Part shown: one piece after another, positions 1 to 64,000 of the stretch | Layout: each line of letters begins with the position of its first letter | How positions within the stretch are numbered: position 1 is the stretch's first letter | DNA from: Candidatus Paceibacter sp. | GTDB taxonomy: Bacteria; Patescibacteriota; Patescibacteriia; Magasanikbacterales; UBA922 | NCBI GenBank assembly: GCA_020725175.1 | Contig: DYFM01000006.1 | Location: 2,190-66,189 of the forward strand | Direction: 5' to 3' | DNA length: 64,000 bases | Notes under the pieces: model-generated | Seen by the model: the letters and a program-made list of their open reading frames with translations, nothing else | What the model was told of the DNA's origin: nothing | Databases searched by the model: none | Translations under genes and position numbers: made by a program

Positions 1-131
1 CGATGATAAGAATAAAATATGTATTTTTAGCGATTTTACAGGCATAGTATAGCACAAAAAATCGCGTTTGTCAATCAGATGTTATAGATAACACAACCGT
101 ATCATTCACGATACGGTTGGTATATCTTCTT

Positions 132-1466
132 TTACATGATACTTACCTGCTCAACATCGATACTCACACGACCATCTGTTTCCAAGCCACGGTAGTTCAG
201 CCGCAAATTCTGATCGACCGCTCCGTTTACTTCCACATACTTATTTACCGCTCGATACAAAACAATCTGTTGAGTTTGATTGCCATGTTGTATGGTGACA
301 AGCGCGAGATCATTAGTAGCAAATGTTGGTGTTATGGTTGTTCCATTGGTCAACTGAATCTGCTTATTGAGACACACTCGAAATATCTGGTCAGCAACAC
401 CATTGACATGTTGACACGTGCTCGTTTGTTTTGGTTCTACCCGTAGTACCGCTTTCCCTTCGGCACTTTCTCCAAGATAGGTTACCACAATAGTTTGATT
501 GTTTACAGAAGAAAGTAATTCCAACTTTTGTCCTACAGCAGTAAAGCTCCAAACCGTTCGTTGCGCGTTACCAATTTGCAAGGTAGCTGTATTTGGAGAA
601 ACACTGGTCGGACGAAGCGATATCATACTATCCGCATGAGTAAATGTCTCTTTCTCACAGAGATATACAACCGGACCATTCCCTACGATATTTCCACAAA
701 CAACTGGTGGCGGGGTTGATGTTTTCTTCGTTTCAAAACGTAAGAAAATTGGAATAATATCGTCTACCTCAACCGGCATATTTGGAACAGCAGAAATTCC
801 ATCATTATTTCGAACAAACGCAACCAACATAGAATACTTCCCACGGTAGTAATCAGTCACAGTAAAATGAAATGAGTTACTGCCGGTAAAGTTGACCAGT
901 TTGGCAAGAGCTGCTACTGTTGTTTGAGTATACTTTTGAGTATCCTTGGTATCTGACGTCCAAGCAAACGCATAGGATAATGAACCACCTGTTTCCGGAC
1001 TTGCCTCTACCAACAGACTGGTCAAATTATTTTTCACCAATTGATATGTCAAGTTGCTTCCAAAACTCAATCCATCTTGATACGAAGTATATGTGCGTGG
1101 CACTCCGGTATTTGGCATTTTGTGAAGCACTTCAAGCTTGGCCAATTCGGGTTGTGCAACCGGTGGCAAACTTGGAGTAGGCGGAAGGTTGACAGGTTTC
1201 CATGAAACAAAATACGTGGTACTTGATGTACAGGAATACGTATACTGCTTTATACCATTTCCTAAGTCTTTCGTCCCATTTAGTAGTGTATAATCTGAAC
1301 CAGATGCAAGAGTGATATAAATTCCACCGGAAATATCCACGCACGATTGTACACTAACTGGATTTCCACCACTTTCCGGCAATGAAACTGCCTTCGTAAT
1401 AAGCGGTGTTACCACTAAAAGGATTGCTATTGCTCCAAAAGCGATATATGTTGTTATTTTTTTCAT
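132..1466 (-). CDS. Secreted/surface hypothetical protein with N-terminal signal peptide or anchor (MKKITTYIAFGAIAILLVV), Thr/Ser-rich, Pro-rich linker
   Basis: 444-aa ORF with hydrophobic N-terminus, AT-rich codon usage matching the neighbours; no recognisable catalytic motif. Confidence 0.5.
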   Translation of the reverse strand: MKKITTYIAFGAIAILLVVTPLITKAVSLPESGGNPVSVQSCVDISGGIYITLASGSDYTLLNGTKDLGNGIKQYTYSCTSSTTYFVSWKPVNLPPTPSLPPVAQPELAKLEVLHKMPNTGVPRTYTSYQDGLSFGSNLTYQLVKNNLTSLLVEASPETGGSLSYAFAWTSDTKDTQKYTQTTVAALAKLVNFTGSNSFHFTVTDYYRGKYSMLVAFVRNNDGISAVPNMPVEVDDIIPIFLRFETKKTSTPPPVVCGNIVGNGPVVYLCEKETFTHADSMISLRPTSVSPNTATLQIGNAQRTVWSFTAVGQKLELLSSVNNQTIVVTYLGESAEGKAVLRVEPKQTSTCQHVNGVADQIFRVCLNKQIQLTNGTTITPTFATNDLALVTIQHGNQTQQIVLYRAVNKYVEVNGAVDQNLRLNYRGLETDGRVSIDVEQVSIM

Positions 1467-1634
1467 ATTGTAAGATTAATAGTAAGAAAAGTAACAGATA
1501 CGATAGGTTTGCGATCGCTATCACCTATAGCTAACGCTGATCCGTTTTTTTTGTGACGATATACCCATCTGATCTAAGGCATATCGACATGAACTATTTT
1601 TTTTTTGCTATATTTAGCTTTTTTTAATGAATTT

Positions 1635-1787
1635 CCCCGCCGCACGTGTCCGCCTTACCTGTCCGCCTGGGGTGGAGGGTGGAAGCGGACGGGGTACCAC
1701 TATAGGAAAATCCGTAGCAAGCTACGGGGAATAAGACCCGCTTCCGCCTTGCTGTGCACGCCTGGGGCTGTGGACGGATTCAGAACA
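1635..1787. repeat. GC-rich dispersed repeat, copy A (full length about 150 nt) with internal hairpins (GTCCGC..GCGGAC; CCGTAGC-aa-GCTACGG)
   Basis: High-GC island in AT-rich intergenic DNA; about 75% identical to the copy at 23830-23985; partial copies at 5565-5627, 49108-49168 and 61587-61625. Confidence 0.6.
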
Positions 1788-1873
1788 TGTCTCTTCTCTT
1801 TTTAGTATACCCCCTAGGTACAATCTATCAACCACTTGTATCGACCTGTTTCATTGATGAGGACGTACAGAAT

Positions 1874-1902
1874 AAAAAAATAGCTTATTTCAGCTATTTT
1901 TA
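1874..1902. terminator. Hairpin plus T-run terminator (AATAGCT-tatttc-AGCTATT), flanked by A/T runs on both sides
   Basis: Perfect 7-bp stem followed by TTTTT, directly downstream of the minus-strand ORF ending at 1955. Confidence 0.4.
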
Positions 1903-1954
1903 TTTACCGCGTCTTTTGAAGGAGTATTTTTTTGAAACTTGAATCACCTTTTTT

Positions 1955-2368
1955 CTACTTCTTATCTACATCCTCAAGAAACTCATGATATGCCTTCTCG
2001 TCGTCATATGGTAAAAAATCATCATGATAATTTGGTGGACGAAATCCCGGTTTTTTGGCATGTTGAATACCGCACCAATATCGTTCAGTTGCACCAGCAA
2101 TAGCAGCCGCGTATTGAAACAAACCATTAACATATCCACAGTACATACAATTGAACTTCTCTAAAGGATTCAGGTAAGCCAACTTATGTCGATCAACTGT
2201 CACATACGTTCCACGAGATACGTACGACAATCCGTACAAAGGAAAACAAACTCTGTGATATATTTCCATACATATGTCAAACAGCACAATCGGAATAATC
2301 ATACCATATATAAAGGGTGCTGAAATGAAATGTCGCACAAACCGCTGCTGATGTTTTTTAAATTCCAT
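1955..2368 (-). CDS. Conserved hypothetical small membrane-associated protein with Cys motifs (CMYCGY...WCG)
   Basis: 137-aa ORF with an N-terminal hydrophobic segment and conserved-looking Cys/Tyr/Gly motifs; family not recognised with confidence. Confidence 0.4.
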   Translation of the reverse strand: MEFKKHQQRFVRHFISAPFIYGMIIPIVLFDICMEIYHRVCFPLYGLSYVSRGTYVTVDRHKLAYLNPLEKFNCMYCGYVNGLFQYAAAIAGATERYWCGIQHAKKPGFRPPNYHDDFLPYDDEKAYHEFLEDVDKK

Positions 2369-2377
2369 AGAAGATGT

Positions 2378-3529
2378 TTAGGAGATGGAAATAACGATCT
2401 GATGTAATTTTTGTGCGGATTGTATCCAAGAAAATTTCTTTGCTTGTCCCAACCCTCGCTGAATGTACCTCGTTCTTGTTTCTAAACTATTCATAATTCT
2501 TTCCAATCCCTGAGTCAACTCATCAACACAAAGCGGATTGATAAGATATGCTGCGCCACTGGTAACTTCCGGTAATGACGTGCGATTGGTAGTAATAACC
2601 GACGTCCCGGCAGACATCGCTTCGAGTACCGGCATTCCAAACCCTTCATATAAACTTGGGTACACGAGGCAAAGAGCTCGTTCATACAAACCCGGCTTAT
2701 CTTCTTCCGCCACATATCCGAGGTACTGTACACCGGGTGTTTTTTTTATGAGAGAATGAAGTGACCTATTTTTCCATCCAGGGGCGCCTGCCAATATACA
2801 CGCAATTCCTTTTTTTTGCAACTGTAAAACTGAATATGCCTCAAGTAACACCTCTACATGTTTTCGTGGCTCGAGCGCTCCCACAAAAAGAAGATATTGT
2901 TCTGGTAATTGATACTTCTTTTGCAGGTCATTGAAGGAACTCGTACTTTTTAACGACGGTACTCCAGGATAGACAACCTGAATTCGCTCTTCGGAAATAT
3001 GAAATGTGCGCAGTACATCCATTTTTGTTGCTTGAGAAGGGACGATGATAGCATGAGCAGATTCTGCTCGTTTTTTCGGTCGAAGTAACCAATGCCGCAA
3101 GCGTTGCTTTCGCGTGTAACACTCCGGCAGATGCTCAAACGACAAATCATGAATCGTTTGCACATGCACTACACCTTTCCGAAGAGAAGTAAAATGAAGA
3201 TTGGGAGAGAAAAACACTGAAATCCGTTCTTCTGATCCGATCCAACCCTCCTTTCGCGCTTGCTGTTCGACTACGAAATCGATTGGTAGCACCTTCAACC
3301 ACTGTACTACGTGAAACAGTTTATTTGGTATTCGGGTTTTGATCACATGAACATTTGCCTGATCCCAAACCGGAACTATACCCGAAACATCCTTCCAAGA
3401 ATTGTAAAACAAAAAATACTGACTCGTCGTATCATGTAAAAAAAGAGCGTTGAGAAGCTCGTGAGTATACCTACCTACTCCGGTCCGATTTTGTTCTGTG
3501 AGACATCGGATGTCGATGGCGATGTTCAT
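2378..3529 (-). CDS. Glycosyltransferase, GT4 family (GT-B fold)
   Basis: C-terminal EGFGMPVLEAMSAG motif (E-x7-E region) typical of GT4 enzymes. Confidence 0.8.
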   Translation of the reverse strand: MNIAIDIRCLTEQNRTGVGRYTHELLNALFLHDTTSQYFLFYNSWKDVSGIVPVWDQANVHVIKTRIPNKLFHVVQWLKVLPIDFVVEQQARKEGWIGSEERISVFFSPNLHFTSLRKGVVHVQTIHDLSFEHLPECYTRKQRLRHWLLRPKKRAESAHAIIVPSQATKMDVLRTFHISEERIQVVYPGVPSLKSTSSFNDLQKKYQLPEQYLLFVGALEPRKHVEVLLEAYSVLQLQKKGIACILAGAPGWKNRSLHSLIKKTPGVQYLGYVAEEDKPGLYERALCLVYPSLYEGFGMPVLEAMSAGTSVITTNRTSLPEVTSGAAYLINPLCVDELTQGLERIMNSLETRTRYIQRGLGQAKKFSWIQSAQKLHQIVISIS

Positions 3530-3540
3530 AATTTTATCGA

Positions 3541-3684
3541 AACAGCGAAATGACGAAATAAAGAAATAAGGTAATAGTTATGAAAGTACAATTACTAGAA
3601 CATACAATGAACATTTAATCTGTTTCGTTATTTCGTTATTTCGTTATTTCGTTATTTCGTTATTTCGTTGTTTCTTTATTTCGA
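3541..3684. repeat. Inverted pair of octamer arrays: GAAATAA-type units (3541-3570) versus a (C)GTTATTTC x6 tandem array (3621-3684)
   Basis: Direct 8-nt tandem repeats readable in the sequence; the same architecture recurs at 5501-5660, 18340-18420, 24028-24065 and 39641-39735. Confidence 0.6.
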
Positions 3685-4359
3685 TACAACAACCGCATAC
3701 CATGTATAAAATCCATATACTCCTCCCCCACTCCAAAAATCCAACAGTTCTTCTTCAGAAAGCGTCCGATTTCCCGGTAGCACCCCATTATCATCCACAG
3801 TTAACCCACTCTCTCCCGCATCATGCCACGAATCATATACATAAAATTCCTTATCTTCAAAATGAAAACCAACCAAAGTAAGATAATGTTGTACGCCTTT
3901 TTTCTCTCCCAGCAGAATAATCGGTTGTCCAGCAGATAAATTTGAGCGTAAAAACGCAATTCGTTCACTATCGGTAATAGATGCATCATGAAGTCGGAAA
4001 GATTCTGGAATAAAATCCATTTCTCTCAGCGCCTGTTCGATTCCCAGTGGATGAGTACCGTAGCGGGGAATTTGGTACGAAATTGTAGCGGCAACTTTTT
4101 CAGAGGAAATATCATTCTTTCCCAAAACTCTTGCAACCGCCGCCACACTATAGGGTCCACAGGTCGTACCGGTTTGAAGATAGTTAAACGCTGAAGGATA
4201 ATTCAACGCGACCACATCTCGCGATTCAGTAAACACCGGAGGGATCTCCCGTGTACCAGAAAAAAGTCCACTATAATAAAAAACAAACCAAGCGAAAAAG
4301 AAAAGGAGAGGGATGGAAATTGATTGTAGAATAAAAACAATATTGACCGGTGAACGCAT
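3676..4359 (-). CDS. Membrane-anchored C39-like (papain-fold) cysteine peptidase domain protein
   Basis: TTCGPYSVAAVARVLG (Cys) ... QHYLTLVGFH ... VYDSWHD (His) pattern of Peptidase_C39_2; N-terminal TM segment. Start moved to the internal Met (MRSPV) to avoid overlap with the upstream gene. Confidence 0.55.
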   Translation of the reverse strand: MRSPVNIVFILQSISIPLLFFFAWFVFYYSGLFSGTREIPPVFTESRDVVALNYPSAFNYLQTGTTCGPYSVAAVARVLGKNDISSEKVAATISYQIPRYGTHPLGIEQALREMDFIPESFRLHDASITDSERIAFLRSNLSAGQPIILLGEKKGVQHYLTLVGFHFEDKEFYVYDSWHDAGESGLTVDDNGVLPGNRTLSEEELLDFWSGGGVYGFYTWYAVVVSK

Positions 4360-4360
4360 A

Positions 4361-5494
4361 CTAATGAAGTGGTAGCTGACACTGATTGAGCCCTTGTTTA
4401 TGTTCTTCGTACACTGATTCAACGTACCCTCTCATTCGTTTTTTAAAATGTGTTTCATCAAACGACTCCGCCCATGTACGAATTTTTTTCGTATCCCATT
4501 GTTCAGGCTTAAATGATAAAATAACATGAAGAAGTGTTTCCCACTCTTGCCGATAAAACAACTGACCAGTCAGTCCCGGAATTACCGTCTCAGTAGCGCC
4601 ACCAACACCATACGCAATGACCGGACGACCACTCGCCATAGACTCAACAACCGTGAGACCAAAATCCTCTACTTGAGGATTGAGAAACGCCAGCGCATGT
4701 CGCATAAGATGAGCTTTTTTGGTTTCCGAAACACGTCCCAAAAATTCAATGTTTGGTTTGGCATACTTCTTCAACGTATTGAGAGCCGGCCCATCGCCAA
4801 AAATTTTTAACGGTGTTCCGAGACGGTTGAATACTTGGATCAAAAGATCAAACCGTTTGTATGGTACCACTCTTCCTCCGGCTAAAAAATAATTTCCCAA
4901 CGTTTCTGTTTCATCAATCGGAAAAAACGTCGCTGTGTTAATCGGAGGGTATAACAAATCACTTGGACGACGATAATATTTCTGAATCCTCTGTTGCACG
5001 GTACGAGAATTGGCGAGAAACCGGTCAACCCGATCCACACTCATTTTATCCCACAGTCGCCATCGATGAATAAACTGCGGCAAAAGCGACTTAACGATCG
5101 GTCCATAACGCAACTCTTCCAGATATTCATGTGTATCAGTCCACAGGTACCGCGTTGGAGTGTGACAGTAGGAAATATGGAGTGTGTCCGGGCGTGTAAG
5201 CACCCCTTTGGCAAACGCACTGGTTGATGACACCACCACATCAAACTCATGTAAATTATGTCGTTCGGTAGCAATAGGCATGAGCGCGGTATACCATTGA
5301 TAATGTGTCTTTCCAAATGGTAACTTGGCGATAAACGACTCTCGTACATCACGACCCACAAACTGAGGGAGTTTTTTCCTGTCATGAAACAAGACAAAAA
5401 TAGGCGCTTCCGGCCACAATTCATGAAATGATTGAAGAACACGCTCCGCTCCCCCATCCTGAGAGAGGTAGTCATGCACGAGGGCGATTTTCAT
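4361..5494 (-). CDS. Glycosyltransferase, GT4 family
   Basis: N-terminus MKIALVHDYL..GGAERV, typical of GT4; C-terminal GT-B domain. Start set at MKIALV. Confidence 0.8.
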   Translation of the reverse strand: MKIALVHDYLSQDGGAERVLQSFHELWPEAPIFVLFHDRKKLPQFVGRDVRESFIAKLPFGKTHYQWYTALMPIATERHNLHEFDVVVSSTSAFAKGVLTRPDTLHISYCHTPTRYLWTDTHEYLEELRYGPIVKSLLPQFIHRWRLWDKMSVDRVDRFLANSRTVQQRIQKYYRRPSDLLYPPINTATFFPIDETETLGNYFLAGGRVVPYKRFDLLIQVFNRLGTPLKIFGDGPALNTLKKYAKPNIEFLGRVSETKKAHLMRHALAFLNPQVEDFGLTVVESMASGRPVIAYGVGGATETVIPGLTGQLFYRQEWETLLHVILSFKPEQWDTKKIRTWAESFDETHFKKRMRGYVESVYEEHKQGLNQCQLPLH

Positions 5495-5564
5495 AATTAG
5501 TTCGAAATATCGAAACAAAGAAATAGCGAAATAAATTGATTGACATAAAGAAATGTGCGTTATT

Positions 5565-5627
5565 TCCCCGACCCAGACAGGTCCGCCTTGCCTGTCCGCC
5601 TAGGGTGGGGACGGAGTTACTTCTTTA
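5565..5627. repeat. GC-rich dispersed repeat, partial copy C, flanked by octamer arrays
   Basis: CCCCGACCCAGACAGGTCCGCCTTGCCTGTCCGCCTAGGGTGGGGACGGAG shares the GTCCGCC-TNGGGTGGGG core with copies A and B. Confidence 0.5.
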
Positions 5628-5655
5628 TTTTTTTATTTCTTATTTCATTATTTCG

Positions 5656-7074
5656 TTATTCCACCTTCCGTTTCCGAAACAACACAAATGGTGTTTTAAT
5701 GAAAATAACAAAATCCAACATCACACTCCATTTTTCCGTATAAAAAATATCAAGCTTCACCTCTTCTTCAAAATCAAGGTCACTGCGTCCGGAGATTTGA
5801 GCAAGTCCGGTGATGCCTGGCTTCAACGTAAACACTGTAGGGTACATTGCCTCATACGCCTTCACCTCACGGGGCTGGTGCGGACGTGGCCCGACAATAC
5901 TCATCTCACCTCGCAACACATTCCAAAATTGTGGTAACTCATCTATACTCCAGCGACGAATAAACCGACCAAACGGAGTTACACGTGGATCATTGATAAT
6001 TTTATATATCGGACCTTTACGGCTATTATTCTTCTTGATCAATTCTTGTTCTTTTTTTTCAGCCAATGTTCCGTTTTCTCCAAATTGAGAACCAGTAGAA
6101 TCTTTTTGATACATCGAGCGAAACTTGAGCGTAAAAAATCGTTGCCCCCGAATACCAACTCGTTCATTGCGATAAATTATTGGACGACCGGTTTCAAGAA
6201 GAATCGTGATAGCGGCAACAAGAAATATCGGGCTGGTGAGTATAAGAACAACGATACTCAACAGAATATCAAACAACCGTTTTTCTACTCTTCCCCAGCC
6301 ATCAAGCGGTGTTTTTCGGAGTTCTACCACTGGCACTCCGGCAATGGGGTACATGGTCATATTTCCAGAAAGTGTCGCAAACAAATCGGCTGAATATTTG
6401 AATAAAATATGTCGCAAGTTACAAAACTCAATCGCTTTGAGTGCTTCTTCTTCTCTCCCTCTCGGGTTTGCAAAAACCAGCTCATCCAAGCGTGCTTCGT
6501 GCAATTTTTTTATTGTTGTACCTGTAAATGATTTGTAATTTCCCACCAACTGGTATCCAAGTTCTCGGCGAGTTTGAAATGCCGTGATAATTGTCTCAGC
6601 AACCGCGTCATCTCCAATAACGGCTACTCGACGAAGTCCTAGCCCATGGCGATACATGAGAGATTTTGCTCCTCGTATGAGCAATCTGCCAATACTCACA
6701 TACACTACTGCAAATGCCCATCCGGCTGCCACTAAGAACCGAGAATCAAATTCTTCATTGGCAAACATGACATAAATCGCAACTGCCGCCAATCCGACAG
6801 TACAGGCACTCAGTACGCGTTGCAAATCTTTAGCCATTTTGCGATTTGGATCCGTGGAATAGAGTCCGGCAAAAGCAAAGATAACCAACCAACCCACTCC
6901 TACCAGCCACACAATGTTGAGAAATTCCACTAATGAAAGTTTGAAGAGTACCGGTCGTAGTGTCACCGCCCAATCACTAAATCGAAGGGCATACGCTGAA
7001 ACCCCCGCCAACAATAACATAATAAAATCAATTGGCACCTGGAGAATCATGAGAAAAAGTTCTGCGCGCTTCAT
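5656..7074 (-). CDS. Undecaprenyl-phosphate sugar phosphotransferase (bacterial sugar transferase, WbaP/EpsL-like)
   Basis: Multi-TM N-terminus; C-terminal bacterial sugar-transferase domain (PRPHQPREV..KPGITGLAQISGRSDL..DIFY). Confidence 0.8.
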   Translation of the reverse strand: MKRAELFLMILQVPIDFIMLLLAGVSAYALRFSDWAVTLRPVLFKLSLVEFLNIVWLVGVGWLVIFAFAGLYSTDPNRKMAKDLQRVLSACTVGLAAVAIYVMFANEEFDSRFLVAAGWAFAVVYVSIGRLLIRGAKSLMYRHGLGLRRVAVIGDDAVAETIITAFQTRRELGYQLVGNYKSFTGTTIKKLHEARLDELVFANPRGREEEALKAIEFCNLRHILFKYSADLFATLSGNMTMYPIAGVPVVELRKTPLDGWGRVEKRLFDILLSIVVLILTSPIFLVAAITILLETGRPIIYRNERVGIRGQRFFTLKFRSMYQKDSTGSQFGENGTLAEKKEQELIKKNNSRKGPIYKIINDPRVTPFGRFIRRWSIDELPQFWNVLRGEMSIVGPRPHQPREVKAYEAMYPTVFTLKPGITGLAQISGRSDLDFEEEVKLDIFYTEKWSVMLDFVIFIKTPFVLFRKRKVE

Positions 7075-7135
7075 AAAAAAAGAAGTAAAATACGTGCCAC
7101 TATCATACTCCTTTTTTCCTCAGCCGTCAAAGCAA

Positions 7136-7161
7136 AAACCGGCCAATCTGACCGGTTTTTT
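7136..7161. terminator. Hairpin plus T-run terminator (AAACCGGCCAATCTGACCGGTTTTTT), ends the RNase P RNA on the minus strand
   Basis: CCGG..CCGG stem with T-runs on both strands. Confidence 0.5.
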
Positions 7162-7163
7162 AT

Positions 7164-7559
7164 AGACAATTGAGAATAAGCCGAATTTTGTATCCCAAAA
7201 TAATTGGGAGGTAATCATTTCTCTTGCTCTACCATTACTGATAGAGTCATAAACGAGCCAACTTTCCATCCCGACAAGTCGGGACGCTGCTCTTTCTCCA
7301 GGTAGGGTTTACCATCCCGACTGAGTCGGGAAGCATTGTCGCCTTTTATCTAGAACAAAAGACATCAATGCACTTTTCACCTTTCTCCCGACAATGTCGG
7401 GATAGTATTGTCTCTGTGGCACTGTCCCGTTCTATACCTTACGGTATAGAAGGTGGGTGTTACCCACTACCCTTTTCCTCAGTGTTAAACACCAAGAGGA
7501 GTTCGGACTTTCCTCACCACCCCTCGAAAGAGGTGGAGCGATTACCATGTCAATTGTCT
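7164..7559 (-). ncRNA. rnpB: RNase P RNA (bacterial type), about 396 nt
   Basis: On the minus strand: GAGGAAAGUCCGAACUCC (CR-I) and AAUUCGGCUUAUUC (CR-V). The P4 strands AG(U)CCGAA / UUCGGCU pair with covariation relative to E. coli GG/CC. P1 is formed by AGACAAUUG (5') and CAAUUGUCU (3'); a P3 hairpin CCACCUCUUUCGAGGGGUGG is present. Confidence 0.75.
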
Positions 7560-7571
7560 TGTGCTCAGGAG

Positions 7572-7654
7572 AGGATTTGAACCTCCACAGGGCGAACCCC
7601 GCTACCACCTCAAGGTAGTGCGTCTACCATTCCGCCACCTGAGCATATAATCAC
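7572..7654 (-). tRNA. tRNA-Leu (anticodon GAG), long variable arm
   Basis: Cloverleaf: acceptor GCUCAGG/CCUGAGC, D-arm GCGGAAUGGUAGACGC, anticodon loop UUGAGGU, variable hairpin CGGGGUUCGCCCUG, T-loop UUCAAAU; CCA not encoded. Confidence 0.85.
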
Positions 7655-7744
7655 CATTGATTACACGGATTCTATCGTGGATTACACAGACACAAAGCAT
7701 CTATCGAATATCAGTGTAATCTACAATAATCAGTGGAATCAATG

Positions 7745-8515
7745 TCAAAATCGCCTTTCTTTCCCCACAATCATGCGGATTCTTCCTTTTGCGAGACGAA
7801 TTTTTATTTTTGTTTCTTTAGATTGTTTTCCATCTGCCATCACCACAAATGGTTTACTGCCTGTCACCAACATTTCTTCAAATGGAAATATACTGGGATC
7901 TTCGTATACTTCTTTGAAAATTCCTTTCCCAATCATTGGACGCAAGAACGCTTCCAGTTTTCCATCCTGCGGGTGTACCACGAGATCCGGTGTTTTGGAA
8001 CGTTTTTTTTCAAACCAATAAAATGGTTGAAGGTTACAAACAACCAGTTCCATTTTGCCGTACTTAGCGGACACGCGAAATCGTTCATCGTACTGCACCT
8101 CAATATCACTCGGTGGAATGTGAAGTTGTGAAATAAAGTAGCGATTGTTCATCCAACCGATATCGAGTGCTACTACCCGACGCCGAGACAACATGTCGCA
8201 TGCTCCAACACCAACCGGTATTCCCAACACCTCAGCAATCGTGTTGTCCGGGCCAATCGGTAAAAACCCAAACGTGGTATCACACGTAGCCGCGTGAGAA
8301 AGAACTTGGCCAAACGTGGCATCGTTTCCAACAATAACCACGGTTTTAGCTCCGCGCTTGATCTCGTCGGTTATCACTGCTTCGGCACTGGTATAGTGCT
8401 GTAGCCGCAATATTTTACCAGCAATTCCATAATCTGTCAACCGTGTTTCCACCGCTTTTATGACCGCGTCAAACTTTTTTTGACGCAAAAAATTGTCGTA
8501 CAGATACACATACAT
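7745..8515 (-). CDS. Diacylglycerol/lipid kinase catalytic-domain family protein (DAGK_cat-like)
   Basis: VIVGNDATFGQVL motif resembling the GGDGT nucleotide-binding loop of DAGK/YegS/NAD-kinase-type kinases. Confidence 0.5.
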   Translation of the reverse strand: MYVYLYDNFLRQKKFDAVIKAVETRLTDYGIAGKILRLQHYTSAEAVITDEIKRGAKTVVIVGNDATFGQVLSHAATCDTTFGFLPIGPDNTIAEVLGIPVGVGACDMLSRRRVVALDIGWMNNRYFISQLHIPPSDIEVQYDERFRVSAKYGKMELVVCNLQPFYWFEKKRSKTPDLVVHPQDGKLEAFLRPMIGKGIFKEVYEDPSIFPFEEMLVTGSKPFVVMADGKQSKETKIKIRLAKGRIRMIVGKERRF

Positions 8516-8533
8516 AGCGGTGTCGTCTAGAGA

Positions 8534-9088
8534 TTAGACTGTATCCTCATCCCCTCCCTCTTCTTCAAGTGACATAGTATCCTCTACCGGACGTCTGGTT
8601 CGCGCTCGAGCACCTACTCGACGCTTTTCTCCCGGTACATCTATATCCAATCCGTCCATAGAAATTTTTCCCTGAATCAAAGCCCCTGGCTGTACCGCGA
8701 GACTACTGCAATATACATCACCCAAAATCTGCGCCGAACTGGTAATTTCGAGCTTTTCAGCGACCCGAATATTTCCTTTTACCTGTCCGGAAATAACCGC
8801 GTTAGCCGCCTTAACACTCGCATTGATACGAGCACCTTGCTCTATATGCACCGTCTGACTGGTTTCCACACTTCCAGTAACCGATCCTTTGATAATGATA
8901 TTTCCCTCAGAAGTAAAGTCTCCTTCTACATTCATGGATGGACCAACGACAGTTTCCACAGAATCTTGCTCATATGTATGTCGAGTAGGCTCTTCATCAA
9001 ATGAAGGACTGGAAGAAAAGTTTGAAGCAGAAGGTTTTTGAAACATAAAAAAGGAGTTAAAAAACGTATACCACACAGTATACGTCAA
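8534..9088 (-). CDS. Bactofilin (polymer-forming cytoskeletal protein, DUF583)
   Basis: Repetitive beta-helix motifs GNIIIKGSVTGSVET..IEQGARINASVKA..ISGQVKGNIRVAEKLEI; acidic C-terminal tail. Start uncertain (alternative Met at 9046). Confidence 0.7.
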   Translation of the reverse strand: MTYTVWYTFFNSFFMFQKPSASNFSSSPSFDEEPTRHTYEQDSVETVVGPSMNVEGDFTSEGNIIIKGSVTGSVETSQTVHIEQGARINASVKAANAVISGQVKGNIRVAEKLEITSSAQILGDVYCSSLAVQPGALIQGKISMDGLDIDVPGEKRRVGARARTRRPVEDTMSLEEEGGDEDTV

Positions 9089-9144
9089 AAATAAAAAAAA
9101 GACAATAATCTATTGAATACGAAAATTGTTCACCGAAAGTATTC

Positions 9145-10368
9145 TTACTGCTTATGACGCAATCTCTTCTCCAGTACTTGTGAATTCAGGTGATACAAGA
9201 ACTGAAAAAACATACCATAGAGCGGTGGTAAAGATGAAACAAGAGTTTTCAGCTCTTCATTTTTTTGTGCAATCTTTTCATGATCACTTGCCAACCACAC
9301 TTGTTTGACGTCTTCGAGGTAGGTGTGAAACAAGACTTTAAGTTCTCCGGTTTTTATGGGAGTTTTCATTACGCTATCAACTACTTTTTGTCCTCCTAAG
9401 CTAACAATATTTGAAGAATCAATTTTTTCCGTACCCTCTTTTTCCAACATATTATAAACAAAAGTCTTCGCGAACTGAACCAGCTCTTTCGGTAACGAAT
9501 ATTGCAGTACGTCCTCCTTGGTATCGACCAAAGCCAGTTCCCGAAGCGCTACCACGAACTCTTTTTTTACAGAATCTGGTTGTAAGCGATCAGGTTTATC
9601 ATACAACTGAAGCAACGACTGAAATCGTGAAGGAATTTTTTTTGCAAAAGATTCAAGTGCGGTAGTCACGCCACTGTCGTGAAGCCATGCGGTAAATTCT
9701 TTATACGCCACCATAAGTTCACGCAAAGTCACCCGAATATACTGATGTGCCAACTCTCGCTGACTAACATCTTGATATAAAACTTCTCTCTGACGTCCTT
9801 TTGAATCAGAATATCTCAACCAGTGCTGATATATATCTACCTGCCGAGGACCGCCCATTTGGACTGTACCGCCGGATTCTGTTTTATCTCCTTCTCCAAA
9901 AATCTCAATATCAACCGGAAGACCGTTATATTCTCCGGCAACTGCCAATCGAGTACTTTCACCGTATATATCTACTTCTTCACGTCCCAAAGATAGCCCA
10001 TATTTCTCTAGTATTGTCTTACCCTTCGATCCAGAAAAAAAATGAAAAATTTGAAATACCGCATCTCGTGTGGTAAAAATATCCAAATCATTTGATTCGA
10101 CCCCGTGCTTTCCTTTTCCCACTTTTGCTACACTACAAGATACCGCCCAGTCTTCTACCCCAAGCAACTCTAAAATAGCAACCAACTCAGCGTAAAATTC
10201 AAGATACTGAACAGGCATGATGTCATGAAGCGGATCTTCTTGAGAACGCATATCAAACAGGCGATTTCCTTCTTTTGTGGCATGGCCTTCTGGTTTTTGG
10301 TCTTGTGACTGGTTTACGTCAGGCTCAACAGCATACAAACTTTCAATTGAAGGGGCGGATCCTAACAT
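9145..10368 (-). CDS. Hypothetical protein with a pol-beta-type nucleotidyltransferase-fold motif
   Basis: GKGKHGVESNDLDIF (G[SG]..D.D) followed by an acidic DIEIF; helical C-terminal half; 5 nt downstream of argS, so probably co-transcribed. Confidence 0.4.
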   Translation of the reverse strand: MLGSAPSIESLYAVEPDVNQSQDQKPEGHATKEGNRLFDMRSQEDPLHDIMPVQYLEFYAELVAILELLGVEDWAVSCSVAKVGKGKHGVESNDLDIFTTRDAVFQIFHFFSGSKGKTILEKYGLSLGREEVDIYGESTRLAVAGEYNGLPVDIEIFGEGDKTESGGTVQMGGPRQVDIYQHWLRYSDSKGRQREVLYQDVSQRELAHQYIRVTLRELMVAYKEFTAWLHDSGVTTALESFAKKIPSRFQSLLQLYDKPDRLQPDSVKKEFVVALRELALVDTKEDVLQYSLPKELVQFAKTFVYNMLEKEGTEKIDSSNIVSLGGQKVVDSVMKTPIKTGELKVLFHTYLEDVKQVWLASDHEKIAQKNEELKTLVSSLPPLYGMFFQFLYHLNSQVLEKRLRHKQ

Positions 10369-10373
10369 ATCAA

Positions 10374-12101
10374 TTACATTTCCTCCACTGTCTCAATGGT
10401 AAGAAGCTGGAGTGCGCTTTGGAGTACGGTTTTGACAGCCGACGAAAGGCTTAGTCTGGCTTGTAATAGTGGCGTACTTGGCGCATTAAGAATACTATGG
10501 TTATTATAAAAATCATTGTAAGCTTGTGAAAGATCAAAACAGTAGCGAGCAATAACCGAAGGATTATATTGTTCCAGCGCTTTCCTGACTGTTTCTTCAT
10601 ACACCGCCAACATAAGGACCAAGGTTTTTTCTTCCGGTTCAGTGAGAGATGAATAATCAACCGAAGAATAGTCGATTACTAGTTCAGCTTTTCTCAGAAT
10701 ACTGTTGATTCGAGCAACCACATACAAGACATACGGGGCGCTGTACCCGTCAAAACTCACTGCTTCGTTGATATCAAAGGTGACTACTTTGGCGGCTTCG
10801 TGTTTTTGTAAGGTAAACTTGAGTACCGCAAGGGTTAATGACTTGGCTACTGACAGTATCTGTTCCTCACTCCAATCACCATGCCTCGATCGCGATTCTT
10901 CAAGCAGTCGATCGTAAATCTGATCACGAAGATCTTCATACAAAATCACATTCCCGGCTCGAGAAGACATCTTTCCACTCGGCAAGTTGATCAGTCCATA
11001 CCCGATATGCGTCAATTTTTTATCAAATCCCAACAATTCCAGAATTTTGTATAGTTGTTGAAAGTAAAAATTTTGTTCTGTACCGGTAATAACAATACTT
11101 TCGTCTACCGCGTATTTGGAAAATTTTTCTTCGGCTAACGGAAGGTCGCTCGTAAGGTACAGTCCGGTTCCGTCTGATTTTCGTACCAAGGCAATATTTA
11201 GATTGTATTGTTCCAAGTTGATGATAATAGCCCCTCGTTCTCCAACTTCAGCTATGCCTTTTTTTAACAACTCATCCACTATTTCCTGTCCTTTCTCCTT
11301 GATATCACTCTCATAAAATGTATTCACATGCTCTACTCCAAGCTCCTCAAACAGTTCAACAAATTTTTCAATACTCCACTGTCTGGTTTCCAAAAAAAGT
11401 GGCCAAATATCCGGATCTTTCGCTTCCAATTTCTTTTGAATTTCAGCTATTTCCTGTTTTGCATTCTCGTCATCTTTAGCTTTTTGACTTGCTTCAGCAT
11501 ACACATCGCCCAGCCATTTTTGTCGATTTCCTTCCGGTACAATCCCATCATGAAGCGCGAGAACACCCCAAAGACACCTTGCAACGTGAGCACCAAAATC
11601 ATTCAAATAATTTACCGGAATGACGGTATAGCCACTCTTGCGGTACAGTTGCACCAAGGTATTTCCAATACACACGTTTCGCAAATGACCTACATGAAAT
11701 TCTTTATGCGTATTGTTTGATGGATATTCGATCATGACGGATTTTCCAGTGCCTATAGCACTACTTCCATAATTCTCTTTCTGATGATGAATGTCCGTGA
11801 GCACCATGTTTGCGAGTGTTGATGTGTAAAAATAAAAATTGACATATGGTCCAAATACTTCCATTCTTTCAATGAAATCCAAAGTTCTCTGTGTATTTTC
11901 CAACTGCTCTTTGATAGAATTGGCAATATCATTTGGCTTCTTCCCTTGTTCTTTTGCCAGTTGAAAACATGGAAACGCAACATCACCCATTTCTGGCTTG
12001 GGAGGTGTGGTAAGTTCTATCTCTCCTGTGATACCGATTTCGTGGAGGAGTTCTTTTATCTGTTGATGGATATTGCTGATCATATTTTTTTGTTGGAACA
12101 C
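10374..12101 (-). CDS. argS: Arginyl-tRNA synthetase
   Basis: HVGHLRN class-I signature, C-terminal DALR anticodon-binding region, length 575 aa. Confidence 0.9.
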   Translation of the reverse strand: MFQQKNMISNIHQQIKELLHEIGITGEIELTTPPKPEMGDVAFPCFQLAKEQGKKPNDIANSIKEQLENTQRTLDFIERMEVFGPYVNFYFYTSTLANMVLTDIHHQKENYGSSAIGTGKSVMIEYPSNNTHKEFHVGHLRNVCIGNTLVQLYRKSGYTVIPVNYLNDFGAHVARCLWGVLALHDGIVPEGNRQKWLGDVYAEASQKAKDDENAKQEIAEIQKKLEAKDPDIWPLFLETRQWSIEKFVELFEELGVEHVNTFYESDIKEKGQEIVDELLKKGIAEVGERGAIIINLEQYNLNIALVRKSDGTGLYLTSDLPLAEEKFSKYAVDESIVITGTEQNFYFQQLYKILELLGFDKKLTHIGYGLINLPSGKMSSRAGNVILYEDLRDQIYDRLLEESRSRHGDWSEEQILSVAKSLTLAVLKFTLQKHEAAKVVTFDINEAVSFDGYSAPYVLYVVARINSILRKAELVIDYSSVDYSSLTEPEEKTLVLMLAVYEETVRKALEQYNPSVIARYCFDLSQAYNDFYNNHSILNAPSTPLLQARLSLSSAVKTVLQSALQLLTIETVEEM

Positions 12102-12259
12102 ATTTATCTACCAAGCTAGTAAGTATGAAACACTATGATAATACATGAAATTTTCAAACCAATAGGACACAGATATACCATGATTTCCCAGATAAACCAC
12201 GATCTTGAATGATCCTGGATATCTTGGTACATCTGTGGACCAAATATGTTGACGAAGGT

Positions 12260-13606
12260 TTACACAATCCGTACAAAAAACCGCTTTCCTTTTTGCACGA
12301 CATCGCCCGCTTTTAACATCAAATCATACACGCTCACTTTCTCATCGTTCACTTTTACACCACCACCATCAATATTTCGTCGGGCATCGCCATTACTACT
12401 TACAAATCCAGCTTCTACCAGCACCGTTACAATATCATACGCGGTCGGTTGGAGCTCAGGAATTTCTTCCGGTCGATCTTGATTTTGAATCACAGTGCGG
12501 AAATGTTCTTGACCTTTTGTAGCAGCGTCTCCACCTAAAAACGTTTTGGTGACTTCATACGCCAACCGAAGCTTGGCATCGCGCGGATTTTGCCCTTCTA
12601 CAATCTCTTTTTCAATCTGCTTCACCTCTTCCATCGGTACATGGGTACACAGCTCAAACCCAATCCCAATCATTTCATCCGGCCAACGCATAACTTTTCC
12701 AAACATATCTTCCGGACTATCAGATAGTGCCACCATATTTCCTTCACTTTTACTCATTTTCTTTCCGGTGGTCGCATCCACCAGAAGCTTGGTGGTTAAG
12801 ACAAACTTTTCTTTGTTCTTGAGACTCTTCATGAGATCTCGTCCGGCCAGCATGTTGAACGTTTGATCATTGCCACCCACTTCTCCGCTAACATCCATAG
12901 CAACAGAATCGTAGCCCTGCATAAGTGGGTAAAAGAATTCGTGAAGGTGAATTGGTTTTGTCGGATTAATATCTTTTTTATTAAAAACAGTAGTCCTCTT
13001 ACAATTGGAACAACAAAGCTCGAACTTTAATTCTTCTGAAGCCGCCCTTAAGCTCTTATCATTTAACAAACCAGGTACCCTTACGTCTACTTGTTGTTTA
13101 CAGTCAGGACAAGTAACTGTTAATGCCATCCTCTTTTCAAACATATCTCGCTCCAACATGCGTTGCACCGTAAAATGTGAAGCAAGCTCAATAACATCAG
13201 CAAAGGAGAGTTTTGCCAGCCATTCACTATTATATTTAATTTCCACTGGATTTTCACCCTCAAAATTTAATATCGCTTTGGCTTGATCCGCATACCCTTT
13301 GGCATTTTCAAGCACTTGCTCACGAGTCAACTTTTGCCGAGCCGCAGATTTATCAGTCGGATCACCAATCATACCTGTAAAATCTCCGATCAACATGATG
13401 ATTTTATGTCCTAAATCCTGAAACTGACGAAGTTTTACCATCGTAATACCATGACCAATATGAAGTGTTGGCGCGGTAGGGTCGTACCCAGTGTAAATAG
13501 TGAGTTGTTTTCCGGACTGCAATTCTTTTTCTAGAAACTCCGCTGATGGATAGATATTTTCTACGCCTCGAGTGAGTAGCTCGGTGACTTGTTGTTCGAT
13601 TATCAT
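12260..13606 (-). CDS. tyrS: Tyrosyl-tRNA synthetase with S4 C-terminal domain and a Cys4 insertion
   Basis: GYDPTAPTLHIGHG (HIGH), KMSKS, C-terminal GGGVKVND S4-like domain; CPDC..CSNC insertion. Start set at MIIEQQ to avoid overlap. Confidence 0.85.
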   Translation of the reverse strand: MIIEQQVTELLTRGVENIYPSAEFLEKELQSGKQLTIYTGYDPTAPTLHIGHGITMVKLRQFQDLGHKIIMLIGDFTGMIGDPTDKSAARQKLTREQVLENAKGYADQAKAILNFEGENPVEIKYNSEWLAKLSFADVIELASHFTVQRMLERDMFEKRMALTVTCPDCKQQVDVRVPGLLNDKSLRAASEELKFELCCSNCKRTTVFNKKDINPTKPIHLHEFFYPLMQGYDSVAMDVSGEVGGNDQTFNMLAGRDLMKSLKNKEKFVLTTKLLVDATTGKKMSKSEGNMVALSDSPEDMFGKVMRWPDEMIGIGFELCTHVPMEEVKQIEKEIVEGQNPRDAKLRLAYEVTKTFLGGDAATKGQEHFRTVIQNQDRPEEIPELQPTAYDIVTVLVEAGFVSSNGDARRNIDGGGVKVNDEKVSVYDLMLKAGDVVQKGKRFFVRIV

Positions 13607-13628
13607 AATTTTTCTGTTATGCAATTTA

Positions 13629-14681
13629 TTATTGTACAATTGGCAATCTTATTTCAAAAATTGTATTCATACTATTTAGTAAATCCGTTTTAAAAGTACT
13701 TCTACTCGTATTTGAAAAACGAGATAAATTACCTGTTCCTGGTTCTTTAGAAATCACAATTAATTCAACACCCATTGAGGCAAAACGTTTGTCGCTGTTG
13801 GCTAGACCTAAGCCAGTACTCTTCGTGGCTGATACACCTGATGCAAATATATATTTATCTGAACCACTATCCAGCTGCTCTTCACTGATTCCAATCCCAT
13901 TGTCACAAACTCTAATCACCAATTTATCTTCTTCAATTATGGCATCAATTTCAATAAAGTCTGCTTTTATATCATCTTTAAATGCATTACGCAACATATT
14001 TAGAACACCGTTCAGTACAGCCCCTAAATTTCCTCTCACTCTCCTACCACCCAACTGACTTTTCAATTGATCAAAATTTATATTGTTTATAAATTGCTTA
14101 TTTTCGATTTTTTGACATGGACTAACTTTCGCAGCAGCATTTTTTTGTTTATCTATTTTTTCTTTAAATGAAACAAGCTCAAAATTAGTGAAGTAATCTA
14201 ATATATATTTTAACATGTCAAGATCAAAGTTCTGACAATATTTTTCATCAATAGTATCTGATGCCAAAACTTTCAAAGCAGTATCTTCAGTGGCGCAGTA
14301 GAATCGTGGCCAAAAAAGCAAAAAAGAGTTTATAACTGCTTCCCTACTATTAGAAGTCTGACGTGTTCCGTTTCGGTCACTGGTATTAAGGCTTTCAAGA
14401 GTAAATATAACTATTGTTGCAATATTTCCTAAATCATGACTTATATATCTCTTGAACTCCGGAAATGTATTACTTTCACGAAAAAAATTTACAATACTGG
14501 TTACTATTTTTTTCGATATGCTACTCATATTACCACCCTTAATATCTTCTATGTGTGAGAAAATCGTATACAGTGAACCAAGGCATTCTATCGTAATTTT
14601 AAGAAACCTATCTTTTTCTCTTTCGTACTTATTCCTCCTAGTGTCAGGAATACGCGTGTGTGAAGATTTATCAATAGACAT
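13629..14681 (-). CDS. Histidine-kinase-like ATPase (HATPase_c) protein, cytoplasmic
   Basis: N-box NLGAVLNGVLNMLRNA, G1 box DNGIGI, G2 box TGLGL; possible H-box ISHDLGN; no partner response regulator in the window. Confidence 0.5.
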   Translation of the reverse strand: MSIDKSSHTRIPDTRRNKYEREKDRFLKITIECLGSLYTIFSHIEDIKGGNMSSISKKIVTSIVNFFRESNTFPEFKRYISHDLGNIATIVIFTLESLNTSDRNGTRQTSNSREAVINSFLLFWPRFYCATEDTALKVLASDTIDEKYCQNFDLDMLKYILDYFTNFELVSFKEKIDKQKNAAAKVSPCQKIENKQFINNINFDQLKSQLGGRRVRGNLGAVLNGVLNMLRNAFKDDIKADFIEIDAIIEEDKLVIRVCDNGIGISEEQLDSGSDKYIFASGVSATKSTGLGLANSDKRFASMGVELIVISKEPGTGNLSRFSNTSRSTFKTDLLNSMNTIFEIRLPIVQ

Positions 14682-14698
14682 ATGATATTACAATAAAA

Positions 14699-15166
14699 TT
14701 AACACCTCTGCGCCTTAATACTCACTGCTTTAATTTCCCCCACTTCCACCGCAAAATACTCAATCGTCTCCACATCATCCGGTCCCACCTGTTGCTCATA
14801 TGTCTGTGGAACGAGCTTGATCACCACATCAACAAAAATCTCAGGAGTTCCCATGACACACGATGGCATTGATCCTGCTGTCAAAATTTTGATAGTATAT
14901 TCTGATGAGATATAAAGCGGTTTACCATCTACTGTTACCCGCGTCCTTTGTGGTGCTGATAAAACTGTCTCACCAAATCCCCCTACACGTCCATAAGACA
15001 TATAAAACTGAACGGACTGTGGTTCTGTACTGTTTACTATCTGATACGTTTCTCCTTTTAACTCCTGCAAAGAATCCATATTTTCTACATAAGATTGTTG
15101 GACCTTAGGCTGAGTACAACCTGCGCCAAGCAAAATAAAAAAACCAAAAAGGAAAAAATAATGCAC
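14699..15166 (-). CDS. Putative lipoprotein
   Basis: Signal peptide with lipobox LLGAGC; 155 aa. Confidence 0.5.
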   Translation of the reverse strand: MHYFFLFGFFILLGAGCTQPKVQQSYVENMDSLQELKGETYQIVNSTEPQSVQFYMSYGRVGGFGETVLSAPQRTRVTVDGKPLYISSEYTIKILTAGSMPSCVMGTPEIFVDVVIKLVPQTYEQQVGPDDVETIEYFAVEVGEIKAVSIKAQRC

Positions 15167-15174
15167 AAGAAAGA

Positions 15175-17925
15175 TTATTTAGTTAATACACCCAGTTGCT
15201 CTTGAAGTTTTTTTAACTTCTCTCTCGCCTCTTCAAGTTTTTTCTTCTCGCCCTCCACCACTGCCGCCGGAGCATTGTTGACAAACTCATCATTCGCTAA
15301 TTTCTTTTCAAGAGAAATAACATAAGGCTCAATTAGTGCAATCTCTTTTTGAATTCGCTCTTTTTCTTTTTCAAGGTCAACACTTCCTGATAAATCCATA
15401 AACACCTCCACCTCCGATTCTATAAATCCAACGGCTCCATCTGGTTTGGCGATTGTTTTCTCAATTGTACAGTTCTCGAGACGTGCCATTCCTTTGAGTA
15501 TCTCAACATTTTTCTGTAGCAGTTCTATTTGCTTACCAGCACTTATGGTAACAGCAACTTTTTTCGCCGGTTCAATGTTATATTCTGAACGAAGATTTCG
15601 AACACCTGTAACAATACGCTTCATGAGTTCAAACTGTTCTTCTGTCCCTATAACGTCTTCACTCCTTTGAATAGTCGGCCATGGCGCAACCATAAGTAAT
15701 TGTTCTTCACCATACACCTCTTGCCAAATCGCTTCAGTCACAAACGGCGTATACGGATGCCACAATTTCAAGAGGGTATTCAGTATATAATTCAACACTT
15801 CTGCTTTGCCACCCTCAATCTTCGCGATTTCCAAATACCAGTCAGCCAAATCATTCCACGTAAAATCACGCAACGATTCAGCCGCATACGAAAAATCAAA
15901 TGAATCCAAATTCTTTGTAACACCTGTAACCAACGTATCAAGTTTTTTTAATATCCATTGATCAGCTAGTGTTTTTGCTTCCGGTCGAACTTGGTCCCCG
16001 CCTCTTCGGCGGACAGGCTTGTTCATTGTTCCTTGTTCCTTGTCCACGGTCATCAACATAAACCGACTCATATTCCAAAGCTTGTTTACTAAATTTCTTC
16101 CAGCCTCAACTTTTTCCATGTAAAACCGAGAATCATTTCCTGGAGCTACCCCAACCATCAGACTAAATCGAAGAGCATCTGTTCCATATTCTTTAATAAC
16201 ATCAAGTGGATCAATACCATTTTTTAGTGACTTGGAAAATTTCCTCCCATCTTTGTCACGAAGTATACCGTGTACATACGCATCTTTAAAGGGAATATCA
16301 TTAAATAAGTAAGCCGAAAACAAGATCATGCGAGCCATCCAGAGAGAAACAATTTCATAGCCCATTTGCATCCATGAAGTCGGAAAAAAAGTCTTGAAGT
16401 CTTTGTGCTCAGGTCCTCCCAATGTTGCAAATGGCCACATACCCGAAGAAAACCAGGTATCGAGCGTATCTTCGTCTTGGGCAATGTTTCCACCACATTC
16501 AGGACAAGCTTTCAATTTCTCAGATGTAACAACATATTGGCAAGTTGTTCCTTGTTCCTTGTTCTTTGCTCCTTGACAATACCACACCGGAACTCTGTGC
16601 CCCCACCAGATCTGCCGACTAATACACCAATCATACAGATTATCAACCCACGCAAGATAACTTTTCTCAAACCGCTCCGGATTGACAATCGTTTTCTTTT
16701 TCGCATTTCCATCTAGACCTATTGTTACCGCCTCTCGCATCAACTCTTTGAGCGACTTTCCTCGACCAGGGATTTCTTTATTTACATCCACAAACCATTG
16801 AGTCATAGGAATAGACTCAATAATATCACCAAATCGGTCAGATGTTGCCACACTCTGATCAATTTCCTGTTCCTCAATCAACAATCCCTCAGCTCGCAAC
16901 CAATCTACTACCTGCTCTCGAGCTTCTTCAACAGTTTTCCCTTCATACTTTGTACCAGCTTCTTTGGTCATAAGACCATCTTTTCCTATTACCTGAATCA
17001 AACCAATATCATTGCCCAACGCTTTCTGTTTCAAGTACATTTCAAAATCAATTGGACTATGAGCCGTTGTTACTCCCAACGCCCCCGTCCCAAAACTATC
17101 ATCAACATTTTCATCCGCGATAATTTTCAAACGTAATGTATGTCCAGCTTGCCCAAAGTTCTCAATCACGAATTCTTGACCTACATACTCTTTCCATCTT
17201 CCTTCCGGATGAACTGCTACTGCAGTATCACCAAGCTTTGTTTCGGGTCGAGTGGTTGCAATAGGAATCGGAAAACTCTCAGAATATTTAAAAGTATACA
17301 ACTTTGACTTGCGTTCAATATAAGCCAACTCATCATCACTCGAAGTTGACTGTCCTTTTACCGACCAATTTACAACTCGATATCCGCGATAAATCAATCC
17401 ATCGTCGTACATTTTCTTAAAGACTATATTAACAATTTTTGATCTCTCCTCATCAAATGTATACGCCAACCGTGACCAATCCGCACTGGTTCCCATTTTT
17501 TTAATCTGACTGAGAATAGTTGTTTTTGACTGTTCAGCATACTCACGAATCTTTTCGAGCAACCCTTCACGACCCAATTCCAGTCGAGGATTTTTCATAC
17601 CAGCCTCAACCAAATTTTTTTCCACCCGAGCCTGAGTTGCAACAGCCGCATGGTCAGTTCCGGGAAGTAGCAACACTTTTTTTCCATTCATTCGTTGATA
17701 CCGCGCCATCACATCCATAAGTGTGTTTTCTAGCGCATGTCCGAGATGAAGCACACCGGTCACATTTGGTGGTGGCATCATGATACTGTATGGCTCCCGA
17801 GAATCCGGATTATCCACCCAAGGCGGACACGCCTCGGGCGTGAAATATCCACTATCTTCCCAGCGTTTGTAGATAGCATCTTCGTATTGTTGTGGTTCGT
17901 AGGCTTTAGGGAGTTCTTTATTCAT
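15175..17925 (-). CDS. valS: Valyl-tRNA synthetase
   Basis: PPPNVTGVLHLGHA (HIGH region), KFSKS, editing domain, C-terminal coiled coil; 916 aa. Confidence 0.9.
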   Translation of the reverse strand: MNKELPKAYEPQQYEDAIYKRWEDSGYFTPEACPPWVDNPDSREPYSIMMPPPNVTGVLHLGHALENTLMDVMARYQRMNGKKVLLLPGTDHAAVATQARVEKNLVEAGMKNPRLELGREGLLEKIREYAEQSKTTILSQIKKMGTSADWSRLAYTFDEERSKIVNIVFKKMYDDGLIYRGYRVVNWSVKGQSTSSDDELAYIERKSKLYTFKYSESFPIPIATTRPETKLGDTAVAVHPEGRWKEYVGQEFVIENFGQAGHTLRLKIIADENVDDSFGTGALGVTTAHSPIDFEMYLKQKALGNDIGLIQVIGKDGLMTKEAGTKYEGKTVEEAREQVVDWLRAEGLLIEEQEIDQSVATSDRFGDIIESIPMTQWFVDVNKEIPGRGKSLKELMREAVTIGLDGNAKKKTIVNPERFEKSYLAWVDNLYDWCISRQIWWGHRVPVWYCQGAKNKEQGTTCQYVVTSEKLKACPECGGNIAQDEDTLDTWFSSGMWPFATLGGPEHKDFKTFFPTSWMQMGYEIVSLWMARMILFSAYLFNDIPFKDAYVHGILRDKDGRKFSKSLKNGIDPLDVIKEYGTDALRFSLMVGVAPGNDSRFYMEKVEAGRNLVNKLWNMSRFMLMTVDKEQGTMNKPVRRRGGDQVRPEAKTLADQWILKKLDTLVTGVTKNLDSFDFSYAAESLRDFTWNDLADWYLEIAKIEGGKAEVLNYILNTLLKLWHPYTPFVTEAIWQEVYGEEQLLMVAPWPTIQRSEDVIGTEEQFELMKRIVTGVRNLRSEYNIEPAKKVAVTISAGKQIELLQKNVEILKGMARLENCTIEKTIAKPDGAVGFIESEVEVFMDLSGSVDLEKEKERIQKEIALIEPYVISLEKKLANDEFVNNAPAAVVEGEKKKLEEAREKLKKLQEQLGVLTK

Positions 17926-17969
17926 ATAGCATTGATTACACAGATTTGGAATTGATTACACTGAGTTGT

Positions 17970-18233
17970 TTACTTTTTCTTATTTTCAATCCATTTCTTT
18001 TTTACAAATGGAAATGTGAGTGTGGAAATAAAAAAACCGAGTGATGGAACGATGGCATTTATCCAAGGACGACCAATATCGACTGAATAAAGAAACAAAA
18101 CAACCACAAAATATGTCAAAACCACAATCAGTACTTTTCTCACCAAACTTGTCTCCCAAGCCTTTTCAGCTTCGACCCGAGTATTTCTTGCCTCAATCTT
18201 ACTAATTCGTTGTGCCAGTTCTTCACTTATCAT
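17970..18233 (-). CDS. Small hypothetical membrane protein
   Basis: 87-aa ORF with one or two hydrophobic helices and a Lys-rich C-terminus. Confidence 0.35.
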   Translation of the reverse strand: MISEELAQRISKIEARNTRVEAEKAWETSLVRKVLIVVLTYFVVVLFLYSVDIGRPWINAIVPSLGFFISTLTFPFVKKKWIENKKK

Positions 18234-18288
18234 ATGGATACAGTTTACTGTTATTTAGCGAAAAAATCAAGCGTTACTGATAATTACT

Positions 18289-18469
18289 TTACGGATTACG
18301 GATAATACGGAGTGACGGATATTGTGTTGATTTAGAAAAAGTGAAATAAAGAAATAACAAAACAATTGACTATGAACAATTTACAACTATCTATTGTTTC
18401 GTTATTTCTTTTTTTCAGTCAAAGTATCCGTACCTCCGTATTATCCGTAATCCGTAACATATCCGTAAT
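18289..18469. repeat. Composite palindrome built from TACGGAT heptad arrays. Arms TTACGGATTACGGATAATACGGAG (left) and CTCCGTATTATCCGTAATCCGTAA (right) enclose a GAAATAA / TTATTTC inverted core
   Basis: Near-perfect inverted repeat of about 30 nt with a nested inner inverted repeat, readable directly in the sequence. Confidence 0.6.
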
Positions 18470-18672
18470 ACAAACAAAATACCCGCCTCTGAGGGCGAGC
18501 TTCATGTATTTCAATGAAAATACCGCGTCCTCAGGAGGAAACAAACACGACCACCACGCGGCGATATGCATTTGAGCGAGCATTATTCATATGTACCTAT
18601 CTAACCAAATTCATCTTCTTCTGTCAATGAAAATTATTGTACTTATCCCCAACCGTCAAACAAATTTACCCT

Positions 18673-18700
18673 TGACGACAAGTAGATTCCTCCTTATACT
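18673..18700 (+). promoter_or_regulatory. Sigma70-like promoter: TTGACG, 16-nt spacer, TATACT
   Basis: Near-consensus -35 and -10 hexamers immediately upstream of the GC-rich structured region. Confidence 0.55.
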
Positions 18701-18706
18701 GATTGC

Positions 18707-19055
18707 GGCTCGTGAACTGCCTTGAGACACTATTGTTTCGGCAGCAGTGTTGGACCGAACGACTGAGTGGAACCTAACCACTTAGGACAGTCGGCCCAAC
18801 CTCGTCCACCCGGTGCACGTCGTACCGATGCGGACATTTCTCGGGTCGAAAAAGGAGAAAACCATGTGTATTATCATGGTTTTCCTCTACTACGCCCTCA
18901 AGGGGCGTTAGTGGAGGCACGGACCAGCAGCGGAGGTTCGCCGGCAACGGCAGAACCTCCGCTGTCACGGTCCGTGAAGCGGACTTTTATTTCTAAAAGT
19001 ACGCAAGGATACCTTCATCATTTGAGAAATCCGCACTAGCGGTTTTTTGCTTTAT
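18707..19055 (+). ncRNA. Highly structured GC-rich ncRNA of about 350 nt, class unknown; ends in a hairpin plus T-run terminator (CCGCACTAGCGGTTTTTT)
   Basis: Consensus promoter upstream and terminator downstream. Multiple long perfect hairpins (ACGGACCAGCAGCGGAGGUUC-GCCG-GCAA-CGGC-AG-GAACCUCCGCUG..GGUCCGU; GGAAAACCAUG-ugUAUUAu-CAUGGUUUUCC). GC content far above the local background; no credible ORF. Confidence 0.5.
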
Positions 19056-19215
19056 AGAGAGAAAAATTATCCACATTTTGCATATTTCTCTCAGTTGACA
19101 GAAACCTGACTACATGATACACTCTGTTATCCCCTAGAAGAACTGTGGGATAATTTTGCTAAAAAAACATATTTTTTCTTTTGCTTGTCTTAGAACGAAA
19201 CGGTAAACAACCACC

Positions 19216-20367
19216 ATGGCCCTCACACAGATCCAGCAAATTCACCAACTTTTGGAAGACAAAAAACACGTACTTATCACCTTCCGATCGCAATACAGTA
19301 GTGACTCGGTAGCGAGCGCATTGGCTTTGGCATTGTTTTTGAAAAAAATCGGGAAACGAGTTGATATAGTCTCCGATCAGTTTTCTCTTCCGAAACAGTT
19401 GTCCTTTCTCAAACAAAGCGAGGTTATTCAATCACGGTTTCGTCATTTACAAAAATTTATTGTAACGATTGATGTTGCCAAAACCGGACTCAATGAATTG
19501 AGTTATGATGTAAAGGATGAAAAACTTCGAATTTTTATCACCCCGAAAGAAGGCTTTCTCACGCGCGACCAGATTCGAACAGCACAAACCGATTTCAAAT
19601 ATGACATGATCATGGTTATCGATTCGCCGGATCTTTCCTCTCTTGGCTCACTGTATGAAAACAACAGTGATCTCTTTTTCCAACTCCCAATTCTCAATAT
19701 TGATCACGCCCCGCACAATGAACAGTTTGGTCACATCAACATCGTTGATATTACCAAAGTGTCTACTGCCGAGGTAGTCTATGAACTACTAAACCAACTG
19801 GGCGCGGAGTATATTGATGAACCGATTGCCACTGCGCTTTTGACCGGCATGATCGCCAACACTCGCAGCTTTAAAACTGAGCATGTGAAACCGACAACAC
19901 TTACCACTGCCAGTAAACTCATGAGTCTGGGAGCAAAACGTGAGTACATTGTGCAACATTTATACCGTACCAAAACCATTGCGACACTCAAACTTTGGGG
20001 GCAGGCCCTGGCTCACCTTACTTCCTATCCAGATCTTTCATTGGTATCCACTTCTATTACCCGGGAAGACTTTTCTCGCTCAGGAGCAACCGAGCATGAT
20101 TTGTATGATATCGTTGATGAGCTCATCGCCAACGCTCCGGAAGCAAAACTTATTCTCCTTCTCCACGAACACGCTCGCCAAGAAAATGGCGCCGAAACCA
20201 TTCACGCCTTTCTCCATACCACCAAAGACTTTGACGCAAAACTTCTCACCCAACCATTTCATCCCGAAGGGGAACGGCAACGCGTAACTTTTACCCTCCA
20301 GAGCACATCTCTCAAAGAAGCAGAAGATAAGATCATAACCACCATACGAGAACAACAAAAACAATAG
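19216..20367 (+). CDS. DHH-family (NrnA-like) phosphoesterase homologue with degenerate catalytic motifs
   Basis: Collinear with NrnA (N-terminal DHH domain plus DHHA1), but DHH is replaced by DHA and the HxxPDGD motif by RSQYSSDS. Confidence 0.6.
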   Translation: MALTQIQQIHQLLEDKKHVLITFRSQYSSDSVASALALALFLKKIGKRVDIVSDQFSLPKQLSFLKQSEVIQSRFRHLQKFIVTIDVAKTGLNELSYDVKDEKLRIFITPKEGFLTRDQIRTAQTDFKYDMIMVIDSPDLSSLGSLYENNSDLFFQLPILNIDHAPHNEQFGHINIVDITKVSTAEVVYELLNQLGAEYIDEPIATALLTGMIANTRSFKTEHVKPTTLTTASKLMSLGAKREYIVQHLYRTKTIATLKLWGQALAHLTSYPDLSLVSTSITREDFSRSGATEHDLYDIVDELIANAPEAKLILLLHEHARQENGAETIHAFLHTTKDFDAKLLTQPFHPEGERQRVTFTLQSTSLKEAEDKIITTIREQQKQ

Positions 20368-20395
20368 AACCGCACCTAGCGGTTCTATTGTTTTA

Positions 20396-21979
20396 CTACA
20401 CCAGACTCCTCCCAGTCATTTCTAGCGGCTGTTCAATGCCGAGAATCTTAAGCATGGTAGGTGCGACATCGGCGAGCATGCCAACCGGAGGAAGTAAACT
20501 CAAATCGCCGTTTGGCGGATCTCCCGACGGTCCGGCCTGTCCATGAAACTGCTCACCTATGATATACAATGGAACAAGATTTGTACTATGTTCTTTATCC
20601 ATTTCCGTGGTTTGTAGATTCACGACTTCTTCCGCATTCCCATGATCTGCGGTAATAAGAAGCACTCCACCTTTAGCAAGGACATGAGCCGCAATGTCAC
20701 CCAAACAGGTATCGACTGTTTCACAGCCACGAATTGTTGCTTCCAAATTGCCGGTATGTCCCACCATATCTCCATTGGCAAAGTTGATCAAAATAGTATC
20801 ATATTGTTCTGCATCAATGGCTTTCACCACATCTTTAGCTATCTCCCGCGCAGACATTTCCGGTGCTTGGTCATAAGAAGCAACTTTTGGAGACGGAATA
20901 ATTTTTCGCTCTTCTCCCGGAAAGGGATCCTCTATCGTTCCATTTAGGAAAAAAGTGATATGCGCGTACTTTTCTGTTTCCGCTACATGGTACTGCGTTA
21001 AACCTTCTTTACTAATTACTTCCGCCAAACTGTTATGAATGATGACCGGCGGAAATGCTACCGTAACCGGAATTTCTTTTTCATACTCTGTCATTGCCAC
21101 AAAATTTAGATCATTGATATATGTTCGTTCAAATTTGGTAAACGCCGGGAGCACAAAAGCCTGAGTGATTTCTCGTGCTCGATCAGCTCGAAAATTAAAA
21201 AAGATTAACGCATCTCCTGACTCTACCGTAGCTACTGGCTTTTCTTTTGTCCCAATAACTGTTGGAACAAATTCTTCATCATATATTTTTTTTTCGTAAG
21301 AGGCCTCAATCGCCGTAATCGGATCTGTAGCATAGTCTTTGGCAATACCCTCCGCAATCGCTCGATACGCAGCCTCCACCCGATCCCAACGATTATCACG
21401 ATCCATTGCCCAATATCTTCCCATCAAAGAAGCTATTTTCCCCACTCCTAATTCTTTCATCTTTTCTTGTAACTGCTCAATAAATCCTTTTCCGCCGTTG
21501 TACAGTGCATCGCGTCCATCCATCATAGCGTGGACATACACCTCTTTCAAGCCATGTTTTGCGGCCAGTTCTAGGAGTGCAAAACAATGACTATCACTGG
21601 CATGGATATTCCCCGGACTCACCAGTCCCATGATATGAAGTTTGGACTTATTCTTTTTCACTTGTTCAACTGCTTGCAAAAATGCGGCGTTTTCAAAAAA
21701 AGAACCATCATCAATCGCTTTATTGATACGTGGAAACGTCTGATAATAAATTCTACCCGCACCTATGTTTAAATGTCCCACCTCTGAATTACCCATTTCT
21801 CCAAACGCCAGTCCAACTTCATTCCCGGACGCACGAATCGCCATAACTGGATACTCACGAGCGAATCGATCCAAGTTTGGTGTTTTTGCTTTGGTAATCG
21901 CGTTTCCGTCACCATCAGGTGCGATGCCCCAGCCATCGAGAATGGCAAGCACTACCGGACAAGGTCTTGACTTATTCAT
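20396..21979 (-). CDS. gpmI: 2,3-bisphosphoglycerate-independent phosphoglycerate mutase
   Basis: VVLAILDGWG N-terminus, metal-binding Ser region, ADHGN C-terminal motif; 527 aa. Confidence 0.9.
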   Translation of the reverse strand: MNKSRPCPVVLAILDGWGIAPDGDGNAITKAKTPNLDRFAREYPVMAIRASGNEVGLAFGEMGNSEVGHLNIGAGRIYYQTFPRINKAIDDGSFFENAAFLQAVEQVKKNKSKLHIMGLVSPGNIHASDSHCFALLELAAKHGLKEVYVHAMMDGRDALYNGGKGFIEQLQEKMKELGVGKIASLMGRYWAMDRDNRWDRVEAAYRAIAEGIAKDYATDPITAIEASYEKKIYDEEFVPTVIGTKEKPVATVESGDALIFFNFRADRAREITQAFVLPAFTKFERTYINDLNFVAMTEYEKEIPVTVAFPPVIIHNSLAEVISKEGLTQYHVAETEKYAHITFFLNGTIEDPFPGEERKIIPSPKVASYDQAPEMSAREIAKDVVKAIDAEQYDTILINFANGDMVGHTGNLEATIRGCETVDTCLGDIAAHVLAKGGVLLITADHGNAEEVVNLQTTEMDKEHSTNLVPLYIIGEQFHGQAGPSGDPPNGDLSLLPPVGMLADVAPTMLKILGIEQPLEMTGRSLV

Positions 21980-22016
21980 ATTGGATAAAGAATAAAAACA
22001 AAAAGTAGTTCAGAAA

Positions 22017-22140
22017 TCCCAAGACACAAGAAACAAGATACAAACAAATTTCAAATATCAAATGACAATTTCTCAAATGTATTGGGATTTTGATATTGTC
22101 TATTGAGCTTTGTTTGGAAATTGTACCTTGTGTCTTGGGA
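22017..22140. repeat. Intergenic inverted repeat (TCCCAAGACACAAG ... CTTGTGTCTTGGGA) enclosing about 95 nt
   Basis: 14-bp perfect inverted repeat between the two gpmI paralogs. Confidence 0.4.
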
Positions 22141-22141
22141 T

Positions 22142-23722
22142 TTACAATAATGATGTTCCAGTCATTTCTTTTGGTTTTGGAATGTGTAGTAATTTTAAAA
22201 TAGTCGGTGCCACATCAGCCAACCGTCCATTTTTTCTAAGTAGCTTCTTTGGCAGATTATTTGAAATTAAAATAAACGGTACTGGATTGGTCGTATGTTC
22301 TGTCATCATCTCGCCGGTTTTTTCATCAATCATTTGTTCCGCGTTTCCGTGATCAGCAGTAATACACACTTGTCCATTTTGCTTCAGTACCGCTTGTACT
22401 AATCGATCAACTTCTTTATCAAGAATATGAACTGCTTTTTTTGCGGCCTGGAAATTTCCAGTATGCCCAACCATGTCAGCGTTTGGGAGGTTCACGACAA
22501 TAAAATCATACGTACCTTTTGAAAAATAGCCAATTATTTTTCGCGTCACTTCTTTCGTCATCATTTGCGGAAGATCAGCATACGTATAGTGTCCAGAAGA
22601 ACGAATAAGTTCTCGATCTTCACCATTGATAGGGTCCGCAAAACCGCCATTGATAAAGTAAGTCACATGCGCATACTTTTCTGTTTCTGAAATGTACAAC
22701 TGTTTTCTGGTTTCACCAATTGCCTTGGCAAGACACATCTGAATATCCGGACTCGGAAAGGCGGTCAACACTCGAGACAGATCCGGTCCAAAATCTGACA
22801 TAGCCACAAAACAGATGTTTCGAAGCACCTTTTTTCGTTTGAATGATCCGGGATTTAATTTGTTAAATGCCGGCTGGACAAAGGCTTTTGTCAACTGTCG
22901 CGCTCGATCACTCCGTGCGTTGAAAAAAATTACCGCATCACCTTCATCCACCATAGCCAATGGTTTTCCGTTTTTTTGTATGACAGTTGGGTGAAGATAT
23001 TCATCGGTTTCATTTCTATTATACCCTTGTTCAATAGCCTCTTCAGCACTTACAGCCTTATGTTCTGCTTTTCCTCTTACAATTGCATCATACGCCATTT
23101 CGGTACGGTGCCACAACTTGTTTCGATCCATAGCATAAAATCTCCCCATGATTGATGCTATGCGTACTCGTGGTGTGAGTTGTTTTTGCAGTTGTTTCAA
23201 ATATTTAATCGCTGAGTGTGGAGAAGAATCACGTCCATCCGTAAAAAGATGTACATACACGTGCTTAACCCGCCTCAGTTCGCAATAACGAAGTAATGCG
23301 TACAAATGCTCAGGATGTGCGTGTGCACTATCACCGTCAGTCAAGAGCCCCATAACATGAACCGCACCACGATGTTTTTTTGCATGTCGAACCGCTTGTT
23401 CAAATGATGGATTGTTGAAAAATGTTTTGTTTTTAATTGCCTCAGAAATTCGAACCAAATCCTGCTCGACAATTCTCCCAGCCCCAATATTGAAATGCCC
23501 GGCTTCAGAGTTTCCTTCTTGCCCCACGAACAGTCCCACGTCTTTACCGTGTGCCTTGAGGGTTGTACTAGGATATTTTTTCATATACGCAAATATGTGC
23601 GGTACTGTTTCCGGCGTGATGGCATTTCCCGGTTTCTTCGGATCAGCAAGTCCAAATCCATCAAGAATAATCAGAAGAGTAGGGGGAATTTTTTGACTTG
23701 TTTTTGGGAATTTTGTGACCAT
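22142..23722 (-). CDS. Second iPGM-family paralog (phosphoglycerate mutase or related phosphopentomutase-like metalloenzyme)
   Basis: LLIILDGFG, GHFNIGAG, ADHGN motifs. Start set at MVTKFPK; the upstream ORF extension runs into GC-rich repeat B. Confidence 0.8.
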   Translation of the reverse strand: MVTKFPKTSQKIPPTLLIILDGFGLADPKKPGNAITPETVPHIFAYMKKYPSTTLKAHGKDVGLFVGQEGNSEAGHFNIGAGRIVEQDLVRISEAIKNKTFFNNPSFEQAVRHAKKHRGAVHVMGLLTDGDSAHAHPEHLYALLRYCELRRVKHVYVHLFTDGRDSSPHSAIKYLKQLQKQLTPRVRIASIMGRFYAMDRNKLWHRTEMAYDAIVRGKAEHKAVSAEEAIEQGYNRNETDEYLHPTVIQKNGKPLAMVDEGDAVIFFNARSDRARQLTKAFVQPAFNKLNPGSFKRKKVLRNICFVAMSDFGPDLSRVLTAFPSPDIQMCLAKAIGETRKQLYISETEKYAHVTYFINGGFADPINGEDRELIRSSGHYTYADLPQMMTKEVTRKIIGYFSKGTYDFIVVNLPNADMVGHTGNFQAAKKAVHILDKEVDRLVQAVLKQNGQVCITADHGNAEQMIDEKTGEMMTEHTTNPVPFILISNNLPKKLLRKNGRLADVAPTILKLLHIPKPKEMTGTSLL

Positions 23723-23829
23723 AGTACAAATACTATAGCGTAAAATGGGAGATAAATCAACCATAAAAAAGTGCTGTACAACACTTTTTATATTCAGAAA
23801 CACAGATAATCCCTCTCGATTCAATGAAT

Positions 23830-23985
23830 GTCCCCGCAGCACGTGTCCGCCTGGGGTGGAAGCTGACGGGGTATCGCTATAGGTAGTTTTTCCCGATCAA
23901 ATCGGGAGAGAATAAAACCCTCGTCCGCCTTGCTTTGCACGCCTTGCTTGTCCGCCTTGGGTGGGGGCTGTGGGCGGATTAAACA
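23830..23985. repeat. GC-rich dispersed repeat, copy B (full length)
   Basis: Aligns with copy A over about 150 nt; the internal hairpin is changed with compensation (CCCGATcaaATCGGG versus CCGTAGCaaGCTACGG); terminal GGCGGATTAAAC. Confidence 0.6.
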
Positions 23986-24027
23986 AACACTTACACGCAC
24001 AACCTCTTCTTTCTTCATTTGGTTATT

Positions 24028-25321
<1,294 letters not shown>

Positions 25322-25491
25322 TTAATAGTTTATTGGTAAAATAGTTTATTGGTGTGATGGTTTATTTTTGATCATGCATAAACAAAAATAACCTATAAGC
25401 AACCAGATAAACATTCAAACTAATGAACAAATTCGCTACCATTATAACAAAAAACACACCTCCTGAGAAGTGTGTTTTATGATCTATATTA

Positions 25492-26355
25492 TTACTCAAT
25501 CTCAAACGTAACACTCACATTCATCACCACATCATTTGTTCCTGGCTCTATCTGTGGCGCAGCCTCAGTTTTCATCATCATGTCTCCCATACCATAAAGT
25601 GGGTACGGACCATTTCCACCTTCGTACTCATTGTAACTCACAATCTCTGTAATAGAGACACCAAGTTTTTTCGCCAAATGATTGGCTTTTTCATACACCT
25701 TCCGCAGTGCCTCATCACGCGCTTCAGCCATATAAACATCACGATCATCAATGGTAAATGAAAGTCCGCCGACATTGTTGAGTCCAAGTTCTCCCGCAAG
25801 AGCCAGTACTTGGTTTGCTTTGGCAAGATCTCGAATTTTTACGGTTACTGTATTACTTACTTCATAACCGGTCAATTGTCTCTCCCCTTCCGGTGGATAG
25901 GTGTACCGTGGAGACACCGAATAATTACTGGTCTGAATATCTTTTTTCTCAATACCCAGTTCCGCCAATTTTTGGATCGCATTATTCATTGCCTCAGTAT
26001 TTTTTTGTTGCGCCTCAGACACGGTCGCTCCTTGACTGATAACTCCAAGCGAGGTCATAGCTATGTCCGGAGTAGCGGTTACTTTTGCTTGCGCCTCAAG
26101 GGTAATGGTTTTTATAGGCTTTTCCGCCTGGCCAATATACTCAAAACGTTCAATGTTATTACGAATCAACGTTCCTACCCACACAATGAGATAGGCAAGA
26201 AGAATTCCAGCTAAAGCTAGAAATATTTTTCGAGCAAATTCTCCAGCCGTTACTTTATGAATCCATGATTCTGAACAAGATTGTTCGAAACAACAATCAT
26301 GAGCTAGTTCTGGTGACGATGACCTCATCGTCGAAGATGTTTTTTTGACAGGCAT
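25492..26355 (-). CDS. SIMPL-domain (DUF541) secreted/periplasmic protein
   Basis: N-terminal membrane anchor, followed by the KVTATPDIAMTSLGV..A..N pattern typical of SIMPL / 26-kDa periplasmic protein family. Confidence 0.65.
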   Translation of the reverse strand: MPVKKTSSTMRSSSPELAHDCCFEQSCSESWIHKVTAGEFARKIFLALAGILLAYLIVWVGTLIRNNIERFEYIGQAEKPIKTITLEAQAKVTATPDIAMTSLGVISQGATVSEAQQKNTEAMNNAIQKLAELGIEKKDIQTSNYSVSPRYTYPPEGERQLTGYEVSNTVTVKIRDLAKANQVLALAGELGLNNVGGLSFTIDDRDVYMAEARDEALRKVYEKANHLAKKLGVSITEIVSYNEYEGGNGPYPLYGMGDMMMKTEAAPQIEPGTNDVVMNVSVTFEIE

Positions 26356-26460
26356 ATGTTTTAAGTCTAAATTCTAAAGTCTAAAGTTATAAGTAATAAT
26401 CCAAAATCAATGCGCATGACTTTAGACGTATAACTTATGACTTCAGTACTTCAAGCATAC
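26356..26460. repeat. Intergenic palindromic AAGTCTAAAG-type repeat cluster
   Basis: TAAGTCTAAATTCTAAAGTCTAAAGTTATAAGT ... CATGACTTTAGACGTATAACTTATGACTT, an imperfect inverted arrangement. Confidence 0.4.
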
Positions 26461-26470
26461 CACACTCCCC

Positions 26471-27676
26471 TCATTTCTCCAAAACAAGCATTCCCGGTAA
26501 TTTCTTGCCACTCAAAAATTCTAGCATGGCACCACCACCGGTTGAAACCAAATCTACCCATTCAAGCATCTTTACTCGTTCCATCGCTTGAATAGTCTCT
26601 CCCCCTCCTATGACGCCATAGGCCGGTCCTTTAGAAACGGTCGCTACGAGACGGGCAATTGCCAGTGTGCCAACATCATACGGTTTTTGTTCAAAGTATC
26701 CCATCGCTCCATTCCATACTAGCGTCAGAGCGGACTTAATGTACAAAGAGTAGAGCTGAACGGTTTTCGGGCCAATATCCAAAATCATCTCTCCTTTTTT
26801 GCAAATCTGATGCGGTGTTTTTTTCAGTTCCACCACACGATATTGTTTCCCGTTTGATGTACCTACTACCACGTCCACCGGCTTCACAATTTTTTTCTTT
26901 TTCAACAGTTGCAAGGCTTGTTTTTTGAACTGCTTATCTACCACCGAGTCACCCACTCGATACCCCAGTGCCCACAAATAGGTATTTACAATCCCCCCAC
27001 CGATGAGCACCTGGTCTACTTTGGGCAACAGTTTTTGTATCACCGGTAACTTGGTTTCTATTTTTACTCCGCCCATAATAACCACAAATGGTGCTTTTGG
27101 TTTTTCAAGTACTCGAGAAAGTCCTTTGATTTCTTTTTCAAAAAGAAGTCCAGCAAAAGATGGCAACAGTTTTGCTACCCCAGTTACTGAAGCAGCAGTC
27201 CGATGCGACACTGCAAACCCATCAAGGACAAATATGTCAGCCAATACCGACAGCTGCTCCGCCAACCGAATATCATTTTGTTCTTCACTAACGGCAAAAC
27301 GAATATTCTCCATCACCATGACATCTCCTGCTTGCATCGCATCAATTTGTTGTACCACAGTCCCCAACTGTTTATCAGTTAATTTCCAGTTTCTTGTTTC
27401 CAGTTTCCCAACATTCTTTCCTAGTAATTCCGAGAGTTTTTTTACAATCGGATCAACTTTAAGACTGGGAACAACCTTTCCTTCCGGCCTTCCCACATGA
27501 GTAACAAGGATTACTTTTGCCCCCTTGTCGGTAAGATACTGAATTGTTGGCAGTGAAGCTTGAATTTTTGTGTCATCAATAATTGTTCCTTTTTTCATTG
27601 GTACGTTAAAATCCGCCCGGAGAAGGACGGTATTTTTTTTTAAATTTTTCTTTTTTGAAATAACATTAATACCCAT
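26471..27676 (-). CDS. pgk: Phosphoglycerate kinase
   Basis: LLRADFNVP N-terminal motif, Gly-rich nucleotide loop GGGA, length 401 aa. Confidence 0.9.
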   Translation of the reverse strand: MGINVISKKKNLKKNTVLLRADFNVPMKKGTIIDDTKIQASLPTIQYLTDKGAKVILVTHVGRPEGKVVPSLKVDPIVKKLSELLGKNVGKLETRNWKLTDKQLGTVVQQIDAMQAGDVMVMENIRFAVSEEQNDIRLAEQLSVLADIFVLDGFAVSHRTAASVTGVAKLLPSFAGLLFEKEIKGLSRVLEKPKAPFVVIMGGVKIETKLPVIQKLLPKVDQVLIGGGIVNTYLWALGYRVGDSVVDKQFKKQALQLLKKKKIVKPVDVVVGTSNGKQYRVVELKKTPHQICKKGEMILDIGPKTVQLYSLYIKSALTLVWNGAMGYFEQKPYDVGTLAIARLVATVSKGPAYGVIGGGETIQAMERVKMLEWVDLVSTGGGAMLEFLSGKKLPGMLVLEK

Positions 27677-27752
27677 AATTTTTATGCTATTTTACTTTTT
27701 TACCATCCTCACCTCGCATATCTGCATCAGTACGAAAATCTTTTTCCATACT

Positions 27753-28757
27753 TCAGATTCTTTTTCCTACCCGCTCCACCAACTCAACCAATCGATTGGC
27801 ATAACCCCATTCATTATCATACCACGCAACTACTTTCACCAGATTTCCATCAACAACATTGGTAAGAGATAAATCAACCGTAGAAGAATGAGGGTCGCCG
27901 ATAAAGTCACTGGATACAAGTGGTTCGCTCGTAACAGCCAACACTCCCTTCAAATAGGTTTTGGCAGCTTTTGTAAGTGCTTGATTCACTTGTTCTTTGG
28001 TAACCTGTTTCTTTAAGAGCACTGTCACATCAGACAGCGAAACAGTCACAGTTGGTACGCGAAACGCTACACCATCAAATCGATTTTCCAGTGCCGGAAT
28101 AACTTTAGTCACCGCAATTGCCGCGCCGGTAGACGTAGGAACAATATTTTGCGCGGCAGCTCGAGCCCGACGGAGATCCTTGTGTGGACCGTCTTGTAAG
28201 TTTTGATCAGCCGTGTAAGAATGAATCGTTGAAAGCATAGCTTTTTCTACTCCAAATTGCTGTTCAAGGACCATCATAACCGGAGCGATACTGTTGGTAG
28301 TACATGACGCATTATCAACAATTTTTTCTAAGATAGTCTCAGTATCACTCACCCCAATAAGACAAGAAGAAACACCCTCACCTTTGGCCGGTGCCGAAAT
28401 TACTACCCGCTTTGCCCCGGCTTTTAGATGTAAACTCGCCCCATCTTTGGAAGTAAAATGACCGGTTGATTCTATAACTACATCCACATCCAGTTTTTTC
28501 CAAGGTAATACACTCGGATCTTTTTCAGCATAGACTGCTATCTTTTTGCTACCTACGTTTAAGTGTGTTTCATCAAATCCAACCTTGGCAGCAAAATCGG
28601 GATAGGCCGTATCATATTTCAATAAATGTGCCAGTGTCTTAGTATCGGTCAAATCATTAACCGCCACAATCTCAAGTTGTTTTTTCTGCCAGGCAACTTT
28701 GAATGCATGACGACCAATTCTCCCAAAGCCATTGATAGCAACACGAATCTTTTTCAT
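27753..28757 (-). CDS. gap: Glyceraldehyde-3-phosphate dehydrogenase
   Basis: INGFGRIGR NAD-binding motif; active-site SCTTNS. Confidence 0.95.
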   Translation of the reverse strand: MKKIRVAINGFGRIGRHAFKVAWQKKQLEIVAVNDLTDTKTLAHLLKYDTAYPDFAAKVGFDETHLNVGSKKIAVYAEKDPSVLPWKKLDVDVVIESTGHFTSKDGASLHLKAGAKRVVISAPAKGEGVSSCLIGVSDTETILEKIVDNASCTTNSIAPVMMVLEQQFGVEKAMLSTIHSYTADQNLQDGPHKDLRRARAAAQNIVPTSTGAAIAVTKVIPALENRFDGVAFRVPTVTVSLSDVTVLLKKQVTKEQVNQALTKAAKTYLKGVLAVTSEPLVSSDFIGDPHSSTVDLSLTNVVDGNLVKVVAWYDNEWGYANRLVELVERVGKRI

Positions 28758-28822
28758 AAAAAGACAACATTAATGATAAGTATTCATATCATAGCATAGC
28801 TCGGTAAAAAAAAGAAGAGGAT

Positions 28823-31800
28823 TTACCTCTTCTGTTCTTCTTGTTGAAGCTGTTCATTACGAGCAATAATTGCTCCACCACGCAATTTTGCTTCCACGGT
28901 AAAATCCATTGGCTCAGTCTGTTTCTTTTCATACGCCGGCTTTTCATACGTTACATAATACGTACTTGGACCAACCAGTGCGGCATATCGCCCCTTACTA
29001 TCGGTTATTTTTGTGTCAACCAGTTTGTTATACGCGGCATCGAAAATTCTCACTACTGTCTGAGCAAGTGGCTTTCTCGATACAACATCTCGAACAACCC
29101 CAAAACTATCCGGCAACGGACGGTACACATACCAACGAAACCCAAAGAATAAACCTACATGAAGAGCAAGGAGTGTAACCATGAGTGGTGTAGGAGAAAT
29201 GACGAAAGAAAGAACAGCGAGCGCGATTCCAATCTTCGACGCGGCCGTATGTCCAATGCGTCGCCCATGCTCACGAAGCACGTCTGTAACCGGTCGCACC
29301 TGATCAATCGGAGTAAGTGGAATATTGACCCCTACCACGTCATTTTTTCCTTGAACTGAAATTGTATCCCCATGATACACATGTGTATAGACTCCATCAT
29401 CTTGCACATATTTCAAATGTTCACTAATTCCTTGGAATCCTTGTTTGGTAACTTCTATCCTATATTCTCCCGGATCCACGATAAACAGATATCGTCCCTT
29501 CATATCAGTGACACGTGACTCTTTAATCGTGCCGGTTTTCGCGTCAAGCAAGCGTACAACTGCCAAGTCAAGTGGTTGCTTCGTAAAGCCATTGTAGACC
29601 ACTCCCCATTTTTTCCGACGTTTCAACCGAAATAACATGATTGGTTGCGTGAATAAATGTCGTAAAATAAGAAGAAGGGAAGTTCCAAAGCCGGTCGCGA
29701 CATTTGCTACCGCCGCCACTGCTGCTACCGGAGCGGCAATTCGTTGGTTTACCCGCTCTACCTCCGGATTATCGGTAAATCGCTTTATGCGATCCGTAAG
29801 GGGCTTAAGCGCCAAAGCCGCTGCTCGATATCGCTCTTCAATTGACCGCCAGCCGGAAATTGATCCAATCGATTCACCGGTACGCTCATCTAGATTCTCA
29901 GACCCTTCCTCTTGACTCTCAATCGGAGTGAAAATGTCTGTAGATGGCAGCCCTCCCTCATCTTCTCCTGTAGTATTTAAAGGCAAACCTGAACTTCCTG
30001 ACCCTGAAGATCCGGTGACCGGCGTATCAATAGGAGTACTATCCGGATACCCTCCGACCGGATTATTCGATGGATTTTCCGGTGTATCCGTTGGAGTATC
30101 TATTGGCAAATCAATCGGCGTCGGTTCAGGTTCTACTGAATCAAGCGGTTCTTCATCTTGTGGTGTCTCAGGCTGATCGATAGGTGCTTCCGCAGCTTCT
30201 GTGATAGTGAGCGTCGCAACACTACCTGAAGAAACGTTACCGGCCTTATCTTGCGCAGCTACCGTCAGTGCATAATCCCCGGTATCAAAATACGTGGGAA
30301 ATGTAAATGACCAATTTCCCTTATTATTAGCGGTTGTATAGTAGGTGGTCGCCACCGCTACTCGAAGGGTAGATACTGAAACCAACGCTGCCGACATGAT
30401 GCGTTTCTCTTTTTTAATTACGACTGTTGCGTACGGCTCTGTTTTCCCAGAAATTACCGGCGGAGATTTTTTTATCTTGTTCACAATTCCGCTATGAACC
30501 GCTCCAATCGTTGGTGGTTCTGGTGGGATAGTATCAAGCGTTACGCACAAATACGTCGCATACTCATATATTTTTGGACCGGTGTTTCGAAACTTTCCAT
30601 TGATACAATGTTTTCCCTGCACATCAGTCAGCTGCCAAGGAATTTGCTCTTGATCGTTTGTTTGATATGAAACAGAAGAAAAATCGGATGATGGTTCAAG
30701 GGACTCAAACAACGCCACCGTATTGGCGTAGCTCGTATCAAGTAATAAAACTACATCTCGACTATTCACCATCGTCATAGTTGGAAGTGAAGTCGGTTTT
30801 CCAACCTGTAGCAACCGAATCAACCGATTTCTTGGTAAAAAATCCTCATCCTCTTCACATTGCTCAATGGTCTCATCACACACCGGAGGGTCTTCCCCAT
30901 CAACCGGATCAATCGGTGGCGGAGGCGGTGGATTGTTTCCTCCGGGTGGAGCTCCTCCACCACTTGAATCATTATCACTGAGCGTAACCGTAACACTCCC
31001 TATCGTTATTCCATGATAATCCGCATCATTACTCGTTGCCGTGTGAGATATAGTCACGGAATGCGCTCCTTCTACCGTCGTATCATCAACCGGAGTCACG
31101 GTAACTGTCTGAGCAGTACTCCAGTTGAGAGTCGTAAAGGTGAGACTGGCAGTAGAAAGGGTAACCTGACTTCCTGAAGATACACCGAGCGCAATCGTGA
31201 CACTATCTGTTGGAGCAGTATTCAACACAACCGTATATGATCCACTTGAACCACCTTCACTGAGCGAAAGAGCGGCCGAGGACAATGTCACCGCCGGTGT
31301 CCCCGGACAGGCCCCGGTGGTAACAGCAATCGTAGCGGTCCAGTCGGTTTCAACAGTGGCACTATTTCGAGCCTTGGCTCGGAAGGTGTATTCTGTTTCA
31401 CAAGTTAAGTCTGAAATACTCAATGTTGTACTCGCCGTCCATCCCGAATTTTTTGCATTATCGAGTGTAGCAACATAGTACTCAGTTGAAGTTGGGTTAC
31501 CATTTGCCCCCACAGTAAACGTGATCGAAGAAGAAGCGGTGCTGGCGGCTGTCAAGTTTAATGGTAAGGCGGCTTTAGTGGTGGTACTAAATTCTGTAGA
31601 TGAATTGAAGTATCCCCAACTGTCGTACGCAAAGATGTTGAAGTAGTAAACAGTGTTTGGAGTAAGACCGGTAAATGTTTCACTAGTAGGCTGACCACCA
31701 AACGTACTGGAAGCCAAGTTTGCGTCTGTACTAGAAGTAAACGCGTTCGTAGAGGTAGTGAGTGGTGTTGAAGTACTATAGTGAATTTTGTATTCGGTAA

Positions 31801-34414
31801 AATTTTCATCGGTTGAGGTAGTGTTTGGGAAGGTAAACGCAACAGTTGAAGAAGTCAATGTAGAAATAGTCAATGCTCCGGGAGCGGTCGGGTCTTTGGT
31901 ATCGATTGCAAAAGCCGAAGTAGTTGCCGTCGTGCCATTTTCCGTGCCGTCGTTGGGGGTGAAACGCAGATAGATGGTTGATGTGGCGGTGTCAGGGATA
32001 TCAACGCCGATATTCCAGGTTGTCGTAACAGTAACGGTATTGGATGGCGCAATATCCGTTGCAATGTTGTACACGCGCCCGGCAGCGGTATTGGGTGCAC
32101 CGGTACTTGCTTCTACCGAACCAATTGTTGAGGAAGCCCACGTAACTCCATCGGTAGAATACTCAATTGAAAATTCGGTAATATCACCGTCAGTGTCTGA
32201 AATGGTGGTAGTGACAGTAACGAAGTTGGCGGAGGTTTGGGAGGGGGTGGAGGTGGTGAGGGTGGGGACATTATTATTATCAAAAAGTGCTAAAGAATAG
32301 TCGACAATACCATTGTGTGAAGAATCATATGGAGAGCCTGTCATAGGAAAATCAGCTGCGGGAGTCTTTGATACAAGTAATACCTGATTACTTGGGTTTA
32401 CAATAACATCCGCGACGATTTCATGTCCGGTTCCACCTAAGTATGATGACCCTAACAAGACATTTAATTCACTATTCATTTTAGCAATATACATATCTGC
32501 AGTAAAAGCTGCATCGCTAAAATTTTTATCATAGGAATCAGTGGTCGTAGGAAAAGCATTGGCGTACGTCTCCGTAAAAAAATAAACGCTTCCACTATCA
32601 TCTACCGTAACCTTTGGATTTAATAGAAAGGTATTCCCCTCTTGTCCAATATATGTAGAGTATTGAAGTGAGGTTAAGTCAGACGAAAAAGCACTCAATG
32701 CAACCGCATACTCAGCATGAGAAGTGGTATCATATGCTCCTGGTGTAGTTGAGGCAAATTCACCATTTTTACTTGTAGCCACATAAATTCTTTGGTTTAT
32801 CCTATCAAATGCTAAAGATTTCGCATCTGACCACAAATACGTTCCACTAACCAAGTTTTGTAGATTAGACGATAAAATACCAATATACCCTGCGGGAACA
32901 GAGCTGCCTTTTGGGACACTACTATAGGCACCTAAGCTCGTTTGAAAACCTGAACCAATATGACCTAAAAAAACTACTGTGTCAGACGCGGTAATTTCTG
33001 CATCAACAAACGTTTCACTATCACCTGTTCCTATGAATGTACCCGCATCATGTGTCTGCAAGTCAGAGGATAATTTTAAAACAAAAATATCACTAGACCC
33101 ATTGTGCGTATCATCAAACGAAGGAGTGGATGTAGGTGCATTACCTCCAGAGGTACCTACCACATACACACTTGTACCAGCATCATTTACAAGCACCTTA
33201 CCGTACACATCACCAACTACTCGAGAAGCAGTAAGAGAAGATAGATTATTGTTAAACTTAACAATATACCCGTTTGATGATAATGGGTCATACAACAATG
33301 CCGCCGTTGTGGTTGGAAAATCTGTACTAGCACTTTGCCCAGACAAATATACACTACCACTCGAATCTATAGCAATACTAGACACTTGATCTGAGTCGGA
33401 ACCTCCTATATAGGTACTCGCTAATAATTGTTGTAAATTACTAGACAACTTACTCACTACCACATCATTTACTCCTGTGTGTGTATTTGAATAAGGTGTT
33501 CCGCTCATCGGAAAATCCACGCTTGCGGTATACCCTGCAACAAATATATTCCCATTTGAGTCTATCGCCACATTACCTCCGTTTTCCTCATCTGTACCCC
33601 CCAAAAAAGTAGAAGCAGTTAAATTGGAGAGAATTGGATCAATAATTAGTGGAAAATTCTGATCATAAGATGCTACTGAAAATACTAGTTCTTGGTTATT
33701 TTTTACTACATATTCTGCAGGCACCTCAATTATTTTTCCGTCCTTTACTTGGTAAGAATAAGGAGCATCATGTGTAAATTTCTGATCACCTATCATAACA
33801 ACAACTTTCCCTTCTTCTACTACCATCAAATTATCAATTCCATTAAACTGAACACTAAATTTTTCTACCGGAAACAGTGCAGGAACAATTATATTATACT
33901 TTACCGTATTTTTATTGAACAAAAACTCAACCTCAACACCCGCTTTGTTTCTATAAACAATTTTTTCGTATGTGGGAATATCTGAAAAATGATCCTTACC
34001 TCGAAATTCACTTACTGTCATACCACCCCTTTCCTCAGCGACCAACTCATACCCACCTTCCTCAAGAAATGGAAACCACATATGATAAACAACTTCCTTC
34101 AGAACACCTTCATATTCTTCCACGTTTTGAATAACAACCTTATCCTGCAAAAAATATATCCCACCATTTTTGTTTTTTTGATAAAATTTTATATCATCTG
34201 GAGCTTGACCAATATTTTCAAGAAAAATCGAATTATTCAAGTTTTTTACAGCATTTTCTACCTCTTCAATATCAACATTATTTTTTGTTGAAATCTGTGT
34301 ATCTGTGCCTACGTTCTTTTGAACAATTTTAGTACCCAAAAAAAGTATAGACACTAATCCTACTGTAATTAAAGCTAATAAAAAAAACTTTTTCTTGTTC
34401 ATAAACAATTTCAC
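28823..34414 (-). CDS. Giant cell-surface protein (1863 aa): N-terminal anchor, SBBP beta-propeller repeats, FN3/Ig-like Thr-rich repeats, a Pro/Gly linker, and a C-terminal region with TM helices and two carboxypeptidase-regulatory-like domains
   Basis: Recurrent Y..G.T.S.DFP SBBP motifs; Thr/Ser-rich repeat region; PPGGNNPPPPPP linker; VRLLDAKTGTI..TDMKGRY and VRIFDAAYNKL..TDSKGRY CarbopepD_reg-like units flanking hydrophobic helices. Confidence 0.8.
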   Translation of the reverse strand: MKLFMNKKKFFLLALITVGLVSILFLGTKIVQKNVGTDTQISTKNNVDIEEVENAVKNLNNSIFLENIGQAPDDIKFYQKNKNGGIYFLQDKVVIQNVEEYEGVLKEVVYHMWFPFLEEGGYELVAEERGGMTVSEFRGKDHFSDIPTYEKIVYRNKAGVEVEFLFNKNTVKYNIIVPALFPVEKFSVQFNGIDNLMVVEEGKVVVMIGDQKFTHDAPYSYQVKDGKIIEVPAEYVVKNNQELVFSVASYDQNFPLIIDPILSNLTASTFLGGTDEENGGNVAIDSNGNIFVAGYTASVDFPMSGTPYSNTHTGVNDVVVSKLSSNLQQLLASTYIGGSDSDQVSSIAIDSSGSVYLSGQSASTDFPTTTAALLYDPLSSNGYIVKFNNNLSSLTASRVVGDVYGKVLVNDAGTSVYVVGTSGGNAPTSTPSFDDTHNGSSDIFVLKLSSDLQTHDAGTFIGTGDSETFVDAEITASDTVVFLGHIGSGFQTSLGAYSSVPKGSSVPAGYIGILSSNLQNLVSGTYLWSDAKSLAFDRINQRIYVATSKNGEFASTTPGAYDTTSHAEYAVALSAFSSDLTSLQYSTYIGQEGNTFLLNPKVTVDDSGSVYFFTETYANAFPTTTDSYDKNFSDAAFTADMYIAKMNSELNVLLGSSYLGGTGHEIVADVIVNPSNQVLLVSKTPAADFPMTGSPYDSSHNGIVDYSLALFDNNNVPTLTTSTPSQTSANFVTVTTTISDTDGDITEFSIEYSTDGVTWASSTIGSVEASTGAPNTAAGRVYNIATDIAPSNTVTVTTTWNIGVDIPDTATSTIYLRFTPNDGTENGTTATTSAFAIDTKDPTAPGALTISTLTSSTVAFTFPNTTSTDENFTEYKIHYSTSTPLTTSTNAFTSSTDANLASSTFGGQPTSETFTGLTPNTVYYFNIFAYDSWGYFNSSTEFSTTTKAALPLNLTAASTASSSITFTVGANGNPTSTEYYVATLDNAKNSGWTASTTLSISDLTCETEYTFRAKARNSATVETDWTATIAVTTGACPGTPAVTLSSAALSLSEGGSSGSYTVVLNTAPTDSVTIALGVSSGSQVTLSTASLTFTTLNWSTAQTVTVTPVDDTTVEGAHSVTISHTATSNDADYHGITIGSVTVTLSDNDSSGGGAPPGGNNPPPPPPIDPVDGEDPPVCDETIEQCEEDEDFLPRNRLIRLLQVGKPTSLPTMTMVNSRDVVLLLDTSYANTVALFESLEPSSDFSSVSYQTNDQEQIPWQLTDVQGKHCINGKFRNTGPKIYEYATYLCVTLDTIPPEPPTIGAVHSGIVNKIKKSPPVISGKTEPYATVVIKKEKRIMSAALVSVSTLRVAVATTYYTTANNKGNWSFTFPTYFDTGDYALTVAAQDKAGNVSSGSVATLTITEAAEAPIDQPETPQDEEPLDSVEPEPTPIDLPIDTPTDTPENPSNNPVGGYPDSTPIDTPVTGSSGSGSSGLPLNTTGEDEGGLPSTDIFTPIESQEEGSENLDERTGESIGSISGWRSIEERYRAAALALKPLTDRIKRFTDNPEVERVNQRIAAPVAAVAAVANVATGFGTSLLLILRHLFTQPIMLFRLKRRKKWGVVYNGFTKQPLDLAVVRLLDAKTGTIKESRVTDMKGRYLFIVDPGEYRIEVTKQGFQGISEHLKYVQDDGVYTHVYHGDTISVQGKNDVVGVNIPLTPIDQVRPVTDVLREHGRRIGHTAASKIGIALAVLSFVISPTPLMVTLLALHVGLFFGFRWYVYRPLPDSFGVVRDVVSRKPLAQTVVRIFDAAYNKLVDTKITDSKGRYAALVGPSTYYVTYEKPAYEKKQTEPMDFTVEAKLRGGAIIARNEQLQQEEQKR

Positions 34415-34495
34415 TGAACATATTATAAAGCATTTCTGTTTAAACTACAAGAAAAGAGGTTGATAACCTCTTTTCTAACAATATATAATATATTT

Positions 34496-36721
34496 CTATC
34501 TTCTAACCGATCTTTGCCCAGCCCAACTTCTTGAATATACAGTTACTTCTTTTTCTGACAACACCTTTCGATTTACTGTATCATACAAACGAACACGATA
34601 CTTATCTGACATAACATTCATCGAGTAAGTGTAGGTCGTAAGTAGCGAAAAACCATCAGTAGGATTTGGACCAGAAATAATCGTTGGATACACCGTAATA
34701 CCTTGTGAATTTTTCCATTCCACCTTTATCTCTCCACTTAACAGTTTATCGTACGCAACAATTCCAGGATAAACAGAGATCTCAATCATCTGTCCTTGGT
34801 ACAATGTATTCTTGTCTGTATTAAGAATATAGACAACTTCTTTACTCTTAATTTCAAAAGCAGAACTTTGTGCAACAACGGTATTGAGCTTGTTTCGAAC
34901 TTCCACTACATACTTTCCAGGCAAAAGATTACTTGTACTATATAAAAAGTAAGTATGACCATTTGAAAGACTGGTGGTAATGGCTGGCAATAATGAAACC
35001 TGATTCAATTCGTTTCTAATATACGAAGTAAAGCCATAAGTTAAATCGCCCGGGACACTCACGGCAACAGGTTCTTGCTGTTCATAAAAAGGTAAAGCTC
35101 CCTCAACTGGCAGAATATGAAAAGCTGAAACAGGAGTTGCCCCTGCAGTACCGTTTAACTTAGTTACAAAACCATCCTCCGCACCTTCGTCTAAAGAGTG
35201 ATTTTTTTGAAAAGCATTAGGAGAAACCGGAAAATCATAACTCTGCGTGTTACCTACAACCACAATACTAGAATTTGGACTAATGATAATTTCAGACCCT
35301 GAATCATACGAACTACCACCCAAATAGGTTCCTGATACAACATTGGTTAGAGTTGAATTATAATTTAGCACAACTGCATCTGCTATACCATTAATAGTGG
35401 TATCATACCCGCTTACTAAACTTGTATTTGGATCTAAAAATTTTGTTCCAGCAACATACACATCTCCAATCGAAGTCACCTTAACACTGTTTAAAGAAGC
35501 TGTGAGTACTGAGTTCATTACTGCACCTAGCGAACTTGAAAATTTAGTTACAAACCCACCTCTTAAACCTGAAGGACTATTAACAGGATTAACGGTAGAA
35601 GGAAAATTTGTACTCAAAGTTTTTCCCACAACATATACGTGACCACTAGAATCAAGAGCTATATCTTCTGGATAATCCTCATCTTTTCCACCTAGATAAG
35701 AAAAAGCTTGCACGCTTGAAAAATCAGAACTAATCTTTGCCACAAACACATCACTTTGAGACGGATAAGTAGAATTAAAACTCACATCATATCCATTTCC
35801 AGGTACAGCAGAAAAGTATTTACTCGTAGTTAAACCTGTCACATACATAGATCCATCACCAGCCAACACAATACCTCGTAAATCATCTTTTCCGTTTGTT
35901 CCACCAACAAATGTACTTTTTAATAAAGTTGATAAAGAATTGTTAAGCTTTGCCATAAACCCTTCAGTATATCCACCATGAACAGTTTTTAACGTACCAA
36001 CAGTGACCGGAAAATCGGAACTTTCTGTTTGCCCCACGACATAGACTGACCCAACAGAATCTATGGCGATATCATCTATTTCGTCTGTATTTGTACCACC
36101 AATAAATGTGGATGCCATCAAAGATGTTAAGTCAGGATTTAATTTACTAACAAAACCCACTGTTCCCCAAAGTCCTTGACTATACCCATCATAAACCGTG
36201 TCATAAGCACCTGAAGTTACTGGGAATTCAAAACTTCCTGTAAACCCAGCAATAAATATATTTCCACTTGTGTCTAGAGCAATAGCCTTCCCAACCCCAC
36301 CTCCACCAATAAAAGTACTCGCTAAAACAGTCGACAAGTCAGAACTAAATCTTGTAATATAGACATCAGAAGGTACATTATTTTCCTGACTGATTACAGT
36401 TGAATATGCGTTTGTTGTGACTGGGAATCCAGGAGAATTTGTGTTACCAACTACATAAATAGTTCCATCACCAGCAACCTTCACATCATTAATCTTATCC
36501 CAAGCTGAACTACCCAAGTAAGATGAAGCAGATAAAGTACTCAAACTGGCAGCCTGAGTAGTAGGTACAAAACAAAACAAAGAGAGAATAATTCCTAACG
36601 TTACCAAACCAGCACCTCTCACTAACGAATAAATTCGGGCAACTAACATAGTGTCCGTTTTAAATAATAAAGAATGATAAGCCATAGGGCATGTAGTTAT
36701 ATAATCACAAAAAAGCCTCAT
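34496..36721 (-). CDS. SBBP beta-propeller-repeat surface protein, a paralog of the N-terminal part of the giant protein
   Basis: Signal anchor; multiple xSxDFP / GxTxSxDFP repeats (NSPGFPVT, GSFEFPVT, ESSDFPVT, LSTNFPST, QSYDFPVS). Start uncertain (alternative Met at 36649). Confidence 0.75.
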   Translation of the reverse strand: MRLFCDYITTCPMAYHSLLFKTDTMLVARIYSLVRGAGLVTLGIILSLFCFVPTTQAASLSTLSASSYLGSSAWDKINDVKVAGDGTIYVVGNTNSPGFPVTTNAYSTVISQENNVPSDVYITRFSSDLSTVLASTFIGGGGVGKAIALDTSGNIFIAGFTGSFEFPVTSGAYDTVYDGYSQGLWGTVGFVSKLNPDLTSLMASTFIGGTNTDEIDDIAIDSVGSVYVVGQTESSDFPVTVGTLKTVHGGYTEGFMAKLNNSLSTLLKSTFVGGTNGKDDLRGIVLAGDGSMYVTGLTTSKYFSAVPGNGYDVSFNSTYPSQSDVFVAKISSDFSSVQAFSYLGGKDEDYPEDIALDSSGHVYVVGKTLSTNFPSTVNPVNSPSGLRGGFVTKFSSSLGAVMNSVLTASLNSVKVTSIGDVYVAGTKFLDPNTSLVSGYDTTINGIADAVVLNYNSTLTNVVSGTYLGGSSYDSGSEIIISPNSSIVVVGNTQSYDFPVSPNAFQKNHSLDEGAEDGFVTKLNGTAGATPVSAFHILPVEGALPFYEQQEPVAVSVPGDLTYGFTSYIRNELNQVSLLPAITTSLSNGHTYFLYSTSNLLPGKYVVEVRNKLNTVVAQSSAFEIKSKEVVYILNTDKNTLYQGQMIEISVYPGIVAYDKLLSGEIKVEWKNSQGITVYPTIISGPNPTDGFSLLTTYTYSMNVMSDKYRVRLYDTVNRKVLSEKEVTVYSRSWAGQRSVRR

Positions 36722-36851
36722 AGTAAAGCATAAAATTCACTATCTGTCAATGGCAGAGAAATACACGCACCTGAAAATTTGCTTAAAACAAAAGAAATAC
36801 CTAACAAATAGGTATTTCTTACCTTGTGGATAACTCTTCTGTATCCTGTAT

Positions 36852-37496
36852 TTATTCACCAAGCTGCTCCGCCACTTCGGCCGCAAAATCAGTCGATTTC
36901 TTTTCAATTCCTTCGCCAAGTTCATACCGCACAAACCGACGAACTGAGATCTTTTCACCAATTTCCGCTGTCTTTTCCGTCAACAACTGTTCAATAGTTT
37001 TTTCTTCATCCTTGATAAACGGTTGTTCGAGAAGACACACTTCCGAATAGTACTTCCCCATCTTACCTTCCACAATCTTTTCAATCATCGCTTCCGGCTT
37101 TCCTTCCGCTTTCAACTGTTCTGTATACACTTCTTTCTCTCGCGCAATCATATCTCCAGATACTTCTTCGCGAGTCGTACACTTGGGAGCTGCTGCCGCA
37201 ATATGCATGGCGATATCATTGCAGAGCTCTTTAAATTTGTCAGTTTTAGCCACAAAGTCGGTCTCACAGTTTACTTCCACCAATACGCCGATTTTTCCGG
37301 CACCGTGAATATAACTGTACACCAAGCCTTCGGCCGCTACTTTGTCAGCCCGCTTGGCAGCTTTTGCAATACCTTTTTTCCGCAAAAGATCTACCGCTTG
37401 TTCATAGTTTCCACCAGCCTCATCCAGCGCTTTTTTACAATCAAGCATCCCAGCGCCAGTCTGCGCGCGAAGTTTTGCAATATCAGAAGTTGACAT
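36852..37496 (-). CDS. tsf: Elongation factor Ts
   Basis: [22 protein letters not shown]-like N-terminus and EF-Ts dimerisation core; start set at MSTSD. The longer ORF extension is unsupported. Confidence 0.85.
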
Positions 37497-37752
37497 AGTT
37501 GTTGAAGAATTAAGCAGAATAGGCAGAATAGGCAGAGTAAGCATTGATTTTTTAGAAGTATCAACACTCACATAGCATCCTCTAAGCTGCAAGATTTACT
37601 TTAAAAATTTGACTATATATAGTGGTAGTAGCCTGTACAACTATCTATATAAAACAGAACACCGGTCAAAACAAATGCACAATCTACCTAATCTGCTTAT
37701 TCTACCTACGCACCCTTTTCACCACCATTAATTTCTTTATTTCGCTATATTA

Positions 37753-38481
37753 TTATTTCGCCACCTCTTTATTCTCCTGCTTCACAAGGGCATTGTTTCT
37801 CATTTCCTTCCCCTCTTTCACCGCTTCCGCCACCAGGTTAACCATGAGAGTAATAGATTTTACCGCATCATCGTTCGCAGGAATAATATAATCTGCCTTG
37901 AGAGGGTTTGCATTTGTATCGGTAATACCGATAATTTCCACACCGGTTTTTCCCGCCTCAGTCACAGCGGTTTTTTCTCTCTGAAGTGATGGAAGAAAAA
38001 TCGCATCCGGCATTTTGGTCAGCGTTACCAAACCACCGAGAGACTGGTCTTGTTTTTCGAGTTTTTTGTTAATTTCCAGTTGTTCTTTTTTGGTATATTT
38101 ACCAAGCTCTCCGGCTTCTTGCTGCTTCTTGAGAGAAACATACGACATGATCATGCGGTGGATTTCCGGGAAATTGGTCAACATACCGCCGATCCATCGG
38201 TCGGTAAGATACGGCATACCACAGTCAATCGCCGCCGCTTTGACGATATCACGTGCTTGCGGTTTGGTCGTGACAAACAAAATGGTTTTTCCTTCTGAAA
38301 CCATGCGAGTAATAGCCGCCAAGGTTTCTTGCAGTTTTACCTGAGTTTTTTCCAGATCAATTACATGAACACCATTTCGATCGGTGTAAATGTATGGCTT
38401 CATTTTTGGATGCCAGCGAGACTTCTGATGACCGAAGTGTACTCCGGCCTGCAGCATCTCCAAGATGCTTGGTAATTTCAT
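37753..38481 (-). CDS. rpsB: 30S ribosomal protein S2
   Basis: MLQAGVHFGHQKSRWHPKM signature; 242 aa. Confidence 0.9.
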   Translation of the reverse strand: MKLPSILEMLQAGVHFGHQKSRWHPKMKPYIYTDRNGVHVIDLEKTQVKLQETLAAITRMVSEGKTILFVTTKPQARDIVKAAAIDCGMPYLTDRWIGGMLTNFPEIHRMIMSYVSLKKQQEAGELGKYTKKEQLEINKKLEKQDQSLGGLVTLTKMPDAIFLPSLQREKTAVTEAGKTGVEIIGITDTNANPLKADYIIPANDDAVKSITLMVNLVAEAVKEGKEMRNNALVKQENKEVAK

Positions 38482-38619
38482 ACTATTTCCTTTTTACCTC
38501 CTTTCCTTCTACCGTCCGAAGGGTCGGACAGAGGAAATATGTGGGAAAGTGAGGGATAAATAAATGTGGCGACAGTATAAATGATGAGAGGATGTTTGTC
38601 AATACGATAGTTATCCACG

Positions 38620-39510
38620 GTGAACACTGATTTCTTTTCGAACCTTTTTAATACTCGTTCTAAACACTTACTCCTTGTTTACAACGCAAAAAACATGCTA
38701 TACTACGACCTTGAAGACTCTTCTCACTTTTTTTATATGCCTGAACAAGAACCAGGTTTCAGCCCCCAAACTCCCTGGCACAAAACCTCAGGTGGTTTGG
38801 TATTTGTAGGAACCATTGGAACAATTATTACCATTTGTCTCATCTTTTTTTTGTACACGGTCTATTTTATTTGGCAAGTAAAGTACGGAGATGCCGAAAA
38901 AGCGGCTCGCAGTGTAAACCCAAACTTTTCTTCACTCGCCACCAGTACCGATGCCATGCCTATCTCCCCTGCCGTCATGCCGGTAGAGCAATTTATTCAA
39001 ACAACCAATCCTGTTCAAGGACAACCTGAAGCACCCCTTACCATCGTTGTTTTTATTGATTTTGAATGTCCTTTTTGTCAAGCATCACACCCCATTTTTA
39101 CCAATGTTGTAAAACAATTTGGACCAGCAGTAAAAGTGGTATTCAAACATTTCCCGATCACCGCACTTCATCCCAATGCCATACAAGTCGCCAATGCCGC
39201 CGAATGTGCCGGAGCACAAGGGAAGTTTTGGGAATTTTATACTCAAGTATTTGACCGTAAACTTACCACTGAGCAAGCTATCAGCGAGTACGCGACAAAT
39301 CTCAACTTAAACCTAACAACCTTCGCCGCTTGTAGAAACGCAGAACCATTTCAAAACCGCATTGAACAAGATATAAAAGATGGCTTGACACTGCAAGTTC
39401 GTGGCACCCCCACCTACTTTGTCAACAATACCAAAATTGAAGGAGTGATTTCCGAAACCGATTGGAGTATTATTTTAATTGAAGAATTGAAAAAAATGAC
39501 ACAGCAGTAG
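38620..39510 (+). CDS. DsbA-like thiol:disulfide oxidoreductase (thioredoxin fold), membrane anchored
   Basis: CPFC active-site motif inside a thioredoxin_4-type domain; TM helix near the N-terminus. Start uncertain (alternative Met at 38695). Confidence 0.7.
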   Translation: MNTDFFSNLFNTRSKHLLLVYNAKNMLYYDLEDSSHFFYMPEQEPGFSPQTPWHKTSGGLVFVGTIGTIITICLIFFLYTVYFIWQVKYGDAEKAARSVNPNFSSLATSTDAMPISPAVMPVEQFIQTTNPVQGQPEAPLTIVVFIDFECPFCQASHPIFTNVVKQFGPAVKVVFKHFPITALHPNAIQVANAAECAGAQGKFWEFYTQVFDRKLTTEQAISEYATNLNLNLTTFAACRNAEPFQNRIEQDIKDGLTLQVRGTPTYFVNNTKIEGVISETDWSIILIEELKKMTQQ

Positions 39511-39640
39511 TGGGCACTACAATACGGGATCACAGGAACACTACAGCACTACATGACTGCGGTACTAGTAAACGAGATGGTTGAGGGAGGGAATCTATCG
39601 AAATACTGTACAACTATTTAGAATATGCAACCAATTTCGA

Positions 39641-39735
39641 TATTTCCCTATTTCGTTGTTTCTTAGTTTCTTTATTTCCCTATTTCTTTATTTCCTTATT
39701 TCGATATTTCTCTATTTCGATATTTCGTTGTCTCT
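39641..39735. repeat. Octamer array (CTATTTCG / TTATTTCC units, about 11 copies)
   Basis: Direct tandem 8-mers; translating it causes a spurious N-terminal extension of the downstream ORF. Confidence 0.5.
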
Positions 39736-39745
39736 TTCACCACCT

Positions 39746-41170
39746 ATGAAAAAACGCATTCTCTTCCTATTAATCATCATTCTCATAGGAAACATTTTCC
39801 TCACCTCAAATGTTCATGCCCAGCTCGATCAACGCTGTTGGACAAAACAAGAATGTATTGACGCTCGAAAAGAAAGTGCCAAGCCCTTTGAAATGACTGA
39901 AGCTGAAGCTGCAGATGGGTTTTACAACGAGCCGGACGCAGTGGCGATATGCGGTGAAAAGAGTGCTGCCGGTGAAGAAATGGGATTTTGTCTACCTTCT
40001 TACAAAACAAAGACCCAAATCAAGTTTGGCGGTAATGATACGTTTCTCCACATGGGAGAATTCATTCAATTTATGTACCGCTATGGTATTTGGATTGTCG
40101 GACTAGCAGCGGTATTTATGATTATTGTCGCCGGCTTCCAACGATTGACATCGGGTGGAAATCCTGATAGCATTCAATCTTCGAACAAAAAAATTACCGG
40201 GTCAATTATAGGGGTCACGCTCGCGGTTACCTCGTATCTTATTTTGAATACCATCAATCCAGCTCTCGTAAATTTACGCCTCCCGCAGATCTGGATGGTG
40301 AATCCGCAGGCTCTAACGCCATCATTTTGTTCTGAACTTGATGATACTCAACTGGTAGCTCCACTTGGCCCTTCCGGACAACAGTACAGCAATGAACAGA
40401 AGGAGACAGCTTACAAAAGCAGTATTGCTTCCAGCGCATTCCAACCGATTTCCCAAGCAAAACCAAAATGCGGAACAGATTTTCTCGTTGACGGTGCCGG
40501 CAGCGCCACCTGTTCCGGAACATTTTGTAAAGAAGGTGGTGGACAGGTGTGTTTTCAAGGTGTGAATAATAATGATAAAGTACCAACCTGTAAAAAAGGA
40601 AATATTGCCGGGCTTGTTTACAATTCAAACATTTTTGCCGATACGTTTATTGGAGCATTAAATGAAGACTTTGAATGGCCATGGGTAACTGATCCAATTA
40701 CACCTGGTCAAGATGCTTTAGACTTAGAAGCAACCTGCATGGATGGCACACTGATTGAAAACATTGTTTCACTAGAGGACCTCTCTACTTACGATGACAT
40801 TAAGAAAATACAATTCTATTCTTTATCCATAAGTGAGAATGAAATATCTGAAACAATAGATACATGCTCATCGCACGGCGGATTAAAAGGATTTATGCTT
40901 GACATGTCATTCAATGAAGATTTTGCACTTGACAGTGAGGACCATTATATAGTTAATAATTCTTCACGAGTAGGAATTGACTTAGGAGATTTAGCCGCAT
41001 TTAAAAAAACTAGACTTACCACACCAAAAGAAATGTTCATTTCTCCTGATGATTTAAGACAAGGAATACAGTTGGATATTAATGCAGGAAAAGTTTGTGA
41101 CATTGATAACGCTTTCGAAGATGGACACCCAAGAAGAAAACAATGTTATGGAAAATATGGTTATGAATAA
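39746..41170 (+). CDS. Secreted Cys-rich hypothetical protein with a central two-helix membrane hairpin (TrbC/VirB2-pilin-like topology)
   Basis: Signal peptide MKKRILFLLIIILIGNIFLTSNVHA; TM1 YGIWIVGLAAVFMIIVAGF, short loop, TM2 IIGVTLAVTSYLILNTI; about 290-aa C-terminal domain with many Cys; 12 nt upstream of uvrA. Confidence 0.5.
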   Translation: MKKRILFLLIIILIGNIFLTSNVHAQLDQRCWTKQECIDARKESAKPFEMTEAEAADGFYNEPDAVAICGEKSAAGEEMGFCLPSYKTKTQIKFGGNDTFLHMGEFIQFMYRYGIWIVGLAAVFMIIVAGFQRLTSGGNPDSIQSSNKKITGSIIGVTLAVTSYLILNTINPALVNLRLPQIWMVNPQALTPSFCSELDDTQLVAPLGPSGQQYSNEQKETAYKSSIASSAFQPISQAKPKCGTDFLVDGAGSATCSGTFCKEGGGQVCFQGVNNNDKVPTCKKGNIAGLVYNSNIFADTFIGALNEDFEWPWVTDPITPGQDALDLEATCMDGTLIENIVSLEDLSTYDDIKKIQFYSLSISENEISETIDTCSSHGGLKGFMLDMSFNEDFALDSEDHYIVNNSSRVGIDLGDLAAFKKTRLTTPKEMFISPDDLRQGIQLDINAGKVCDIDNAFEDGHPRRKQCYGKYGYE

Positions 41171-41182
41171 ACAAACAATAAT

Positions 41183-44029
41183 ATGCCCCACCAACACATC
41201 ACCATCACCAATGCGCGGGTGAACAATTTGAAAAATATCTCGGTGAAGATCCCCAAAAATAAGTTGGTGGTAATTACCGGTTTATCAGGATCAGGAAAAT
41301 CGAGCTTAGCTTTTGATACCATTTATGCCGAAGGACAACGTCGCTATGCCGAAAGCTTGAATGCCTATGCACGACAATTTATGGATCTTCAAGATAAACC
41401 GGATGTCGATGAAATCACCGGACTCTCCCCTACCATTGCCATTGATCAAAAAAATACTTCAAAAAATCCTCGTTCGACCGTCGGTACCAGCACCGAAATT
41501 CACGACTATCTTCGTCTTCTGTTTGCACGCATTGGAACGCAGTACTGTCCGGACTGTCACGAACAAGTGAAAGGCTATACCGTAGGAAATATTGTTGAAT
41601 CTATTCGAAAAATCGGTCGTGATAATATGTCACTGACAATTATTGCGCCACTCCTCACACAACATCCGGGAAAGAAAAAGGATATTGTTTCTCGCCTTGA
41701 ACAAACCGGATATGAAACAGTCCGTTTAAACGGCGCCGTCATGAAGCTCTCGGCTATTACCGGTTACAGTTTTGATCCGCAAAAAAAATATGATCTCGAT
41801 ATCGTACTGGGAACTATTGAAGATACCAAAAAACAACCAGTCCAACTACTGGTAGACAAAGCACTTGATCTTGGCAATGATACCATGATCGTTGTAAACG
41901 AACAGACCGGCGATGAACGAAGTTATTCTCTTATCCCACAATGCCCAACTTGTCATCGCTCGTTTCAAACTATTGAACCACGTTCGTTTAGTTTCAACAG
42001 TCCGTATGGTGCCTGCGGACGTTGTACCGGTCTCGGACGAACGCTTGAAGTAGATCCGGAGCTCGTGATCCCGAATCCGCGATTAACACTGGCGGAAGGA
42101 GCAATTCAACCATGGACTAGAATTGTTGGAAATCAACAATTTTATCACAAACTTCTTTCGGCGGTTGCTGACCGACACGGGTTTTCTATTGATGTACCGA
42201 TCAAAGATTTACCACAAGCAGTTATTGATATTTTATTCTATGGGACAGATGGTCAAGACTACACCATCGATGGAAAAACGGTTCATTTTGAAGGAGTCGT
42301 ATCAAATCTTACCCAACGACACGCAGAAACCACTTCTGACTACATTCGCAAGGAAATCGAACACTACATGCGGGAAAAAGTTTGTCCGGTTTGCAAGGGA
42401 CGACGACTGAAACAGGAATCACTCTGGGTGAAAATTGGCGATTATAGTATTGCCGACATTATGGAAATGAATATTGATGAAGCTATCGACTTTTTACACT
42501 CAGTCCTTGGTACGTCAAAAACAGCAAAGAAAGGTACGACAACACTCGAATTCAGTAAACAAGAAGAGCTCATTGCCACTCCGATTATCAAAGAAATTTC
42601 GATCCGTCTCAGTAATCTTAGTCAAGTAGGTCTTTCCTACCTTTCCCTTGACCGTTCACTCTCTTCTCTTTCCGGTGGAGAAGCACAGCGGGTTCGTCTG
42701 TCAACCCAACTCTCTACCGGACTCACCGGTGTTATTTATGTACTCGACGAGCCATCGGTTGGTCTACACCCTCGCGACAGCGATACACTCATAGCGACCC
42801 TGAAACAGTTACGCGATCTAGGAAATTCCGTCATTGTAGTTGAACATGATAAAGCTATGATGGAAGCAGCTGACTACATTATAGACGTTGGGCCCGGAGC
42901 GGGAATTTATGGTGGGGAACTGATTGCTGAAGGGACGCCAGAACAAATCAAAAAGACCCCTAAGTCCGTTACCGGTCAGTATTTAACGGATAAGGCTTCT
43001 ATTCCAGTACCAAAAAAACTTCACAAAGGAAATGGAAAATCCCTCACTATTATTGGAGCAAAAGCGTTTAATTTGAAGAATATTGATGTTTCAATTCCAC
43101 TCGGTAAACTAGTCTGCGTGACCGGGGTGTCCGGGTCTGGAAAAACCAGCTTGATTCACGACATTCTCGGACGTGCGCTGAATAAGCATTTTTACCGCGC
43201 CAAAGCCGAACCGGGTGCGCACAAAAAAATTACCGGCATTTCCCATATAAATAAGGTCATTGCTATTGATCAATCTCCTATTGGTCGTACACCTCGCAGC
43301 AATCCGGCAACGTACACCGGTGTTTTTACCGCAATCCGTGACTTATTTACCGAACAACCGGAAGCGAAACTCCGCGGCTATGATGCGGGTAAATTTAGTT
43401 TTAATGTCAAAGGTGGTGGCCGATGTGAAGCCTGCACCGGTGAAGGGTATGTGCGAATTCCCATGCAATTTTTAACTGATGTGTTTGTCGAGTGTAACGA
43501 GTGTGAAGGAAAACGCTACACTCGAGATACACTTGATATACATTACAAACAAAAAACAATCGCCGACGTGCTCGAAATGACAGTAGAGGAAGCCACCACG
43601 TTTTTTGCCGAAATTCCGACTATTGCGGATAAACTCAACACGCTTCGTGACGTAGGACTTGGCTACGTACATCTTGGGCAACCAGCAACAACACTATCTG
43701 GCGGAGAAGCACAGCGAGTAAAACTGGCCACCGAACTCTCACGAAAAGCAACCGGCGATACGCTTTATATTCTTGATGAACCAACCTCTGGACTTCATTT
43801 TGATGATATTAAAAAACTATTGCATGTCTTAAGTCAACTCGTCGACAAAGGCAATACAGTTCTTATCATCGAACACAATCTCGACATCATCAAGTGTGCC
43901 GATTGGATCATTGATATCGGGCCAGAAGGCGGAAAACATGGTGGTGAAGTAGTCGCTGAAGGAACCCCGAGTGATGTAGTCAAGGTAAAAGGTAGTTTGA
44001 CTGGAAAATACTTAAAAGCAGCGATTTAA
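41183..44029 (+). CDS. uvrA: Excinuclease ABC subunit A
   Basis: Two ABC ATPase modules (GLSGSGKSSL; GVSGSGKTSL), zinc-finger Cys clusters, LSGGE signature motifs; 948 aa. Confidence 0.95.
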   Translation: MPHQHITITNARVNNLKNISVKIPKNKLVVITGLSGSGKSSLAFDTIYAEGQRRYAESLNAYARQFMDLQDKPDVDEITGLSPTIAIDQKNTSKNPRSTVGTSTEIHDYLRLLFARIGTQYCPDCHEQVKGYTVGNIVESIRKIGRDNMSLTIIAPLLTQHPGKKKDIVSRLEQTGYETVRLNGAVMKLSAITGYSFDPQKKYDLDIVLGTIEDTKKQPVQLLVDKALDLGNDTMIVVNEQTGDERSYSLIPQCPTCHRSFQTIEPRSFSFNSPYGACGRCTGLGRTLEVDPELVIPNPRLTLAEGAIQPWTRIVGNQQFYHKLLSAVADRHGFSIDVPIKDLPQAVIDILFYGTDGQDYTIDGKTVHFEGVVSNLTQRHAETTSDYIRKEIEHYMREKVCPVCKGRRLKQESLWVKIGDYSIADIMEMNIDEAIDFLHSVLGTSKTAKKGTTTLEFSKQEELIATPIIKEISIRLSNLSQVGLSYLSLDRSLSSLSGGEAQRVRLSTQLSTGLTGVIYVLDEPSVGLHPRDSDTLIATLKQLRDLGNSVIVVEHDKAMMEAADYIIDVGPGAGIYGGELIAEGTPEQIKKTPKSVTGQYLTDKASIPVPKKLHKGNGKSLTIIGAKAFNLKNIDVSIPLGKLVCVTGVSGSGKTSLIHDILGRALNKHFYRAKAEPGAHKKITGISHINKVIAIDQSPIGRTPRSNPATYTGVFTAIRDLFTEQPEAKLRGYDAGKFSFNVKGGGRCEACTGEGYVRIPMQFLTDVFVECNECEGKRYTRDTLDIHYKQKTIADVLEMTVEEATTFFAEIPTIADKLNTLRDVGLGYVHLGQPATTLSGGEAQRVKLATELSRKATGDTLYILDEPTSGLHFDDIKKLLHVLSQLVDKGNTVLIIEHNLDIIKCADWIIDIGPEGGKHGGEVVAEGTPSDVVKVKGSLTGKYLKAAI

Positions 44030-44032
44030 AAT

Positions 44033-44190
44033 CTCTAATTCACCTAATGTCTAATTTCTAATGAAATGTCAAATACAAACAAACAACTTCCATTCGCCTT
44101 TGGTTACTGCGTGTAATGTAGTACTACTGAAAACAAATGTATGGAATATGGTGAACAATTGTTAGAAATTAGACATTAGAAATTAGAAAT
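44033..44190. mobile_element. MITE-like unit bounded by terminal inverted repeats: TCTAATTCACCTAATGTCTAATTTCTAATG ... TTAGAAATTAGACATTAGAAATTAGAAATT
   Basis: Inverted repeats of about 30 nt enclosing about 100 nt; closely related TIRs bound the element at 49053-49270. Confidence 0.45.
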
Positions 44191-44211
44191 TTTCTTTCCT
44201 CTATCATAAAC

Positions 44212-44238
44212 AAAAAACCGCCGTCTTTGGCGGTTTTG
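44212..44238. terminator. Bidirectional hairpin terminator (AAAAAACCGCCGTCTTTGGCGGTTTTG) shared by uvrA (+) and rplS (-)
   Basis: GC stem CCGCC/GGCGG with A-run and T-run flanks. Confidence 0.6.
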
Positions 44239-44266
44239 TAGTAGCCTGGTAAGCGTCGTAAGCCTT

Positions 44267-44590
44267 TTATTTCTTCACTTCTTTCAATTTCTTCTTAGTG
44301 GTTCTCAAGTAGTACGCACGCGCTTGTCGCACTTTCATTTGTCGAACCAACTCTATTTTTTCTACTACCGGGGAATGAAGCGGGAAGATTTTTTCTACAC
44401 CGATACCACCGGAAACTTTTCTGACAGTTACGGTCGCACCGGCTTCTTTTCCGTGTTTCACCGCGAGAACTGTTCCTTCAAAAATCTGAATACGTTCTTT
44501 TTCCTCACCTTTAGCATTTACTTCTTTAATTTTCTGATGCACGCGGACAATTGCGCCCGGCTTCAGTTCAAATCGTTTGTCGTCTGACAT
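44267..44590 (-). CDS. rplS: 50S ribosomal protein L19
   Basis: L19-like core from [19 protein letters not shown]...[19 protein letters not shown] onward; start set at MSDDKR. Confidence 0.85.
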
Positions 44591-44705
44591 AATAGATAAC
44601 TTATCGAGAGGTTGAGAGGATAGGATACCCAACGTCGCGGTCGGGATAAAACCCAACCCTAGAGATTGAATAGTGGCTAGAGAATACTATATTTGTGAGA
44701 ATTTG

Positions 44706-45296
44706 TCAAGTATTGATACGAACACCCTTATGATCCAAAAAAACCAAAATTTCTTCTACCGCCTCCATCATTTTTCCTTCCCGGTTTATAATAATTTTGT
44801 CATATCGCTTTGCCTGTCGCATTTCTTCCCCCGCAATTGTCATCCGCTCCATTACAGCCTGATCATCGGTCCCTCCTCGACGTACAATTCTTTCTTCCAA
44901 AGTATCCAAGTCTTCTGGAGCCAAAAAAATGGCAATATGAGGTATCTCCAACCGGTCTAGTGCTTGCTTTCCTTGCACTTCCGGATTGGCAAACACCACA
45001 TCATACTGCTCTAATGCTTGATAAAGGTGTTGTTTTTGCATGCCATATAAATTTCCGACATATTCAGCGTGCTCCACAAAGTCCCCCTGTTCCACTTTAT
45101 GAATAAACGTGTTCCGGTCAAGAAAAAAATAGTCAACCCCTTCCACTTCTCCCGGTCGCATAGCACGGGTTGTGGTAGTTACTAACCGCGTTGCATTTGG
45201 TACCCGACGCAAAAGCTCATTGATAATAGAATTTTTTCCTGTTCCTGATGGAGCAGATATGACTACAAGTCTGCCGGTTGTTTCTTTCGAATTCAT
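44706..45296 (-). CDS. gmk: Guanylate kinase
   Basis: P-loop SAPSGTGKNS and GMP-binding motifs; 196 aa. Confidence 0.9.
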   Translation of the reverse strand: MNSKETTGRLVVISAPSGTGKNSIINELLRRVPNATRLVTTTTRAMRPGEVEGVDYFFLDRNTFIHKVEQGDFVEHAEYVGNLYGMQKQHLYQALEQYDVVFANPEVQGKQALDRLEIPHIAIFLAPEDLDTLEERIVRRGGTDDQAVMERMTIAGEEMRQAKRYDKIIINREGKMMEAVEEILVFLDHKGVRINT

Positions 45297-45320
45297 AAAA
45301 TAGTAGACAAGTATCAGTAC

Positions 45321-46307
45321 TTAGACACCTTCTAAAAAAGATTGTAATTCAGGCGGGAGTTCACACGTATAACACACCCTCTCTCCCTCGTTCGTCACAA
45401 AACACAATCGCTCGGCATGTAAAAACAATCTTCCGAGAGCAGTATCCATTTTTCTATTTTGTTTTTTACCATAGTAGAGCATATCTCCCACCACCGGATG
45501 ATTGTACGCAAAAAAGTGCACCCGAATCTGATGCATACGTCCAGTATGAATGCGCACCTTGAGTAATGTGAGATGAGGAAATCGCTTCATGACATCATAT
45601 TCGGTCTTCGCATCTTTTCCGGGCTGCTCTTTAGCAACGTTTCGTACTTGCAGTGGATCAAGTTTTGGTCTCGCAACCATTTTTCCTTCTCTGCCCCGGT
45701 CGATAAGAAAGTCAATTACATCATGATCTTTTGGTACCGCACCGTGCACCAATACAAGATACTCCTTTTCCACCGAACGGTCTTTAAACTGTACCTTCAA
45801 ATGATTGAACATATTTTGTGTTCGAGCAATAACTAACAATCCAGATGCCTCTCGATCCAAGCGATGAACAATTCCCGGACGTTTTTGGTCTTCCCCCACC
45901 TTCTCTATTTCAGGATATCGCTCAACTACCCATGATGCCAATGTTATTAGTTCGTTGGCCTCGGTTTGGTGTACCAAAAGTCCGGCTGGCTTATACACCA
46001 CCAGATACTCTGGAGTTTCCGCGATACATCGTACTTTACTATATATATGTGTATCATTGTCTACTGACGATGTTTCTTCTACAACCTCTTCTGGTAAAAC
46101 CGCTTCACGAATTTCAACTACCGCCCCAGGTTTCAATTGATCCCCGGCTTTCTTTGACAGTTTTCCATTAACCCTAACCTGTCCTTCTTTTATCAGTTTT
46201 TGTGCTTGAGAACGAGTAATTGAGAGTTGTTCAGATAAAAAAAGATCGAGACGAATCACCTCTTTACTATCCATTGATTGATACAAAAATGTTTTAGGAA
46301 GTTTCAT
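45321..46307 (-). CDS. rluD: 23S rRNA pseudouridine synthase, RluA family (RluD-like, S4 N-terminal domain)
   Basis: S4 domain followed by the HRLDREASGLLV catalytic motif. Confidence 0.85.
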   Translation of the reverse strand: MKLPKTFLYQSMDSKEVIRLDLFLSEQLSITRSQAQKLIKEGQVRVNGKLSKKAGDQLKPGAVVEIREAVLPEEVVEETSSVDNDTHIYSKVRCIAETPEYLVVYKPAGLLVHQTEANELITLASWVVERYPEIEKVGEDQKRPGIVHRLDREASGLLVIARTQNMFNHLKVQFKDRSVEKEYLVLVHGAVPKDHDVIDFLIDRGREGKMVARPKLDPLQVRNVAKEQPGKDAKTEYDVMKRFPHLTLLKVRIHTGRMHQIRVHFFAYNHPVVGDMLYYGKKQNRKMDTALGRLFLHAERLCFVTNEGERVCYTCELPPELQSFLEGV

Positions 46308-46421
46308 ATTTGCTGAGTATACATGAATTTTTTCTTTCTGTCTAGATGAACAATCACTTTCTCTTATTGTTTCTATGACTTGATTTTTCTTTGCAACACT
46401 GCTATACTTTTTGTGTTTTAC

Positions 46422-46494
46422 GGGCCTGTAGCTCAGGGGTTAGAGCACAACGCTTATAACGTTGGGGTCGGTGGTTCAAAACCACCCAGGCCCA
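46422..46494 (+). tRNA. tRNA-Ile with anticodon UAU (Ile-type body, reads AUA)
   Basis: GGGCCUGUAGCUCAGG...GGUGGUUCAAAACCACCCAGGCCCA closely resembles the bacterial tRNA-Ile(GAU) body; anticodon loop CUUAUAA; extended -10 (TGCTATACT) upstream. Confidence 0.75.
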
Positions 46495-46497
46495 CAT

Positions 46498-46791
46498 ATG
46501 CATTATGTGTACTTTCTTTGGAGTGAAAAACTGCAAAAAATATACATCGGAGAAAGTGCGGATATTATCGCAAGATTACAGTATCATAATTCCGGCAGAC
46601 AAAGATTTACCTCACGCGGCATTCCTTGGAAACCAATTGCTTGTATACCATTTGCGAGTAGAGCAGAAGCACTAAAAGAAGAAAAACGTTTAAAAAAGTT
46701 ACGTAGTAGGCCGTATCTTAAACAATATCTCCTAACTCAGGGGAGAAAGTTTCCTTTCTCAGGGGTTAGTCCCGATCACATCGGGATATAA
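46498..46791 (+). CDS. Small stand-alone GIY-YIG nuclease-domain protein (about 97 aa), filling the gap between the tRNA-Ile and its duplicated 3' half
   Basis: GIY-YIG motifs YVYFLWS..KIYIGESADIIARLQYHNSG; the ORF starts 4 nt after the tRNA and its stop codon overlaps the start of the duplicated tRNA segment. Confidence 0.7.
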   Translation: MHYVYFLWSEKLQKIYIGESADIIARLQYHNSGRQRFTSRGIPWKPIACIPFASRAEALKEEKRLKKLRSRPYLKQYLLTQGRKFPFSGVSPDHIGI

Positions 46792-46828
46792 CGTTGGGGT
46801 CGGTGGTTCAAAACCACCCAGGCCCACA
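46787..46828 (+). repeat. 42-nt direct duplicate of the tRNA-Ile 3' half (TATAACGTTGGGGTCGGTGGTTCAAAACCACCCAGGCCCACA), followed by the presumed original tRNA terminator
   Basis: Exact 42/42 match to 46455-46496; followed by the hairpin AAATAGCCAAATTTGGCTATTTTTTG. Confidence 0.85.
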
Positions 46829-46853
46829 AAATAGCCAAATTTGGCTATTTTTT
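46828..46853 (+). terminator. Hairpin plus T-run terminator after the duplicated tRNA segment
   Basis: ATAGCCAAA/TTTGGCTAT stem followed by TTTTTT. Confidence 0.65.
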
Positions 46854-47020
46854 GTTTTAGAAATATTTGTTCTCTTTTGATAAACTATGTTTTGTAGACC
46901 AGATAATTAAAATAACCGAACGTTCAACACATACTACACCAGAAAATAACGTACAACAAAATACAATAATTGATTTCCCCACCCTTCTCTGTTATACTGA
47001 GTTACAACATATTTCTATCT

Positions 47021-47737
47021 ATGAAACAGCATATCTATCTCACCCTTATTTCTATCGCTTCAGAGCGAATGCAACGATCAAAAGACCCTATTCATGATCA
47101 TGCCCATGTATCAAGAGTAGTAAAATACACCCAAGATTTAGCAAAAAAACTTTCTGTATCAGAAACAAACCTCCACGCCCTTCTGATTGCCGCATGGTGG
47201 CACGATGTCAGCAGAACCCTCACGAAACAACCCTCCTTCATCTGGATGCCTCTCATTGATGATATTGTATCTTCTGTTATGCTCCTCTATACCATAGTGA
47301 GAAAAAAACTCTGGAGCAAAGATTCACTACTTGCAGCTCGGATTGTGTTTTGTAAAAGCACTGCGGCCGGTACTTTTTTACGAAAACTTTTACTCAATCC
47401 TTCGCAACAAATTCTGGTTGATATTCTCAAAGATGCTGATGCTCTTGATCTACTTCACACTGATCGGACGAAACATCTTCAAGAACTCGTCAACATCTCT
47501 CTTCTATATGCCTACGGATACAAATTGCAGGCCTGGTGGTTTTTCTCTTGCCAACAGATAAAATTCAAAACTGAAGCAGCTAAAGAACAATTTGTTACTC
47601 TTCTCAAAGAATTTCTCGCTTGGATATCGGAGGAAATGACTATCGCATGGCATAAACACACATTTGGAGAAGAGTGGGTATCAAACATGATGAATGATAT
47701 CAAACGACTCATTGCGCAATTTGAAGTGCAGCACTAG
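47021..47737 (+). CDS. HD-domain phosphohydrolase family protein
   Basis: HD motif (IHDHAHVSRV ... WWHDVSR); start set at MKQHIYL; about 238 aa. Confidence 0.6.
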   Translation: MKQHIYLTLISIASERMQRSKDPIHDHAHVSRVVKYTQDLAKKLSVSETNLHALLIAAWWHDVSRTLTKQPSFIWMPLIDDIVSSVMLLYTIVRKKLWSKDSLLAARIVFCKSTAAGTFLRKLLLNPSQQILVDILKDADALDLLHTDRTKHLQELVNISLLYAYGYKLQAWWFFSCQQIKFKTEAAKEQFVTLLKEFLAWISEEMTIAWHKHTFGEEWVSNMMNDIKRLIAQFEVQH

Positions 47738-47803
47738 TTATGCACGCTCTCCAACACCAAAATTGACAATTGGAAATTAAAAATTGTTATTTGAAAATTA
47801 TTT

Positions 47804-48442
47804 ATGTTTCTCTTCCACTCGCATATCGATCGACTTCGAGAAAAAACTGCTCGTCGTTTGGATGCATACACCAAAGAACAATCAAGTTTTTATTTCCTTA
47901 TTGCAGCCGCAGCGGCTATTGCTGCCATGGGACTACTTCTCAATAACGCGAGTATTATCATTGGAGCAATGGTCGTCGCACCTCTTATCACTCCGGTATT
48001 TGGTTTTTCACTAGGACTGATCCTCCTTCGAGGACAAACAATTTTCCGCACACTTCTCGCCATTACCCTTGGTTCTCTACTCGCTCTTTTGGTAGCATAT
48101 ACCATTGGAATCTTATCAATATTTCTCGAAGGAACAGTGTTTACCGTCACTAATGAAATGTTTACTCGCACTGATCCAAACATTTGGTATTTTCTCATAG
48201 CCATATTAAGTGGTATGGCTGGCGCGTTTGGATACACCAGACCACAAGTAGTTGAATCAATTACCGGTATTGCGATCTCTGTGGCCGTCATTCCACCCAT
48301 AGCTGTTACCGGCTTAGCACTATCTATTGGAAATGATCTTCTCCTATGGCAGAGTTTATTTCTGTACCTGTTCAATCTCGCCGGAATTTGTTTTGGAAGT
48401 ATCATTATGTTTCTCATTCTCGGATTCGGAAAAACCGAGTGA
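47804..48442 (+). CDS. Multi-pass membrane protein (DUF389-like)
   Basis: Five or six predicted TM helices with a GAMVVAPLITP motif. Confidence 0.5.
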   Translation: MFLFHSHIDRLREKTARRLDAYTKEQSSFYFLIAAAAAIAAMGLLLNNASIIIGAMVVAPLITPVFGFSLGLILLRGQTIFRTLLAITLGSLLALLVAYTIGILSIFLEGTVFTVTNEMFTRTDPNIWYFLIAILSGMAGAFGYTRPQVVESITGIAISVAVIPPIAVTGLALSIGNDLLLWQSLFLYLFNLAGICFGSIIMFLILGFGKTE

Positions 48443-48471
48443 ACATAAGGAAGAAAACAAAAAAAACATGA

Positions 48472-48556
48472 AAACAATAAAGCAATAAAGCAATATAACA
48501 ATTTAGCAATATAACAATTTAGCAATATAACAATTTAGCAATATAACAATGTAACC
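48472..48556. repeat. Tandem repeat, 16-nt unit CAATATAACAATTTAG x about 4, preceded by AAAGCAATA units
   Basis: Direct tandem repeat readable in the sequence. Confidence 0.7.
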
Positions 48557-48879
48557 ATTTAACACATAACACGATAATTAAAAAATATCACACTACATCC
48601 GTAGTGTTTTTTTAAACAACAAACATACAAACAAAAAAGTTATTCACAGTTTTACTTGCAACACTATTTCAAAAAAACAAAAAACATTTTATACTATATG
48701 TGAAAGGTCGAAGAAAAAATTTTTGTAAAAAAATTTTTTCGAATAGTTTTTACATCAATGCTTGTCATGTAAAAACGGCGACGTATTTGTAGGATCATTT
48801 GGTGTGTACCATGGTCATGTCAAATATGATTGCAAATACAATCTTCATCCTTCATTAGAAGGAATTACTTCAATATATT

Positions 48880-49002
48880 ATGCCAGCAAAGAAACGTCCA
48901 GCAGCTAAGAAGGCTGCAAAGCGACCAGCTAAGAAAGCTGCAAAGAAGCCAGCTCGAAAAGCTGCAAAGCGACCAGCTAAGAAGGCTGCAAAGAAGAAAT
49001 AA
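48880..49002 (+). CDS. 40-aa lysine/alanine-rich basic protein (histone H1-like / AKKA-repeat)
   Basis: ORF MPAKKRPAAKKAAKRPAKKAAKKPARKAAKRPAKKAAKKK with a GAAGGA RBS 8 nt upstream and a perfect intrinsic terminator 10 nt downstream; absent from the ORF track because it is under 60 aa. Confidence 0.55.
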   Translation: MPAKKRPAAKKAAKRPAKKAAKKPARKAAKRPAKKAAKKK

Positions 49003-49012
49003 ATCTTCTCAC

Positions 49013-49041
49013 AAAAAACTCCTCGGCAACGAGGAGTTTTT
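49013..49041 (+). terminator. Intrinsic terminator AAAAAACTCCTCG-gcaa-CGAGGAGTTTTT
   Basis: Perfect 8-bp GC-containing stem, GNRA-like loop, T-run. Confidence 0.7.
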
Positions 49042-49052
49042 GAATTTCTATC

Positions 49053-49270
49053 TTCTAATGTCTAATTCCTAAAGAAGTATACAGCGGATTCAAAATTTTA
49101 ATTAATGTCCCCGTAGCAAGCTCCGGGAAATAAAACCCTATGCACGCCTGGAGCTGTGGGCGGATTTACATTTTAGCTTTTCTTTAATGAGGTGGTAGGT
49201 GTAATGCAGACTTATTCTAGGTTTTACATTAGGCTTTGTATTAGAAATTAAACATTAGACATTAGAAATT
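49053..49270. mobile_element. TIR-bounded MITE-like element carrying a partial GC-rich repeat (copy D, 49108-49168)
   Basis: TIRs TTCTAATGTCTAATTCCTAA / TTAGAAATTAAACATTAGACATTAGAAATT resemble those at 44033-44190; the core CCCCGTAGCAAGCTCCGGG..CACGCCTGGAGCTGTGGGCGGATTTACA matches the 3' half of copy A. Confidence 0.45.
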
Positions 49271-49288
49271 TCCTGTCTCCAATTTTTT

Positions 49289-50557
49289 CTATTCAAGTAG
49301 CCCTCGCAATTCTTCATCTGTAAAAATCTTCACGACCCCAAACACCCCATCGTATCCCGGATGTATGTCAATGTCTCCTTGCCGCATTTTTTCAATAGCT
49401 CGAGCGAGTACCGTTGAGCTTACGTTCTCCACATCTTCCAATGGTGCTTCGAGTACTACATAAAACTCATTTCCTAATTTCCTCAACAATTCTCGATACG
49501 CCGTCTGAACTTTTTTGGAACCTACTCCCACCTGAAACACATCCGCAATTATTTCCGGAAGCGGAACAATACTTTTGAATCGTGAAACATACTGCTTCGC
49601 TTCTTCATTTGTCCTGTCTCCAAGTTGAACCACCCGATTCAAAACACCGATGACGAGCGGTTTCTTGCACACCGGACAAATACCATGATACTTGGTAGTG
49701 TCTTCGGGAGAAAGTACTACGCTACAGGCGGCATGCCCATCGAGATGATACTTTCCTTCCTCTGGATAAAATTCAATTGTATAATCTATAGCTGAGGTTT
49801 TCTTGTTCAATCCACTCATGATCGTAGCATACGTAATGGATTCCTCAGAAGTAAATGTCATGACATTGGCTTCACGACCCAATTTTGCCGGACTATGTGC
49901 GTCAGAATTTGAAATCAAAGTTACTGAATCCAAAAATGAGCATCGTGCATTCATAAGCGGATCACTTGAGAGTCCTGTTTCAATTGCTGGAATGCATGGT
50001 GTAAGTTCATCAAACGCTTCCTCGAGACAATCATATCCACCTTTTGAACCAAGTATTCCAAACCACGGCGTCCACACATGAGCCGGCACCATGACCATTC
50101 GGTCATCAACTTCCAACATCACCTGCAGTAATTCTTTTGGAGTAAGCCCAATGATCGGTCGCCCATCAGAACGCAAATTAAACCCATCCACTTCAAGCCG
50201 TCGATTAAACTTTTCTACCACTTCAATATTAGGCGCAAACACCAACACATGCACCCGCCGCGTCTTCCCTTTATGTTTTTTGATACATGCAATTTCTGTC
50301 CCAAGAATGAAGCGTGTCTTACTCCCTCCCCTACCAGGGGAGGGCTGGAGAGGGGTCAACGTATACACCCCCTCTCTCACTTCCACCAAATTCTCCCGAA
50401 TATACTCAAACCACTTCGGATGCGTAAAATCCCCCGTCACCACAATATCAATTCCCCGCTGTTCACATGCCTCAGCAATTTTCGGCAAATCCAAATCCTT
50501 GGAGCAAGCGCGCGAGTATTTGGAGTGAATATGAAGGTCCAGGATTTTTTGGAGCAT
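49289..50557 (-). CDS. PHP-domain (polymerase/histidinol-phosphatase-like) metallophosphoesterase family protein
   Basis: N-terminal LDLHIHSKYSRACS PHP motif and further His/Asp metal ligands; 422 aa. Confidence 0.75.
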   Translation of the reverse strand: MLQKILDLHIHSKYSRACSKDLDLPKIAEACEQRGIDIVVTGDFTHPKWFEYIRENLVEVREGVYTLTPLQPSPGRGGSKTRFILGTEIACIKKHKGKTRRVHVLVFAPNIEVVEKFNRRLEVDGFNLRSDGRPIIGLTPKELLQVMLEVDDRMVMVPAHVWTPWFGILGSKGGYDCLEEAFDELTPCIPAIETGLSSDPLMNARCSFLDSVTLISNSDAHSPAKLGREANVMTFTSEESITYATIMSGLNKKTSAIDYTIEFYPEEGKYHLDGHAACSVVLSPEDTTKYHGICPVCKKPLVIGVLNRVVQLGDRTNEEAKQYVSRFKSIVPLPEIIADVFQVGVGSKKVQTAYRELLRKLGNEFYVVLEAPLEDVENVSSTVLARAIEKMRQGDIDIHPGYDGVFGVVKIFTDEELRGLLE

Positions 50558-50564
50558 AAATAGG

Positions 50565-50670
50565 TAATTTCCAAATAAAAAATTCCAATTTCCAATCTGC
50601 GTGATTTGATACTACCACATAATGATCGCTTTGGAAATTGGAAATTGAAATTTGGAATTTATTTACCAGC
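50565..50670. repeat. Intergenic inverted repeat AAATTCCAATTTCCAA ... TTGGAAATTGGAAATT
   Basis: 16-bp inverted repeats about 35 nt apart, made of GGAAAT / ATTTCC direct sub-repeats. Confidence 0.4.
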
Positions 50671-50840
50671 TCCTTTCCAAGCAAGTTCAAACATGAGGCG
50701 CATCATGTTGTGAGTAATATCATCTTCAAAATAAATTTCAAATTTTCATTCGTATCCTCCTACTACTAACACCCCAAAAAATCACTAGTGGATGTAGAAA
50801 GACATTCCGATCTTCCTTATTGAAAATTCTTGATAATAGG

Positions 50841-52114
50841 TCACTCCTCCTTCTTTGCGGGATAAAAACGAGTTTCTAATAATTCACACTTAACAAAACT
50901 ACATTCCCCGACAGGTGGCACATCATGATCGGAAGCTGTCTCTAAATAATAGTAAGAAATACCATTGTAATTGGTAAATGGACGCACCCCATTATATTTA
51001 CCTGGAACACCGACAGCTGCGTGTCTCCTATCATCTTCTGTGGCAATACTTAAATAAAGACAATCAATATGAACGGCATTGAGTAAGGAGATAGCCAACA
51101 TTGCAGATTCATTACACTGAGCATGTCCATTTAATAAAACGGCTTCTGGAGAAGCATTTCCGTCAGTGTTATTTGAATATTCTATTTCTTTTGAAACAAA
51201 TGTATGTATTTTTCTTACTTTACCTTCTACTATTCTCTCTCCTCCAACCACCGCCTCTGCTAATTCTTTTATAACTGAGGTTAACTTTATTTCTTTTTGA
51301 TCATAAGAGGGTAATTCATACTTTTCTTGATTATCAAGAACTTGTTGTATGGGAACTACGTAACTTTTTTTTCTCCATTAACATCAAGATGGACAGTAAC
51401 ATTCGGATCTTCTCTAAGCATGTTCGTAGGTATTTTAATAGTACCGCCAGCCTTAGGAGGAAGTATTAAATGATTCTTTATTCCAAAAATCCTATATGTT
51501 CGATCATACACCGCCCATCTCCCCTCTTTCTTTCTATATACACCAATTGTATATTCTTGGTTTTTTCCATGATACTTAACATCACGTATTTTATTATTTC
51601 CATCACGGATTATATCTATTTTTTCTCTATCAAGACTTACGCTTGTAAGAAGTTTCATGTTATTTACTACCAATTCAATAAGCTGTTCATCTGTTAAATC
51701 ATCTCGAAGATAATCTTGAATGTCAGCCCATGAACCTTCCTTTTCACCCTGCAGGTCTTTTTCAGTAAAATATGGCATTTTATCATACTTTTTTCTAGGA
51801 GCTTCCGAAAGAGGACCGATTGTCATTGGACCCAGTAGAGACAATGATAACTCAGAATCAGTAACTTGTACCGGCAAGAAATATGGTGAAATACATCTTA
51901 TTGCCGCTTTTGTTTCTAAGCCATTTCCTTCTATATTTTTTTTAATAAACGTAGTAAATTGTGTTTTACTATCATTTTCCTTTTGTTCAGGTTGTGATTC
52001 TATACCTGCTTTCACATATATCACTTTCACATCCCTTTTACACCCATTTCCTCCACCGAACACCAAAGAAGCAGCTGCCGCTGTAGTTGATAGTAGAAAT
52101 TGTCTTCTCGACAC
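50841..52114 (-). pseudogene. Tat-signal (SRRQFLL) transglutaminase-like cysteine-protease domain protein, split by a single-nucleotide frameshift in an A8 tract (plus-strand T8 at 51365-51372)
   Basis: ORFs 51356-52114 and 50841-51251 become one continuous reading frame if the A-run is A9 (or A6); downstream half carries the transglutaminase-core pattern GHAQCNESAMLAISLL...HAAVGV. Confidence 0.55.
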
Positions 52115-52168
52115 ATTTTTTCACAACTCATATATATCTATTACTTTTAATACCAAGGCAAACAATAA

Positions 52169-52894
52169 TTATCTCCCCACATACTCAATCTCTCCCTGAT
52201 CCAACCGTCGCAAACCAGCATCATTTGTCATTTCTTCATATATATGTGCCACCAGCCCTGGTACACGCGCAATAATAAACAACCCCTTCATGATCTGCCA
52301 ATCAAATCCCATGTCAGACAAAATCGCTGCCATTGAGCCATCGATATTGATTGGCAACGGCTTTGAAGATTGTTCATTCAGTGCATCGTGAACCGCAAGG
52401 GCAAATTCACAATGTTTTCCAAAAAAACCAACCTCACGTGCCATATCAAACAGAGCTTTGCTCCGATGATCAACTTTTAAAACAGCATGCCCATACCCCG
52501 GAATTCGTATTTTTTCTTGTTTAAACGTTTTTACCAAGCCCGCGACATGTTCTTCTCCAACATGAAACTGAAAAAACTTGGCCGCCCCTTCAATTGCCCC
52601 ACCATGTCGTTCACCCATCGCCAAGATGCCGGCAGCCAGCGACGTGTGGAGATTATTTTTTGCTGACGCCGTGATTCGGACCACTTGTCCAGAAGCGGTG
52701 CCAGGACCATGATCGATTGCAGCGGTAAACAATGCGTTTAACATCTTCGTTTCTTTTTCCGTCGGTAATTGCCCCCGCAAGATCAAAAAAATAGTCTCGA
52801 CAAAAGAATGATTTTTGATTAGTTCTTCGAGCGCATAACCGCGGATGAATTCGTGTTCGTTGACGATGTTGGTGATGGAGGTGGTGTATTTCAT
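52169..52894 (-). CDS. Citrate-synthase-family C-terminal-domain protein (citryl-CoA-lyase-like, 241 aa)
   Basis: Retains the three citrate-synthase catalytic positions (MGERHGGAIE, GYGHAVLKVDHRS, a downstream Asp) but lacks the N-terminal half of a full citrate synthase. Confidence 0.65.
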   Translation of the reverse strand: MKYTTSITNIVNEHEFIRGYALEELIKNHSFVETIFLILRGQLPTEKETKMLNALFTAAIDHGPGTASGQVVRITASAKNNLHTSLAAGILAMGERHGGAIEGAAKFFQFHVGEEHVAGLVKTFKQEKIRIPGYGHAVLKVDHRSKALFDMAREVGFFGKHCEFALAVHDALNEQSSKPLPINIDGSMAAILSDMGFDWQIMKGLFIIARVPGLVAHIYEEMTNDAGLRRLDQGEIEYVGR

Positions 52895-52914
52895 ATTTTT
52901 ATATCAATAACTAA

Positions 52915-53292
52915 CTAAACCTTATCCTTTAGACATTTAATACCCTTAATCAACTTATTCAACTCTTTTGCAATCTCATTTAGTGTTTGCAAGATTTTTA
53001 CAGAGATAGCATCCGATACTAAAGAACGTTTATTTGCCTGCTTTATCCAAAATTGCGATTCGTACAATGAGCCGCGGGCGTAATAATAGAATTTTACTTT
53101 ATCAGCATAGTGATATCGCCCAAATGCCTCAGCAATGTTTGCAGCAATTGAATCTACAGCCCTCGTCAATTGTTTTCCAATACTGTCCTTCTCAAAATAT
53201 TTCCACTTTACTATTTCATTCCAAACCACATCGGATACTTCTACCGAAGCAATATACACCGGCATATCTTGCAAGTAAAGTATTTCTTTCAT
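52915..53292 (-). CDS. Four-helix-bundle protein (TIGR02436 / rRNA intervening-sequence protein family)
   Basis: Characteristic length (about 125 aa) and helical pattern YASVEVSDVVWNEIVKW..QLTRAVDSIAANIAEAFGR..YYARGSLYE; start set at MKEILY. Confidence 0.65.
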   Translation of the reverse strand: MKEILYLQDMPVYIASVEVSDVVWNEIVKWKYFEKDSIGKQLTRAVDSIAANIAEAFGRYHYADKVKFYYYARGSLYESQFWIKQANKRSLVSDAISVKILQTLNEIAKELNKLIKGIKCLKDKV

Positions 53293-53365
53293 ACTATACC
53301 CGATACTGATATTAATATCGATATACAACGTATTAAACTGCTATAGCCTTGATATTTATTTTACC

Positions 53366-54262
53366 TTATGCAAAGGGTGCTACTAAAGTAACAAGATCTT
53401 CATATCGCTCTGCAATCATCACACCCACCTCTTTCAGTACAACTTCCTTCTCCTCGGCACTCTGCCCTCGCCCGACAATCGCCCCAGCATGACCGATGTT
53501 CATTCCTTCGGGAAATAAATTGGCAAATTTCCCACCGATGTAAATTGCGAGAGGTTTGGTAAATCCACCAGATTTAATCAAATCAACAATTTCAAATTCA
53601 TAACTACCACCATGTTCTCCAAAGATAACTACGGCTTTCGTATTTTCATCCTGCTCAAATTCTTTTAACAAATCAGCATACGTAGTGCCCATCAACAAAT
53701 CACCGCCCACATGTACCGCCGCACTTTGTCCCAGACCGGCTTTTCGAATTTGCCAGGCGACTTCATTGGTCATACCACCTGATCGAGAAATAAGACCAAT
53801 TGATCCCAGTTGAAATACCTGATCACAAAGTTCTTTTGGACCACCGACCACACCAATTCGTCCGACCCCCGGAACGATGAACCCAAGCGAGCTTGGTCCG
53901 ATGATGCGAATGTTTTTTTCTTTAGCGGCGGCGAGACAGTAAGCAGTATCTTTAATTGGAATACGTTCAACGATTACACTGATGAGTGGAATATCAGTAT
54001 CAATCGCTTCCAGAATTGCGGCTTTGGCAGCAAACGGTGGAACATAAACAGCGCTCACCGAAACATCTGGGTATTGTTGCTTCGCTTCTGTTACGGAATT
54101 AAACACCGGCTTTCCTTCTACTTCCTGTCCACCCTTACCCGGTGTTACCCCACATACAACATTTGTACCATACTCAAACATAGCCTTGGCAGCTTTTTGT
54201 CCTTCTTTACCGGTGATACCTTGGATAAGGACAGAAGTATGTTGTTGAAGAAGAAAACTCAT
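53366..54262 (-). CDS. sucD: Succinyl-CoA synthetase alpha-subunit-like protein (CoA-binding plus CoA-ligase domains)
   Basis: Collinear with E. coli SucD: VLIQGITGKEG, GVTPGKGG, SRSGGMTNEV, active-site GHAGAI. Start set at MSFLLQ; the upstream ORF extension is unsupported. Confidence 0.8.
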   Translation of the reverse strand: MSFLLQQHTSVLIQGITGKEGQKAAKAMFEYGTNVVCGVTPGKGGQEVEGKPVFNSVTEAKQQYPDVSVSAVYVPPFAAKAAILEAIDTDIPLISVIVERIPIKDTAYCLAAAKEKNIRIIGPSSLGFIVPGVGRIGVVGGPKELCDQVFQLGSIGLISRSGGMTNEVAWQIRKAGLGQSAAVHVGGDLLMGTTYADLLKEFEQDENTKAVVIFGEHGGSYEFEIVDLIKSGGFTKPLAIYIGGKFANLFPEGMNIGHAGAIVGRGQSAEEKEVVLKEVGVMIAERYEDLVTLVAPFA

Positions 54263-54738
54263 ATGGATGTAAATGCGCCAATAAAGACAGTAAACAAAAT
54301 TATTAGGGAAATAACAGTACTCACAAAAAACCAAACAGAAAAAATACCGTGCACAATACGGTACATTTGGACAGATTTTGATGAAACAAGAGCCAATAGC
54401 CAAAAAAATAGTACATAATATACCGCCGGAACCAGAAACAACCAAAAACTTTCGCCACCTGAAAAGATACTATCCACTACCCACAAAATGAACGTAGAAG
54501 GAAACATGGTGACAATCCACAAAACAATCACTGGCAGGGATGTGAGATAGCTCCAAACAGTATCAGGAATATTGGCAATACGTCCGAGATATATAAGAAA
54601 GGTAATAATGATCAATGCAAACAACAATAATGTTCCGTGAAGTCCAAGCCAAAAGAAGGCCATCTTTTTTCGCGAACGATGATATATGTTTTCTCCTTGC
54701 TCAGTGAAACCGAGAATTAGATTCAGAAGTTTTTTCAT
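54259..54738 (-). CDS. Hypothetical 4-TM membrane protein
   Basis: 159-aa hydrophobic ORF with no recognisable motif. Confidence 0.45.
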   Translation of the reverse strand: MKKLLNLILGFTEQGENIYHRSRKKMAFFWLGLHGTLLLFALIIITFLIYLGRIANIPDTVWSYLTSLPVIVLWIVTMFPSTFILWVVDSIFSGGESFWLFLVPAVYYVLFFWLLALVSSKSVQMYRIVHGIFSVWFFVSTVISLIILFTVFIGAFTSI

Positions 54739-54739
54739 A

Positions 54740-55009
54740 CTATATTTGTTGCAACAACTCTTGTTTCCTTTTTTTAGATATCTTCGTCCAATGTTTATTC
54801 GTCAAAGCACCCTCGATAGCCCACAATGCATTTAGAGATACTGATGGCACATGTGCTTTCAGTGCTTTATACGCTTCCACCACACCCACCTCTTTCAGAT
54901 CTTCTTTCGAAAAAATTCCGACATGGTTTAGCCAATGGCCGGTGGTTTTGCCGATGTTTTTGAGTTTGGTGACGGGAGTGGACATACAATCTAAAATGTA
55001 TAGATACAA
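54740..55009 (-). CDS. TfoX C-terminal-domain (helix-hairpin-helix) protein
   Basis: VTKLKNIGKTTGHWLNHVGIFSKEDLKEVGVVEAYKALK pattern of the TfoX_C family; 89 aa. Confidence 0.6.
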   Translation of the reverse strand: MYLYILDCMSTPVTKLKNIGKTTGHWLNHVGIFSKEDLKEVGVVEAYKALKAHVPSVSLNALWAIEGALTNKHWTKISKKRKQELLQQI

Positions 55010-55188
55010 AACAATAAACTAATGATCTTGTGGCAATAAATAACTGACCAACCAACCGACTAGTGTGTTAAGTAATCAGTACTGAACAATACCAGAAAAA
55101 GCAACAAAAGTCATTTCGACACCCAGTGACTCATAAAACACCAAAAACCCCTACCTAAGCTTATTTTCAAAGCATCTTTTTACTTTTT

Positions 55189-57417
55189 CTATCTTTTTTT
55201 TGATTGCTTCTTAGGTTTAACCACAGGATCACCTATTGACCTTGACCGACGATATTCTTGAATTAACGTCATGTTTTTTAACATATATGTATACACATCT
55301 GTATACGAACCATTCCTAAAACCAAAATTAAAATTATAGCTTGATAATGGATTTGCAGTATGTTCAAAAGCCGCAGATTCGGCTTCAAACCCAAAAGCTG
55401 TATATTCAGATGGAACACCGTATGTACTAAGTTTTGAGTTTTTTATTTGGGGAGTCGTCATCCAAACCCTATCATATGAATCTCTAAAAAAAAGATATTC
55501 CAATGTACTGTCTTTTGATGGTATACACTCTACCTCGACTGGACCATAGTATAAAGGCGCGTCGATAGACATTTTTTTACCAGCTTTTGAAAAATCTGGT
55601 TTCATTTCTTGGGTAATTTGTCTTACATCATAATTTGACCTAAATCCAGGCTCAATATATTGATATCTCAATTTTGTTTTATTTGAGAATCTCATATCGG
55701 ATGTCCTCTTATCCCCCAACTCTTCGGTCAAATCCTCATAACCAAAAACCCTGTCATGCTCAGGAGCTAGTTTTTTAATTCCATCTGACTGTTTTTCAAT
55801 CGTCCATAAGGAAAACTGTACATCAAAGGGAAGATTAATATCATGCTCTCCATCCCCTTTCCCATGCCACGTTATTTTTCCATTCTCCTGTGAATGGTAT
55901 GGCAAAATTCTCCATACGAGGTGTGATGTACTTTTATATATTCCTCTACCATACACTTTTTTTCCCACTTGCACATACATTATCCTCCAAATATGATCTG
56001 ACTTCCCCCCACTATAACAATCTGAAAAGTATAGTGTGACTCCATCTTTCTCACATTTATACACTGGTAATAAGCCCATTTCCTCTAAATGTTCAGTAGA
56101 TATACGGTCACTATCAAATTTTGCACTTCTTAGCAACCATTTTGCTTTTTTAGGATCCACCTTCTCAAATCCATTCATATCCACGCCATCATATTCCACA
56201 TTAGCCCTGTTCTTTTCATATTCCACCGGAGGACGAATAAGGAATACTTGATCATAACCACGATCGTCGCCTACTTCTACTCGTAGTTTTTTCTTTTCTC
56301 CATCAGAAAAATATATATCATTTCCACTAAAAGAAATTCTCGGGTTAAAGCTCACACCTATCTGCTTTCCACCAGAATAATATGACGCTTTAAAACCTTT
56401 TTTTTGCCTCCATATTTTAAAATAAGAAGGTTCTTCGCCATTTGTTATTGCGTCAAACAAGACATATATTTTTAAATAACTTCCTGGTATTAATAACTCT
56501 TCGGGTATATTTATTTTATCTCGTTTATTCATGGATCTACCTTCTCTTCCTCTAATCTCCCGATATAATTGTTGTTTTCTCACCCAAAATTCATTCCTTC
56601 TCTTTTCTAATCCACTGAATAACCACGGTGGTAAAGGTTGTTCTTTATGTCTATGATCAATCATATATCCAAATTGTGGAGACTTAGCTATCCTCTCAAT
56701 AACTTTTTGTTTTTTCTCATTGTCAATTTGTTCATTATTAGAAAATGAACTCAATATCCTAGTAAAAATATTAATATCTAGATCTGGCAAATGTAAAAAA
56801 GAATCTATAGCTTGGGCCAAAAATTTACTCATCACATCGCTACTGACTGTTCCTCCACCTTGATTCATATCACGTGATTCTAATAAAAAATACAAATTTT
56901 CACAATTCATTAAAACAATTTTTGCATTTGTATCTGTTAAACTTTCGGTCTGATTCAAATTAATAAAGGTTTCGATATTATCCAAACTTTTTTTGATTAG
57001 ATCAATACCAGATTGTTCAAAAGAAATAAATTCTAATAGTCTTTTCAGCAAGAGCAGGTTTCCGTCTGGACTTCTTTGCGCTAACGAACTCGAATTCCCT
57101 TTTTTATGGTTTGCAAACTCATAAGATAGAATTAAACCATTTATTTCACGACTCTTGCCATATCTCAACTTGTTGTTATAAAAATCATCAACCGCAGATG
57201 TCTTATCTTCCGGAGAAACACTATCATTATTTAAAATTGCCACAACGTCACTGTATCCGGTTTCTAATTCTCTTAAGTATTCTTTATTTTCAGGTGATAC
57301 CTCTGATTGAGAAATGCTCTTTACCAAATCTGCAAAAGAACCATTAAAATTAACTCCTCTAAATTTTTTTTCAAGTTCTTCACTCATAATATTTTTTATT
57401 AAAAAATTTTTATACAT
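55189..57417 (-). CDS. Large hypothetical protein (742 aa), no recognisable domain, apparently cytoplasmic
   Basis: Long uninterrupted ORF with host-like composition; overlaps the SucC-like gene by 8 nt, which suggests translational coupling. Confidence 0.5.
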   Translation of the reverse strand: MYKNFLIKNIMSEELEKKFRGVNFNGSFADLVKSISQSEVSPENKEYLRELETGYSDVVAILNNDSVSPEDKTSAVDDFYNNKLRYGKSREINGLILSYEFANHKKGNSSSLAQRSPDGNLLLLKRLLEFISFEQSGIDLIKKSLDNIETFINLNQTESLTDTNAKIVLMNCENLYFLLESRDMNQGGGTVSSDVMSKFLAQAIDSFLHLPDLDINIFTRILSSFSNNEQIDNEKKQKVIERIAKSPQFGYMIDHRHKEQPLPPWLFSGLEKRRNEFWVRKQQLYREIRGREGRSMNKRDKINIPEELLIPGSYLKIYVLFDAITNGEEPSYFKIWRQKKGFKASYYSGGKQIGVSFNPRISFSGNDIYFSDGEKKKLRVEVGDDRGYDQVFLIRPPVEYEKNRANVEYDGVDMNGFEKVDPKKAKWLLRSAKFDSDRISTEHLEEMGLLPVYKCEKDGVTLYFSDCYSGGKSDHIWRIMYVQVGKKVYGRGIYKSTSHLVWRILPYHSQENGKITWHGKGDGEHDINLPFDVQFSLWTIEKQSDGIKKLAPEHDRVFGYEDLTEELGDKRTSDMRFSNKTKLRYQYIEPGFRSNYDVRQITQEMKPDFSKAGKKMSIDAPLYYGPVEVECIPSKDSTLEYLFFRDSYDRVWMTTPQIKNSKLSTYGVPSEYTAFGFEAESAAFEHTANPLSSYNFNFGFRNGSYTDVYTYMLKNMTLIQEYRRSRSIGDPVVKPKKQSKKR

Positions 57418-58633
57418 TAATTATATTTGTAAGTACTTTCACACTCTCACTCATACTCATTTCCTTCCCAAACAATTTCATATTCAACCCATTCCGTTTA
57501 GCACATTCTCGCATCAATTTCATTCCTTCCTCTTCATAAGGACCAGCTCGACGGACCACAATCGGATACGCCGGCTTCAATTCATCGAGTGCGTCAACTA
57601 TGCCATGGAAAGTTTCTTCAATATTCGTAAAGTTGGCCACACCACCGGCAACCCAAAGTCCTCGCAACCCGGGTTTTGACAGTACAATTTTTGCAAGTTG
57701 ATACACTTTTTCGCGCGGAGGATTTCCGGAATATTCGGTATAATTTGCCGGTTGCAAACCTTCTTTTATGAGCGCATCCATGTTGGCAATACTGGCACCG
57801 CCTCCGGAAAACAAAATTGCAATATCACCGTCCATTTCTATGTATTTACCGGCAGTTCCTCGATAATAACCTTCACCCTCGTCTATCTTCTTCACCGCCA
57901 ATTCTCTTTCCGTCGGTAAGCGACCCAACATCGTGCGAGGTTCAAATTCATCCCATTTAGTGATACTAGCAGGATCAAGTCCTTTTTCTTTAGCTTTTTC
58001 TTGTGCTTCTGTGGAATGACGATAAAACGCATCATCATCAAGCGCAACTTTAGCATCAGCTGCTACCCACTGCCCATCACTCGTTTTAACCAATGGGTTA
58101 ATCTCTACCAGACGAGCATCTTCTGAAAAGAAACAGCTCCAGAGATTCTGAATGATATTGATATCGATATTAATATCAATATCAGTTAGTAATTTTACTT
58201 CTTTTGTCCGAACGTCTAATGGTAATTTTATAATCTTTGAACTTGCAACGTCTTCAATATCCATCCCACCTTCACTCGAATACACCAACACCGGCTGTTT
58301 CGTATTTGTATCGTAAATAATTGATAAATAATGTTCTTCGGCAATAGAAAGTTTTTCTTCAATTCGAACGACCGCGACATACTGTCCTTTAATTTGAATA
58401 CCAAACAATTCATTGACCGCTTTTTCAACTTCTTCAGCAGTTGAACAAAATCGAATACCATTATTTTTTCCCCGTTTACCTGAGAGAACTTGTGCTTTTA
58501 CCACCACCTCTTCTCTATTTAATTGTGCATAGGTAGCGACAATATCATCACCACGACGAACCACAACTCCGTGTGGAATTGCTATACCATGTTTTTGGAA
58601 GAGTTTTTTGCCTTCGAATTCATAAAGGTTCAT
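57410..58633 (-). CDS. sucC: Succinyl-CoA synthetase beta-subunit-like protein (ATP-grasp plus CoA-ligase domains)
   Basis: MNLYEFEGKKLFQKHGI N-terminus collinear with SucC; C-terminal GGGASIANMD...AGGVANF ligase domain. Confidence 0.8.
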   Translation of the reverse strand: MNLYEFEGKKLFQKHGIAIPHGVVVRRGDDIVATYAQLNREEVVVKAQVLSGKRGKNNGIRFCSTAEEVEKAVNELFGIQIKGQYVAVVRIEEKLSIAEEHYLSIIYDTNTKQPVLVYSSEGGMDIEDVASSKIIKLPLDVRTKEVKLLTDIDINIDINIIQNLWSCFFSEDARLVEINPLVKTSDGQWVAADAKVALDDDAFYRHSTEAQEKAKEKGLDPASITKWDEFEPRTMLGRLPTERELAVKKIDEGEGYYRGTAGKYIEMDGDIAILFSGGGASIANMDALIKEGLQPANYTEYSGNPPREKVYQLAKIVLSKPGLRGLWVAGGVANFTNIEETFHGIVDALDELKPAYPIVVRRAGPYEEEGMKLMRECAKRNGLNMKLFGKEMSMSESVKVLTNIINV

Positions 58634-58666
58634 AGAGGTTTATGGAGTATACTATTTTACTATTGG

Positions 58667-59917
58667 TTAAGAATAAAAACTTGTTTCACCACGTTGTAAA
58701 CCAGCCACTATTTCATCATCAATTGCTTTTACCAATGACTTTGTTAGTATAGCATCTGTCGATTCAACATCTTTAAAATGCATTGACAAAAATAGTTTTC
58801 TTACAACTTCTAGTCTTTGAAAAGACTTACCACTAATTCCAAAAATATTATTCTTGAATAAATCTAACCAATTAGGTGACACTTTAGAACGATGCGTAAG
58901 CATCTCTTCCAAAAATTGCATCTTTTCATTTCCACCACATCTTTTTATATCCACACTAAACAGCTGTTTCCTAATCCCATCATGCTCATCAGTGTGATCA
59001 CTACTCGGTCTACTAGAAAAAATAAGGAAGCCAAATTCACCAAAAGCTTCCACTACACCAGAAATAACCTCTCCAAGCCTAACTTCACTACCACTATCAT
59101 AGGCTCTTTTCGCATCACCAAAAGTCAATGTGCTAGTTGTAGAAAAAAGAATACTTACAAGAGAAGTCAATTCTTGATACGACAATCCAACATTTGTACA
59201 CGGTTCATCAAGAATTCGCAATAATTTATCATTTTCAGAACTAAATTTTCTTTGCGTATGCCGGTATTCATGGACTAGCATCTCAGCCGCGCCGATAGAT
59301 TTTTTTTCTTGAGATATTATCAAATCAGCATCATCTTTGGACAAATAAATTGTTGCGTGAGTATTCCCCCTAACCATAAATTGACTTGGTGCATTTGTTA
59401 ACCGATACCATTCCGAATCCTCCCAACCTCTTTCTCCGCTAGCTGATAGATCCAGTACACGAACAGAAAATGGCTTACGACTATCATTGTCAATACCCAT
59501 CATTTCGTCATATTTTTTACGCAAGTGAAAACGGTCCGAAAACATAAATTCTTCAAGTTTTCGACCCCTCTCAATATCATTATATTGACTTAACTTGCGT
59601 TCAAATTCCTCATGCTCTTCTCTTTGTGATGATAATACTTCTAAATATCTCTTCGCAAAATCAACCTGCCCTTGACTCGTTCCAAGGATCTCACCTGAGA
59701 CAATCTTCAGTGCAACATCAAATAATCGGCGATCAACCTCAGAACTAAAACCACCCTCAGGAATAAATTTTTGTTTCACTTCATTTGTATCTAAAAAAAA
59801 ATCCTTCTCAGCACGAGCACTCAGCCCTATCGGACAATTCACATCGTGACCATGTGGAACAGTTTTAGCGCAAGCATAACATATATCATGATCACCTACT
59901 CCAATTCTTTCTCTCAT
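58667..59917 (-). CDS. Hypothetical protein with an N-terminal Cys/His cluster and an HExxH motif (putative zinc metallopeptidase-like)
   Basis: CYAC..H.H..C cluster near the N-terminus; LVHEYRHTQ mid-protein. Confidence 0.45.
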   Translation of the reverse strand: MRERIGVGDHDICYACAKTVPHGHDVNCPIGLSARAEKDFFLDTNEVKQKFIPEGGFSSEVDRRLFDVALKIVSGEILGTSQGQVDFAKRYLEVLSSQREEHEEFERKLSQYNDIERGRKLEEFMFSDRFHLRKKYDEMMGIDNDSRKPFSVRVLDLSASGERGWEDSEWYRLTNAPSQFMVRGNTHATIYLSKDDADLIISQEKKSIGAAEMLVHEYRHTQRKFSSENDKLLRILDEPCTNVGLSYQELTSLVSILFSTTSTLTFGDAKRAYDSGSEVRLGEVISGVVEAFGEFGFLIFSSRPSSDHTDEHDGIRKQLFSVDIKRCGGNEKMQFLEEMLTHRSKVSPNWLDLFKNNIFGISGKSFQRLEVVRKLFLSMHFKDVESTDAILTKSLVKAIDDEIVAGLQRGETSFYS

Positions 59918-59924
59918 ATTATTT

Positions 59925-60584
59925 CTAATTAACCCATTCCACAGGTAACTGTATTAGTAAACTCATAATATCCTTTTTTGTCACCAAACCAAACCCCATC
60001 TCCGTCGACACCAACTCAATCCGCCCTTTTTTCAACACTGTATCGGCTCCATACTTTACATCACCGACAATTGGGTGTCCAATATATGCAAACTGCGAAC
60101 GAATCTGGTGTGAGCGACCGGTCTTGAGGATGATTTTGACAATAGATTGATTCTGCTTTATTTCTACCACTTCATAATCCAATTCAGCTCGTTGTGATTC
60201 CGGAACAGCTCGTTCGTATACTTTAACCATGTTTCTCTCTCGGTCTTTTTTTAAATAATGCAGCAATGTTCCTCTGTTCTCTTTTAGCGTCCCTTCTACT
60301 AGCGCATGATATATTTTCGTTATCTTATGACTACGAAATTGCTCCGACAGTCTCGATGCGCCTTTACTCGTTTTGGCAAAAAGAATAATTCCGGCAACCG
60401 GACGATCAAGACGATGTAATAATCCCAAAAAAACATTTCCTGGTTTATGGTATTTTTGTTTTAGATAATATTTTACCTCATCCATGAGTGTTGCGTCACC
60501 TGTTTTATCCCCCTGCACCAGAACACCGGCCGGCTTATAGACGGCGATGAGGTGGTTGTCTTCGTAGAGAATATTTACAGCCAT
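59925..60584 (-). CDS. RluA-family pseudouridine synthase
   Basis: LLHRLDRPVAGIILFAKT catalytic motif; start set at MAVNILYED. The upstream extension is a translation of the ACGGAT palindrome. Confidence 0.8.
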   Translation of the reverse strand: MAVNILYEDNHLIAVYKPAGVLVQGDKTGDATLMDEVKYYLKQKYHKPGNVFLGLLHRLDRPVAGIILFAKTSKGASRLSEQFRSHKITKIYHALVEGTLKENRGTLLHYLKKDRERNMVKVYERAVPESQRAELDYEVVEIKQNQSIVKIILKTGRSHQIRSQFAYIGHPIVGDVKYGADTVLKKGRIELVSTEMGFGLVTKKDIMSLLIQLPVEWVN

Positions 60585-60601
60585 ACTATATACAAGCGTA
60601 A

Positions 60602-60682
60602 TAGGAACGCGGATTGAACGGATTGAACGGATCACGACGGATCCGTTCGTATTCGTTGAATCCGTTTCATCTGTGTTCCTAT
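60602..60682. repeat. ACGGAT-heptad palindrome: TAGGAACGCGGATTGAACGGATTGAACGGATCACGAC | GGATCCGTTCGTATTCGTTGAATCCGTTTCATCTGTGTTCCTA
   Basis: Imperfect inverted repeat of about 38 nt built from (TGA)ACGGAT units. Confidence 0.6.
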
Positions 60683-60689
60683 CAACACA

Positions 60690-61574
60690 TTATTTACTCC
60701 ACCTCGCAAAAATTCCACACGGCAACAACCGTTCACTCCCCGCCTCTGCAATCGTCAATTCGCCAATTTCTACACCACCACCAAATTTCTCAACCAAATC
60801 ATCCAAATTTTGTTTGTACGCAATCGGTGAATATCCACTGGCATATCCATTCAACAAGAAAAATAGCGGTTCATCAGATAATAATTCTTTACACAACTCA
60901 ACAAACCCTACAAAATCTTTCTCAATCTGCCACATTTCTTTTTTTGGCCCATGTCCAAAAGCCGGCGGATCCATAATAATCCCCTCATACTTATTACCCC
61001 GGCGGATTTCTCTTTTTACAAAAGCCACTGCATCATCTAGAATCCAGCGAATCGGTCTATCAGCTATTCCAGAGATCTCCGCATTCTCCCGAGCCCAACC
61101 AATCGCTACTTTCGATCCGTCCACATGCACCACTTCCGCTCCCGCCTGTGCCGCCGCCAGTGATGCCGCCCCAGTATATCCAAACAAATTTAACACCCGA
61201 GGACTTTGGACTTTAGACTTTTGACTTTTGACTTGCTCGCGTATCCACTCCCAATTCTCCACATGTTCCGGAAACAACCCGGTATGTTTAAAAGTAGTCG
61301 GTCGAATCCAAAATTTCAATCCAGCTAGTTCTATTTGCCAACGCTCCGGAATATCATGATGAATCACCCACTCAGTACTTTTTCCATCGCGGACAAATTC
61401 AGCATCAACGTTTTTCCATTCTTTGACAGACAATCTTTTTTTCCACAGTGCTTGAGGATCAGGACGTGATAAAACAACAGAACCATAACGTTCCATTTTT
61501 TCTCCGTCTCCACTGTCGAGGAGTTCGTAGTCTTGGGTTGGTTTGGTGATTAATATACTTGTATTCGTAGACAT
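60690..61574 (-). CDS. Class I SAM-dependent RNA methyltransferase (RlmI/RlmK-like, DPPAF motif)
   Basis: NLFGYTGAASLAAAQAG SAM-binding motif and DPPAFG catalytic motif. Confidence 0.7.
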   Translation of the reverse strand: MSTNTSILITKPTQDYELLDSGDGEKMERYGSVVLSRPDPQALWKKRLSVKEWKNVDAEFVRDGKSTEWVIHHDIPERWQIELAGLKFWIRPTTFKHTGLFPEHVENWEWIREQVKSQKSKVQSPRVLNLFGYTGAASLAAAQAGAEVVHVDGSKVAIGWARENAEISGIADRPIRWILDDAVAFVKREIRRGNKYEGIIMDPPAFGHGPKKEMWQIEKDFVGFVELCKELLSDEPLFFLLNGYASGYSPIAYKQNLDDLVEKFGGGVEIGELTIAEAGSERLLPCGIFARWSK

Positions 61575-61586
61575 AAGTTATAGGAA

Positions 61587-61675
61587 CACGCCTGCCCGCC
61601 TTGGGTGGGGATTAAACGGATTGAACAGATGTTAACGAATCAGTTCTAATTCGTTACATCCGTTTAATCCGCGGT
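61587..61675. repeat. Partial GC-rich repeat (copy E, CACGCCTGCCCGCCTTGGGTGGGGATTAAACGGATT) fused to a 13-bp perfect palindrome GGATTAAACGGAT ... ATCCGTTTAATCC
   Basis: Matches the 3' end of copy B (CACGCCTTG..GTCCGCCTTGGGTGGGGG..GGCGGATTAAAC); an inner inverted repeat GTTAACGAAT/AATTCGTTAC is also present. Confidence 0.5.
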
Positions 61676-61679
61676 CTAT

Positions 61680-62009
61680 TTATAAATCCATTCTAAAATT
61701 TATTCCATGATTTCGAAAGCCAAATTTTTCATATAATGCATGAACCTCAAGCTTTTCATGACGGCTTTGGGCTACCAACTTATAACAACCTTGTTTTTTC
61801 GCTTCTTCTATCACTCTTGCAATTAGCTGTTTACCAATTCCTTTTCCACGATGTTCTGGCTCAACAAATACATCTTCCATTAGACCATACGGTTCTTTAT
61901 GAAGATCATTTTTTATTATGTATAAATACACTCGAGCAATAATATCTGTGCCATGTTGTACAGTAATTTTGAAAAAAATAGTTTTCTTATTGTCAACGTG
62001 AAAATCCAT
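61680..62009 (-). CDS. GNAT-family N-acetyltransferase
   Basis: Acetyl-CoA-binding motif HRGKGIGKQLIARVIEEAKKQG; start set at MDFHV. Confidence 0.75.
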   Translation of the reverse strand: MDFHVDNKKTIFFKITVQHGTDIIARVYLYIIKNDLHKEPYGLMEDVFVEPEHRGKGIGKQLIARVIEEAKKQGCYKLVAQSRHEKLEVHALYEKFGFRNHGINFRMDL

Positions 62010-62016
62010 ACACAGA

Positions 62017-62952
62017 TCAATACCAATATTTCTGTTTATCCAAATTAATATCATACTTTTTTGCCAATTCTTTCATCTCTTGATCCGTTGAAGGTAAAAA
62101 AAGATCACGAATTATCTTTTTTTCTTCAGTTGGTAGCTCACTCATAACTTCTTGTAAAAATCTCGAATTTCCAGTAAGAAAGTACTTTAGGAAAATATGT
62201 AGTAAAAAATTACGTGGTTTATTAATTCTCTCTTCTATCTCTCCGATTATCTGCTCCACAATACGCACATGCATTTCATAAGGTACCTGAAATGAAATCT
62301 TTAGCGTCGGGTCTTTTCTTCTAACACAATCTCTTAAACGCTCTGCCAAAAATTCGGCAAAAGCTTCGTTTAACATTTCTCCTCTTCCTTTTTCTTCTGT
62401 ACTTTGTCTAAACCGAAACAGTCCCATCATCTCACTTTTAATTGTATGTTTTGGCTTTTCATCACTTTTAACATACGATAGCTTTTGTTGACTAATAAGA
62501 TGCGCAAATTCATGAGAAAGTTCCAAAAAATAATCCTCCTCTTTCCCTCTTTTCATGACAACGGAATGACCTCGATTTGTAAACGTAACTGCTTTCTGTA
62601 CATCTTTAGGATCAAACAAATGTATCCGATTGGCACTTATCTGTGGAATTTCATGATCATCAATTCCTAAACTTTTTCCTGTTTCATGCACAGCCTCATT
62701 AAGCAAAGTTATATACTTATTCTCATTCTCTGTTTTTTCCAATTCTTTTTCAAAGATGAAACCACCACCCTCTTTTCTTATAACAGGAAATCTTTTTTTA
62801 AATGCTACTTCCTCAAAAACCTGAGCCAAATCATTGATGGTACCATCATCAATATCAACTTCCGACCCCTCAGAAGTTAAACGAAATTCTCTGTTTGGTG
62901 CTCCTGAGGTCTCTGAGGGTACAAAAAGTTTTTTCACTGATCTTTCCTTCAT
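62017..62952 (-). CDS. Hypothetical protein with an HExxH motif (LSHEFAHLIS); possible ImmA/IrrE-like or other zincin-like metallopeptidase
   Basis: HEFAH motif in a mostly helical 311-aa protein; weak resemblance to the HExxH protein at 58667-59917. Confidence 0.45.
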   Translation of the reverse strand: MKERSVKKLFVPSETSGAPNREFRLTSEGSEVDIDDGTINDLAQVFEEVAFKKRFPVIRKEGGGFIFEKELEKTENENKYITLLNEAVHETGKSLGIDDHEIPQISANRIHLFDPKDVQKAVTFTNRGHSVVMKRGKEEDYFLELSHEFAHLISQQKLSYVKSDEKPKHTIKSEMMGLFRFRQSTEEKGRGEMLNEAFAEFLAERLRDCVRRKDPTLKISFQVPYEMHVRIVEQIIGEIEERINKPRNFLLHIFLKYFLTGNSRFLQEVMSELPTEEKKIIRDLFLPSTDQEMKELAKKYDINLDKQKYWY

Positions 62953-62958
62953 AATTTT

Positions 62959-63906
62959 CTACAATAATGTCGATATCACCTCCCCCAACACCACCGGATC
63001 AATCGAAGTCTCTTCACCTCGATTGGTAAACGTAACAACAGTACGATCCTTCAATTTATCAAGGTCCGCCACGACCTCTTTCCATCCTTTTTCCCGACAC
63101 TGTTTCAATTGTTTCTCCCCTAGCAGTGCCTCATCATAGAGTATCACATCTACCGGACGGGGTAAATATTGCTCCAATTCAAAAACAAATTCACTTAGTT
63201 TCTCAGGACCGGTTTCACCCTCGACATCAATCACTTTGTTAGCAACAAAAATCAATTTTGCCGCTGATTCTCGAATAGCGTCCTTTACCCCTTCCGGCAA
63301 GAGCGTTGCAATAATACTGGTATAAAAACTCCCCGGCCCAATAATAAGTGCATCTGCCTGAAGAATTTCTTCCCGAGCACGATCATACACCATTGGTGTT
63401 GGCTGAAGCCAGGCTCGACGAATTCGATGCTTCCGAGAATATACCGGTCGATCTATTTCATGCTCACCGATCACAATATCACCATTGGTCAACTCAACAC
63501 ACAGATCTGCCGATTCCGTAGTAACCGGAAATACCGGAGCAACCACATCTACTGCTTGCGCCAAAGCTCGAATAGCATCTACTATACCACCATTATACTT
63601 CTCTGCTAAACCAATAAATAAATGACCAATGCCAAATCCCTGTAGTTTCCCGTGTTCAGAGTACCGCGTATCATAAAATATTCGCTTCATGAGTTCATAA
63701 TCATACCGACTCATAGCTAAAACAGCTCGAAGAATATCTCCAGGGGGAAGTACACCTAGTTCTTTGCGAAGCTTACCTGAAGAACTACCAGAATCACTCA
63801 TGGCGATGATGGCGCTGATACTGAATTTGTCGAGATGATTCTTTAGCGCACGGATACTGATTGAACCGCCGTTGCCGCCACCTAAAATTGTAATACGTTG
63901 TTTCAT
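62959..63906 (-). CDS. yvcK: YvcK / CofD-like gluconeogenesis-factor family protein (UPF0052)
   Basis: ITILGGGNGGS N-terminal motif and overall collinearity with the YvcK/CofD family; start set at MKQRITIL. Confidence 0.75.
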   Translation of the reverse strand: MKQRITILGGGNGGSISIRALKNHLDKFSISAIIAMSDSGSSSGKLRKELGVLPPGDILRAVLAMSRYDYELMKRIFYDTRYSEHGKLQGFGIGHLFIGLAEKYNGGIVDAIRALAQAVDVVAPVFPVTTESADLCVELTNGDIVIGEHEIDRPVYSRKHRIRRAWLQPTPMVYDRAREEILQADALIIGPGSFYTSIIATLLPEGVKDAIRESAAKLIFVANKVIDVEGETGPEKLSEFVFELEQYLPRPVDVILYDEALLGEKQLKQCREKGWKEVVADLDKLKDRTVVTFTNRGEETSIDPVVLGEVISTLL

Positions 63907-64000
63907 AAATATCATTCTACCCACCTTTAGGTGGGGTAATTGAGGCTTTAGCCTCATACAAAACTGTCAATTTGGAAAACTCCGCAAATAACACTTCTTC

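Follow-up and report, generated by a model that had tools for sequence, protein, structure and literature searches.

A modular, hairpin-rich repeat family of Candidatus Magasanikbacteria, probably mobile now or formerly, dispersed in intergenic DNA

The 64,000-nucleotide stretch of DNA analysed here, referred to as the window, matches JGI metagenome contigs and the NCBI MAG contig DYGQ01000012.1 at 99.99-100% identity, and its enolase is closest to Candidatus Magasanikbacteria proteins, with 70-75% identity. As the preliminary description of this DNA had reported, five intergenic sites in the window carry copies of a GC-rich repeat; all are on the plus strand (Table 1). Copy c1 lies between two minus-strand genes and is antisense to both. 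Copy c2 separates the genes for enolase and iPGM, which are also on the minus strand. The genes flanking copies of the family are functionally unrelated, and include those for LigT, DUF389, TspO, S11 peptidase, DnaE, FtsQ, enolase/iPGM and glycosyltransferases. The GC content of the copies is 48-62%, compared with 40.7% for the window, in line with the initial statement that they are GC-rich in a genome of roughly 40% GC. Elsewhere in the window, ATP-citrate-lyase-like pieces are spread over several ORFs (52169-54445 and 57410-58633) with citrate-synthase C-terminal, CoA-binding/ligase and ATP-grasp/citrate-binding domains, and two of these pieces are separated by a gene for a "23S rRNA intervening sequence protein" (52915-53328).

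Table 1. Repeat copies, element parts and related features; positions are those of the window unless another sequence is named
Feature	Position	Strand	Remarks
Full-length copy c1	1623-1783	+	Seen in the sequence; nhmmer against the family profile, E=2e-24; 60% GC
c1, 5' box			TTTAATGAAT
c1, P1 stem	1635-1643 / 1685-1694		
c1, P1 loop			Holds two GTCCGCCT units
c1, linker			GAATAAGACCC
c1, inner hairpin	1712-1727		CCGTAGC-AA-GCTACGG
c1, 3' domain	1742-1781		
Full-length copy c2	23820-23983	+	Seen in the sequence; nhmmer against the family profile, E=1e-21
c2, P1 stem	23832-23840 / 23862-23871		
c2, inner hairpin	23891-23907		TCCCGATCAAATCGGGA
c2, 3' domain	23923-23983		With an extra 20-nt GTCCGCCTTGGGTGG module
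Internally deleted copy c49	49096-49168	+	nhmmer family profile, E=1e-9; exact 24-nt 3' block retained
Short form	5565-5627	+	Two GTCCGCCTTGCCT units, then mini-hairpin; within TTATTTCN octamer arrays
Short fragment	61587-61625	+	CACGCCTGCCCGCCTTGGGTGGGG; only ~25 nt family-derived
Two tandem mini-hairpins	17806-17846	-	In-frame in the ValRS gene; 16-nt exact family match
Sixth intergenic copy, same genome	L040 16474-16525		Just beyond the window; near-twin of 5565-5627
Element part 1, 5' box			TTAATGAAC-TACC
Element part 2, P1 stem			CCYCG-CAGC / GCTG-A-CGRGG around a variable loop
Element part 3			0-3 further GC-rich hairpins from a small module set
Element part 4, linker			(A/T)TTAAACC
Element part 5, 3' hairpin domain			GTCCGCCTTGCNNNGCACGCCTNGGGCTGTGGGCGGATTAA; near-invariant, including loops, across all genomes
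TCCCGAC..GTCGGGA 7-bp stems	7269-7284, 7315-7331, 7386-7402		In RNase P RNA, 7162-7557 (-)
Period-8 arrays	3538-3698, 5503-5534, 5619-5661, 18289-18457, 22014-22143, 24009-24083, 26363-26394, 37731-37773, 39613-39750, 44162-44198, 48444-48563, 49223-49277, 50565-50661, 60611-60678, 61203-61234, 61609-61676		

Self-comparison and nhmmer placed the start of c1 at about 1623 or 1626 and its end at 1783, and the start of c2 at about 23820 or 23823 and its end at 23983. The ends proposed earlier for these two copies therefore had to be revised, since a conserved 10-nt 5' box, TT[T/C]AATGAAT, lies upstream of the original starts. The site described as a partial copy at 49108-49168 was also genuine, but it begins at 49096 and is a full-length element minus two internal segments: its 5' box is fused straight onto a TAGCAAGCT hairpin, and the outer stem of its 3' domain has lost its 5' arm by deletion. 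The short forms at 5565-5627 and 61587-61625 consist only of one or more 13-nt GYMCGCCTTGCYT units and a terminal mini-hairpin, the second of them adjoining an unrelated inverted GGATTRAAC array. The blocks shared by the copies are genuine and not low-complexity chance, with six occurrences of CCGCCTNGGGTGG in the window against 0.03 expected from dinucleotide-preserving shuffles, and two exact occurrences of the 24-nt 3' block against 0 expected. Logan contig L003 terminates at window position 1650, within c1, and so resembles a repeat-induced assembly break.

Most intergenic regions of the window also hold tandem arrays with a strict 8-nt period, often as inverted pairs, and short copies of the GC-rich repeat are embedded in them. 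The units are locus-specific (TTATTTCG, TTACGGAT, GGATTGAAC, TTAGAAAT, AAGTCTAA, CAAGAMAC and GCAATAWA). Similar arrays lie just upstream of genes in the Magasanikbacteria contig L044 (TAATACCT) and occur in the unrelated 61% GC contigs L008, L018 and L021. These arrays may be more unusual than the GC-rich repeat family itself.

The complete element is a composite of about 115-200 nt. Its smallest units are mini-hairpins of 15-20 nt, YCCGCC-TNG-GGTGGR and CACGCC-TTG-GGCTGTG, whose number differs among copies; they stand in tandem in c1, c2 and the 5565 copy, are inverted in L009 (a related sequence; see below) and in the ValRS gene, and also occur alone and, once, in-frame within a gene. The hairpin modules include CCGTAGC-AA-GCTACGG, TCCCGAY-N3-5-RTCGGGA, CCTGCCGGCAGG and the GGGGAGAAG type. 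An optional 19-20-nt module of the 3' domain, TCCGCCTNGGGTGG, is found in c2, L006 and L009, and is missing from c1, c49 and L015. L006 and L015 represent one locus, 94-97% identical, and the insert is among the indels that separate them; the same module is inverted in L009 and solitary in L027 (5943-5958). TCCCCGCNGCACGTGTCCGCC and CTATAGG are common to the window copies and missing from copies in low-GC genomes, which implies amplification within the lineage. The preliminary description had interpreted the inner hairpins of c1 and c2, CCGTAGC-aa-GCTACGG and CCCGAT-caa-ATCGGG, as the product of compensatory changes. Instead, two modules have been exchanged, each of which recurs elsewhere in the family, and the argument from compensation fails as stated.

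The copies had been described as always intergenic. This is true of the five named sites but not of the ValRS gene, where an in-frame piece forms the hairpins CACGCC-CGA-GGCGTG and TCCGCC-TTG-GGTGGA. The segment, GCGTGTCCGCCTTGGGTGGAT, is similar over about 40 nt to c2 and to the 61587 fragment, in addition to its exact match to the module. It encodes part of ..TPEACPPWVD.., which is absent in the nearest homologues: more than 20 of these, with 66-77% identity, are 8-11 residues shorter exactly at this point.

Public collections were scanned with the pattern GCACGCCT-N(3-30)-GCTGTGGRCGGATT. True matches were confined to low-GC DNA, in ten metagenome contigs of 28-36% GC, and matches in GC-rich sequence were discarded as coincidences in coding sequence. 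Two Magasanikbacteria MAGs carry the repeat, CG1_02_32_51 with six exact 3' blocks on five contigs and CG_4_10_14_0_2_um_filter_33_14 with one site. The family is therefore not limited to the window but extends to two or more further species of Magasanikbacteria and to several metagenomes. Searching all low-GC loci by nhmmer, with one profile each for the full element, the 5' box and the 3' domain, gave no further copies. A phage or plasmid origin was rejected, as two patterns returned 0 matches in IMG/VR.

Evidence for occupied and empty sites came from the spacer between ScpB and the S11 peptidase. In L030, L046, L047 and L048 this spacer measures 205 nt and contains the element, which is stable there in three assemblies of a single species. 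The order ScpA-ScpB-S11 is kept in four relatives (L042-L045), where the spacer is -8 to 42 nt long and element-free, with no copy anywhere in the 58 kb of sequence from these four. This is a presence/absence difference at an orthologous site, between species rather than strains; since the comparison is across species, with S11 62-83% identical between the carrier and the four element-free relatives, the exact insertion boundaries are invisible. The enolase loci of three closer relatives (one contig or two overlapping ones per locus, together about 57 kb of distinct sequence) were also without a copy, as were the loci of all seven relatives together (about 115 kb of distinct sequence, two enolase loci being covered twice). 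In the window, two tandem paralogous iPGM genes (20396-21979 and 22142-23842) come directly after enolase, whereas recO follows enolase in three related Magasanikbacteria, so that c2 lies at a synteny break. At the strain level, two assemblies of the window organism are set apart by an indel, an ORF of 106 aa (L040 18701-19021 compared with L041), located between a CLIPPER-domain gene and a small GIY-YIG gene.

The element is probably a lineage-specific, modular, hairpin-rich repeat of Candidatus Magasanikbacteria, similar in kind to REP, BOX and RPE and mobile now or formerly. This reading is based on the dispersal of copies in unrelated contexts, the modular build, the decayed copies and the lineage-specific variants, and also on the patchy distribution, the empty site, the coding insertion and the lack of expression signals belonging to the element. 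The comparisons show copies that have spread inside genomes and from one genome to another, settling in non-essential DNA, and that have then decayed by deletion. Spread would have occurred by copy-and-paste, for which two routes are proposed: an enzyme acting in trans on the conserved ends and hairpins that it recognises, or recombination or template switching among the copies. Read-through transcription of the copies would yield stable stem-loops in UTRs. A dedicated sRNA function is not needed to explain the data. The preliminary description had proposed either a small-RNA family or a MITE/REP-like element; the second fits much better, given dispersed copies, some of them truncated or internally deleted, a patchy distribution among relatives, an empty site and an insertion in coding sequence.

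Some of the structural evidence is nevertheless what would be expected of multi-copy structured small RNAs, acting in trans or as the RNA subunit of an RNP, with a functional P1 and 3' domain and with variable hairpins that are tolerated. In P1, three of the ten pairs have changed on both sides: C-G versus T-A between lineages, A-T versus C-G between c2 and c1, and C-G versus T-A in L030. Overall, 89% of P1 cells are paired, compared with 20-44% in controls with slid partners, counts that derive from an N-padded hand alignment with variable loops reduced to GAAA, and hence from real bases on an artificial scaffold. The hand alignment was used because MAFFT put short copies wrongly in P1. True double substitutions of this kind lend support to some selection for pairing in P1, though not in the inner hairpin with its module swap. 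The P1 shuffle control, however, was marginal: as many covarying pairs as observed were reached by 49 of 500 shuffles, and individual copies break four of the pairs. Mismatches in P1 are present in L027m, L030, L022 and L029, and c49, without one stem arm of its 3' domain, is a further broken structure.

Genomes that share only about 70% enolase identity have a near-invariant 3' domain, even in its loops, and it varies too little to be informative for covariation. Such conservation needs sequence-specific recognition or recent horizontal spread, and constraint on the 3' domain and P1 would also fit a functional RNA or a protein-binding site. Folding gave a z-score of -2.3 for c2 and of -0.3 to -4.0 for the low-GC copies, most of which fold better than shuffles; that of c1 (-0.8) was not better than shuffles. 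In 10 of 12 copies the MFE is lower for the plus strand, and the mini-hairpins hold a conserved G-T wobble on that strand. With z-scores of -2.8 to -3.9 on the antisense strand, both strands fold about equally well, and the strand preference is weak.

Expression signals also argue against small RNAs. Consensus scans of the element strand at c1 and c2 revealed neither a sigma-70-like promoter upstream nor an intrinsic terminator downstream, and 5' flanks are not conserved between copies. Synteny is not conserved either, and the loci of seven relatives are element-free, as described above. Rfam 15 gave no match for c1 in an E-value scan of 1550-1900, none for the other window copies at the gathering threshold and none for five low-GC copies. 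A known RNA family was rejected, as Rfam on the window and five related loci returned only RNase P, tRNAs, a group I intron and noise. The intron (L022 179-588, minus strand, Rfam 52.7 bits) is on a Magasanikbacteria MAG contig that also has a copy of the element. Translation of a small peptide from a conserved ATGAA was considered as well, but frames and lengths differ between copies, and indels of 1, 19 and 20 nt are incompatible with coding. While the behaviour of P1 and the 3' domain is consistent with small RNAs, we regard them as an unlikely explanation of the family.

A cis-acting role has also to be weighed, in which the element spread as a repeat and was then domesticated in UTRs, as a 3'-end stabiliser, an attenuator or insulator, or an outward promoter, and kept for its effect on neighbouring genes. 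In low-GC MAGs, six of eight copies have the orientation of the next gene and lie 15-96 nt before its start codon, which hints at a role in cis. The position of copies between a stop codon or terminator hairpin and the next promoter, the stability of the hairpins and the persistence of the ScpB-S11 copy across three assemblies of one species agree with this. In the window genome, by contrast, the six intergenic copies in about 75 kb share one orientation, antisense to neighbouring genes; they oppose the 41 of 47 genes that are on the minus strand and also the G-rich strand (GC skew -0.15), so there is no single orientation rule. Promoter-like sites of the neighbouring minus-strand genes place c1 within a 5' UTR, in antisense. 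Judging from gene order, c2 would fall in the 3' UTR of enolase, again in antisense, with a promoter-like site beyond the element. The neighbouring genes have no common function, no consistent T-tract follows the 3' hairpin on either strand, and relatives have the same gene pairs without the element, all of which makes a domesticated UTR element improbable. A riboswitch or cis-regulatory leader was rejected because the downstream genes are unrelated and orientation to genes differs between genomes.

Hairpins of the family recur in structured RNAs. The sequence TCCCGAC..GTCGGGA has five matches in the window against 0 expected, and Rfam alignment assigns the three stems in RNase P RNA to P12, P14 and one helix in the P15-17 region. 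The same stem is the hairpin module inside c2, a recurrence that would also be in keeping with small RNAs, and is found in L009 and L022. The stem may represent a mobile hairpin or a protein-binding site held in common. The segment 46422-46828 contains, in this order, tRNA-Ile(TAT), a small GIY-YIG gene (about 46496-46790) and an incomplete copy of the tRNA that has TCCCGATCACATCGGGA in place of the D-stem and half of the anticodon stem; the last 42 nt of this copy exactly repeat the 3' end of the tRNA (46455-46496 = 46787-46828). Low-GC relatives (L015 2216-2446; L006 690-1225) have tRNA-Ile and GIY-YIG together with one or two hairpin-substituted pseudo-tRNAs, and the arrangement looks like a tRNA-targeting GIY-YIG mobile cassette.

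A further proposal is that Magasanikbacteria have a small mobile repertoire of 15-20-nt GC-rich hairpin modules that would insert in intergenic DNA, in ORFs (ValRS) and in peripheral helices of structured RNAs. For insertion in structured RNAs it draws on TCCCGAY..RTCGGGA, which forms the three RNase P RNA helices and replaces the D/anticodon region in the tRNA-Ile-like pseudo-copies beside the small GIY-YIG gene. The 115-200-nt composites would then be expressed, protein-bound RNAs, with a 3' domain recognised by a protein or nuclease specific to the lineage. We consider this proposal quite unlikely; if true, it would give bacteria an equivalent of mitochondrial GC clusters that acts at the RNA level.

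The ends of the element bear on how it might move. Inspection of 12 copies revealed a terminal inverted repeat of only 5 nt (TTAAT/ATTAA) and no consistent target-site duplication, whereas a MITE would have terminal inverted repeats of about 10-30 bp and a duplication flanking each copy. A weak, gapped subterminal match links CCYCGCAGC to the reverse complement of GCTGTGGG. TTAA is present at both ends of most copies, and ends deviate independently (c1 TTAA/TTCA, c2 TTCA/TTAA, c49 TTAA/TTTA, L029 TATA/TTCA); since one end can deviate without the other, TTAA acts like a component of the element. Hairpins lying close to each end, the absence of a long inverted repeat and of a target-site duplication, the abutting TTAA, G-T mismatches that define a "top" strand, and the one orientation of six copies in the window genome would fit a non-autonomous derivative of the IS200/IS605 or REP/RAYT type (PATE/REPIN), carried as a hairpin-bearing single strand. 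This would be a sub-case of the repeat reading, and a very doubtful one. No transposase, RAYT, Y1_Tnp or TnpB was found among 50 ORFs of the window with Pfam, and the gene lists of the other annotated loci, a small fraction of each genome, contain no mobilising gene. The mini-hairpins, 15-17 nt long, keep a G-T mismatch but have no GTAG-type REP head. In addition, window copies are opposite to leading-strand genes whereas most low-GC copies are co-oriented with genes, so no single replication-linked rule applies. Other known systems were rejected on inspection: integron attC sites because the end motifs do not match R''/R', DGR template/variable repeats because differences between copies are not confined to adenines and there is no RT gene, and CRISPR because there is neither an array nor cas genes.

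As a lineage-specific repeat, the element has parallels in several known families. BOX elements of Streptococcus pneumoniae (boxA-boxB(n)-boxC) are intergenic, multi-copy, modular and geneless, with predicted stem-loops, and their mobilising enzyme is not known. In the Magasanikbacteria element, too, a 5' box and a 3' box are conserved and flank internal modules that vary in number. Its internal modules, however, are of several kinds and exchangeable, it apparently has fewer copies per genome (at least six sites), and it is a GC-rich element in an AT-rich genome. The host phyla are unrelated and no relationship is expected. REP/BIME elements with RAYT, from Enterobacteria and Pseudomonas, are also short, GC-rich, imperfect palindromes with a polarity given by a conserved mismatch, arranged as single, tandem or inverted units in mosaic intergenic elements near terminators. 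They differ in that REP units are 20-40 nt long, longer than the mini-hairpins, and in having the GTAG head and a RAYT gene, the latter absent from the sequence examined here; the composite described here also has fixed 5' and 3' boxes.

RPE are repeats of 100-150 bp in intergenic and coding DNA that have proliferated in a lineage-specific manner (PMC1779305). Those of Rickettsia resemble the present family as interspersed palindromic repeats in a small AT-rich genome, with the in-frame module in ValRS as the coding example here. They differ in that only a 24-30-nt module is in a gene here, not the whole element; the sequences are unrelated and the host phylum is another. Correia elements, which are Neisseria MITEs, are similar in their length of 100-200 nt, their many intergenic copies, sometimes upstream of genes, and their presence/absence differences, but have 26-bp terminal inverted repeats and a TA duplication, compared with 5 nt and no detected duplication here. 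There are also parallels with yeast mitochondrial GC clusters and fungal double-hairpin elements, which are short GC-rich hairpins in AT-rich genomes, variable between strains, and insert in intergenic DNA, structured-RNA genes and occasionally ORFs. These elements are organellar and eukaryotic, and have AT/TAG target duplications, none of which was found here; the modules of the present family are built into a larger element with conserved ends.

CPR/Patescibacteria genomes are small and streamlined, and are generally considered poor in repeats and mobile DNA. A literature search found no description of an interspersed palindromic repeat family for this group. Through the ValRS insert, and through one hairpin reused in RNase P RNA and in tRNA-like copies, the modules may be shaping essential genes as well. 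The repeat family is a marker of strain-level variation and explains assembly breaks in Magasanikbacteria MAGs, and it warns annotators that such loci are not to be called sRNAs or small ORFs. It also provides a tractable case for studying the spread of repeats in genomes where recognisable transposases are almost absent.

Follow-up and report, generated by a model that had tools for sequence, protein, structure and literature searches.

The window, by which we mean the whole 64-kb stretch of DNA that was analysed, carries a predicted RNA of ~345 nt (roughly 18706-19048, plus strand), hereafter the large RNA, which we hold with about 90% confidence to be a real RNA gene of a new family. The family is new and its kind is familiar, namely a lineage-specific structured RNA, possibly with a dual function, and we present it as a candidate, not as a discovery. 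The preliminary description had proposed a highly structured transcript that runs from promoter to terminator and does not code for the 90-aa open reading frame (ORF) found there, and our data support this view. Judged by the DHH-family protein encoded next to the large RNA (19216-20367), the window belongs to Candidatus Magasanikbacteria, Candidate Phyla Radiation, and its assembly is GCA_020724605.1. Housekeeping genes make up the surroundings. One flank encodes ArgRS, TyrRS, a histidine-kinase-like protein, ValS and an 87-aa membrane protein, and the other the DHH/NrnA-like protein, two iPGM paralogues, enolase, SIMPL and PGK. The vicinity of the large RNA is free of genes for reverse transcriptases, Cas proteins and integrases and of phage genes. 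A literature search found nothing on such an RNA in Magasanikbacteria or Patescibacteria. The coordinates of the features are collected in Table 1.

Table 1. Features of the large RNA locus and of related loci (positions refer to the window unless a locus is named).
Feature	Position	Strand	Properties
Divergent element	18474..18627	-	promoter TTGACA 18627..18622, 17-nt spacer, TTAGAT 18604..18599
Sigma-70-type promoter	18672..18700	+	TTGACG 18672-18677, 17-nt spacer, TATACT 18695-18700; score 10/12
5' domain, four-way junction	18706..18848	+	helices common to both single-sequence folds and to RNAalifold on the MAFFT alignment
P1	18706-18712 with 18842-18848	+	CGGCUCG/CGGGUCG
P2/P2a	18717-18744	+	
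P3/P3a	18749-18800	+	
P4/P4a	18804-18835	+	
90-aa ORF	18767-19039	+	GTG start without ribosome-binding site
Purine-rich linker	18849..18857	+	Shine-Dalgarno-like AAGGAG at 18852-18857
Hairpin A	18857..18884	+	10 bp, GAAAACCAUG/CAUGGUUUUC; sequesters the mini-ORF AUG
Mini-ORF	18864..18911	+	MCIIMVFLYYALKGR; 15 codons plus UAG, AUG 6 nt after AAGGAG
Hairpin B	18885..18916	+	14 bp with one bulge; contains the mini-ORF stop codon
Hairpin C	18918..18976	+	25 bp (8+13+4), GCAA tetraloop; -48.6 kcal/mol
T1, terminator-like hairpin	18969-18985	+	followed by UUUUAUUU
Hairpin D	18979..19004	+	5' strand CGGAC, two alternative partners
Anti-Shine-Dalgarno-like CCUUC	19012..19016	+	closes the 3' five-way junction
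Terminator T2	19031..19048	+	CCGC-ACUA-GCGG, then U6
DHH gene's own promoter	19095-19123		downstream of T2; conserved across Magasanikbacteria
Tandem cofactor-independent phosphoglycerate mutase paralogues	20396-23842	-	527 and 566 aa; arrangement kept in L078 and other Magasanikbacteria
Spacer examples in relatives (valS-DHH, L007-L090)	L041 1911-2240, L042 2134-2376, L088 2116-2717		
AAGGAGGA(A)AGGAGGG sites	L014 544-558, L028 2363-2377, L030 696-709, L041 2178-2190, L042 2394-2407, L046 2377-2390, L049 2361-2374, L086 2905-2918, L088 2942-2954		

Identical copies of the large RNA are present in six public contigs, and the one diverged homologue that was found is in L078 (Logan SRR32675155), a sister Candidatus Magasanikbacteria species; the source habitat of both sister species is groundwater. 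The L078 DHH protein is 78% identical to that of the window by BLASTP (77% in a global alignment), and the RNA region is ~69% identical. Searches with blastn and nhmmer across 71 DHH-gene loci, mostly from Magasanikbacteria and with DHH identities of <=62%, returned nothing. A covariance model of the 5' domain (R1), run on 75 sources, mostly related loci, and on five further loci from the four next-closest DHH proteins, matched only the window and L078, and an exact-pattern search of the relatives' loci gave no trace of the large RNA. The large RNA is absent from the valS-DHH locus in about 75 other Magasanikbacteria, a statement that is limited to that locus. An exact-pattern search of JGI metagenomes with the P3 helix yielded seven matches, all by chance (GC-rich repeats, a collagen-like coding region and two soil contigs), and neither scans of viral contigs nor blastn searches of phages and plasmids found the large RNA. 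The known occurrence, in the window species and L078 only, agrees with the early suggestion of a lineage-specific non-coding RNA.

The sigma-70-type promoter has the counterpart TTGGCG-17-TATACT in L078. Both of its near-consensus boxes had been recognised at the outset, with a spacer given as 16 nt that is in fact 17 nt. Transcription would start at about 18706 and, to judge from the sequence, the large RNA is probably transcribed. The GC-rich region described downstream of the promoter is there, with a GC content of 0.53-0.56 across 18700-18999 compared with a window average of about 0.41, and so is the short hairpin followed by T6 at the 3' end. The stem of this terminator, T2, is only 4-5 bp long, and 21 nt at the site (GCGGTTTTTTGCTTTATAGAG) are identical in L078. 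Two DnaA-box-like sites, TTATCCACA at 19067-19075 and TTATCCCCA at 18643-18651, lie respectively just upstream of the DHH promoter and between the two divergent promoters. A replication origin, considered for the TTATCCACA sites, was rejected in view of a monotonic GC skew and the lack of any enrichment of the boxes.

The strong structure claimed for 18673-19055 is borne out by folding. The stretch 18704-19052 has a minimum free energy of -170.3 kcal/mol, compared with -108.9 +/- 5.4 kcal/mol in dinucleotide shuffles (z -11.3); the minus strand of the same stretch reaches z -9.7 and the L078 homologue z -12.3. Both species fold as a four-way junction plus a five-way junction. As a neutral baseline, 4-fold degenerate sites in the flanking genes are 34-41% identical between the window and L078 and are essentially saturated. 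RNAalifold on an unsupervised MAFFT alignment predicted 93 pairs, 18 of them with two-sided changes. A hand-registered alignment, which was fitted to the structure, contains 116 pairs, 106 of them comparable (69 unchanged, 9 one-sided, 25 two-sided and 3 unpaired), and this pairing is lost when the 3' partners are slid by 1-3 columns. Paired columns of the 3' domain are 55% identical, yet 61/62 pairs hold in L078; in 2000 permutation trials, 25.7 pairs held on average and never more than 37. The covariation evidence comes from two independent sequences, those of the window and L078, the six other copies being identical. Because these compensatory changes occur in the sole homologue despite saturated synonymous sites, there is a strong case, built on comparison with this one sequence, that the fold of the large RNA is under selection. 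The early reading of the locus gains from this on both counts, the fold changing in a compensatory manner between the window and L078 and the RNA being found in the window species and one sister species.

For the 5' domain, 45 pairs were modelled, one of which is gapped, and all 44 comparable pairs are compatible in both species (39 identical, 4 with one-sided and 1 with two-sided changes relative to L078). Identity is 93% in its paired columns, much as at second codon positions of the flanking glycolytic enzymes, and 70% in its unpaired columns; the nucleotides of the junction and internal loops differ between the species and the helices are invariant. The P3a loop, GAACCUA, is the sole long stretch that is both conserved and accessible in the ensemble, and a seed-target search with it was uninformative. 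Such a compact conserved multi-helix junction, followed by a platform that buries a Shine-Dalgarno site, is what might be expected if the large RNA were a riboswitch or a self-cleaving or other ribozyme, with the four-way junction as its aptamer or catalytic core. Riboswitch aptamers have invariant junction and pocket nucleotides, covarying helices and a regulated ORF downstream. Here the pattern is the opposite of that in known aptamers, the segment that would mask the Shine-Dalgarno site lies 160 nt downstream, outside the aptamer, and a search at E<=10 brought up none of the riboswitch or ribozyme families of Rfam. We consider a riboswitch or ribozyme very improbable.

The 3' domain is reached through the purine-rich linker (AAAAAGGAG in the window, GGAGGAGGAG in L078). 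Its closing helix, AAGG:CCUU, joins 18852-18855 with 19012-19015 and becomes GGAGG:CUUCC in L078, with one two-sided change from A-U to G-C. Hairpin A contains five two-sided compensatory changes relative to L078, and hairpin B, which has 13 bp in L078, is still fully paired there with nearly all of its stem sequence replaced. In hairpin C the base (CACGGACC/GGUCCGUG), an A/CAC internal loop and the GCAA loop are all kept in L078, and the middle and apical stems covary. Two helices of the preliminary description had to be redrawn here. The long helix with the GCAA tetraloop is real and has 25 rather than about 35 bp, and the hairpin given as 11 bp exists as hairpin A with 10 bp, the strand GGAGAAAACCAUG having been misread. 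The 5' strand of hairpin D can alternatively pair with the 3' strand of the hairpin C base to form the terminator-like T1; this type of pairing is also possible in L078, where the U tract is poor.

With regard to coding potential, the 90-aa ORF had been put down to mere readthrough, and this appears correct. What speaks for a 90-aa protein is that gene finders have annotated the ORF in five public contigs. However, its frame is broken by indels in L078, its start codon has no ribosome-binding site to serve it, and in a search of 1.84 billion representative proteins it matched only itself. The 108-aa antisense ORF of L078, used as a protein query, likewise matched only itself. The probability of a 90-aa protein gene is negligible, and selection appears to act on the RNA, not on this ORF. 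The wider statement that there is no convincing ORF holds for the 90-aa frame and fails for the 3' domain, where both species have a Shine-Dalgarno-led mini-ORF of 15-18 codons. The first reading overlooked both this AAGGAG-N6-AUG element and the divergent element on the minus strand (18474-18592).

In L078, GGAG stands 3-6 nt ahead of the AUG of the mini-ORF, which reads MAILIAIFHLVRRNRRTR. The two peptides end in KGR or RTR, have 2/15 residues in common and keep a pattern of hydrophobic residues ahead of a basic tail. Across the equilibrium ensemble, P(unpaired) is 0.00 for the AUG of either species; over the Shine-Dalgarno stretch it averages 0.33 for the window and 0.25 for L078. Nearly every codon of the mini-ORF sits in a helix remodelled by two-sided changes, which argues that RNA structure, not peptide sequence, is selected. 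Shine-Dalgarno sequences precede 3/44 genes in the window, compared with a background of 10%, and 5/58 of the relatives' DHH genes. The valS-DHH spacer of these relatives is a variable hot spot of 130-980 nt that often contains small membrane-protein ORFs with strong Shine-Dalgarno sequences and a hydrophobic stretch followed by a basic tail, and the transcripts of these small ORFs are structured too (z -4.2 to -7.4). Because the genome hardly uses Shine-Dalgarno sequences, yet the small membrane-protein ORFs in the relatives' spacers do, the mini-ORF may matter; both species have its Shine-Dalgarno sequence and AUG, although the genome of the window is poor in Shine-Dalgarno sequences, and the mini-ORF may be the purpose of the transcript, a point against an RNA that acts as RNA.

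The divergent element on the minus strand has a promoter counterpart in L078 (TTGACA-17-TTATAT) and a predicted transcript of ~118 nt (18592..18474), closed by a terminator (18500..18481) and a U tract. The core of the element (18478-18566) shares ~92% identity with L078, where it is non-coding. It is either a small RNA or a leader, possibly attenuating, of the 87-aa gene and the valS operon. T-box leaders have a Stem I with a specifier loop and a T-box antiterminator sequence, and neither the T-box nor any other Rfam model fits the element in 18230-18720 on either strand at E<=10. The element and the large RNA share presence and absence, and this joint occurrence suggests that the two may be linked. 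An AT-rich palindrome at 18289-18457 (38-nt arms, 89% complementary, an inner 28-nt pair and TCCGTAA/TTACGGA repeats) produces spurious matches to plant miRNA models. TCCGTAA/TTACGGA-like units also occur in the valS-DHH spacer of the Magasanikbacteria L007, L034 and L046. An AT-rich tandem array with an 8-nt period is located at 3621-3682 of the window and a long AT-rich intergenic hairpin at 5537-5654 of L078; by the likeness of their AT-rich units, these two and the palindrome may form a family of repetitive extragenic palindromes.

Back-to-back promoters with a conserved small RNA, together with the mini-ORF, raise the question of whether the large RNA is an mRNA, locked against translation, that encodes a tiny membrane-active peptide similar to a type I toxin. 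Its structured 5' UTR, with the Shine-Dalgarno sequence and AUG buried, would keep it silent, and the divergent small RNA would be its regulator, as in tisB/istR-1, zorO/orzO, shoB/ohsC and dinQ/agrB. Type I toxin ORFs are small and hydrophobic, usually 19-60 aa, with a buried ribosome-binding site, and their antitoxin RNAs have extended complementarity to them; the ratio of transcript to ORF length in type I toxin mRNAs is comparable to that of the large RNA. Like these divergent loci, the large RNA is a structured transcript of ~350 nt with a very short hydrophobic ORF, a long 5' UTR and an adjoining divergent small RNA gene. In both species AAGGAG or GGAGG stands 3-6 nt ahead of the AUG, both elements are sequestered, the peptides are hydrophobic with a basic tail, and the Shine-Dalgarno sequence, rare in this genome and in the relatives' DHH genes, is strong on the small membrane-protein ORFs of the spacer. 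The comparison fails in other respects. Type I pairs have 18-30 nt of complementarity, whereas the longest match between the small RNA and the large RNA is 10-12 nt, half of it G-U, and the duplex energy (-25 kcal/mol) is within the range of shuffles (-19 to -27). No conserved antisense promoter against the large RNA was seen. A peptide of 15-18 aa is too short for a membrane span, and we know of no type I toxin as short as this. Moreover, the peptide is poorly conserved, its codons lie nearly all in helices with two-sided compensation, and the 5' domain is far better conserved than the ORF. No paper was found that joins type I toxin-antitoxin systems with Patescibacteria. We regard a locked toxin-like mRNA as somewhat unlikely.

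The mini-ORF also figures in a second reading, in which the large RNA would act in cis, as a leader or attenuator, on the DHH (NrnA-like) gene that follows it. Ribosomes translating the mini-ORF would open hairpins A and B together with the base of C, which would shift the balance between C-base/D and T1 and so set read-through past the weak T2. The segments CACGGACC, GGUCCGUG, GCGGAC and GUACGC can indeed pair either as 1:2 plus 3:4 or as 2:3 in both species, the 2:3 pairing being followed in the window by UUUUAUUU; moreover, the mini-ORF stop lies 2-7 nt ahead of the hairpin C base in both species, and the T2 stem is only 4-5 bp long. However, the DHH gene has its own conserved promoter downstream of T2, about 75 relatives express DHH without the large RNA, the U tract after T1 is poor in L078, and attenuation leaves the invariant 5' junction unexplained. 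An attenuator is improbable on this evidence. Upstream of the DHH start in relatives, at a distance of 60-140 nt, we observed a conserved purine-rich motif, AAGGAGGA(A)AGGAGGG, located within the loop and 3' strand of a short hairpin. It has no start codon after it and no Rfam match, and may be a cis-regulatory element of the DHH gene.

The large RNA was also compared with known families. At the gathering score, Rfam 15 finds RNase P RNA and two tRNAs in the window and nothing at the large RNA, and nothing at the valS-DHH locus in 20 related loci. At E<=10, the region 18230-19200 gives only noise, in which simple hairpins are hit by miRNA models from plants and animals (mir-4776, for instance, scores 19 bits where the threshold is 97), and the L078 homologue likewise gives only noise at E<=1. 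The large RNA is assigned to no Rfam family in either species, and the second check that had been proposed, a search for a protein-coding frame in homologous loci, found the 90-aa frame broken in L078. ARAGORN, which also detects permuted tmRNA, finds two tRNAs in the window and no tmRNA. RNase P RNA as an identity of the large RNA was rejected, with no class A or B match at the locus and the genome's own copy elsewhere, as had been said, at 7162-7557 on the minus strand (161.9 bits; previously given as 7164-7559). That copy is without part of the P15-P17 region in the Rfam alignment. A tRNA-Leu (GAG) gene lies 4 nt upstream of it on the same strand; the pair spans 7162-7644 (minus) and probably shares one transcript. 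The window also encodes, at 46422-46495 on the plus strand, a tRNA-Ile whose anticodon is UAU. Bacteria normally read AUA with a lysidine-modified CAU tRNA, and a UAU anticodon is unusual.

The large RNA resembles 6S RNA, tmRNA and SRP RNA in its strong promoter, stable-looking fold and length of a few hundred nt, which suits a housekeeping RNA, and the 64-kb window yielded no match to any of them; the preliminary description had accordingly entertained a highly divergent member of one of these families. The defining architectures and motifs are missing. In tmRNA both ends form an acceptor stem and T-arm with CCA, and the tag frame has no Shine-Dalgarno sequence or AUG and encodes an ALAA-like degradation tag. 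The large RNA is without acceptor and T-arm, its 3' end is a terminator, and its sole short ORF opens with a Shine-Dalgarno sequence plus AUG and ends in KGR or RTR. Helix 8 (domain IV) of SRP RNA has a GNRA loop flanked by conserved symmetric and asymmetric loops; in the large RNA the stem beside the GCAA loop has no unpaired position and is not the same in the two species, and no SRP model matches. The absence of the tmRNA and SRP signatures had been noted before and agrees with the lack of an ARAGORN or Rfam match in either species. 6S RNA forms one long irregular helix, whose large central bubble imitates an open promoter. Neither it nor Ms1 fits the large RNA, which has a four-way and a five-way junction in place of a rod with a central bubble and matches no such model at E<=10. 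ARAGORN and Rfam (E<=10, both species) find none of these RNAs, the two multi-helix junctions do not suit them, and the large RNA is missing at the same locus in about 75 relatives; a divergent tmRNA, SRP RNA or 6S RNA is hardly credible.

As for mechanism, we lean, at slightly less than even odds, towards an RNA that acts as RNA, possibly with a dual function, and that has the invariant four-way junction as its core. The 5' junction would be the functional core and would present a surface recognised by a protein or RNA partner, so that the 5' domain would be the active part. The 3' five-way junction would serve as a stable body of freely covarying hairpins, closed by the pairing that resembles Shine-Dalgarno with anti-Shine-Dalgarno, and the full-length fold would bury the AAGGAG and AUG of the hydrophobic 15-18-codon mini-ORF. 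The large RNA would in this case be a riboregulator or an RNP-type RNA, with a mini-ORF that is vestigial or at most conditionally released, compare RNAIII/hld, and translated, if ever, only then. Against a 5' domain as core stands the 70% identity of the unpaired junction columns, a variability that one would hardly expect of a ligand pocket and that points to no particular partner.

Several known RNAs bear comparison with such a riboregulator. The dual-function RNAs S. aureus RNAIII/hld, SgrS/SgrT and SR1/SR1P are likewise large and multi-hairpin, with their own promoter and terminator and a tiny ORF; unlike them, the large RNA has an ORF predicted from sequence, and it has no sequence or structural homology to them. 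The large structured orphan non-coding RNAs known from comparative genomics (raiA motif, OLE, ROOL, GOLLD and HEARO) are similarly stand-alone, GC-rich in an AT-rich genome and built on multi-helix junctions. None of their Rfam models match, however, and the large RNA, known from two species, has a much narrower distribution and is shorter than most of them. A bolder reading, speculative and on the whole doubtful, is that of an undescribed class of structured RNA in Patescibacteria, in which an invariant four-way core, a covarying five-way body and the divergent small RNA would form a two-RNA module. This module would be of RNP or regulatory type with a new partner, or else a toxin-like locked-peptide RNA, the first to be described from the Candidate Phyla Radiation.

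Genomes in this radiation are tiny, with little spare DNA, so that an RNA of 345 nt behind a strong promoter probably serves the lineage in some important way. The locus also brings to light an odd local rule, in which housekeeping genes are without Shine-Dalgarno sequences and small hydrophobic ORFs in the spacer, including the mini-ORF, have strong ones. If the large RNA does belong to a toxin-like or regulatory module, it would offer a first way into RNA-based regulation among bacteria that have not been cultured.

Follow-up and report, generated by a model that had tools for sequence, protein, structure and literature searches.

The 64-kb window, meaning the whole stretch of DNA that was analysed, contains a tRNA-Ile gene followed by a gene for a very small GIY-YIG nuclease and by a second, interrupted copy of part of the same tRNA. 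Judging from sequence comparisons, this unit is probably a selfish cassette riding on the tRNA gene, in which a minimal Slx1/UPF0213-type GIY-YIG gene is paired with a cognate TCCCG-type palindrome at the tRNA 3' end. Our best reading is that the cassette in the window represents one member of a large family of such selfish elements. We found no description of tRNA-linked Slx1-like GIY-YIG genes in the full-text literature (open-access papers and bioRxiv).

The intact tRNA-Ile(UAU) gene lies at 46422..46494 on the plus strand (Rfam, 70.2 bits; 46422-46495 according to ARAGORN), as do all other parts of the unit; its anticodon is TAT and the CCA is not encoded. Nucleotides 34-73 of the tRNA plus CA constitute the first copy of a direct repeat (46455..46496), whose second copy (46787..46828) is identical at 42/42 positions (100% identity), a match far above chance. 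The spacing between the two is 332 nt, and the second copy adjoins the terminator, at the original position of the tRNA 3' end. The 5' limit of the repeat coincides exactly with the first anticodon base (tRNA nt 34), while its 3' limit is located 2 nt beyond the discriminator. The nuclease ORF (46498..46791, 97 aa), assigned to the Slx1/UPF0213 type by its Pfam GIY-YIG match and by sequence and structure comparison, begins with an ATG at 46498, 3 nt past the tRNA end, and its stop codon TAA (46789-46791) falls within the second repeat copy. Codons 1 to about 82 form the conserved domain; the last ~15 codons (83-97), outside this domain and modelled with low pLDDT, are read-through of the pseudo-tRNA and a hairpin.

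This pseudo-tRNA is larger than the repeat. Its 5' remnant is a 12-nt copy of the D-loop (tRNA nt 11-22; 46758..46769), a 100% match to 46432-46443, and a perfect 7-bp palindrome or hairpin, TCCCGATcacATCGGGA (46770..46786), occupies the place of tRNA nt 23-33 between the two tRNA pieces. The insert is thus positioned within the tRNA-Ile(UAU) gene at nt 33/34 and comprises, in this order, tRNA nt 34-73 plus CA (about nt 34-76), the ORF, the D-loop scrap and the palindrome, for a total of 332 bp, 294 nt of which belong to the ORF. A preliminary description of this DNA had located the tRNA, the ORF, the 42-nt repeat and the terminator correctly. The "3' half" that it considered duplicated is indeed an exact 42-nt repeat, but the second copy is longer owing to the preceding D-loop match, and both this fragment and the conserved palindrome had been overlooked.

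A promoter-like site (TTGATT-17 nt-TATACT with a TG extension, 46380..46408) upstream of the tRNA is the only plausible promoter of the tRNA-ORF unit, and related loci have a comparable CTTGA...TATAAT box ahead of the tRNA. No further promoter-like site was found between the tRNA 3' end and the ATG of the ORF. The predicted transcript ends at an intrinsic terminator (46828..46858) with a 10-bp stem (46828-46851) and a T-run; a terminator-like stem followed by a T-run is present after the second repeat copy only. The neighbouring genes encode an RluD-like protein, guanylate kinase, L19, a DUF389 protein and a conserved protein without a Pfam match. No integrase or recombinase was found, the insert having a single ORF and the neighbours being housekeeping genes, and the same holds in relatives. 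Elsewhere in the window, a weak N-terminal GIY-like match at 49171-49209 (E=3.4) was not significant.

Since the distal copy starts at the anticodon, the tRNA 5' half and the distal 3' half together make up a complete tRNA, as they would if the insert were an anticodon-loop intron (group I or other) carrying the ORF as cargo and the tRNA were spliced from these halves. We regard this reading as extremely improbable. An uninterrupted tRNA is already encoded, and the distal copy is often degenerate in relatives (L001, L009, L012) and thus cannot be an exon. Furthermore, an Rfam scan of 46000-47300 gave, at E<=10, no meaningful match but the tRNA, with no group I or other intron, no ribozyme core (P3-P9) and no other Rfam family in the insert, which the ORF fills; the preliminary description had likewise argued against a group I intron. 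We also rejected the idea that the pseudo-copy behind the ORF is a functional tRNA-like RNA, since it has neither the 5' acceptor strand nor nt 23-33, folds into separate hairpins and, in some relatives (L012), is degenerate or missing.

The encoded protein matches the Pfam GIY-YIG family (PF01541) with E=2e-11 and 44.5 bits against a cutoff of 22.6, and it displays the features of the superfamily, namely the GIY and YIG motifs, the Arg, the His/Tyr, the metal-binding Glu and an alpha/beta fold of ~80 aa. None of the residues Y5, Y16, G18, R26, H30 and E62 varies among 19 homologues, whose identity goes as low as 28%. The AF2 model (pLDDT 87) has the topology beta-beta-alpha-beta-alpha-alpha. 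In a profile search against the PDB, the closest solved structures were the UPF0213 proteins 1zg2 (6e-7) and 1ywl (2e-6), followed by SLX1 (8e-5). Foldseek ranked Slx1 nuclease domains at the top (prob 1.0) for the AF2 model, while UvrC and I-TevI were retrieved at just E=0.2-0.4. By sequence and predicted structure, the protein is a minimal Slx1/UPF0213-type GIY-YIG domain devoid of any auxiliary or DNA-binding domain. Its relatives are all 85-100 aa long and lack the C-terminal DNA-binding domain of the Seg/I-TevI type (total length about 200-260 aa), and the model for group-I-intron endonucleases (TIGR01453) scored 14.9 bits against a cutoff of 56. The protein is therefore placed outside the I-TevI/Seg-type homing enzymes. 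The family counts 25,058 clusters at 50% identity.

Slx1 partners Slx4 in genome maintenance and cuts branched and stem-loop DNA. The bacterial UPF0213 (YhbQ/COG2827-like) proteins have, to our knowledge, no established function. Slx1/UPF0213 proteins are closest to the protein described here in both sequence and fold, with the catalytic Tyr/Tyr/Arg/His/Glu set conserved, and the nuclease would by analogy be structure-specific. Cutting of branched or stem-loop DNA would also fit the breakpoints at hairpin loops found in this family. What would set the family apart is its proposed lifestyle: vertical inheritance is assumed for the bacterial members (PMC1564403), and a selfish, tRNA-linked existence is undescribed in the open-access and bioRxiv literature. 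A viral origin was rejected, as a scan of IMG/VR gave no viral relatives and PHROGs nothing beyond a 0.087 match. A defence system was rejected as well, PADLOC yielding partial GIY-motif matches to PDC-S14 only.

We compared 46 non-identical tRNA-Ile(UAU) loci from Magasanikbacteria, most of them syntenic. Loci L001-L073 stem from aquifer and groundwater samples. The ORF fills 15 of these loci, 20 are clean empty sites, 10 retain a pseudo-tRNA only as a scar, and one holds an ORF remnant. In empty loci, the neighbouring gene or its promoter adjoins the tRNA 3' end, whereas in filled loci it adjoins the distal pseudo-copy, in agreement with the earlier proposal that the distal copy marks the position of the original 3' end. 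These states are interspersed on trees of the flanking genes. L037/L059 have a clean empty site and the same tRNA sequence as the filled L015/L016. The length of the repeat and the breakpoints differ between lineages, with junctions at loop positions, among them breakpoints in the T-loop after C56. The filled, empty and scarred relatives support the minimal mobile element at a tRNA gene, with a duplicated tRNA 3' part, that the preliminary description had proposed, and the empty sites that it had suggested looking for in related genomes do exist, as do decayed remnants. Clean empty sites could nevertheless stem from repeat-mediated deletion instead of a never-invaded state, so that gains and losses cannot be polarised.

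Between the major clades, the identity of the ORF follows that of the flanks, and the ORF shows a clear excess in one pair only, which indicates a large share of vertical inheritance at this locus. In that pair (L001 and L012), the ORF reaches a synonymous third-position identity of 0.93, compared with 0.67, 0.63 and 0.45 for the flanking genes (Fisher p=8e-7, uncorrected for phylogeny). A tract of ~470 bp that includes the tRNA is 90-98% identical, while the surrounding flanks are 75-80% identical. These values show a cassette that is younger than its flanks, with recent exchange in this one pair of lineages.

The same data bear on an unlikely alternative, according to which the protein is a housekeeping, vertically inherited Slx1-like nuclease for repair or structure resolution (e.g. 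of R-loops or cruciforms) that is co-transcribed with a highly expressed tRNA. The pseudo-tRNAs and hairpins would then be unrelated local duplications, and the absences gene loss. It accords with an ORF identity that broadly follows the flanks, with the same syntenic locus in all Magasanikbacteria examined and with pseudo-tRNA and hairpin scars at loci that have no ORF. The catalytic residues are conserved, and the ORF is more alike in its amino acids than at its synonymous sites, pointing to purifying selection; prokaryotic Slx1-like proteins were moreover held to be vertically inherited by Dunin-Horkawicz et al. 2006 (PMC1564403). On the other hand, the gene is missing in ~60% of the syntenic relatives, including clean empty sites nested among carriers, L029 and L033 are deletion remnants that still hold remnants of the ORF, and the cassette of L001 and L012 is far younger than the flanks.

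Relatives at non-syntenic positions are also difficult to reconcile with a housekeeping role. Each of the eight examined (8/8) follows a tRNA that is encoded on its own strand (Asp, Pro-UGG, Pro-GGG, Phe or Ile), in 7/8 at a distance of ~55 nt or less. The exception is L080, whose ORF lies ~600 nt from the tRNA, beyond an array of pseudo-copies. The carriers belong to Ignavibacteria, Verrucomicrobiota, Bacteroidota and other Patescibacteria, and in CPR lineages the ATG of the ORF abuts the tRNA end. In most non-syntenic relatives a copy of their own tRNA follows, broken by a TCCCG-type palindrome. A fixed partnership with a tRNA does not predict different tRNAs in different phyla, each with a duplicated tRNA piece and a palindrome at the stop codon. 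Miscalled N-termini represented translated tRNA in 18/53 cases, compared with 2.6% of shuffles, and C-termini ending in hairpin-derived ..GRPD/GRPE were commoner than expected. These comparisons show, as far as sequences can, the same architecture at different tRNAs in several phyla, and further GIY-YIG copies flanked by tRNA fragments, which the preliminary description had proposed to search for, occur in several lineages. L086 and L087 have a second GIY-YIG/palindrome pair, located at tRNA-Leu. Among the carriers, [Flexibacter] sp. ATCC 35103 (locus L083) bears the number of a culture-collection strain.

The direct repeats of the tRNA 3' part that flank the insert resemble att sites and could, in principle, be the attL and attR made by an integrase in a classical tRNA-targeting island, of which everything except the small GIY-YIG cargo was later deleted. 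We consider such a remnant very improbable. At least 15 distinct Magasanikbacteria loci, as well as other phyla, share this minimal layout of ~330 bp, which is flanked immediately by housekeeping genes and is never accompanied by an integrase. The junctions are found at loop positions with a conserved palindrome, unlike integrase core sites. The decayed island entertained in the preliminary description is refuted by this recurrence in many lineages, and its attL/attR analogy stands as a structural likeness and goes no further than structure. Like tRNA-targeting integrative elements, the cassette has direct repeats of the tRNA 3' part, a promoter-proximal copy that corresponds to a rebuilt functional tRNA and an original 3' end displaced downstream; it differs from them in having no recombinase, a size of ~330 bp, a variable repeat length and breakpoints at loop positions. 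Integration is presumably carried out by host homologous recombination. The comparative data support a mobile cassette over a decayed island, and the module is old and widespread at the tRNA-Ile locus and not a one-off insertion.

The palindrome appears to be an integral part of this cassette. A GC-rich perfect palindrome, mostly of the TCCCG type, begins between -68 and +16 nt from the stop codon in 16/20 ORF-bearing loci, and at the tRNA-Ile locus a TCCCGA palindrome is present in 14/15 filled loci compared with 3/31 unfilled ones. We take TCCCGATcacATCGGGA to be the conserved cis element of the cassette. The type of palindrome differs between the nuclease clades examined, which cover only about 8 lineages. 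In the 64-kb window, the palindrome family has 5 copies where 0.03 would be expected. Three of them (7269-7284, 7315-7331 and 7386-7402) are located within the RNase P RNA gene (7162-7557, minus strand), where they form peripheral stems, and a fifth, TCCCGATcaaATCGGGA (23891..23907), lies in the eno/gpmI intergenic region, where the hairpin gave no credible Rfam match for an ncRNA. In L086 and L087, the RNase P RNA gene, sought via the neighbouring DAGK-like gene, was absent from that position. Across the loci, palindrome copies occupy the apical loops of stem-loops (tRNA D-, anticodon- and T-loops, a terminator loop and RNase P helices), and their copy number is low. TCCCGA hairpins also occur remote from GIY-YIG genes: the RNase P RNA gene has them, and they form the cores of terminators in a genome whose tRNA-Ile locus is empty, so that the hairpin may be an independent element. 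The RNase P palindromes may be linked to the cassette.

According to the mechanism we propose, the element's own 3' part (tRNA nt 34-73) would rebuild a working tRNA, while the original 3' part would stay downstream beside the terminator, forming a pseudo-copy that the hairpin interrupts. The ORF would have neither a promoter nor a leader of its own and would be transcribed from the tRNA promoter, and tRNA 3' processing would free a nearly leaderless ORF mRNA. The Slx1-like nuclease would then make breaks where the tRNA gene or the palindrome forms stem-loop or cruciform DNA, and host homologous recombination would copy or integrate the cassette, for which the flanking tRNA sequences would act as ready-made homology arms. 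One crossover of a 332-bp circle in the 42-nt homology would produce exactly the observed structure, and the reverse crossover would leave a clean empty site. The arrays of tRNA pseudo-copies, whose hairpins sit at fixed loop positions, could result from repeated cycles of cutting and repair. We infer that the GIY-YIG protein drives this mobility, and the cleavage target and the role assigned to the palindrome are likewise deduced from the arrangement. Were the tRNA gene itself the recognition site, the intact adjoining tRNA would stay a target; since an intact tRNA persists in the filled allele, the body of the tRNA cannot simply be the target.

The closest analogue we can name is the phage enzyme SegB. 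Encoded in the tRNA cluster of T-even phages, this GIY-YIG enzyme recognises the T-arm sequence of tRNA genes and homes together with the tRNA genes beside it; it also drives a segmental amplification that depends on recombination and includes truncated copies (PMC2330249; PMC13096335). As in the Seg system, a GIY-YIG gene lies among tRNA genes. Its presence is polymorphic, the tRNA travels together with the ORF, and there are tandem pseudo-copies and breakpoints in the T-loop after C56. The polymorphism at a conserved locus and the co-conversion of flanking markers typical of Seg and I-TevI are also found here (15 filled, 20 empty and 11 scarred loci; L001 versus L012). In contrast to Seg and I-TevI, the protein is a bare Slx1/UPF0213-type domain of 85-100 aa without a DNA-binding domain. 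Unlike Seg genes, the cassette is bacterial-chromosomal, its insert lies within a tRNA restored by the element's own 3' part, and the unit includes a conserved palindrome.

The analogy with SegB raises a further alternative, in which the nuclease is a domesticated amplifier whose breaks in tRNA genes promote tandem amplification or turnover, which could for instance restore or raise the supply of tRNA when phages or tRNA-cleaving toxins attack. In L004, L016/L070, L077 and L080, the ORF adjoins tandem arrays of tRNA copies, and SegB of phage T6 acts in this manner (PMC13096335). Nearly all of the extra copies are, however, inactivated by hairpins or truncation and thus add no tRNA supply, the PADLOC matches remain at the level of motifs, and there are no defence genes near the ORF. 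We therefore regard domestication as quite improbable.

The selfish cassette may be extended, tentatively and with less than even odds in our estimation, to a two-component mobile system. In such a system, the Slx1-like nuclease would recognise its cognate palindrome, move the tRNA-armed cassette through host recombination without an integrase or transposase, and seed palindromes into apical loops, namely tRNA D-, anticodon- and T-loops, terminators and the peripheral helices of RNase P RNA. A multi-copy short GC-rich palindrome in an AT-rich genome, near the gene for a candidate mobilising enzyme, is reminiscent of REP/RAYT, of the GC-rich palindromic clusters of yeast mitochondria and of the hairpin repeats of sponge mitochondria (PMC3733652, PMC4478555, PMC2800124). 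The enzyme here is a GIY-YIG protein and not an HUH/Y1 transposase as in REP/RAYT, which makes this resemblance a functional one only. Unlike REP sequences, these palindromes are not simply extragenic but lie in the apical loops of stem-loops, at a low copy number.

If a broad subset of these proteins were shown to be encoded by tRNA-riding cassettes, this would provide a biology for the very large bacterial Slx1/UPF0213-type family, and it would also explain recurrent annotation artefacts in which ORFs are extended into tRNA genes. Should the two-component reading hold, a large part of the UPF0213/YhbQ-like family, which numbers about 25,000 clusters at 50% identity, would gain a selfish function. 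The recombinase-free design would allow an element to occupy an essential single-copy tRNA gene, carrying the displaced part with it as a portable homology arm. Finally, as it occurs in loops of tRNA copies, terminators and RNase P RNA, the palindrome may be a source of variation for structured-RNA genes in streamlined genomes such as those of the CPR.

The tRNA-Ile gene of the unit (46422-46494/5, plus strand) is intact, carries the anticodon TAT and no encoded CCA, and was recognized by both ARAGORN and Rfam (70.2 bits). Three bases past its end, on the same strand, starts a GIY-YIG ORF of 97 codons (ATG at 46498, end at 46791; Pfam GIY-YIG, E=2e-11). An exact direct repeat of 42 nt (46455-46496 and 46787-46828, at a spacing of 332 nt) opens exactly with the first base of the anticodon (tRNA nt 34) and extends 2 nt past the discriminator. 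Ahead of the second copy lie 12 nt repeated from the D-loop (46758-46769) and, between these two tRNA pieces, the perfect palindrome TCCCGATcacATCGGGA (46770-46786), which replaces tRNA nt 23-33. The downstream copy is therefore a nearly complete pseudo-tRNA, broken by a hairpin and lacking the 5' acceptor strand. A promoter-like site 5' of the tRNA (46380-46408) is the only one able to serve the tRNA-ORF unit, and the sole terminator (46828-46851, plus a T-run) lies beyond the second copy of the repeat. ARAGORN, Rfam, Pfam and repeat mapping bear out the layout given in the preliminary description (intact tRNA, ORF, 42-nt repeat, distal terminator), which had recorded the repeat but overlooked its anticodon-exact start, the D-loop copy and the palindrome. 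The tRNA-Ile(UAU) of these Patescibacteria, an apparent AUA decoder, occupies a single-copy, conserved locus (46422-46494 in the window, and all related loci), which lies in opposite orientations to its neighbouring genes in different clades.

The profile of close homologues matched the UPF0213 proteins BH0048 (1zg2) and EF2693 (1ywl) first and SLX1 next, and the best Foldseek matches of the AlphaFold model (pLDDT 87) were Slx1 nuclease domains; UvrC and I-TevI reached merely E=0.2-0.4 in the same comparison. Against the NCBIfam group-I-intron GIY-YIG endonuclease model the score was 14.9 bits, under the cutoff of 56. On these grounds, the product is a bare Slx1-type catalytic domain without a DNA-binding domain. 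Its last ~15 codons are read-through of the pseudo-tRNA and were modelled with a pLDDT of 56-68, against >90 in the domain. Residues Y5, Y16, G18, R26, H30 and E62 do not vary among 19 homologues with identities down to 28%, and close pairs are more alike in amino acids than at synonymous sites, which together indicate that selection maintains the enzyme.

The closest homologues (54-69% identity) all belong to Candidatus Magasanikbacteria (Patescibacteria) and lie at the same syntenic place, in the conserved order L19, guanylate kinase, RluD-like, tRNA-Ile(UAU), ORF, a conserved ~245-aa protein and DUF389. Scanning metagenomes with the tRNA sequence as query, we obtained 57 further loci. After identical and cut-short loci had been left out, 46 were counted: 15 were filled with the ORF, 20 were clean empty sites, 10 held tRNA pseudo-copies only, and one (L029) retained a 16-23-codon remnant of the ORF fused before the RluD start. 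Filled, scarred and empty loci are intermixed on trees of the flanking proteins. The clean empty site L037/L059 has a tRNA sequence identical to that of the filled loci L015/L016; the RluD start codon lies 2 nt past the tRNA in the former and past the distal pseudo-copy in the latter. Similarly, in a low-GC clade the promoter of the neighbouring gene (aaaaagtgNtataat) adjoins the tRNA end if the locus is empty and the distal pseudo-copy if it is filled. Because the same neighbours adjoin the tRNA in one state and the distal copy in the other, the latter marks the original tRNA 3' end, as had been guessed from the window alone, with the insert lying inside the tRNA. Locus L033 has lost the ORF and kept the spacer, half of the hairpin and the distal 3' end. 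The record of one locus (L014, CAYSXR010000003.1) bears the title 'uncultured Gammaproteobacteria bacterium' despite Magasanikbacteria gene order and proteins; the MAG has probably been assigned to the wrong taxon.

In one pair of filled loci, L001 and L012, the cassette is younger than its flanks. At synonymous third positions the ORFs are 93% identical (65/70), compared with 67% for RluD, 63% for the 245-aa protein and 45% for DUF389 (Fisher p=8e-7). A sliding comparison delimited a ~470-bp tract of 90-98% identity that takes in the tRNA with a pseudo-tRNA upstream of it, as well as the spacer and ORF; around it, coding flanks are 75-80% identical and intergenic edges merely 35-45%. The acceptor strand of the promoter-proximal pseudo-copy in this clade (GGGCCAA) is that of the functional tRNA of an ORF-less relative, L021, and the ORF-linked functional tRNA reads GGGCTAG with matching changes in the 3' strand, which suggests that the ORF came in with its own tRNA copy and left the resident one broken. 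Other pairs showed little or no excess similarity of the cassette, which argues that much of the inheritance at the locus is vertical.

A profile search through a word index returned 112 relatives of the protein, and an exhaustive one 25,058 clusters at 50% identity, of which 5,929 had E<=1e-10. We inspected eight non-syntenic contexts and found further GIY-YIG copies with tRNA fragments at Asp, Pro, Phe and Ile genes, so that the architecture recurs across phyla. An Ignavibacteriaceae locus (L074) reads tRNA-Asp, ORF, GGAGGTCG, TCCCGAATaaaATTCGGGA and the final 17 nt of tRNA-Asp, with a terminator after them. In a Verrucomicrobiota locus and an unassigned contig (L075, L084), tRNA-Pro(UGG) and the ORF precede a pseudo-copy with TCCCGAC...GTCGGGA past the D-loop, and a Bacteroidota locus (L077) holds tandem units of ORF and tRNA-Pro(GGG) in which TCCCGCCggtGGCGGGA replaces the D-arm. 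In [Flexibacter] sp. ATCC 35103 (L083), tRNA-Phe with its terminator is followed by the ORF and a second tRNA 3' part with terminator; its TCCCGA palindromes sit in a T-loop and in a terminator loop. At 1800-1880 of that locus, the loop of the duplicated tRNA-Phe terminator is replaced by TCCCGAAGCTTCGGGA, so that a palindrome lies within the apical loop of a second hairpin. Other Patescibacteria (L066/L079) carry tRNA-Ile(UAU), an ORF abutting the tRNA end and pseudo-copies with CTCCGACttwaaGTCGGAG for the anticodon arm, while L080 has tRNA-Asp and five pseudo-copies with TCTCGTCA...TGACGAGA.

A GC-rich perfect palindrome begins -68 to +16 nt from the stop codon in 16/20 ORF-bearing loci. N-terminal extensions made by gene callers contain translated tRNA motifs (AQLVEQ, GSSP/GSNP, GFES) in 18/53 cases versus 2.6% of shuffles, and C-terminal tails ending in GRPD/GRPE/SPD, the palindrome in frame, are about four-fold enriched. 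Such extension into the tRNA or hairpin (window 46462-46791; many database proteins, among them P0122, P0126, P0195 and P0229) is a systematic annotation artefact and a marker of tRNA adjacency.

A complete Magasanikbacteria genome (OZ246405.1; L087, 3880-5060) has a second GIY-YIG subfamily (MYHVYVLKS...) 3' of tRNA-Leu(GAG). This subfamily carries a palindrome of a different type, CCTGCCTGCCGGCAGGCAGG, in pseudo-tRNA-Leu copies on both sides, instead of the first, which fits a pairing of each nuclease clade with its own palindrome; L072 and L058 also have CCTGCCTGCCGGCAGGCAGG within their pseudo-tRNA-Ile copies. The same Magasanikbacteria locus holds a 189-aa lipoprotein-like ORF whose ATG abuts the tRNA-Leu(GAG) end.

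When all fragments were placed on tRNA coordinates, breakpoints fell repeatedly at the same positions. The commonest scar is a hairpin for nt 23-33, present also in tRNA-Pro(UGG) of another phylum; in others the hairpin lies in the T-loop after C56, replaces the T-arm or the anticodon arm (nt 28-42), or sits inside or beside the D-loop. Pseudo-copies form arrays of up to five (L004, L070, L080). Among tRNA-Ile loci, 14/15 filled ones carry the TCCCGA palindrome, versus 3/31 unfilled ones (Fisher p=4e-8, uncorrected for phylogeny).

TCCCGA is the sole recurrent GC-rich palindrome family in the window, with 5 copies versus 0.03 expected: one in the cassette, one intergenic (23891) and three in the RNase P RNA gene (7162-7557, minus strand; Rfam 162 bits). 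This gene starts 5 nt past tRNA-Leu(GAG), the pair spanning 7162-7644, and its TCCCGAC..GTCGGGA hairpins at 7269, 7315 and 7386 form peripheral helices. Bidirectional terminators that separate convergent genes in the relatives L022 (4060-4100) and L067 (2010-2045) also have this palindrome at their core (AAAAACA-TCCCGACtagGTCGGGA-TGTTTTT); the tRNA-Ile locus of L022 lacks the GIY-YIG gene. Given these copies, the palindrome is associated with the cassette yet not restricted to it. A small GC-rich dispersed repeat occupies two intergenic regions of the window (23815-23995 and 49100-49185), with AATGTCCCCGYAGCA, AATAAAACCCT, GCACGCCT and GCTGTGGGCGGATT in common and no Rfam match; its first copy holds the fifth TCCCGA hairpin (23891-23907). 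A 40-aa ORF at 48880-49002 encodes a Lys/Ala/Pro-rich histone-like repeat (MPAKKRPAAKKAAKRPAKK...) and is much longer at the equivalent place in L022 and L067.

How the unit might be expressed and move can be outlined. In CPR lineages the tRNA end lies 1-4 nt from the ATG, with no promoter or Shine-Dalgarno sequence for the ORF, so the tRNA promoter would transcribe the ORF; tRNA 3' processing would then release it as a nearly leaderless mRNA, with the palindrome and terminator as its 3' end. Since the left end of the insert holds tRNA nt 34-76, insertion would rebuild the tRNA, and the two tRNA-derived repeats could serve as ready homology arms in any genome with the same tRNA. If a 332-bp circle recombined with the tRNA by a single crossover inside the 42-nt homology, the exact structure of the window would result, as it would from double-strand-break repair with a filled donor; the reverse crossover would leave a clean empty site. 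The break itself would most plausibly involve recognition of structure by the Slx1-like enzyme, which lacks a DNA-binding domain, the candidates being tRNA-gene stem-loops or cruciforms, or the cognate palindrome; this would fit both the loop-position breakpoints and the conservation of the palindrome sequence across phyla. Repeated cutting and imprecise repair may generate the arrays of broken copies, with selection preserving one intact tRNA. That copy might be spared if the ORF start takes the place of a cleavage site immediately past the tRNA 3' end, or if the enzyme cuts the element's own palindrome and not the target.

Among described systems, SegB of T-even phages comes nearest: this GIY-YIG homing endonuclease, encoded within a tRNA gene cluster, recognises tRNA genes by their T-arm sequence, is co-inherited with the tRNA genes beside it and drives segmental amplification that depends on recombination (PMC2330249; PMC13096335). 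The present element is similar in outline, but its protein lacks the two-domain architecture that defines the SegB-type family and belongs to the Slx1/UPF0213 clade, which a 2006 survey of the GIY-YIG superfamily took as vertically inherited repair proteins (PMC1564403). Likeness to integrase-type tRNA islands is confined to the flanking repeats, and that to REP/RAYT systems and mitochondrial GC-cluster palindromes is by analogy only. We found no description of tRNA-linked Slx1-like GIY-YIG cassettes in open-access papers and preprints. The preliminary reading as a mobile element was largely right, given the series of empty and decaying loci, the L001/L012 tract and the cross-phylum architecture; its alternative, a decayed island, was wrong. 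That the nuclease-palindrome pair also spreads hairpins to structured RNA genes is a tentative and rather unlikely proposition. The tRNA-Ile/GIY-YIG unit itself is, on balance, likely to be a selfish cassette, a free-standing nuclease gene marked by its Slx1-type enzyme, an insertion that restores the tRNA and a conserved palindrome.

Follow-up and report, generated by a model that had tools for sequence, protein, structure and literature searches.

The feature described here lies in a minus-strand open reading frame (ORF) of the window, as we call the whole 64-kb stretch of DNA that was analysed (Table 1). The original prediction had labelled the gene as a PHP-domain gene; a PHP domain is indeed present, but the label proved too generic, and the gene could be assigned specifically to endonuclease Q (EndoQ). 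A Pfam search of the 422-aa host protein gave no match, and the identity was obtained from NCBIfam, PDB, and fold searches. The PfuEndoQ structure 5zb8 matched residues 7–415 with an E-value of 4e-49 (5zb8 and 7k30 both gave about 1e-49), and the TIGR00375 profile matched with an E-value of 1.4e-50, covering 372 of its 374 positions, at a score of 172.8 bits, which is under the curated equivalog cut-off of 326.6 bits. An AF2 model of the protein (pLDDT 88, pTM 0.88) was aligned by Foldseek with 5zb8_A (TMq 0.81, E = 1.6e-35) and with the 7k30 DNA complex (TMq 0.80). [quoted passage not shown] Homologues of the protein are annotated as "endonuclease Q family protein", and the locus is syntenic with those of relatives. 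By similarity, ORF 49289–50557 encodes EndoQ, a predicted lesion nuclease for dU/dI DNA, in which the family-invariant His/Asp/Glu and Cys residues are conserved.

Table 1 Features of the EndoQ locus, in positions of the window.
Feature	Positions	Strand	Remarks
Endonuclease Q (EndoQ) host gene	49289..50557	minus	422-aa ORF, intact, family-invariant residues all kept
Inserted mini-element, 36 nt	50321..50356	minus	unit matches copies at other loci; about half of 120 orthologues lack it, as does PfuEndoQ
Hairpin 1, element core	50324..50344	none	perfect 9-bp pyrimidine/purine stem, 3-nt loop
C-box ACCCCTCTC (coding strand)	50348..50356	minus	asymmetric 5' motif, 3 nt upstream of hairpin 1
Hairpin 2 distal arm GAGAGGGG (coding strand)	50369..50376	minus	in codons R61-E62-G63; host sequence

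The coding strand of this gene carries a 36-nt unit that reads ACCCCTCTC-CAG-CCCTCCCCT-GGT-AGGGGAGGG-AGT. It corresponds to 12 codons, T68–S79, and to the peptide TPLQPSPGRGGS, within the surrounding in-frame reading ..EGVYTLTPLQPSPGRGGSKTRF.. of the EndoQ ORF. The two arms of hairpin 1 (50324–50332 and 50336–50344) are 100% complementary. The GC-rich segment quoted in the original prediction was thus found at its place with the perfect 9-bp stem verified, and it was read, as proposed, as a Pro/Gly-rich loop that leaves the frame unbroken. The GC content of the stretch is about 70% vs 41% for the EndoQ gene. Five of the six reading frames of the unit contain no stop codon, and across the copies of the family described below 64% of the frames are open, as compared with 41% for random sequence of the same GC content. 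Since the length is a multiple of three and no stop lies in frame, the element is simply translated. No T-run follows hairpin 1 on either strand; hence, an intrinsic terminator was ruled out.

In the AF2 model, residues 68–81 form a coil located between strands 64–67 and 82–95, and the pLDDT of residues 71–77 is below 50. The 12-residue insert is thus modelled as a disordered surface tip between two β-strands of the PHP domain, and this low-confidence coil at the tip of a β-hairpin agrees with the surface loop that had been suggested for it. The insert loop lies 9 residues upstream of the invariant Glu88, at the N-terminal end of the following strand; Glu88 is probably a metal ligand.

A first-order Markov model predicts, per 64 kb, 0.02 perfect 9-bp stems having a GC content of 75% or more and a loop of 3–8 nt; one was observed, hairpin 1 being the only such hairpin in the window. 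DNA folding of an 81-nt segment yielded both stems at −18 kcal/mol (z = −3.7; 0 of 200 shuffles were as good), and RNA folding of the same segment yielded −36 kcal/mol (z = −2.6). Perfect palindromes in metagenome assemblies invite general suspicion, and the 36-nt feature could in principle have come from a chimeric or hairpin read. However, the identical 422-aa protein was found on eight contigs from different public assemblies (including JGI 3300029893 and NCBI GCA_020724605.1). Two of the eight were read as DNA: one matched the window base for base throughout the 4.3 kb of the comparison, and the sole difference of the other was a 16-nt intergenic indel. Diverged homologous copies are, moreover, present in many independent genomes. 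Therefore, an assembly or sequencing artefact was excluded, with a residual probability that we regard as negligible.

A second hairpin adjoining the first (arms 50348–50355 and 50369–50376; 8 bp, 100% complementary, 13-nt loop) had been taken as part of the same inserted element. This part of the claim did not hold. The proximal arm of hairpin 2 is formed by the C-box of the element, whereas the distal arm belongs to the host codons R61-E62-G63, whose E-G (in "E-GVY") is conserved whether or not a homologue has an insert. We concluded that hairpin 2 is the C-box of the element pairing with pre-existing host codons. When the adjacent 60 nt were shuffled 5000 times, a hairpin of this kind appeared in 22 cases, and an equivalent pairing was absent in the orthologous loci L081, L082, L083, and L204–L206. 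As the E-G codons are unconserved in nucleotides and the pairing is missing in these other orthologues, hairpin 2 was rejected as a general feature or a targeting signal.

The loop of EndoQ was compared among 120 homologues with 59–66% identity to the query. Fifty-five of them have a short loop, 17 have a GC-type insert, and the remainder have other inserts; the loops of about 26 were classed as AT-type, and in the four whose DNA was read they consist of non-hairpin tandem repeats. Insert-free orthologues have a conserved short loop, KD(G/N)SSKTRF (K-D/N-x-S-S-K-T-R-F), which is a different peptide from the insert, and the archaeal PfuEndoQ shows an 11-residue gap exactly at the insert position. 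The alignment thus bore out the proposed lineage-specific insertion, and the same peptide, which would have marked the segment as ancestral, was not seen in repeat-free orthologues. The same architecture was found at the EndoQ loop of L081 (ACCCCACCTCAA-TCCTCCCCT-GAT-AGGGGAGGA) and of L204, L205, and L206 (ACCTCACCCC-NN-CCCTCTCCTT-NNN-AAGGAGAGGG), and L004, L007, and L027 also have a C-box and a hairpin there. The stems of L204, L205, and L206 are identical (20/20) and their loops all differ; the nucleotide identity of these genes is 68–70%, or 45–50% at third codon positions.

Among close relatives, the content of the loop varies. The 5' arm has decayed in L082 and in L083, the latter having an additional 24-nt insertion, and the short loop is found in L211, which has 84% nucleotide identity to L083 and, with the loop left aside, 91% protein identity. 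Similarly, P0008, a protein with a GC insert, shares 84–87% identity with proteins whose loops are AT-type or empty. Since relatives that are 84–91% identical differ in loop content, turnover at the loop is fast. The decayed arms in L082 and L083 and the empty loop in L211 also indicate that the element is not essential. In the closest filled/empty comparison (L081–L083 vs L211), the element takes the place of 9 nt (GATCATTCC), and neither a target-site duplication nor a clean junction was found in this pair; direct repeats flanking the 36-nt unit of the window were not found either. A MITE, which would come from an IS and have terminal inverted repeats together with a target-site duplication, was ruled out by the lack of a flanking direct repeat and by the replacement of 9 nt with no duplication in L081–L083 as compared with L211. 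All EndoQ copies have one orientation, and their 5' junction, between AAR and ACC, is nearly constant. Slippage-like products occur at the same loop: the heptamer CAGAACT is present three times in L002, and 8-nt tandems are present in L207, L208, and L051. In the unselected loci L001–L011 and L027, about four hairpins were counted in 2.9 kb of loop region vs three in approximately 200 kb elsewhere. These results indicated that the EndoQ loop is exceptionally permissive in Patescibacteria, having repeatedly taken the hairpin family or AT-rich short-period tandem repeats, or stayed short.

The unit was also found outside EndoQ. We defined the family by two features, the first being a perfect stem of 8–10 bp whose 5' arm is all C/T and whose 3' arm is all G/A, with 3–7 nt in the loop. 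The second is an asymmetric CCCC[ACT]CC box that precedes the C-rich arm by 2–4 nt, with AG following the 3' arm. The window copy has both the stem (CCCTCCCCT-GGT-AGGGGAGGG) and the ends (ACCCCTCTC-CAG-...-AGT). Matches to the unit at other loci include L004:6054–6087 (aACCCCTCCCaaCCTCCCCTaatAGGGGAGGagt) and L172/L182 (..CCCTCCCCT..AGGGGAGGGAGTAA). In L004, two copies make up a 28-aa lineage-specific insert in an ATP-grasp/citrate-lyase-like gene; in L207, one copy lies in-frame in a TRAM methyltransferase gene, in addition to an intergenic inverted doublet; L040 has four intergenic copies, and L062 has one copy adjoining a tRNA. The inverted doublets (L207 16198–16330, L004 5994–6084) are arranged as hairpin and G-box followed by C-box and hairpin, and their flanking boxes can pair. 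The box, spacer, and 5' arm of L081 are identical over 22 nt to the unrelated locus L191. Among the metagenome matches listed, the C-box stands at the 5' side, next to the C-rich arm, or its complement stands at the 3' side, in 57 of 133 hairpins, and the opposite arrangements account for 1 of 133 each. In-frame copies occur in NadA, CobQ, LipB, and a CarB-like ORF, and the metagenome contigs with family copies are of many kinds, with GC contents of 0.36–0.69. Because the architecture is common to non-coding and other in-frame copies, generic Pro/Gly codon bias, the alternative named in the original prediction, is not the explanation of the segment. The family is cosmopolitan, and a literature search found no description of such elements in Patescibacteria/CPR.

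The stems of the family co-vary. When 11 copies were compared, C-G to T-A changes affecting both arms were seen at 6 of 10 stem pairs, and 90% of the stem cells pair; 0 of 500 shuffles equalled this. This result was read from a loop-centred ungapped alignment and explicit hairpin scans; a covariance model was dropped, as MAFFT misplaces the variable loops and brings the 3' arms out of register.

The original prediction had proposed a search for other copies and had suggested that the segment may be the coding-region face of the GC-rich repeat family seen elsewhere in the window; within the window, neither a further copy nor such a link was found. No second copy of the hairpin was found in the 64-kb window using the exact 21-mer or up to 3 mismatches; a scan of all perfect hairpins of at least 8 bp gave a family copy only in EndoQ; and a search for C/T-armed hairpins that tolerated as many as 2 mismatches gave the EndoQ copy alone. 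The other GC-rich repeats of the window (1623–1797, 5565–5617, 23820–23979, and 49105–49183) are intergenic and have no sequence in common with the element, so that they constitute a different family and kinship with them was ruled out. An Rfam gathering scan of the window detected RNase P RNA and two tRNAs only, with no family at the element; a hairpin match at 7515 falls within the RNase P RNA. In relatives, no extra copies were found in the 12–21 kb loci L204–L206, and three to four were found in L004, L040, and L207. In the loci of relatives that were read, no transposase or RAYT gene for the 36-nt element was found, and the Y1_Tnp family was absent from their precomputed Pfam lists. As no further copy was found in the window or in the L204–L206 loci, the family gives no impression of active proliferation in these genomes.

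We compared the element with known mobile or dispersed palindromes. GTAG/CGTC REPs are stem-loops of 20–40 bp that are mainly extragenic but also occur wholly within ORFs, many of the intragenic ones being in the DNA replication/repair genes uvrA, uvrB, and recB; the recB copies of two Xanthomonas species are at roughly one site, and some Rickettsia elements, RPE-4 and RPE-6, have been equated with CGTC REPs (Di Nocera et al. 2013, PMC3733652). A 36-nt unit with a 21-nt hairpin falls within this size range, and, as in REPs, one end bears an asymmetric motif that is unpaired, and inverted dimers occur. It differs in lacking a terminal GTAG/CGTC tag, its ends being ACCCCTCTC-CAG and AGT. GTAG occurs in the window copy only across the loop/stem junction (TGGTAGGG) and is missing from other copies, e.g., TGATAGGG in L081. 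Furthermore, the asymmetric motif is a C-box resembling the 5' arm, one arm consists strictly of pyrimidines and the other of purines, and the element is in a Patescibacteria genome with a single copy in 64 kb. The recurrent occupation of one EndoQ loop across a whole clade also goes far beyond what is seen in recB.

According to PMC10969869, the palindromic elements of Rickettsia (RPE; Ogata et al. 2000) are about 150 bp long, encode a peptide module that is conserved, and occur in Rickettsia only. The Rickettsia-like behaviour claimed for the segment holds insofar as palindromic repeats are inserted in-frame in unrelated housekeeping genes (EndoQ, ATP-grasp/citrate-lyase-like, TRAM methyltransferase, NadA, CobQ, and LipB), translated, and predicted to be compatible with the protein fold. 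The element is not an RPE, however: going by the RPE description, 36 nt and a 12-residue low-complexity loop vs about 150 bp, and a different phylum, set the two apart, the host being placed in Patescibacteria (Ca. Magasanikbacteria) by the names of homologues and loci. REPINs are species-specific and extragenic by definition (Bertels & Rainey 2011, PMC3116915). The element resembles the REPIN/RAYT system in its short hairpin unit and in the inverted doublets with pairable boxes in relatives (L207, L004), whereas the window copy is an intragenic singlet; by analogy, mobilisation as a single-strand hairpin, as in REPIN/RAYT, would be the most plausible mechanism.

Two further groups invite comparison. 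The cyanobacterial small dispersed repeats (SDRs) treated by Elhai and colleagues in 2008 are reportedly shorter than 30 nt, hairpin-capable, and mobile, and are said to sit in genes and other repeats without destroying them; to our knowledge, they have been described only from heterocyst-forming cyanobacteria. Compared by description, they resemble the element as very small hairpin-capable repeats tolerated inside a gene. Yeast mitochondrial GC clusters/byp elements and other mitochondrial hairpin elements are short GC-rich palindromes that invade coding regions in AT-rich genomes, and byp elements are skipped by the ribosome. They are organellar, whereas the EndoQ ORF stays open and nothing hints at bypass.

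Summarizing these results, we consider it probable that the segment is a tolerated and translated REP-like mini-element, one copy of a dispersed repeat of approximately 33–38 nt. The repeat unit consists of an unpaired C-rich box, ACCCC[A/T]CYC, a spacer of 2–4 nt, and a perfect hairpin of 8–10 bp with an all-pyrimidine 5' arm and an all-purine 3' arm, usually followed by AG. The window copy lies in the DNA for the β-hairpin tip in the PHP domain of EndoQ, and its length in whole codons and a stop-free frame and orientation allow its translation as a disordered Pro/Gly/Ser loop. EndoQ presumably tolerates this loop, and the copy may be wholly or almost neutral for the protein. The family may spread via a single-strand-hairpin route, either with a RAYT/IS200-like HUH transposase or by template switching in replication, and its perfect stems may be kept by recent insertion and/or arm-to-arm templated correction, not by a role that they play in EndoQ.

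The strong enrichment at one loop and a stem conservation above neutral expectation would, however, also fit selection for the hairpin. It might be a cis-acting structure that selection retains in the EndoQ gene or mRNA, such as a translational pause, an aid to folding, a site of RNase action or regulation, or a regulatory DNA hairpin/G-rich structure. In many lineages of Patescibacteria, the hairpin is met again at the same single loop and is rare or absent in the flanking DNA, its stems are perfect and identical in synonymous-saturated genes with varying loops, and compensatory changes of stem pairs are seen. Such a structure is nevertheless hard to reconcile with 55 insert-free orthologues of 120 and some 26 more with AT-type loops, with the decay of the 5' arm in L082 and L083 and the empty loops of relatives of 91% protein identity, and with the same element in unrelated genes and intergenic DNA; neither a U-tract on either strand nor an Rfam match supports it. 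We therefore regard a selected structure as quite unlikely. An origin in situ appears very unlikely. Replication slippage with intrastrand template switching could have built the palindrome, its likeness to other copies being convergence on hairpins of C-runs and G-runs; the loop does gather slippage products (L002, L207, L208, L051), hairpin 2, made of host codons and the C-box, looks like templated perfecting, and the element substitutes for 9 nt instead of being a plain addition. Nonetheless, the asymmetric C-box, the spacer, and the trailing AGT recur in unrelated genes, in intergenic DNA, and in other phyla, a gene of 41% GC is an unlikely source of a stretch with about 70% GC, and the 22 nt shared by L081 and L191 are from unrelated loci.

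The single orientation and near-constant junction of the EndoQ copies would also fit one old insertion followed by many losses. In that case, an element inserted in the EndoQ of early Patescibacteria would have descended vertically, the empty orthologues would be secondary deletions, and the window copy would be an old relic. The constant orientation and frame of the C-box (ACC = Thr), with the 5' junction nearly constant after YxLK, are in keeping with it, as is L081, which is filled and is the most distant by nucleotide identity among L081, L082, L083, and L211. However, filled proteins are scattered among empty ones in NJ ordering and nearest-neighbour lists; the conserved K-D/N-x-S-S-K-T-R-F of the empty loops is not regenerable by deletions; copies decay within 78–88% nucleotide identity (L081 to L082/L083), and perfect stems are present in lineages of saturated divergence, with about 40% third-position identity. 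In addition, the Lys codon of L081 is missing at the 5' junction of the window copy. A single ancient insertion is thus unlikely.

It is conceivable, though we put it forward only tentatively, that the unit represents an undescribed, untagged super-family of mobile elements of about 35 nt with a very wide host range, from Patescibacteria of 32% GC to contigs nearing 70% GC. Such elements would routinely be inserted in-frame in genes and, in Patescibacteria, would strongly prefer one loop of EndoQ, a DNA-repair enzyme, so that this fast-evolving loop would record the repeat activity of each genome.

If a tolerated, translated mini-element is the correct reading, Patescibacteria, which are symbiotic and have small genomes, carry REP-like selfish DNA that is translated in essential-type genes; translated selfish palindromes have so far been best known from Rickettsia. 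A PHP nuclease would then accommodate a disordered 12-residue insert 9 residues from Glu88, seemingly at no cost. For annotation, Pro/Gly-rich "low-complexity" loops such as PSPxKGEG and PSPGRGG could then be what a DNA hairpin repeat looks like at the protein level. Perfect stems that co-vary beside drifting loops offer a test case for distinguishing selection on structure from arm-to-arm templated repair. Finally, close relatives have the EndoQ loop filled, decayed, or empty, a natural series that could reveal how such tiny elements move.

The GC-rich palindromic segment lies in the window exactly where the original prediction had placed it, and the gene that carries it, described there only as a PHP gene, does have a PHP domain but is more specifically assigned to endonuclease Q (EndoQ). 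A Pfam search with the 422-aa protein gave no match. The protein matched TIGR00375 (NCBIfam) end to end (E = 1.4e-50) with 172.8 bits, below the curated cut-off of 326.6 bits, and residues 7–415 aligned with EndoQ of Pyrococcus furiosus (PfuEndoQ; 5zb8 and 7k30, E ~1e-49). An AlphaFold model calculated with 30 homologues in the alignment had a pLDDT of 88 and superposed on 5zb8 with a TM score of 0.81. By homology and predicted fold, the host gene encodes EndoQ, a putative lesion-specific DNA-repair nuclease, whose architecture combines a PHP domain with Zn-binding and helical domains (PMC5961232). Homologue and locus names place the organism in Candidatus Magasanikbacteria of the Patescibacteria, and the gene order common to relatives is a citrate-synthase-like gene, two small genes, and EndoQ. 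The identical protein was found on eight contigs from different public assemblies; two of these were read, and one was the same as the window across the 4.3 kb compared, while the only departure in the other was a 16-nt indel within an intergenic array of tandem repeats. Therefore, an assembly artefact was ruled out. Two independent assemblies of this organism disagree by precisely two units (16 nt) at the array near 48.5 kb, which is thus length-polymorphic.

A repeat finder detected two perfect hairpins, and single-strand folding of an 81-nt segment gave precisely these two and no other stems, with energies of −18 kcal/mol as DNA (z = −3.7) and −36 kcal/mol as RNA (z = −2.6). The mean GC content of the window is ~41%, and hairpin 1 was its sole GC-rich perfect hairpin: the expectation for a 9-bp stem with ≥75% GC was 0.02 per 64 kb from the dinucleotide composition, and the other hairpins of ≥8 bp, many of which resembled terminators (A-run/T-run), had a stem GC of ≤56%. 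Hairpin 2 was produced by 0.4% of local shuffles. Both of the adjacent GC hairpins originally described are real stems, but the second was rejected as part of the element itself, since its proximal arm is the C-rich box (C-box) of the element and its distal arm is formed by host codons R61-E62-G63, of which E-G is kept in homologues without the insert. No similar pairing was found in the DNA of other orthologues.

In the alignment with PfuEndoQ, a gap of 11 residues precisely faced PLQPSPGRGGS. In the best 120 homologues (59–66% identity to the query), the residues that separate GVYKLK from TRFI(L)GTE were hypervariable; rough motif-based sorting assigned a short K-D/N-x-S-S-K loop (empty) to 55 of them, Pro/Ser...Gly inserts like that of the window (e.g. 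TPPQSSPDRGGS, TSPQPSPYKGEG, and TPPVPPLKGEE) to 17, Lys/Gln/Asn-rich inserts (AT-type) to approximately 26, and other inserts to the remainder. In the model, residues 68–81 were coil, with a pLDDT of <50 at residues 71–77, between strands 64–67 and 82–95, so that the insert is predicted to be the disordered tip of a β-hairpin, at the N-terminal end of the strand bearing the invariant Glu88. The proposed lineage-specific in-frame insertion and its mapping to a surface loop were thus both borne out. Neither of the objections foreseen applied: repeat-free orthologues do not have the peptide, and codon bias as the cause of the GC content offers no route to a perfect palindrome. In EndoQ from outside the Patescibacteria (L012, L014, L028, L031, L039, L041, and other loci from Desulfobacterota, Nitrospirota, and other phyla), the loop at about codons 65–90 is longer and has a conserved Cys...Cys motif (e.g. 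IAKICDKEVPxSCRGKVRF), absent from the Patescibacteria and Pyrococcus proteins, which points to a small module stabilised by a metal or a disulfide.

The GC-type inserts in orthologue DNA had one common build throughout, consisting of an unpaired C-box, a spacer of 2–4 nt, and a perfect hairpin with an all-pyrimidine 5' arm. The window unit has no stop codon in five of the six frames and, as read from the DNA, is translated in-frame within the open EndoQ ORF. Nested elements were also observed in relatives.

Features of the window and of EndoQ loci from relatives (handles beginning with L).
Feature	Position	Strand	Sequence or remark
EndoQ gene	49289–50557	minus	ORF, 422 aa; hairpin segment translated as ..EGVYTLTPLQPSPGRGGSKTRF..
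Window unit	50321–50356 (codons T68–S79)	minus	ACCCCTCTC-CAG-CCCTCCCCT-GGT-AGGGGAGGG-AGT
Hairpin 1	50324–50332 / 50336–50344		CCCTCCCCT / AGGGGAGGG; 9 bp, perfect, 3-nt loop
Hairpin 2	50348–50355 / 50369–50376		GAGAGGGG / CCCCTCTC; 8 bp, perfect, 13-nt loop
L081 unit	EndoQ loop		ACCCCACCTC-AA-TCCTCCCCT-GAT-AGGGGAGGA-AGC
L204 unit	EndoQ loop		ACCTCACCCC-AA-CCCTCTCCTT-ATA-AAGGAGAGGG-AGT
L205, L206 units	EndoQ loop		stem as in L204; loops TGA (L205), GTA (L206)
L004, L007, L027 units	EndoQ loop		variants; in some, extra hairpin nested or added
Nested insertion	L083:10220–10270		24 nt within decayed hairpin
Nested hairpins	L004:10150–10230; L207:16270–16310		unrelated GC hairpin between C-box and main hairpin (GCTGGGAC..GTCCCAGTC; GCCTGGCACTGGCGGGCAGGC)
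GC-rich intergenic repeat family	1623–1797; 5565–5617; 23820–23979; 49105–49183		core GTCCGCCTTGCCTGTCCGCCTGGGGTGG, second module CTGTGCACGCCTGGGGCTGTGGACGGAT
Intergenic 8-nt tandem arrays	3593–3698; 23996–24083; 39613–39750; 48444–48563		TATTTCGT-like; AATAAAGC/AATATAAC
AT-rich inverted repeat	50565–50595 / 50631–50661		31 nt, imperfect, 84% complementary; AATTTCCAA / TTGGAAATT
Duplicated tRNA-Ile(tat) 3' part	46455–46496; 46787–46828		exact 42 nt, 332 nt downstream; gene 46422–46495
12-nt-period repeat	48902–48996		CAGCTAAGAAGGCTGCAAAGCGAC...
RNase P RNA, bacterial class A	7162–7644	minus	162 bits; adjoins tRNA-Leu(gag)
23S_rRNA_IVP / bAvd genes	L205:1932–2360; L206:11365–11743		four-helix bundle, near EndoQ

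Within the 64-kb window, no other copy of the unit was found with 2–3 mismatches allowed, and the GC-rich repeats to which the segment had been linked proved to be a family of unrelated sequence, without a match in an Rfam scan; one copy follows the EndoQ stop codon at a distance of ~100 nt. In relatives, however, the unit is a repeat family. L004 has two units in opposite orientation within an ATP-grasp/citrate-lyase-like gene, where they jointly add 28 lineage-specific residues; the orthologues of this gene in L081, L082, and the window have no such units. L207 has one unit in-frame within a TRAM methyltransferase gene (ETSPLTPLLQGEGK) and, between genes, an inverted doublet whose two units could pair through the G-box of one and the C-box of its partner. 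Further copies were found in L040 (four, intergenic), L005 (one outside EndoQ), and L062 (one beside a tRNA).

A metagenome scan with CCTCCCCT-N3-7-AGGGGAGG yielded at least 120 loci, with a GC content of 0.36–0.69 among the matches listed. The C-box flanked the C-rich arm, or its complement the opposite arm, in 57 of the 133 hairpins among the matches listed, and the mirror arrangement occurred once per side. In-frame copies in other organisms were located in Pfam-confirmed genes for quinolinate synthase NadA, cobyric acid synthase CobQ, and lipoyl transferase LipB, and in a carbamoyl-phosphate-synthase-like (CarB-like) ORF judged by eye (L156:1792, L090:612, L152:638, and L176:2706). Some copies, such as those of L172 and L182, matched the window unit well outside the searched pattern (...CCCCAG-CCCTCCCCT...AGGGGAGGG-AGTAA), and 22 nt of L081 (box, spacer, and 5' arm) recurred with the same letters in the unrelated locus L191. 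The same hairpin was also seen in a larger conserved structure, AACCTCTCCGTCA-hairpin-TGCCA-CCTCCCCT..AGGGGAGG-C(T)TTGGCA (L120, L105, L118, L123, L151, L170, and L186; many high-GC contigs), which could represent either a structured RNA or one terminus of a different mobile element.

The main rival to a tolerated insertion is that the hairpin is selected for a role in EndoQ expression, which would account for its strong enrichment at the EndoQ loop (~100-fold the density elsewhere in the unselected loci L001–L011 and L027) and for stem conservation. The window EndoQ shared 59–67% protein and 61–67% DNA identity with all relatives read, and third codon positions agreed at ~40%, indicating that synonymous sites are saturated. 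The stems of L204, L205, and L206 were identical at 20 of 20 positions and all three loops differed; the single stem difference between the window and L081 was a compensated C-G to T-A change. Among 11 loop-aligned copies, six of ten pairs varied on both sides and 90% of cells paired, and this covariation was unmatched by any shuffle or slid register. The rival is weakened, though still alive, because many loops are empty, decayed, or filled with something other than a hairpin. L082 and L083 show decay of the 5' arm, to which L083 adds a further 24-nt insertion, and L211 has the canonical short loop at 84% DNA identity to L083 (91% protein identity outside the loop). Compared with L211, the element of L081–L083 takes the place of 9 nt (GATCATTCC), with no target duplication around it. 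P0008, a homologue with a GC insert, was 84–87% identical to AT-type or empty-loop proteins, and the homologue P0005 was 83% identical to an AT-type protein. The hairpin thus appears dispensable. Filled sequences were scattered among empty ones in a neighbor-joining ordering without bootstrap, a suggestive pattern only, and the window protein was not beside the L081 group. All four AT-type inserts read as DNA (L207, L208, L051, and a heptamer in L002) were tandem repeats with a short period, a type that also fills the intergenic DNA of these genomes. Because filled, decayed, empty, and AT-type states occur among relatives, the loop is extremely permissive, with a turnover far faster than that of the remaining protein.

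We regard the unit as probably a passenger tolerated by EndoQ; many functional-looking orthologues do not have it. It would belong to a REP-like family and, on the analogy of RAYT/IS200-type enzymes (PMC3116915, PMC3733652), may spread via single-stranded hairpin intermediates, or else by template switching at replication forks. The perfect stems could reflect young copies, repair of one arm templated by the other, or both, and in hairpin 2 the co-adaptation between host codons and the window C-box would be in keeping with templating of this sort. No Y1_Tnp transposase family was found in the Pfam lists of the fetched loci, no donor copy in the window, and no clean junction in the closest filled/empty pair (L081–L083 and L211); hence, the mode of spread is unproven.

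Several other repeats were observed. The AT-rich inverted repeat immediately upstream of the EndoQ start codon consists of units with a 7–8-nt period, and comparable AT-rich repeats with a short period lie in-frame in the EndoQ loop of L207, L208, and L051. The duplication at tRNA-Ile(tat) has the pattern of integration at a tRNA gene, yet only ~290 nt lie between the copies. The 12-nt-period repeat would, in the proper frame, give a Lys/Ala-rich, histone-H1-like low-complexity protein. Proteins of the 23S_rRNA_IVP/bAvd type are companions of diversity-generating retroelements.

The closest described phenomenon is that of intragenic REPs, 20–40 bp tagged stem-loops wholly inside ORFs, many in replication/repair genes; some Rickettsia palindromic elements (RPEs) have been equated with CGTC REPs (Di Nocera et al., PMC3733652). 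The unit resembles intragenic REPs in size and asymmetry and, in relatives only, in its doublet habit, but the GTAG/CGTC tag by which REPs are defined is missing from it, and it has no known RAYT. The likeness to RPEs originally proposed held for behaviour, but the unit is only one quarter of their length. A MITE was ruled out, as there were no terminal inverted repeats with target duplication. In the literature, of which coverage was incomplete, no account of elements like these was found for Patescibacteria. The in-frame palindromic mini-element in a surface loop was therefore predicted rightly in kind, and it represents a modest novelty, a variant of intragenic REP-like repeats that carries no tag. 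Of greater interest than the element itself is that a single EndoQ loop has been filled repeatedly across a phylum.
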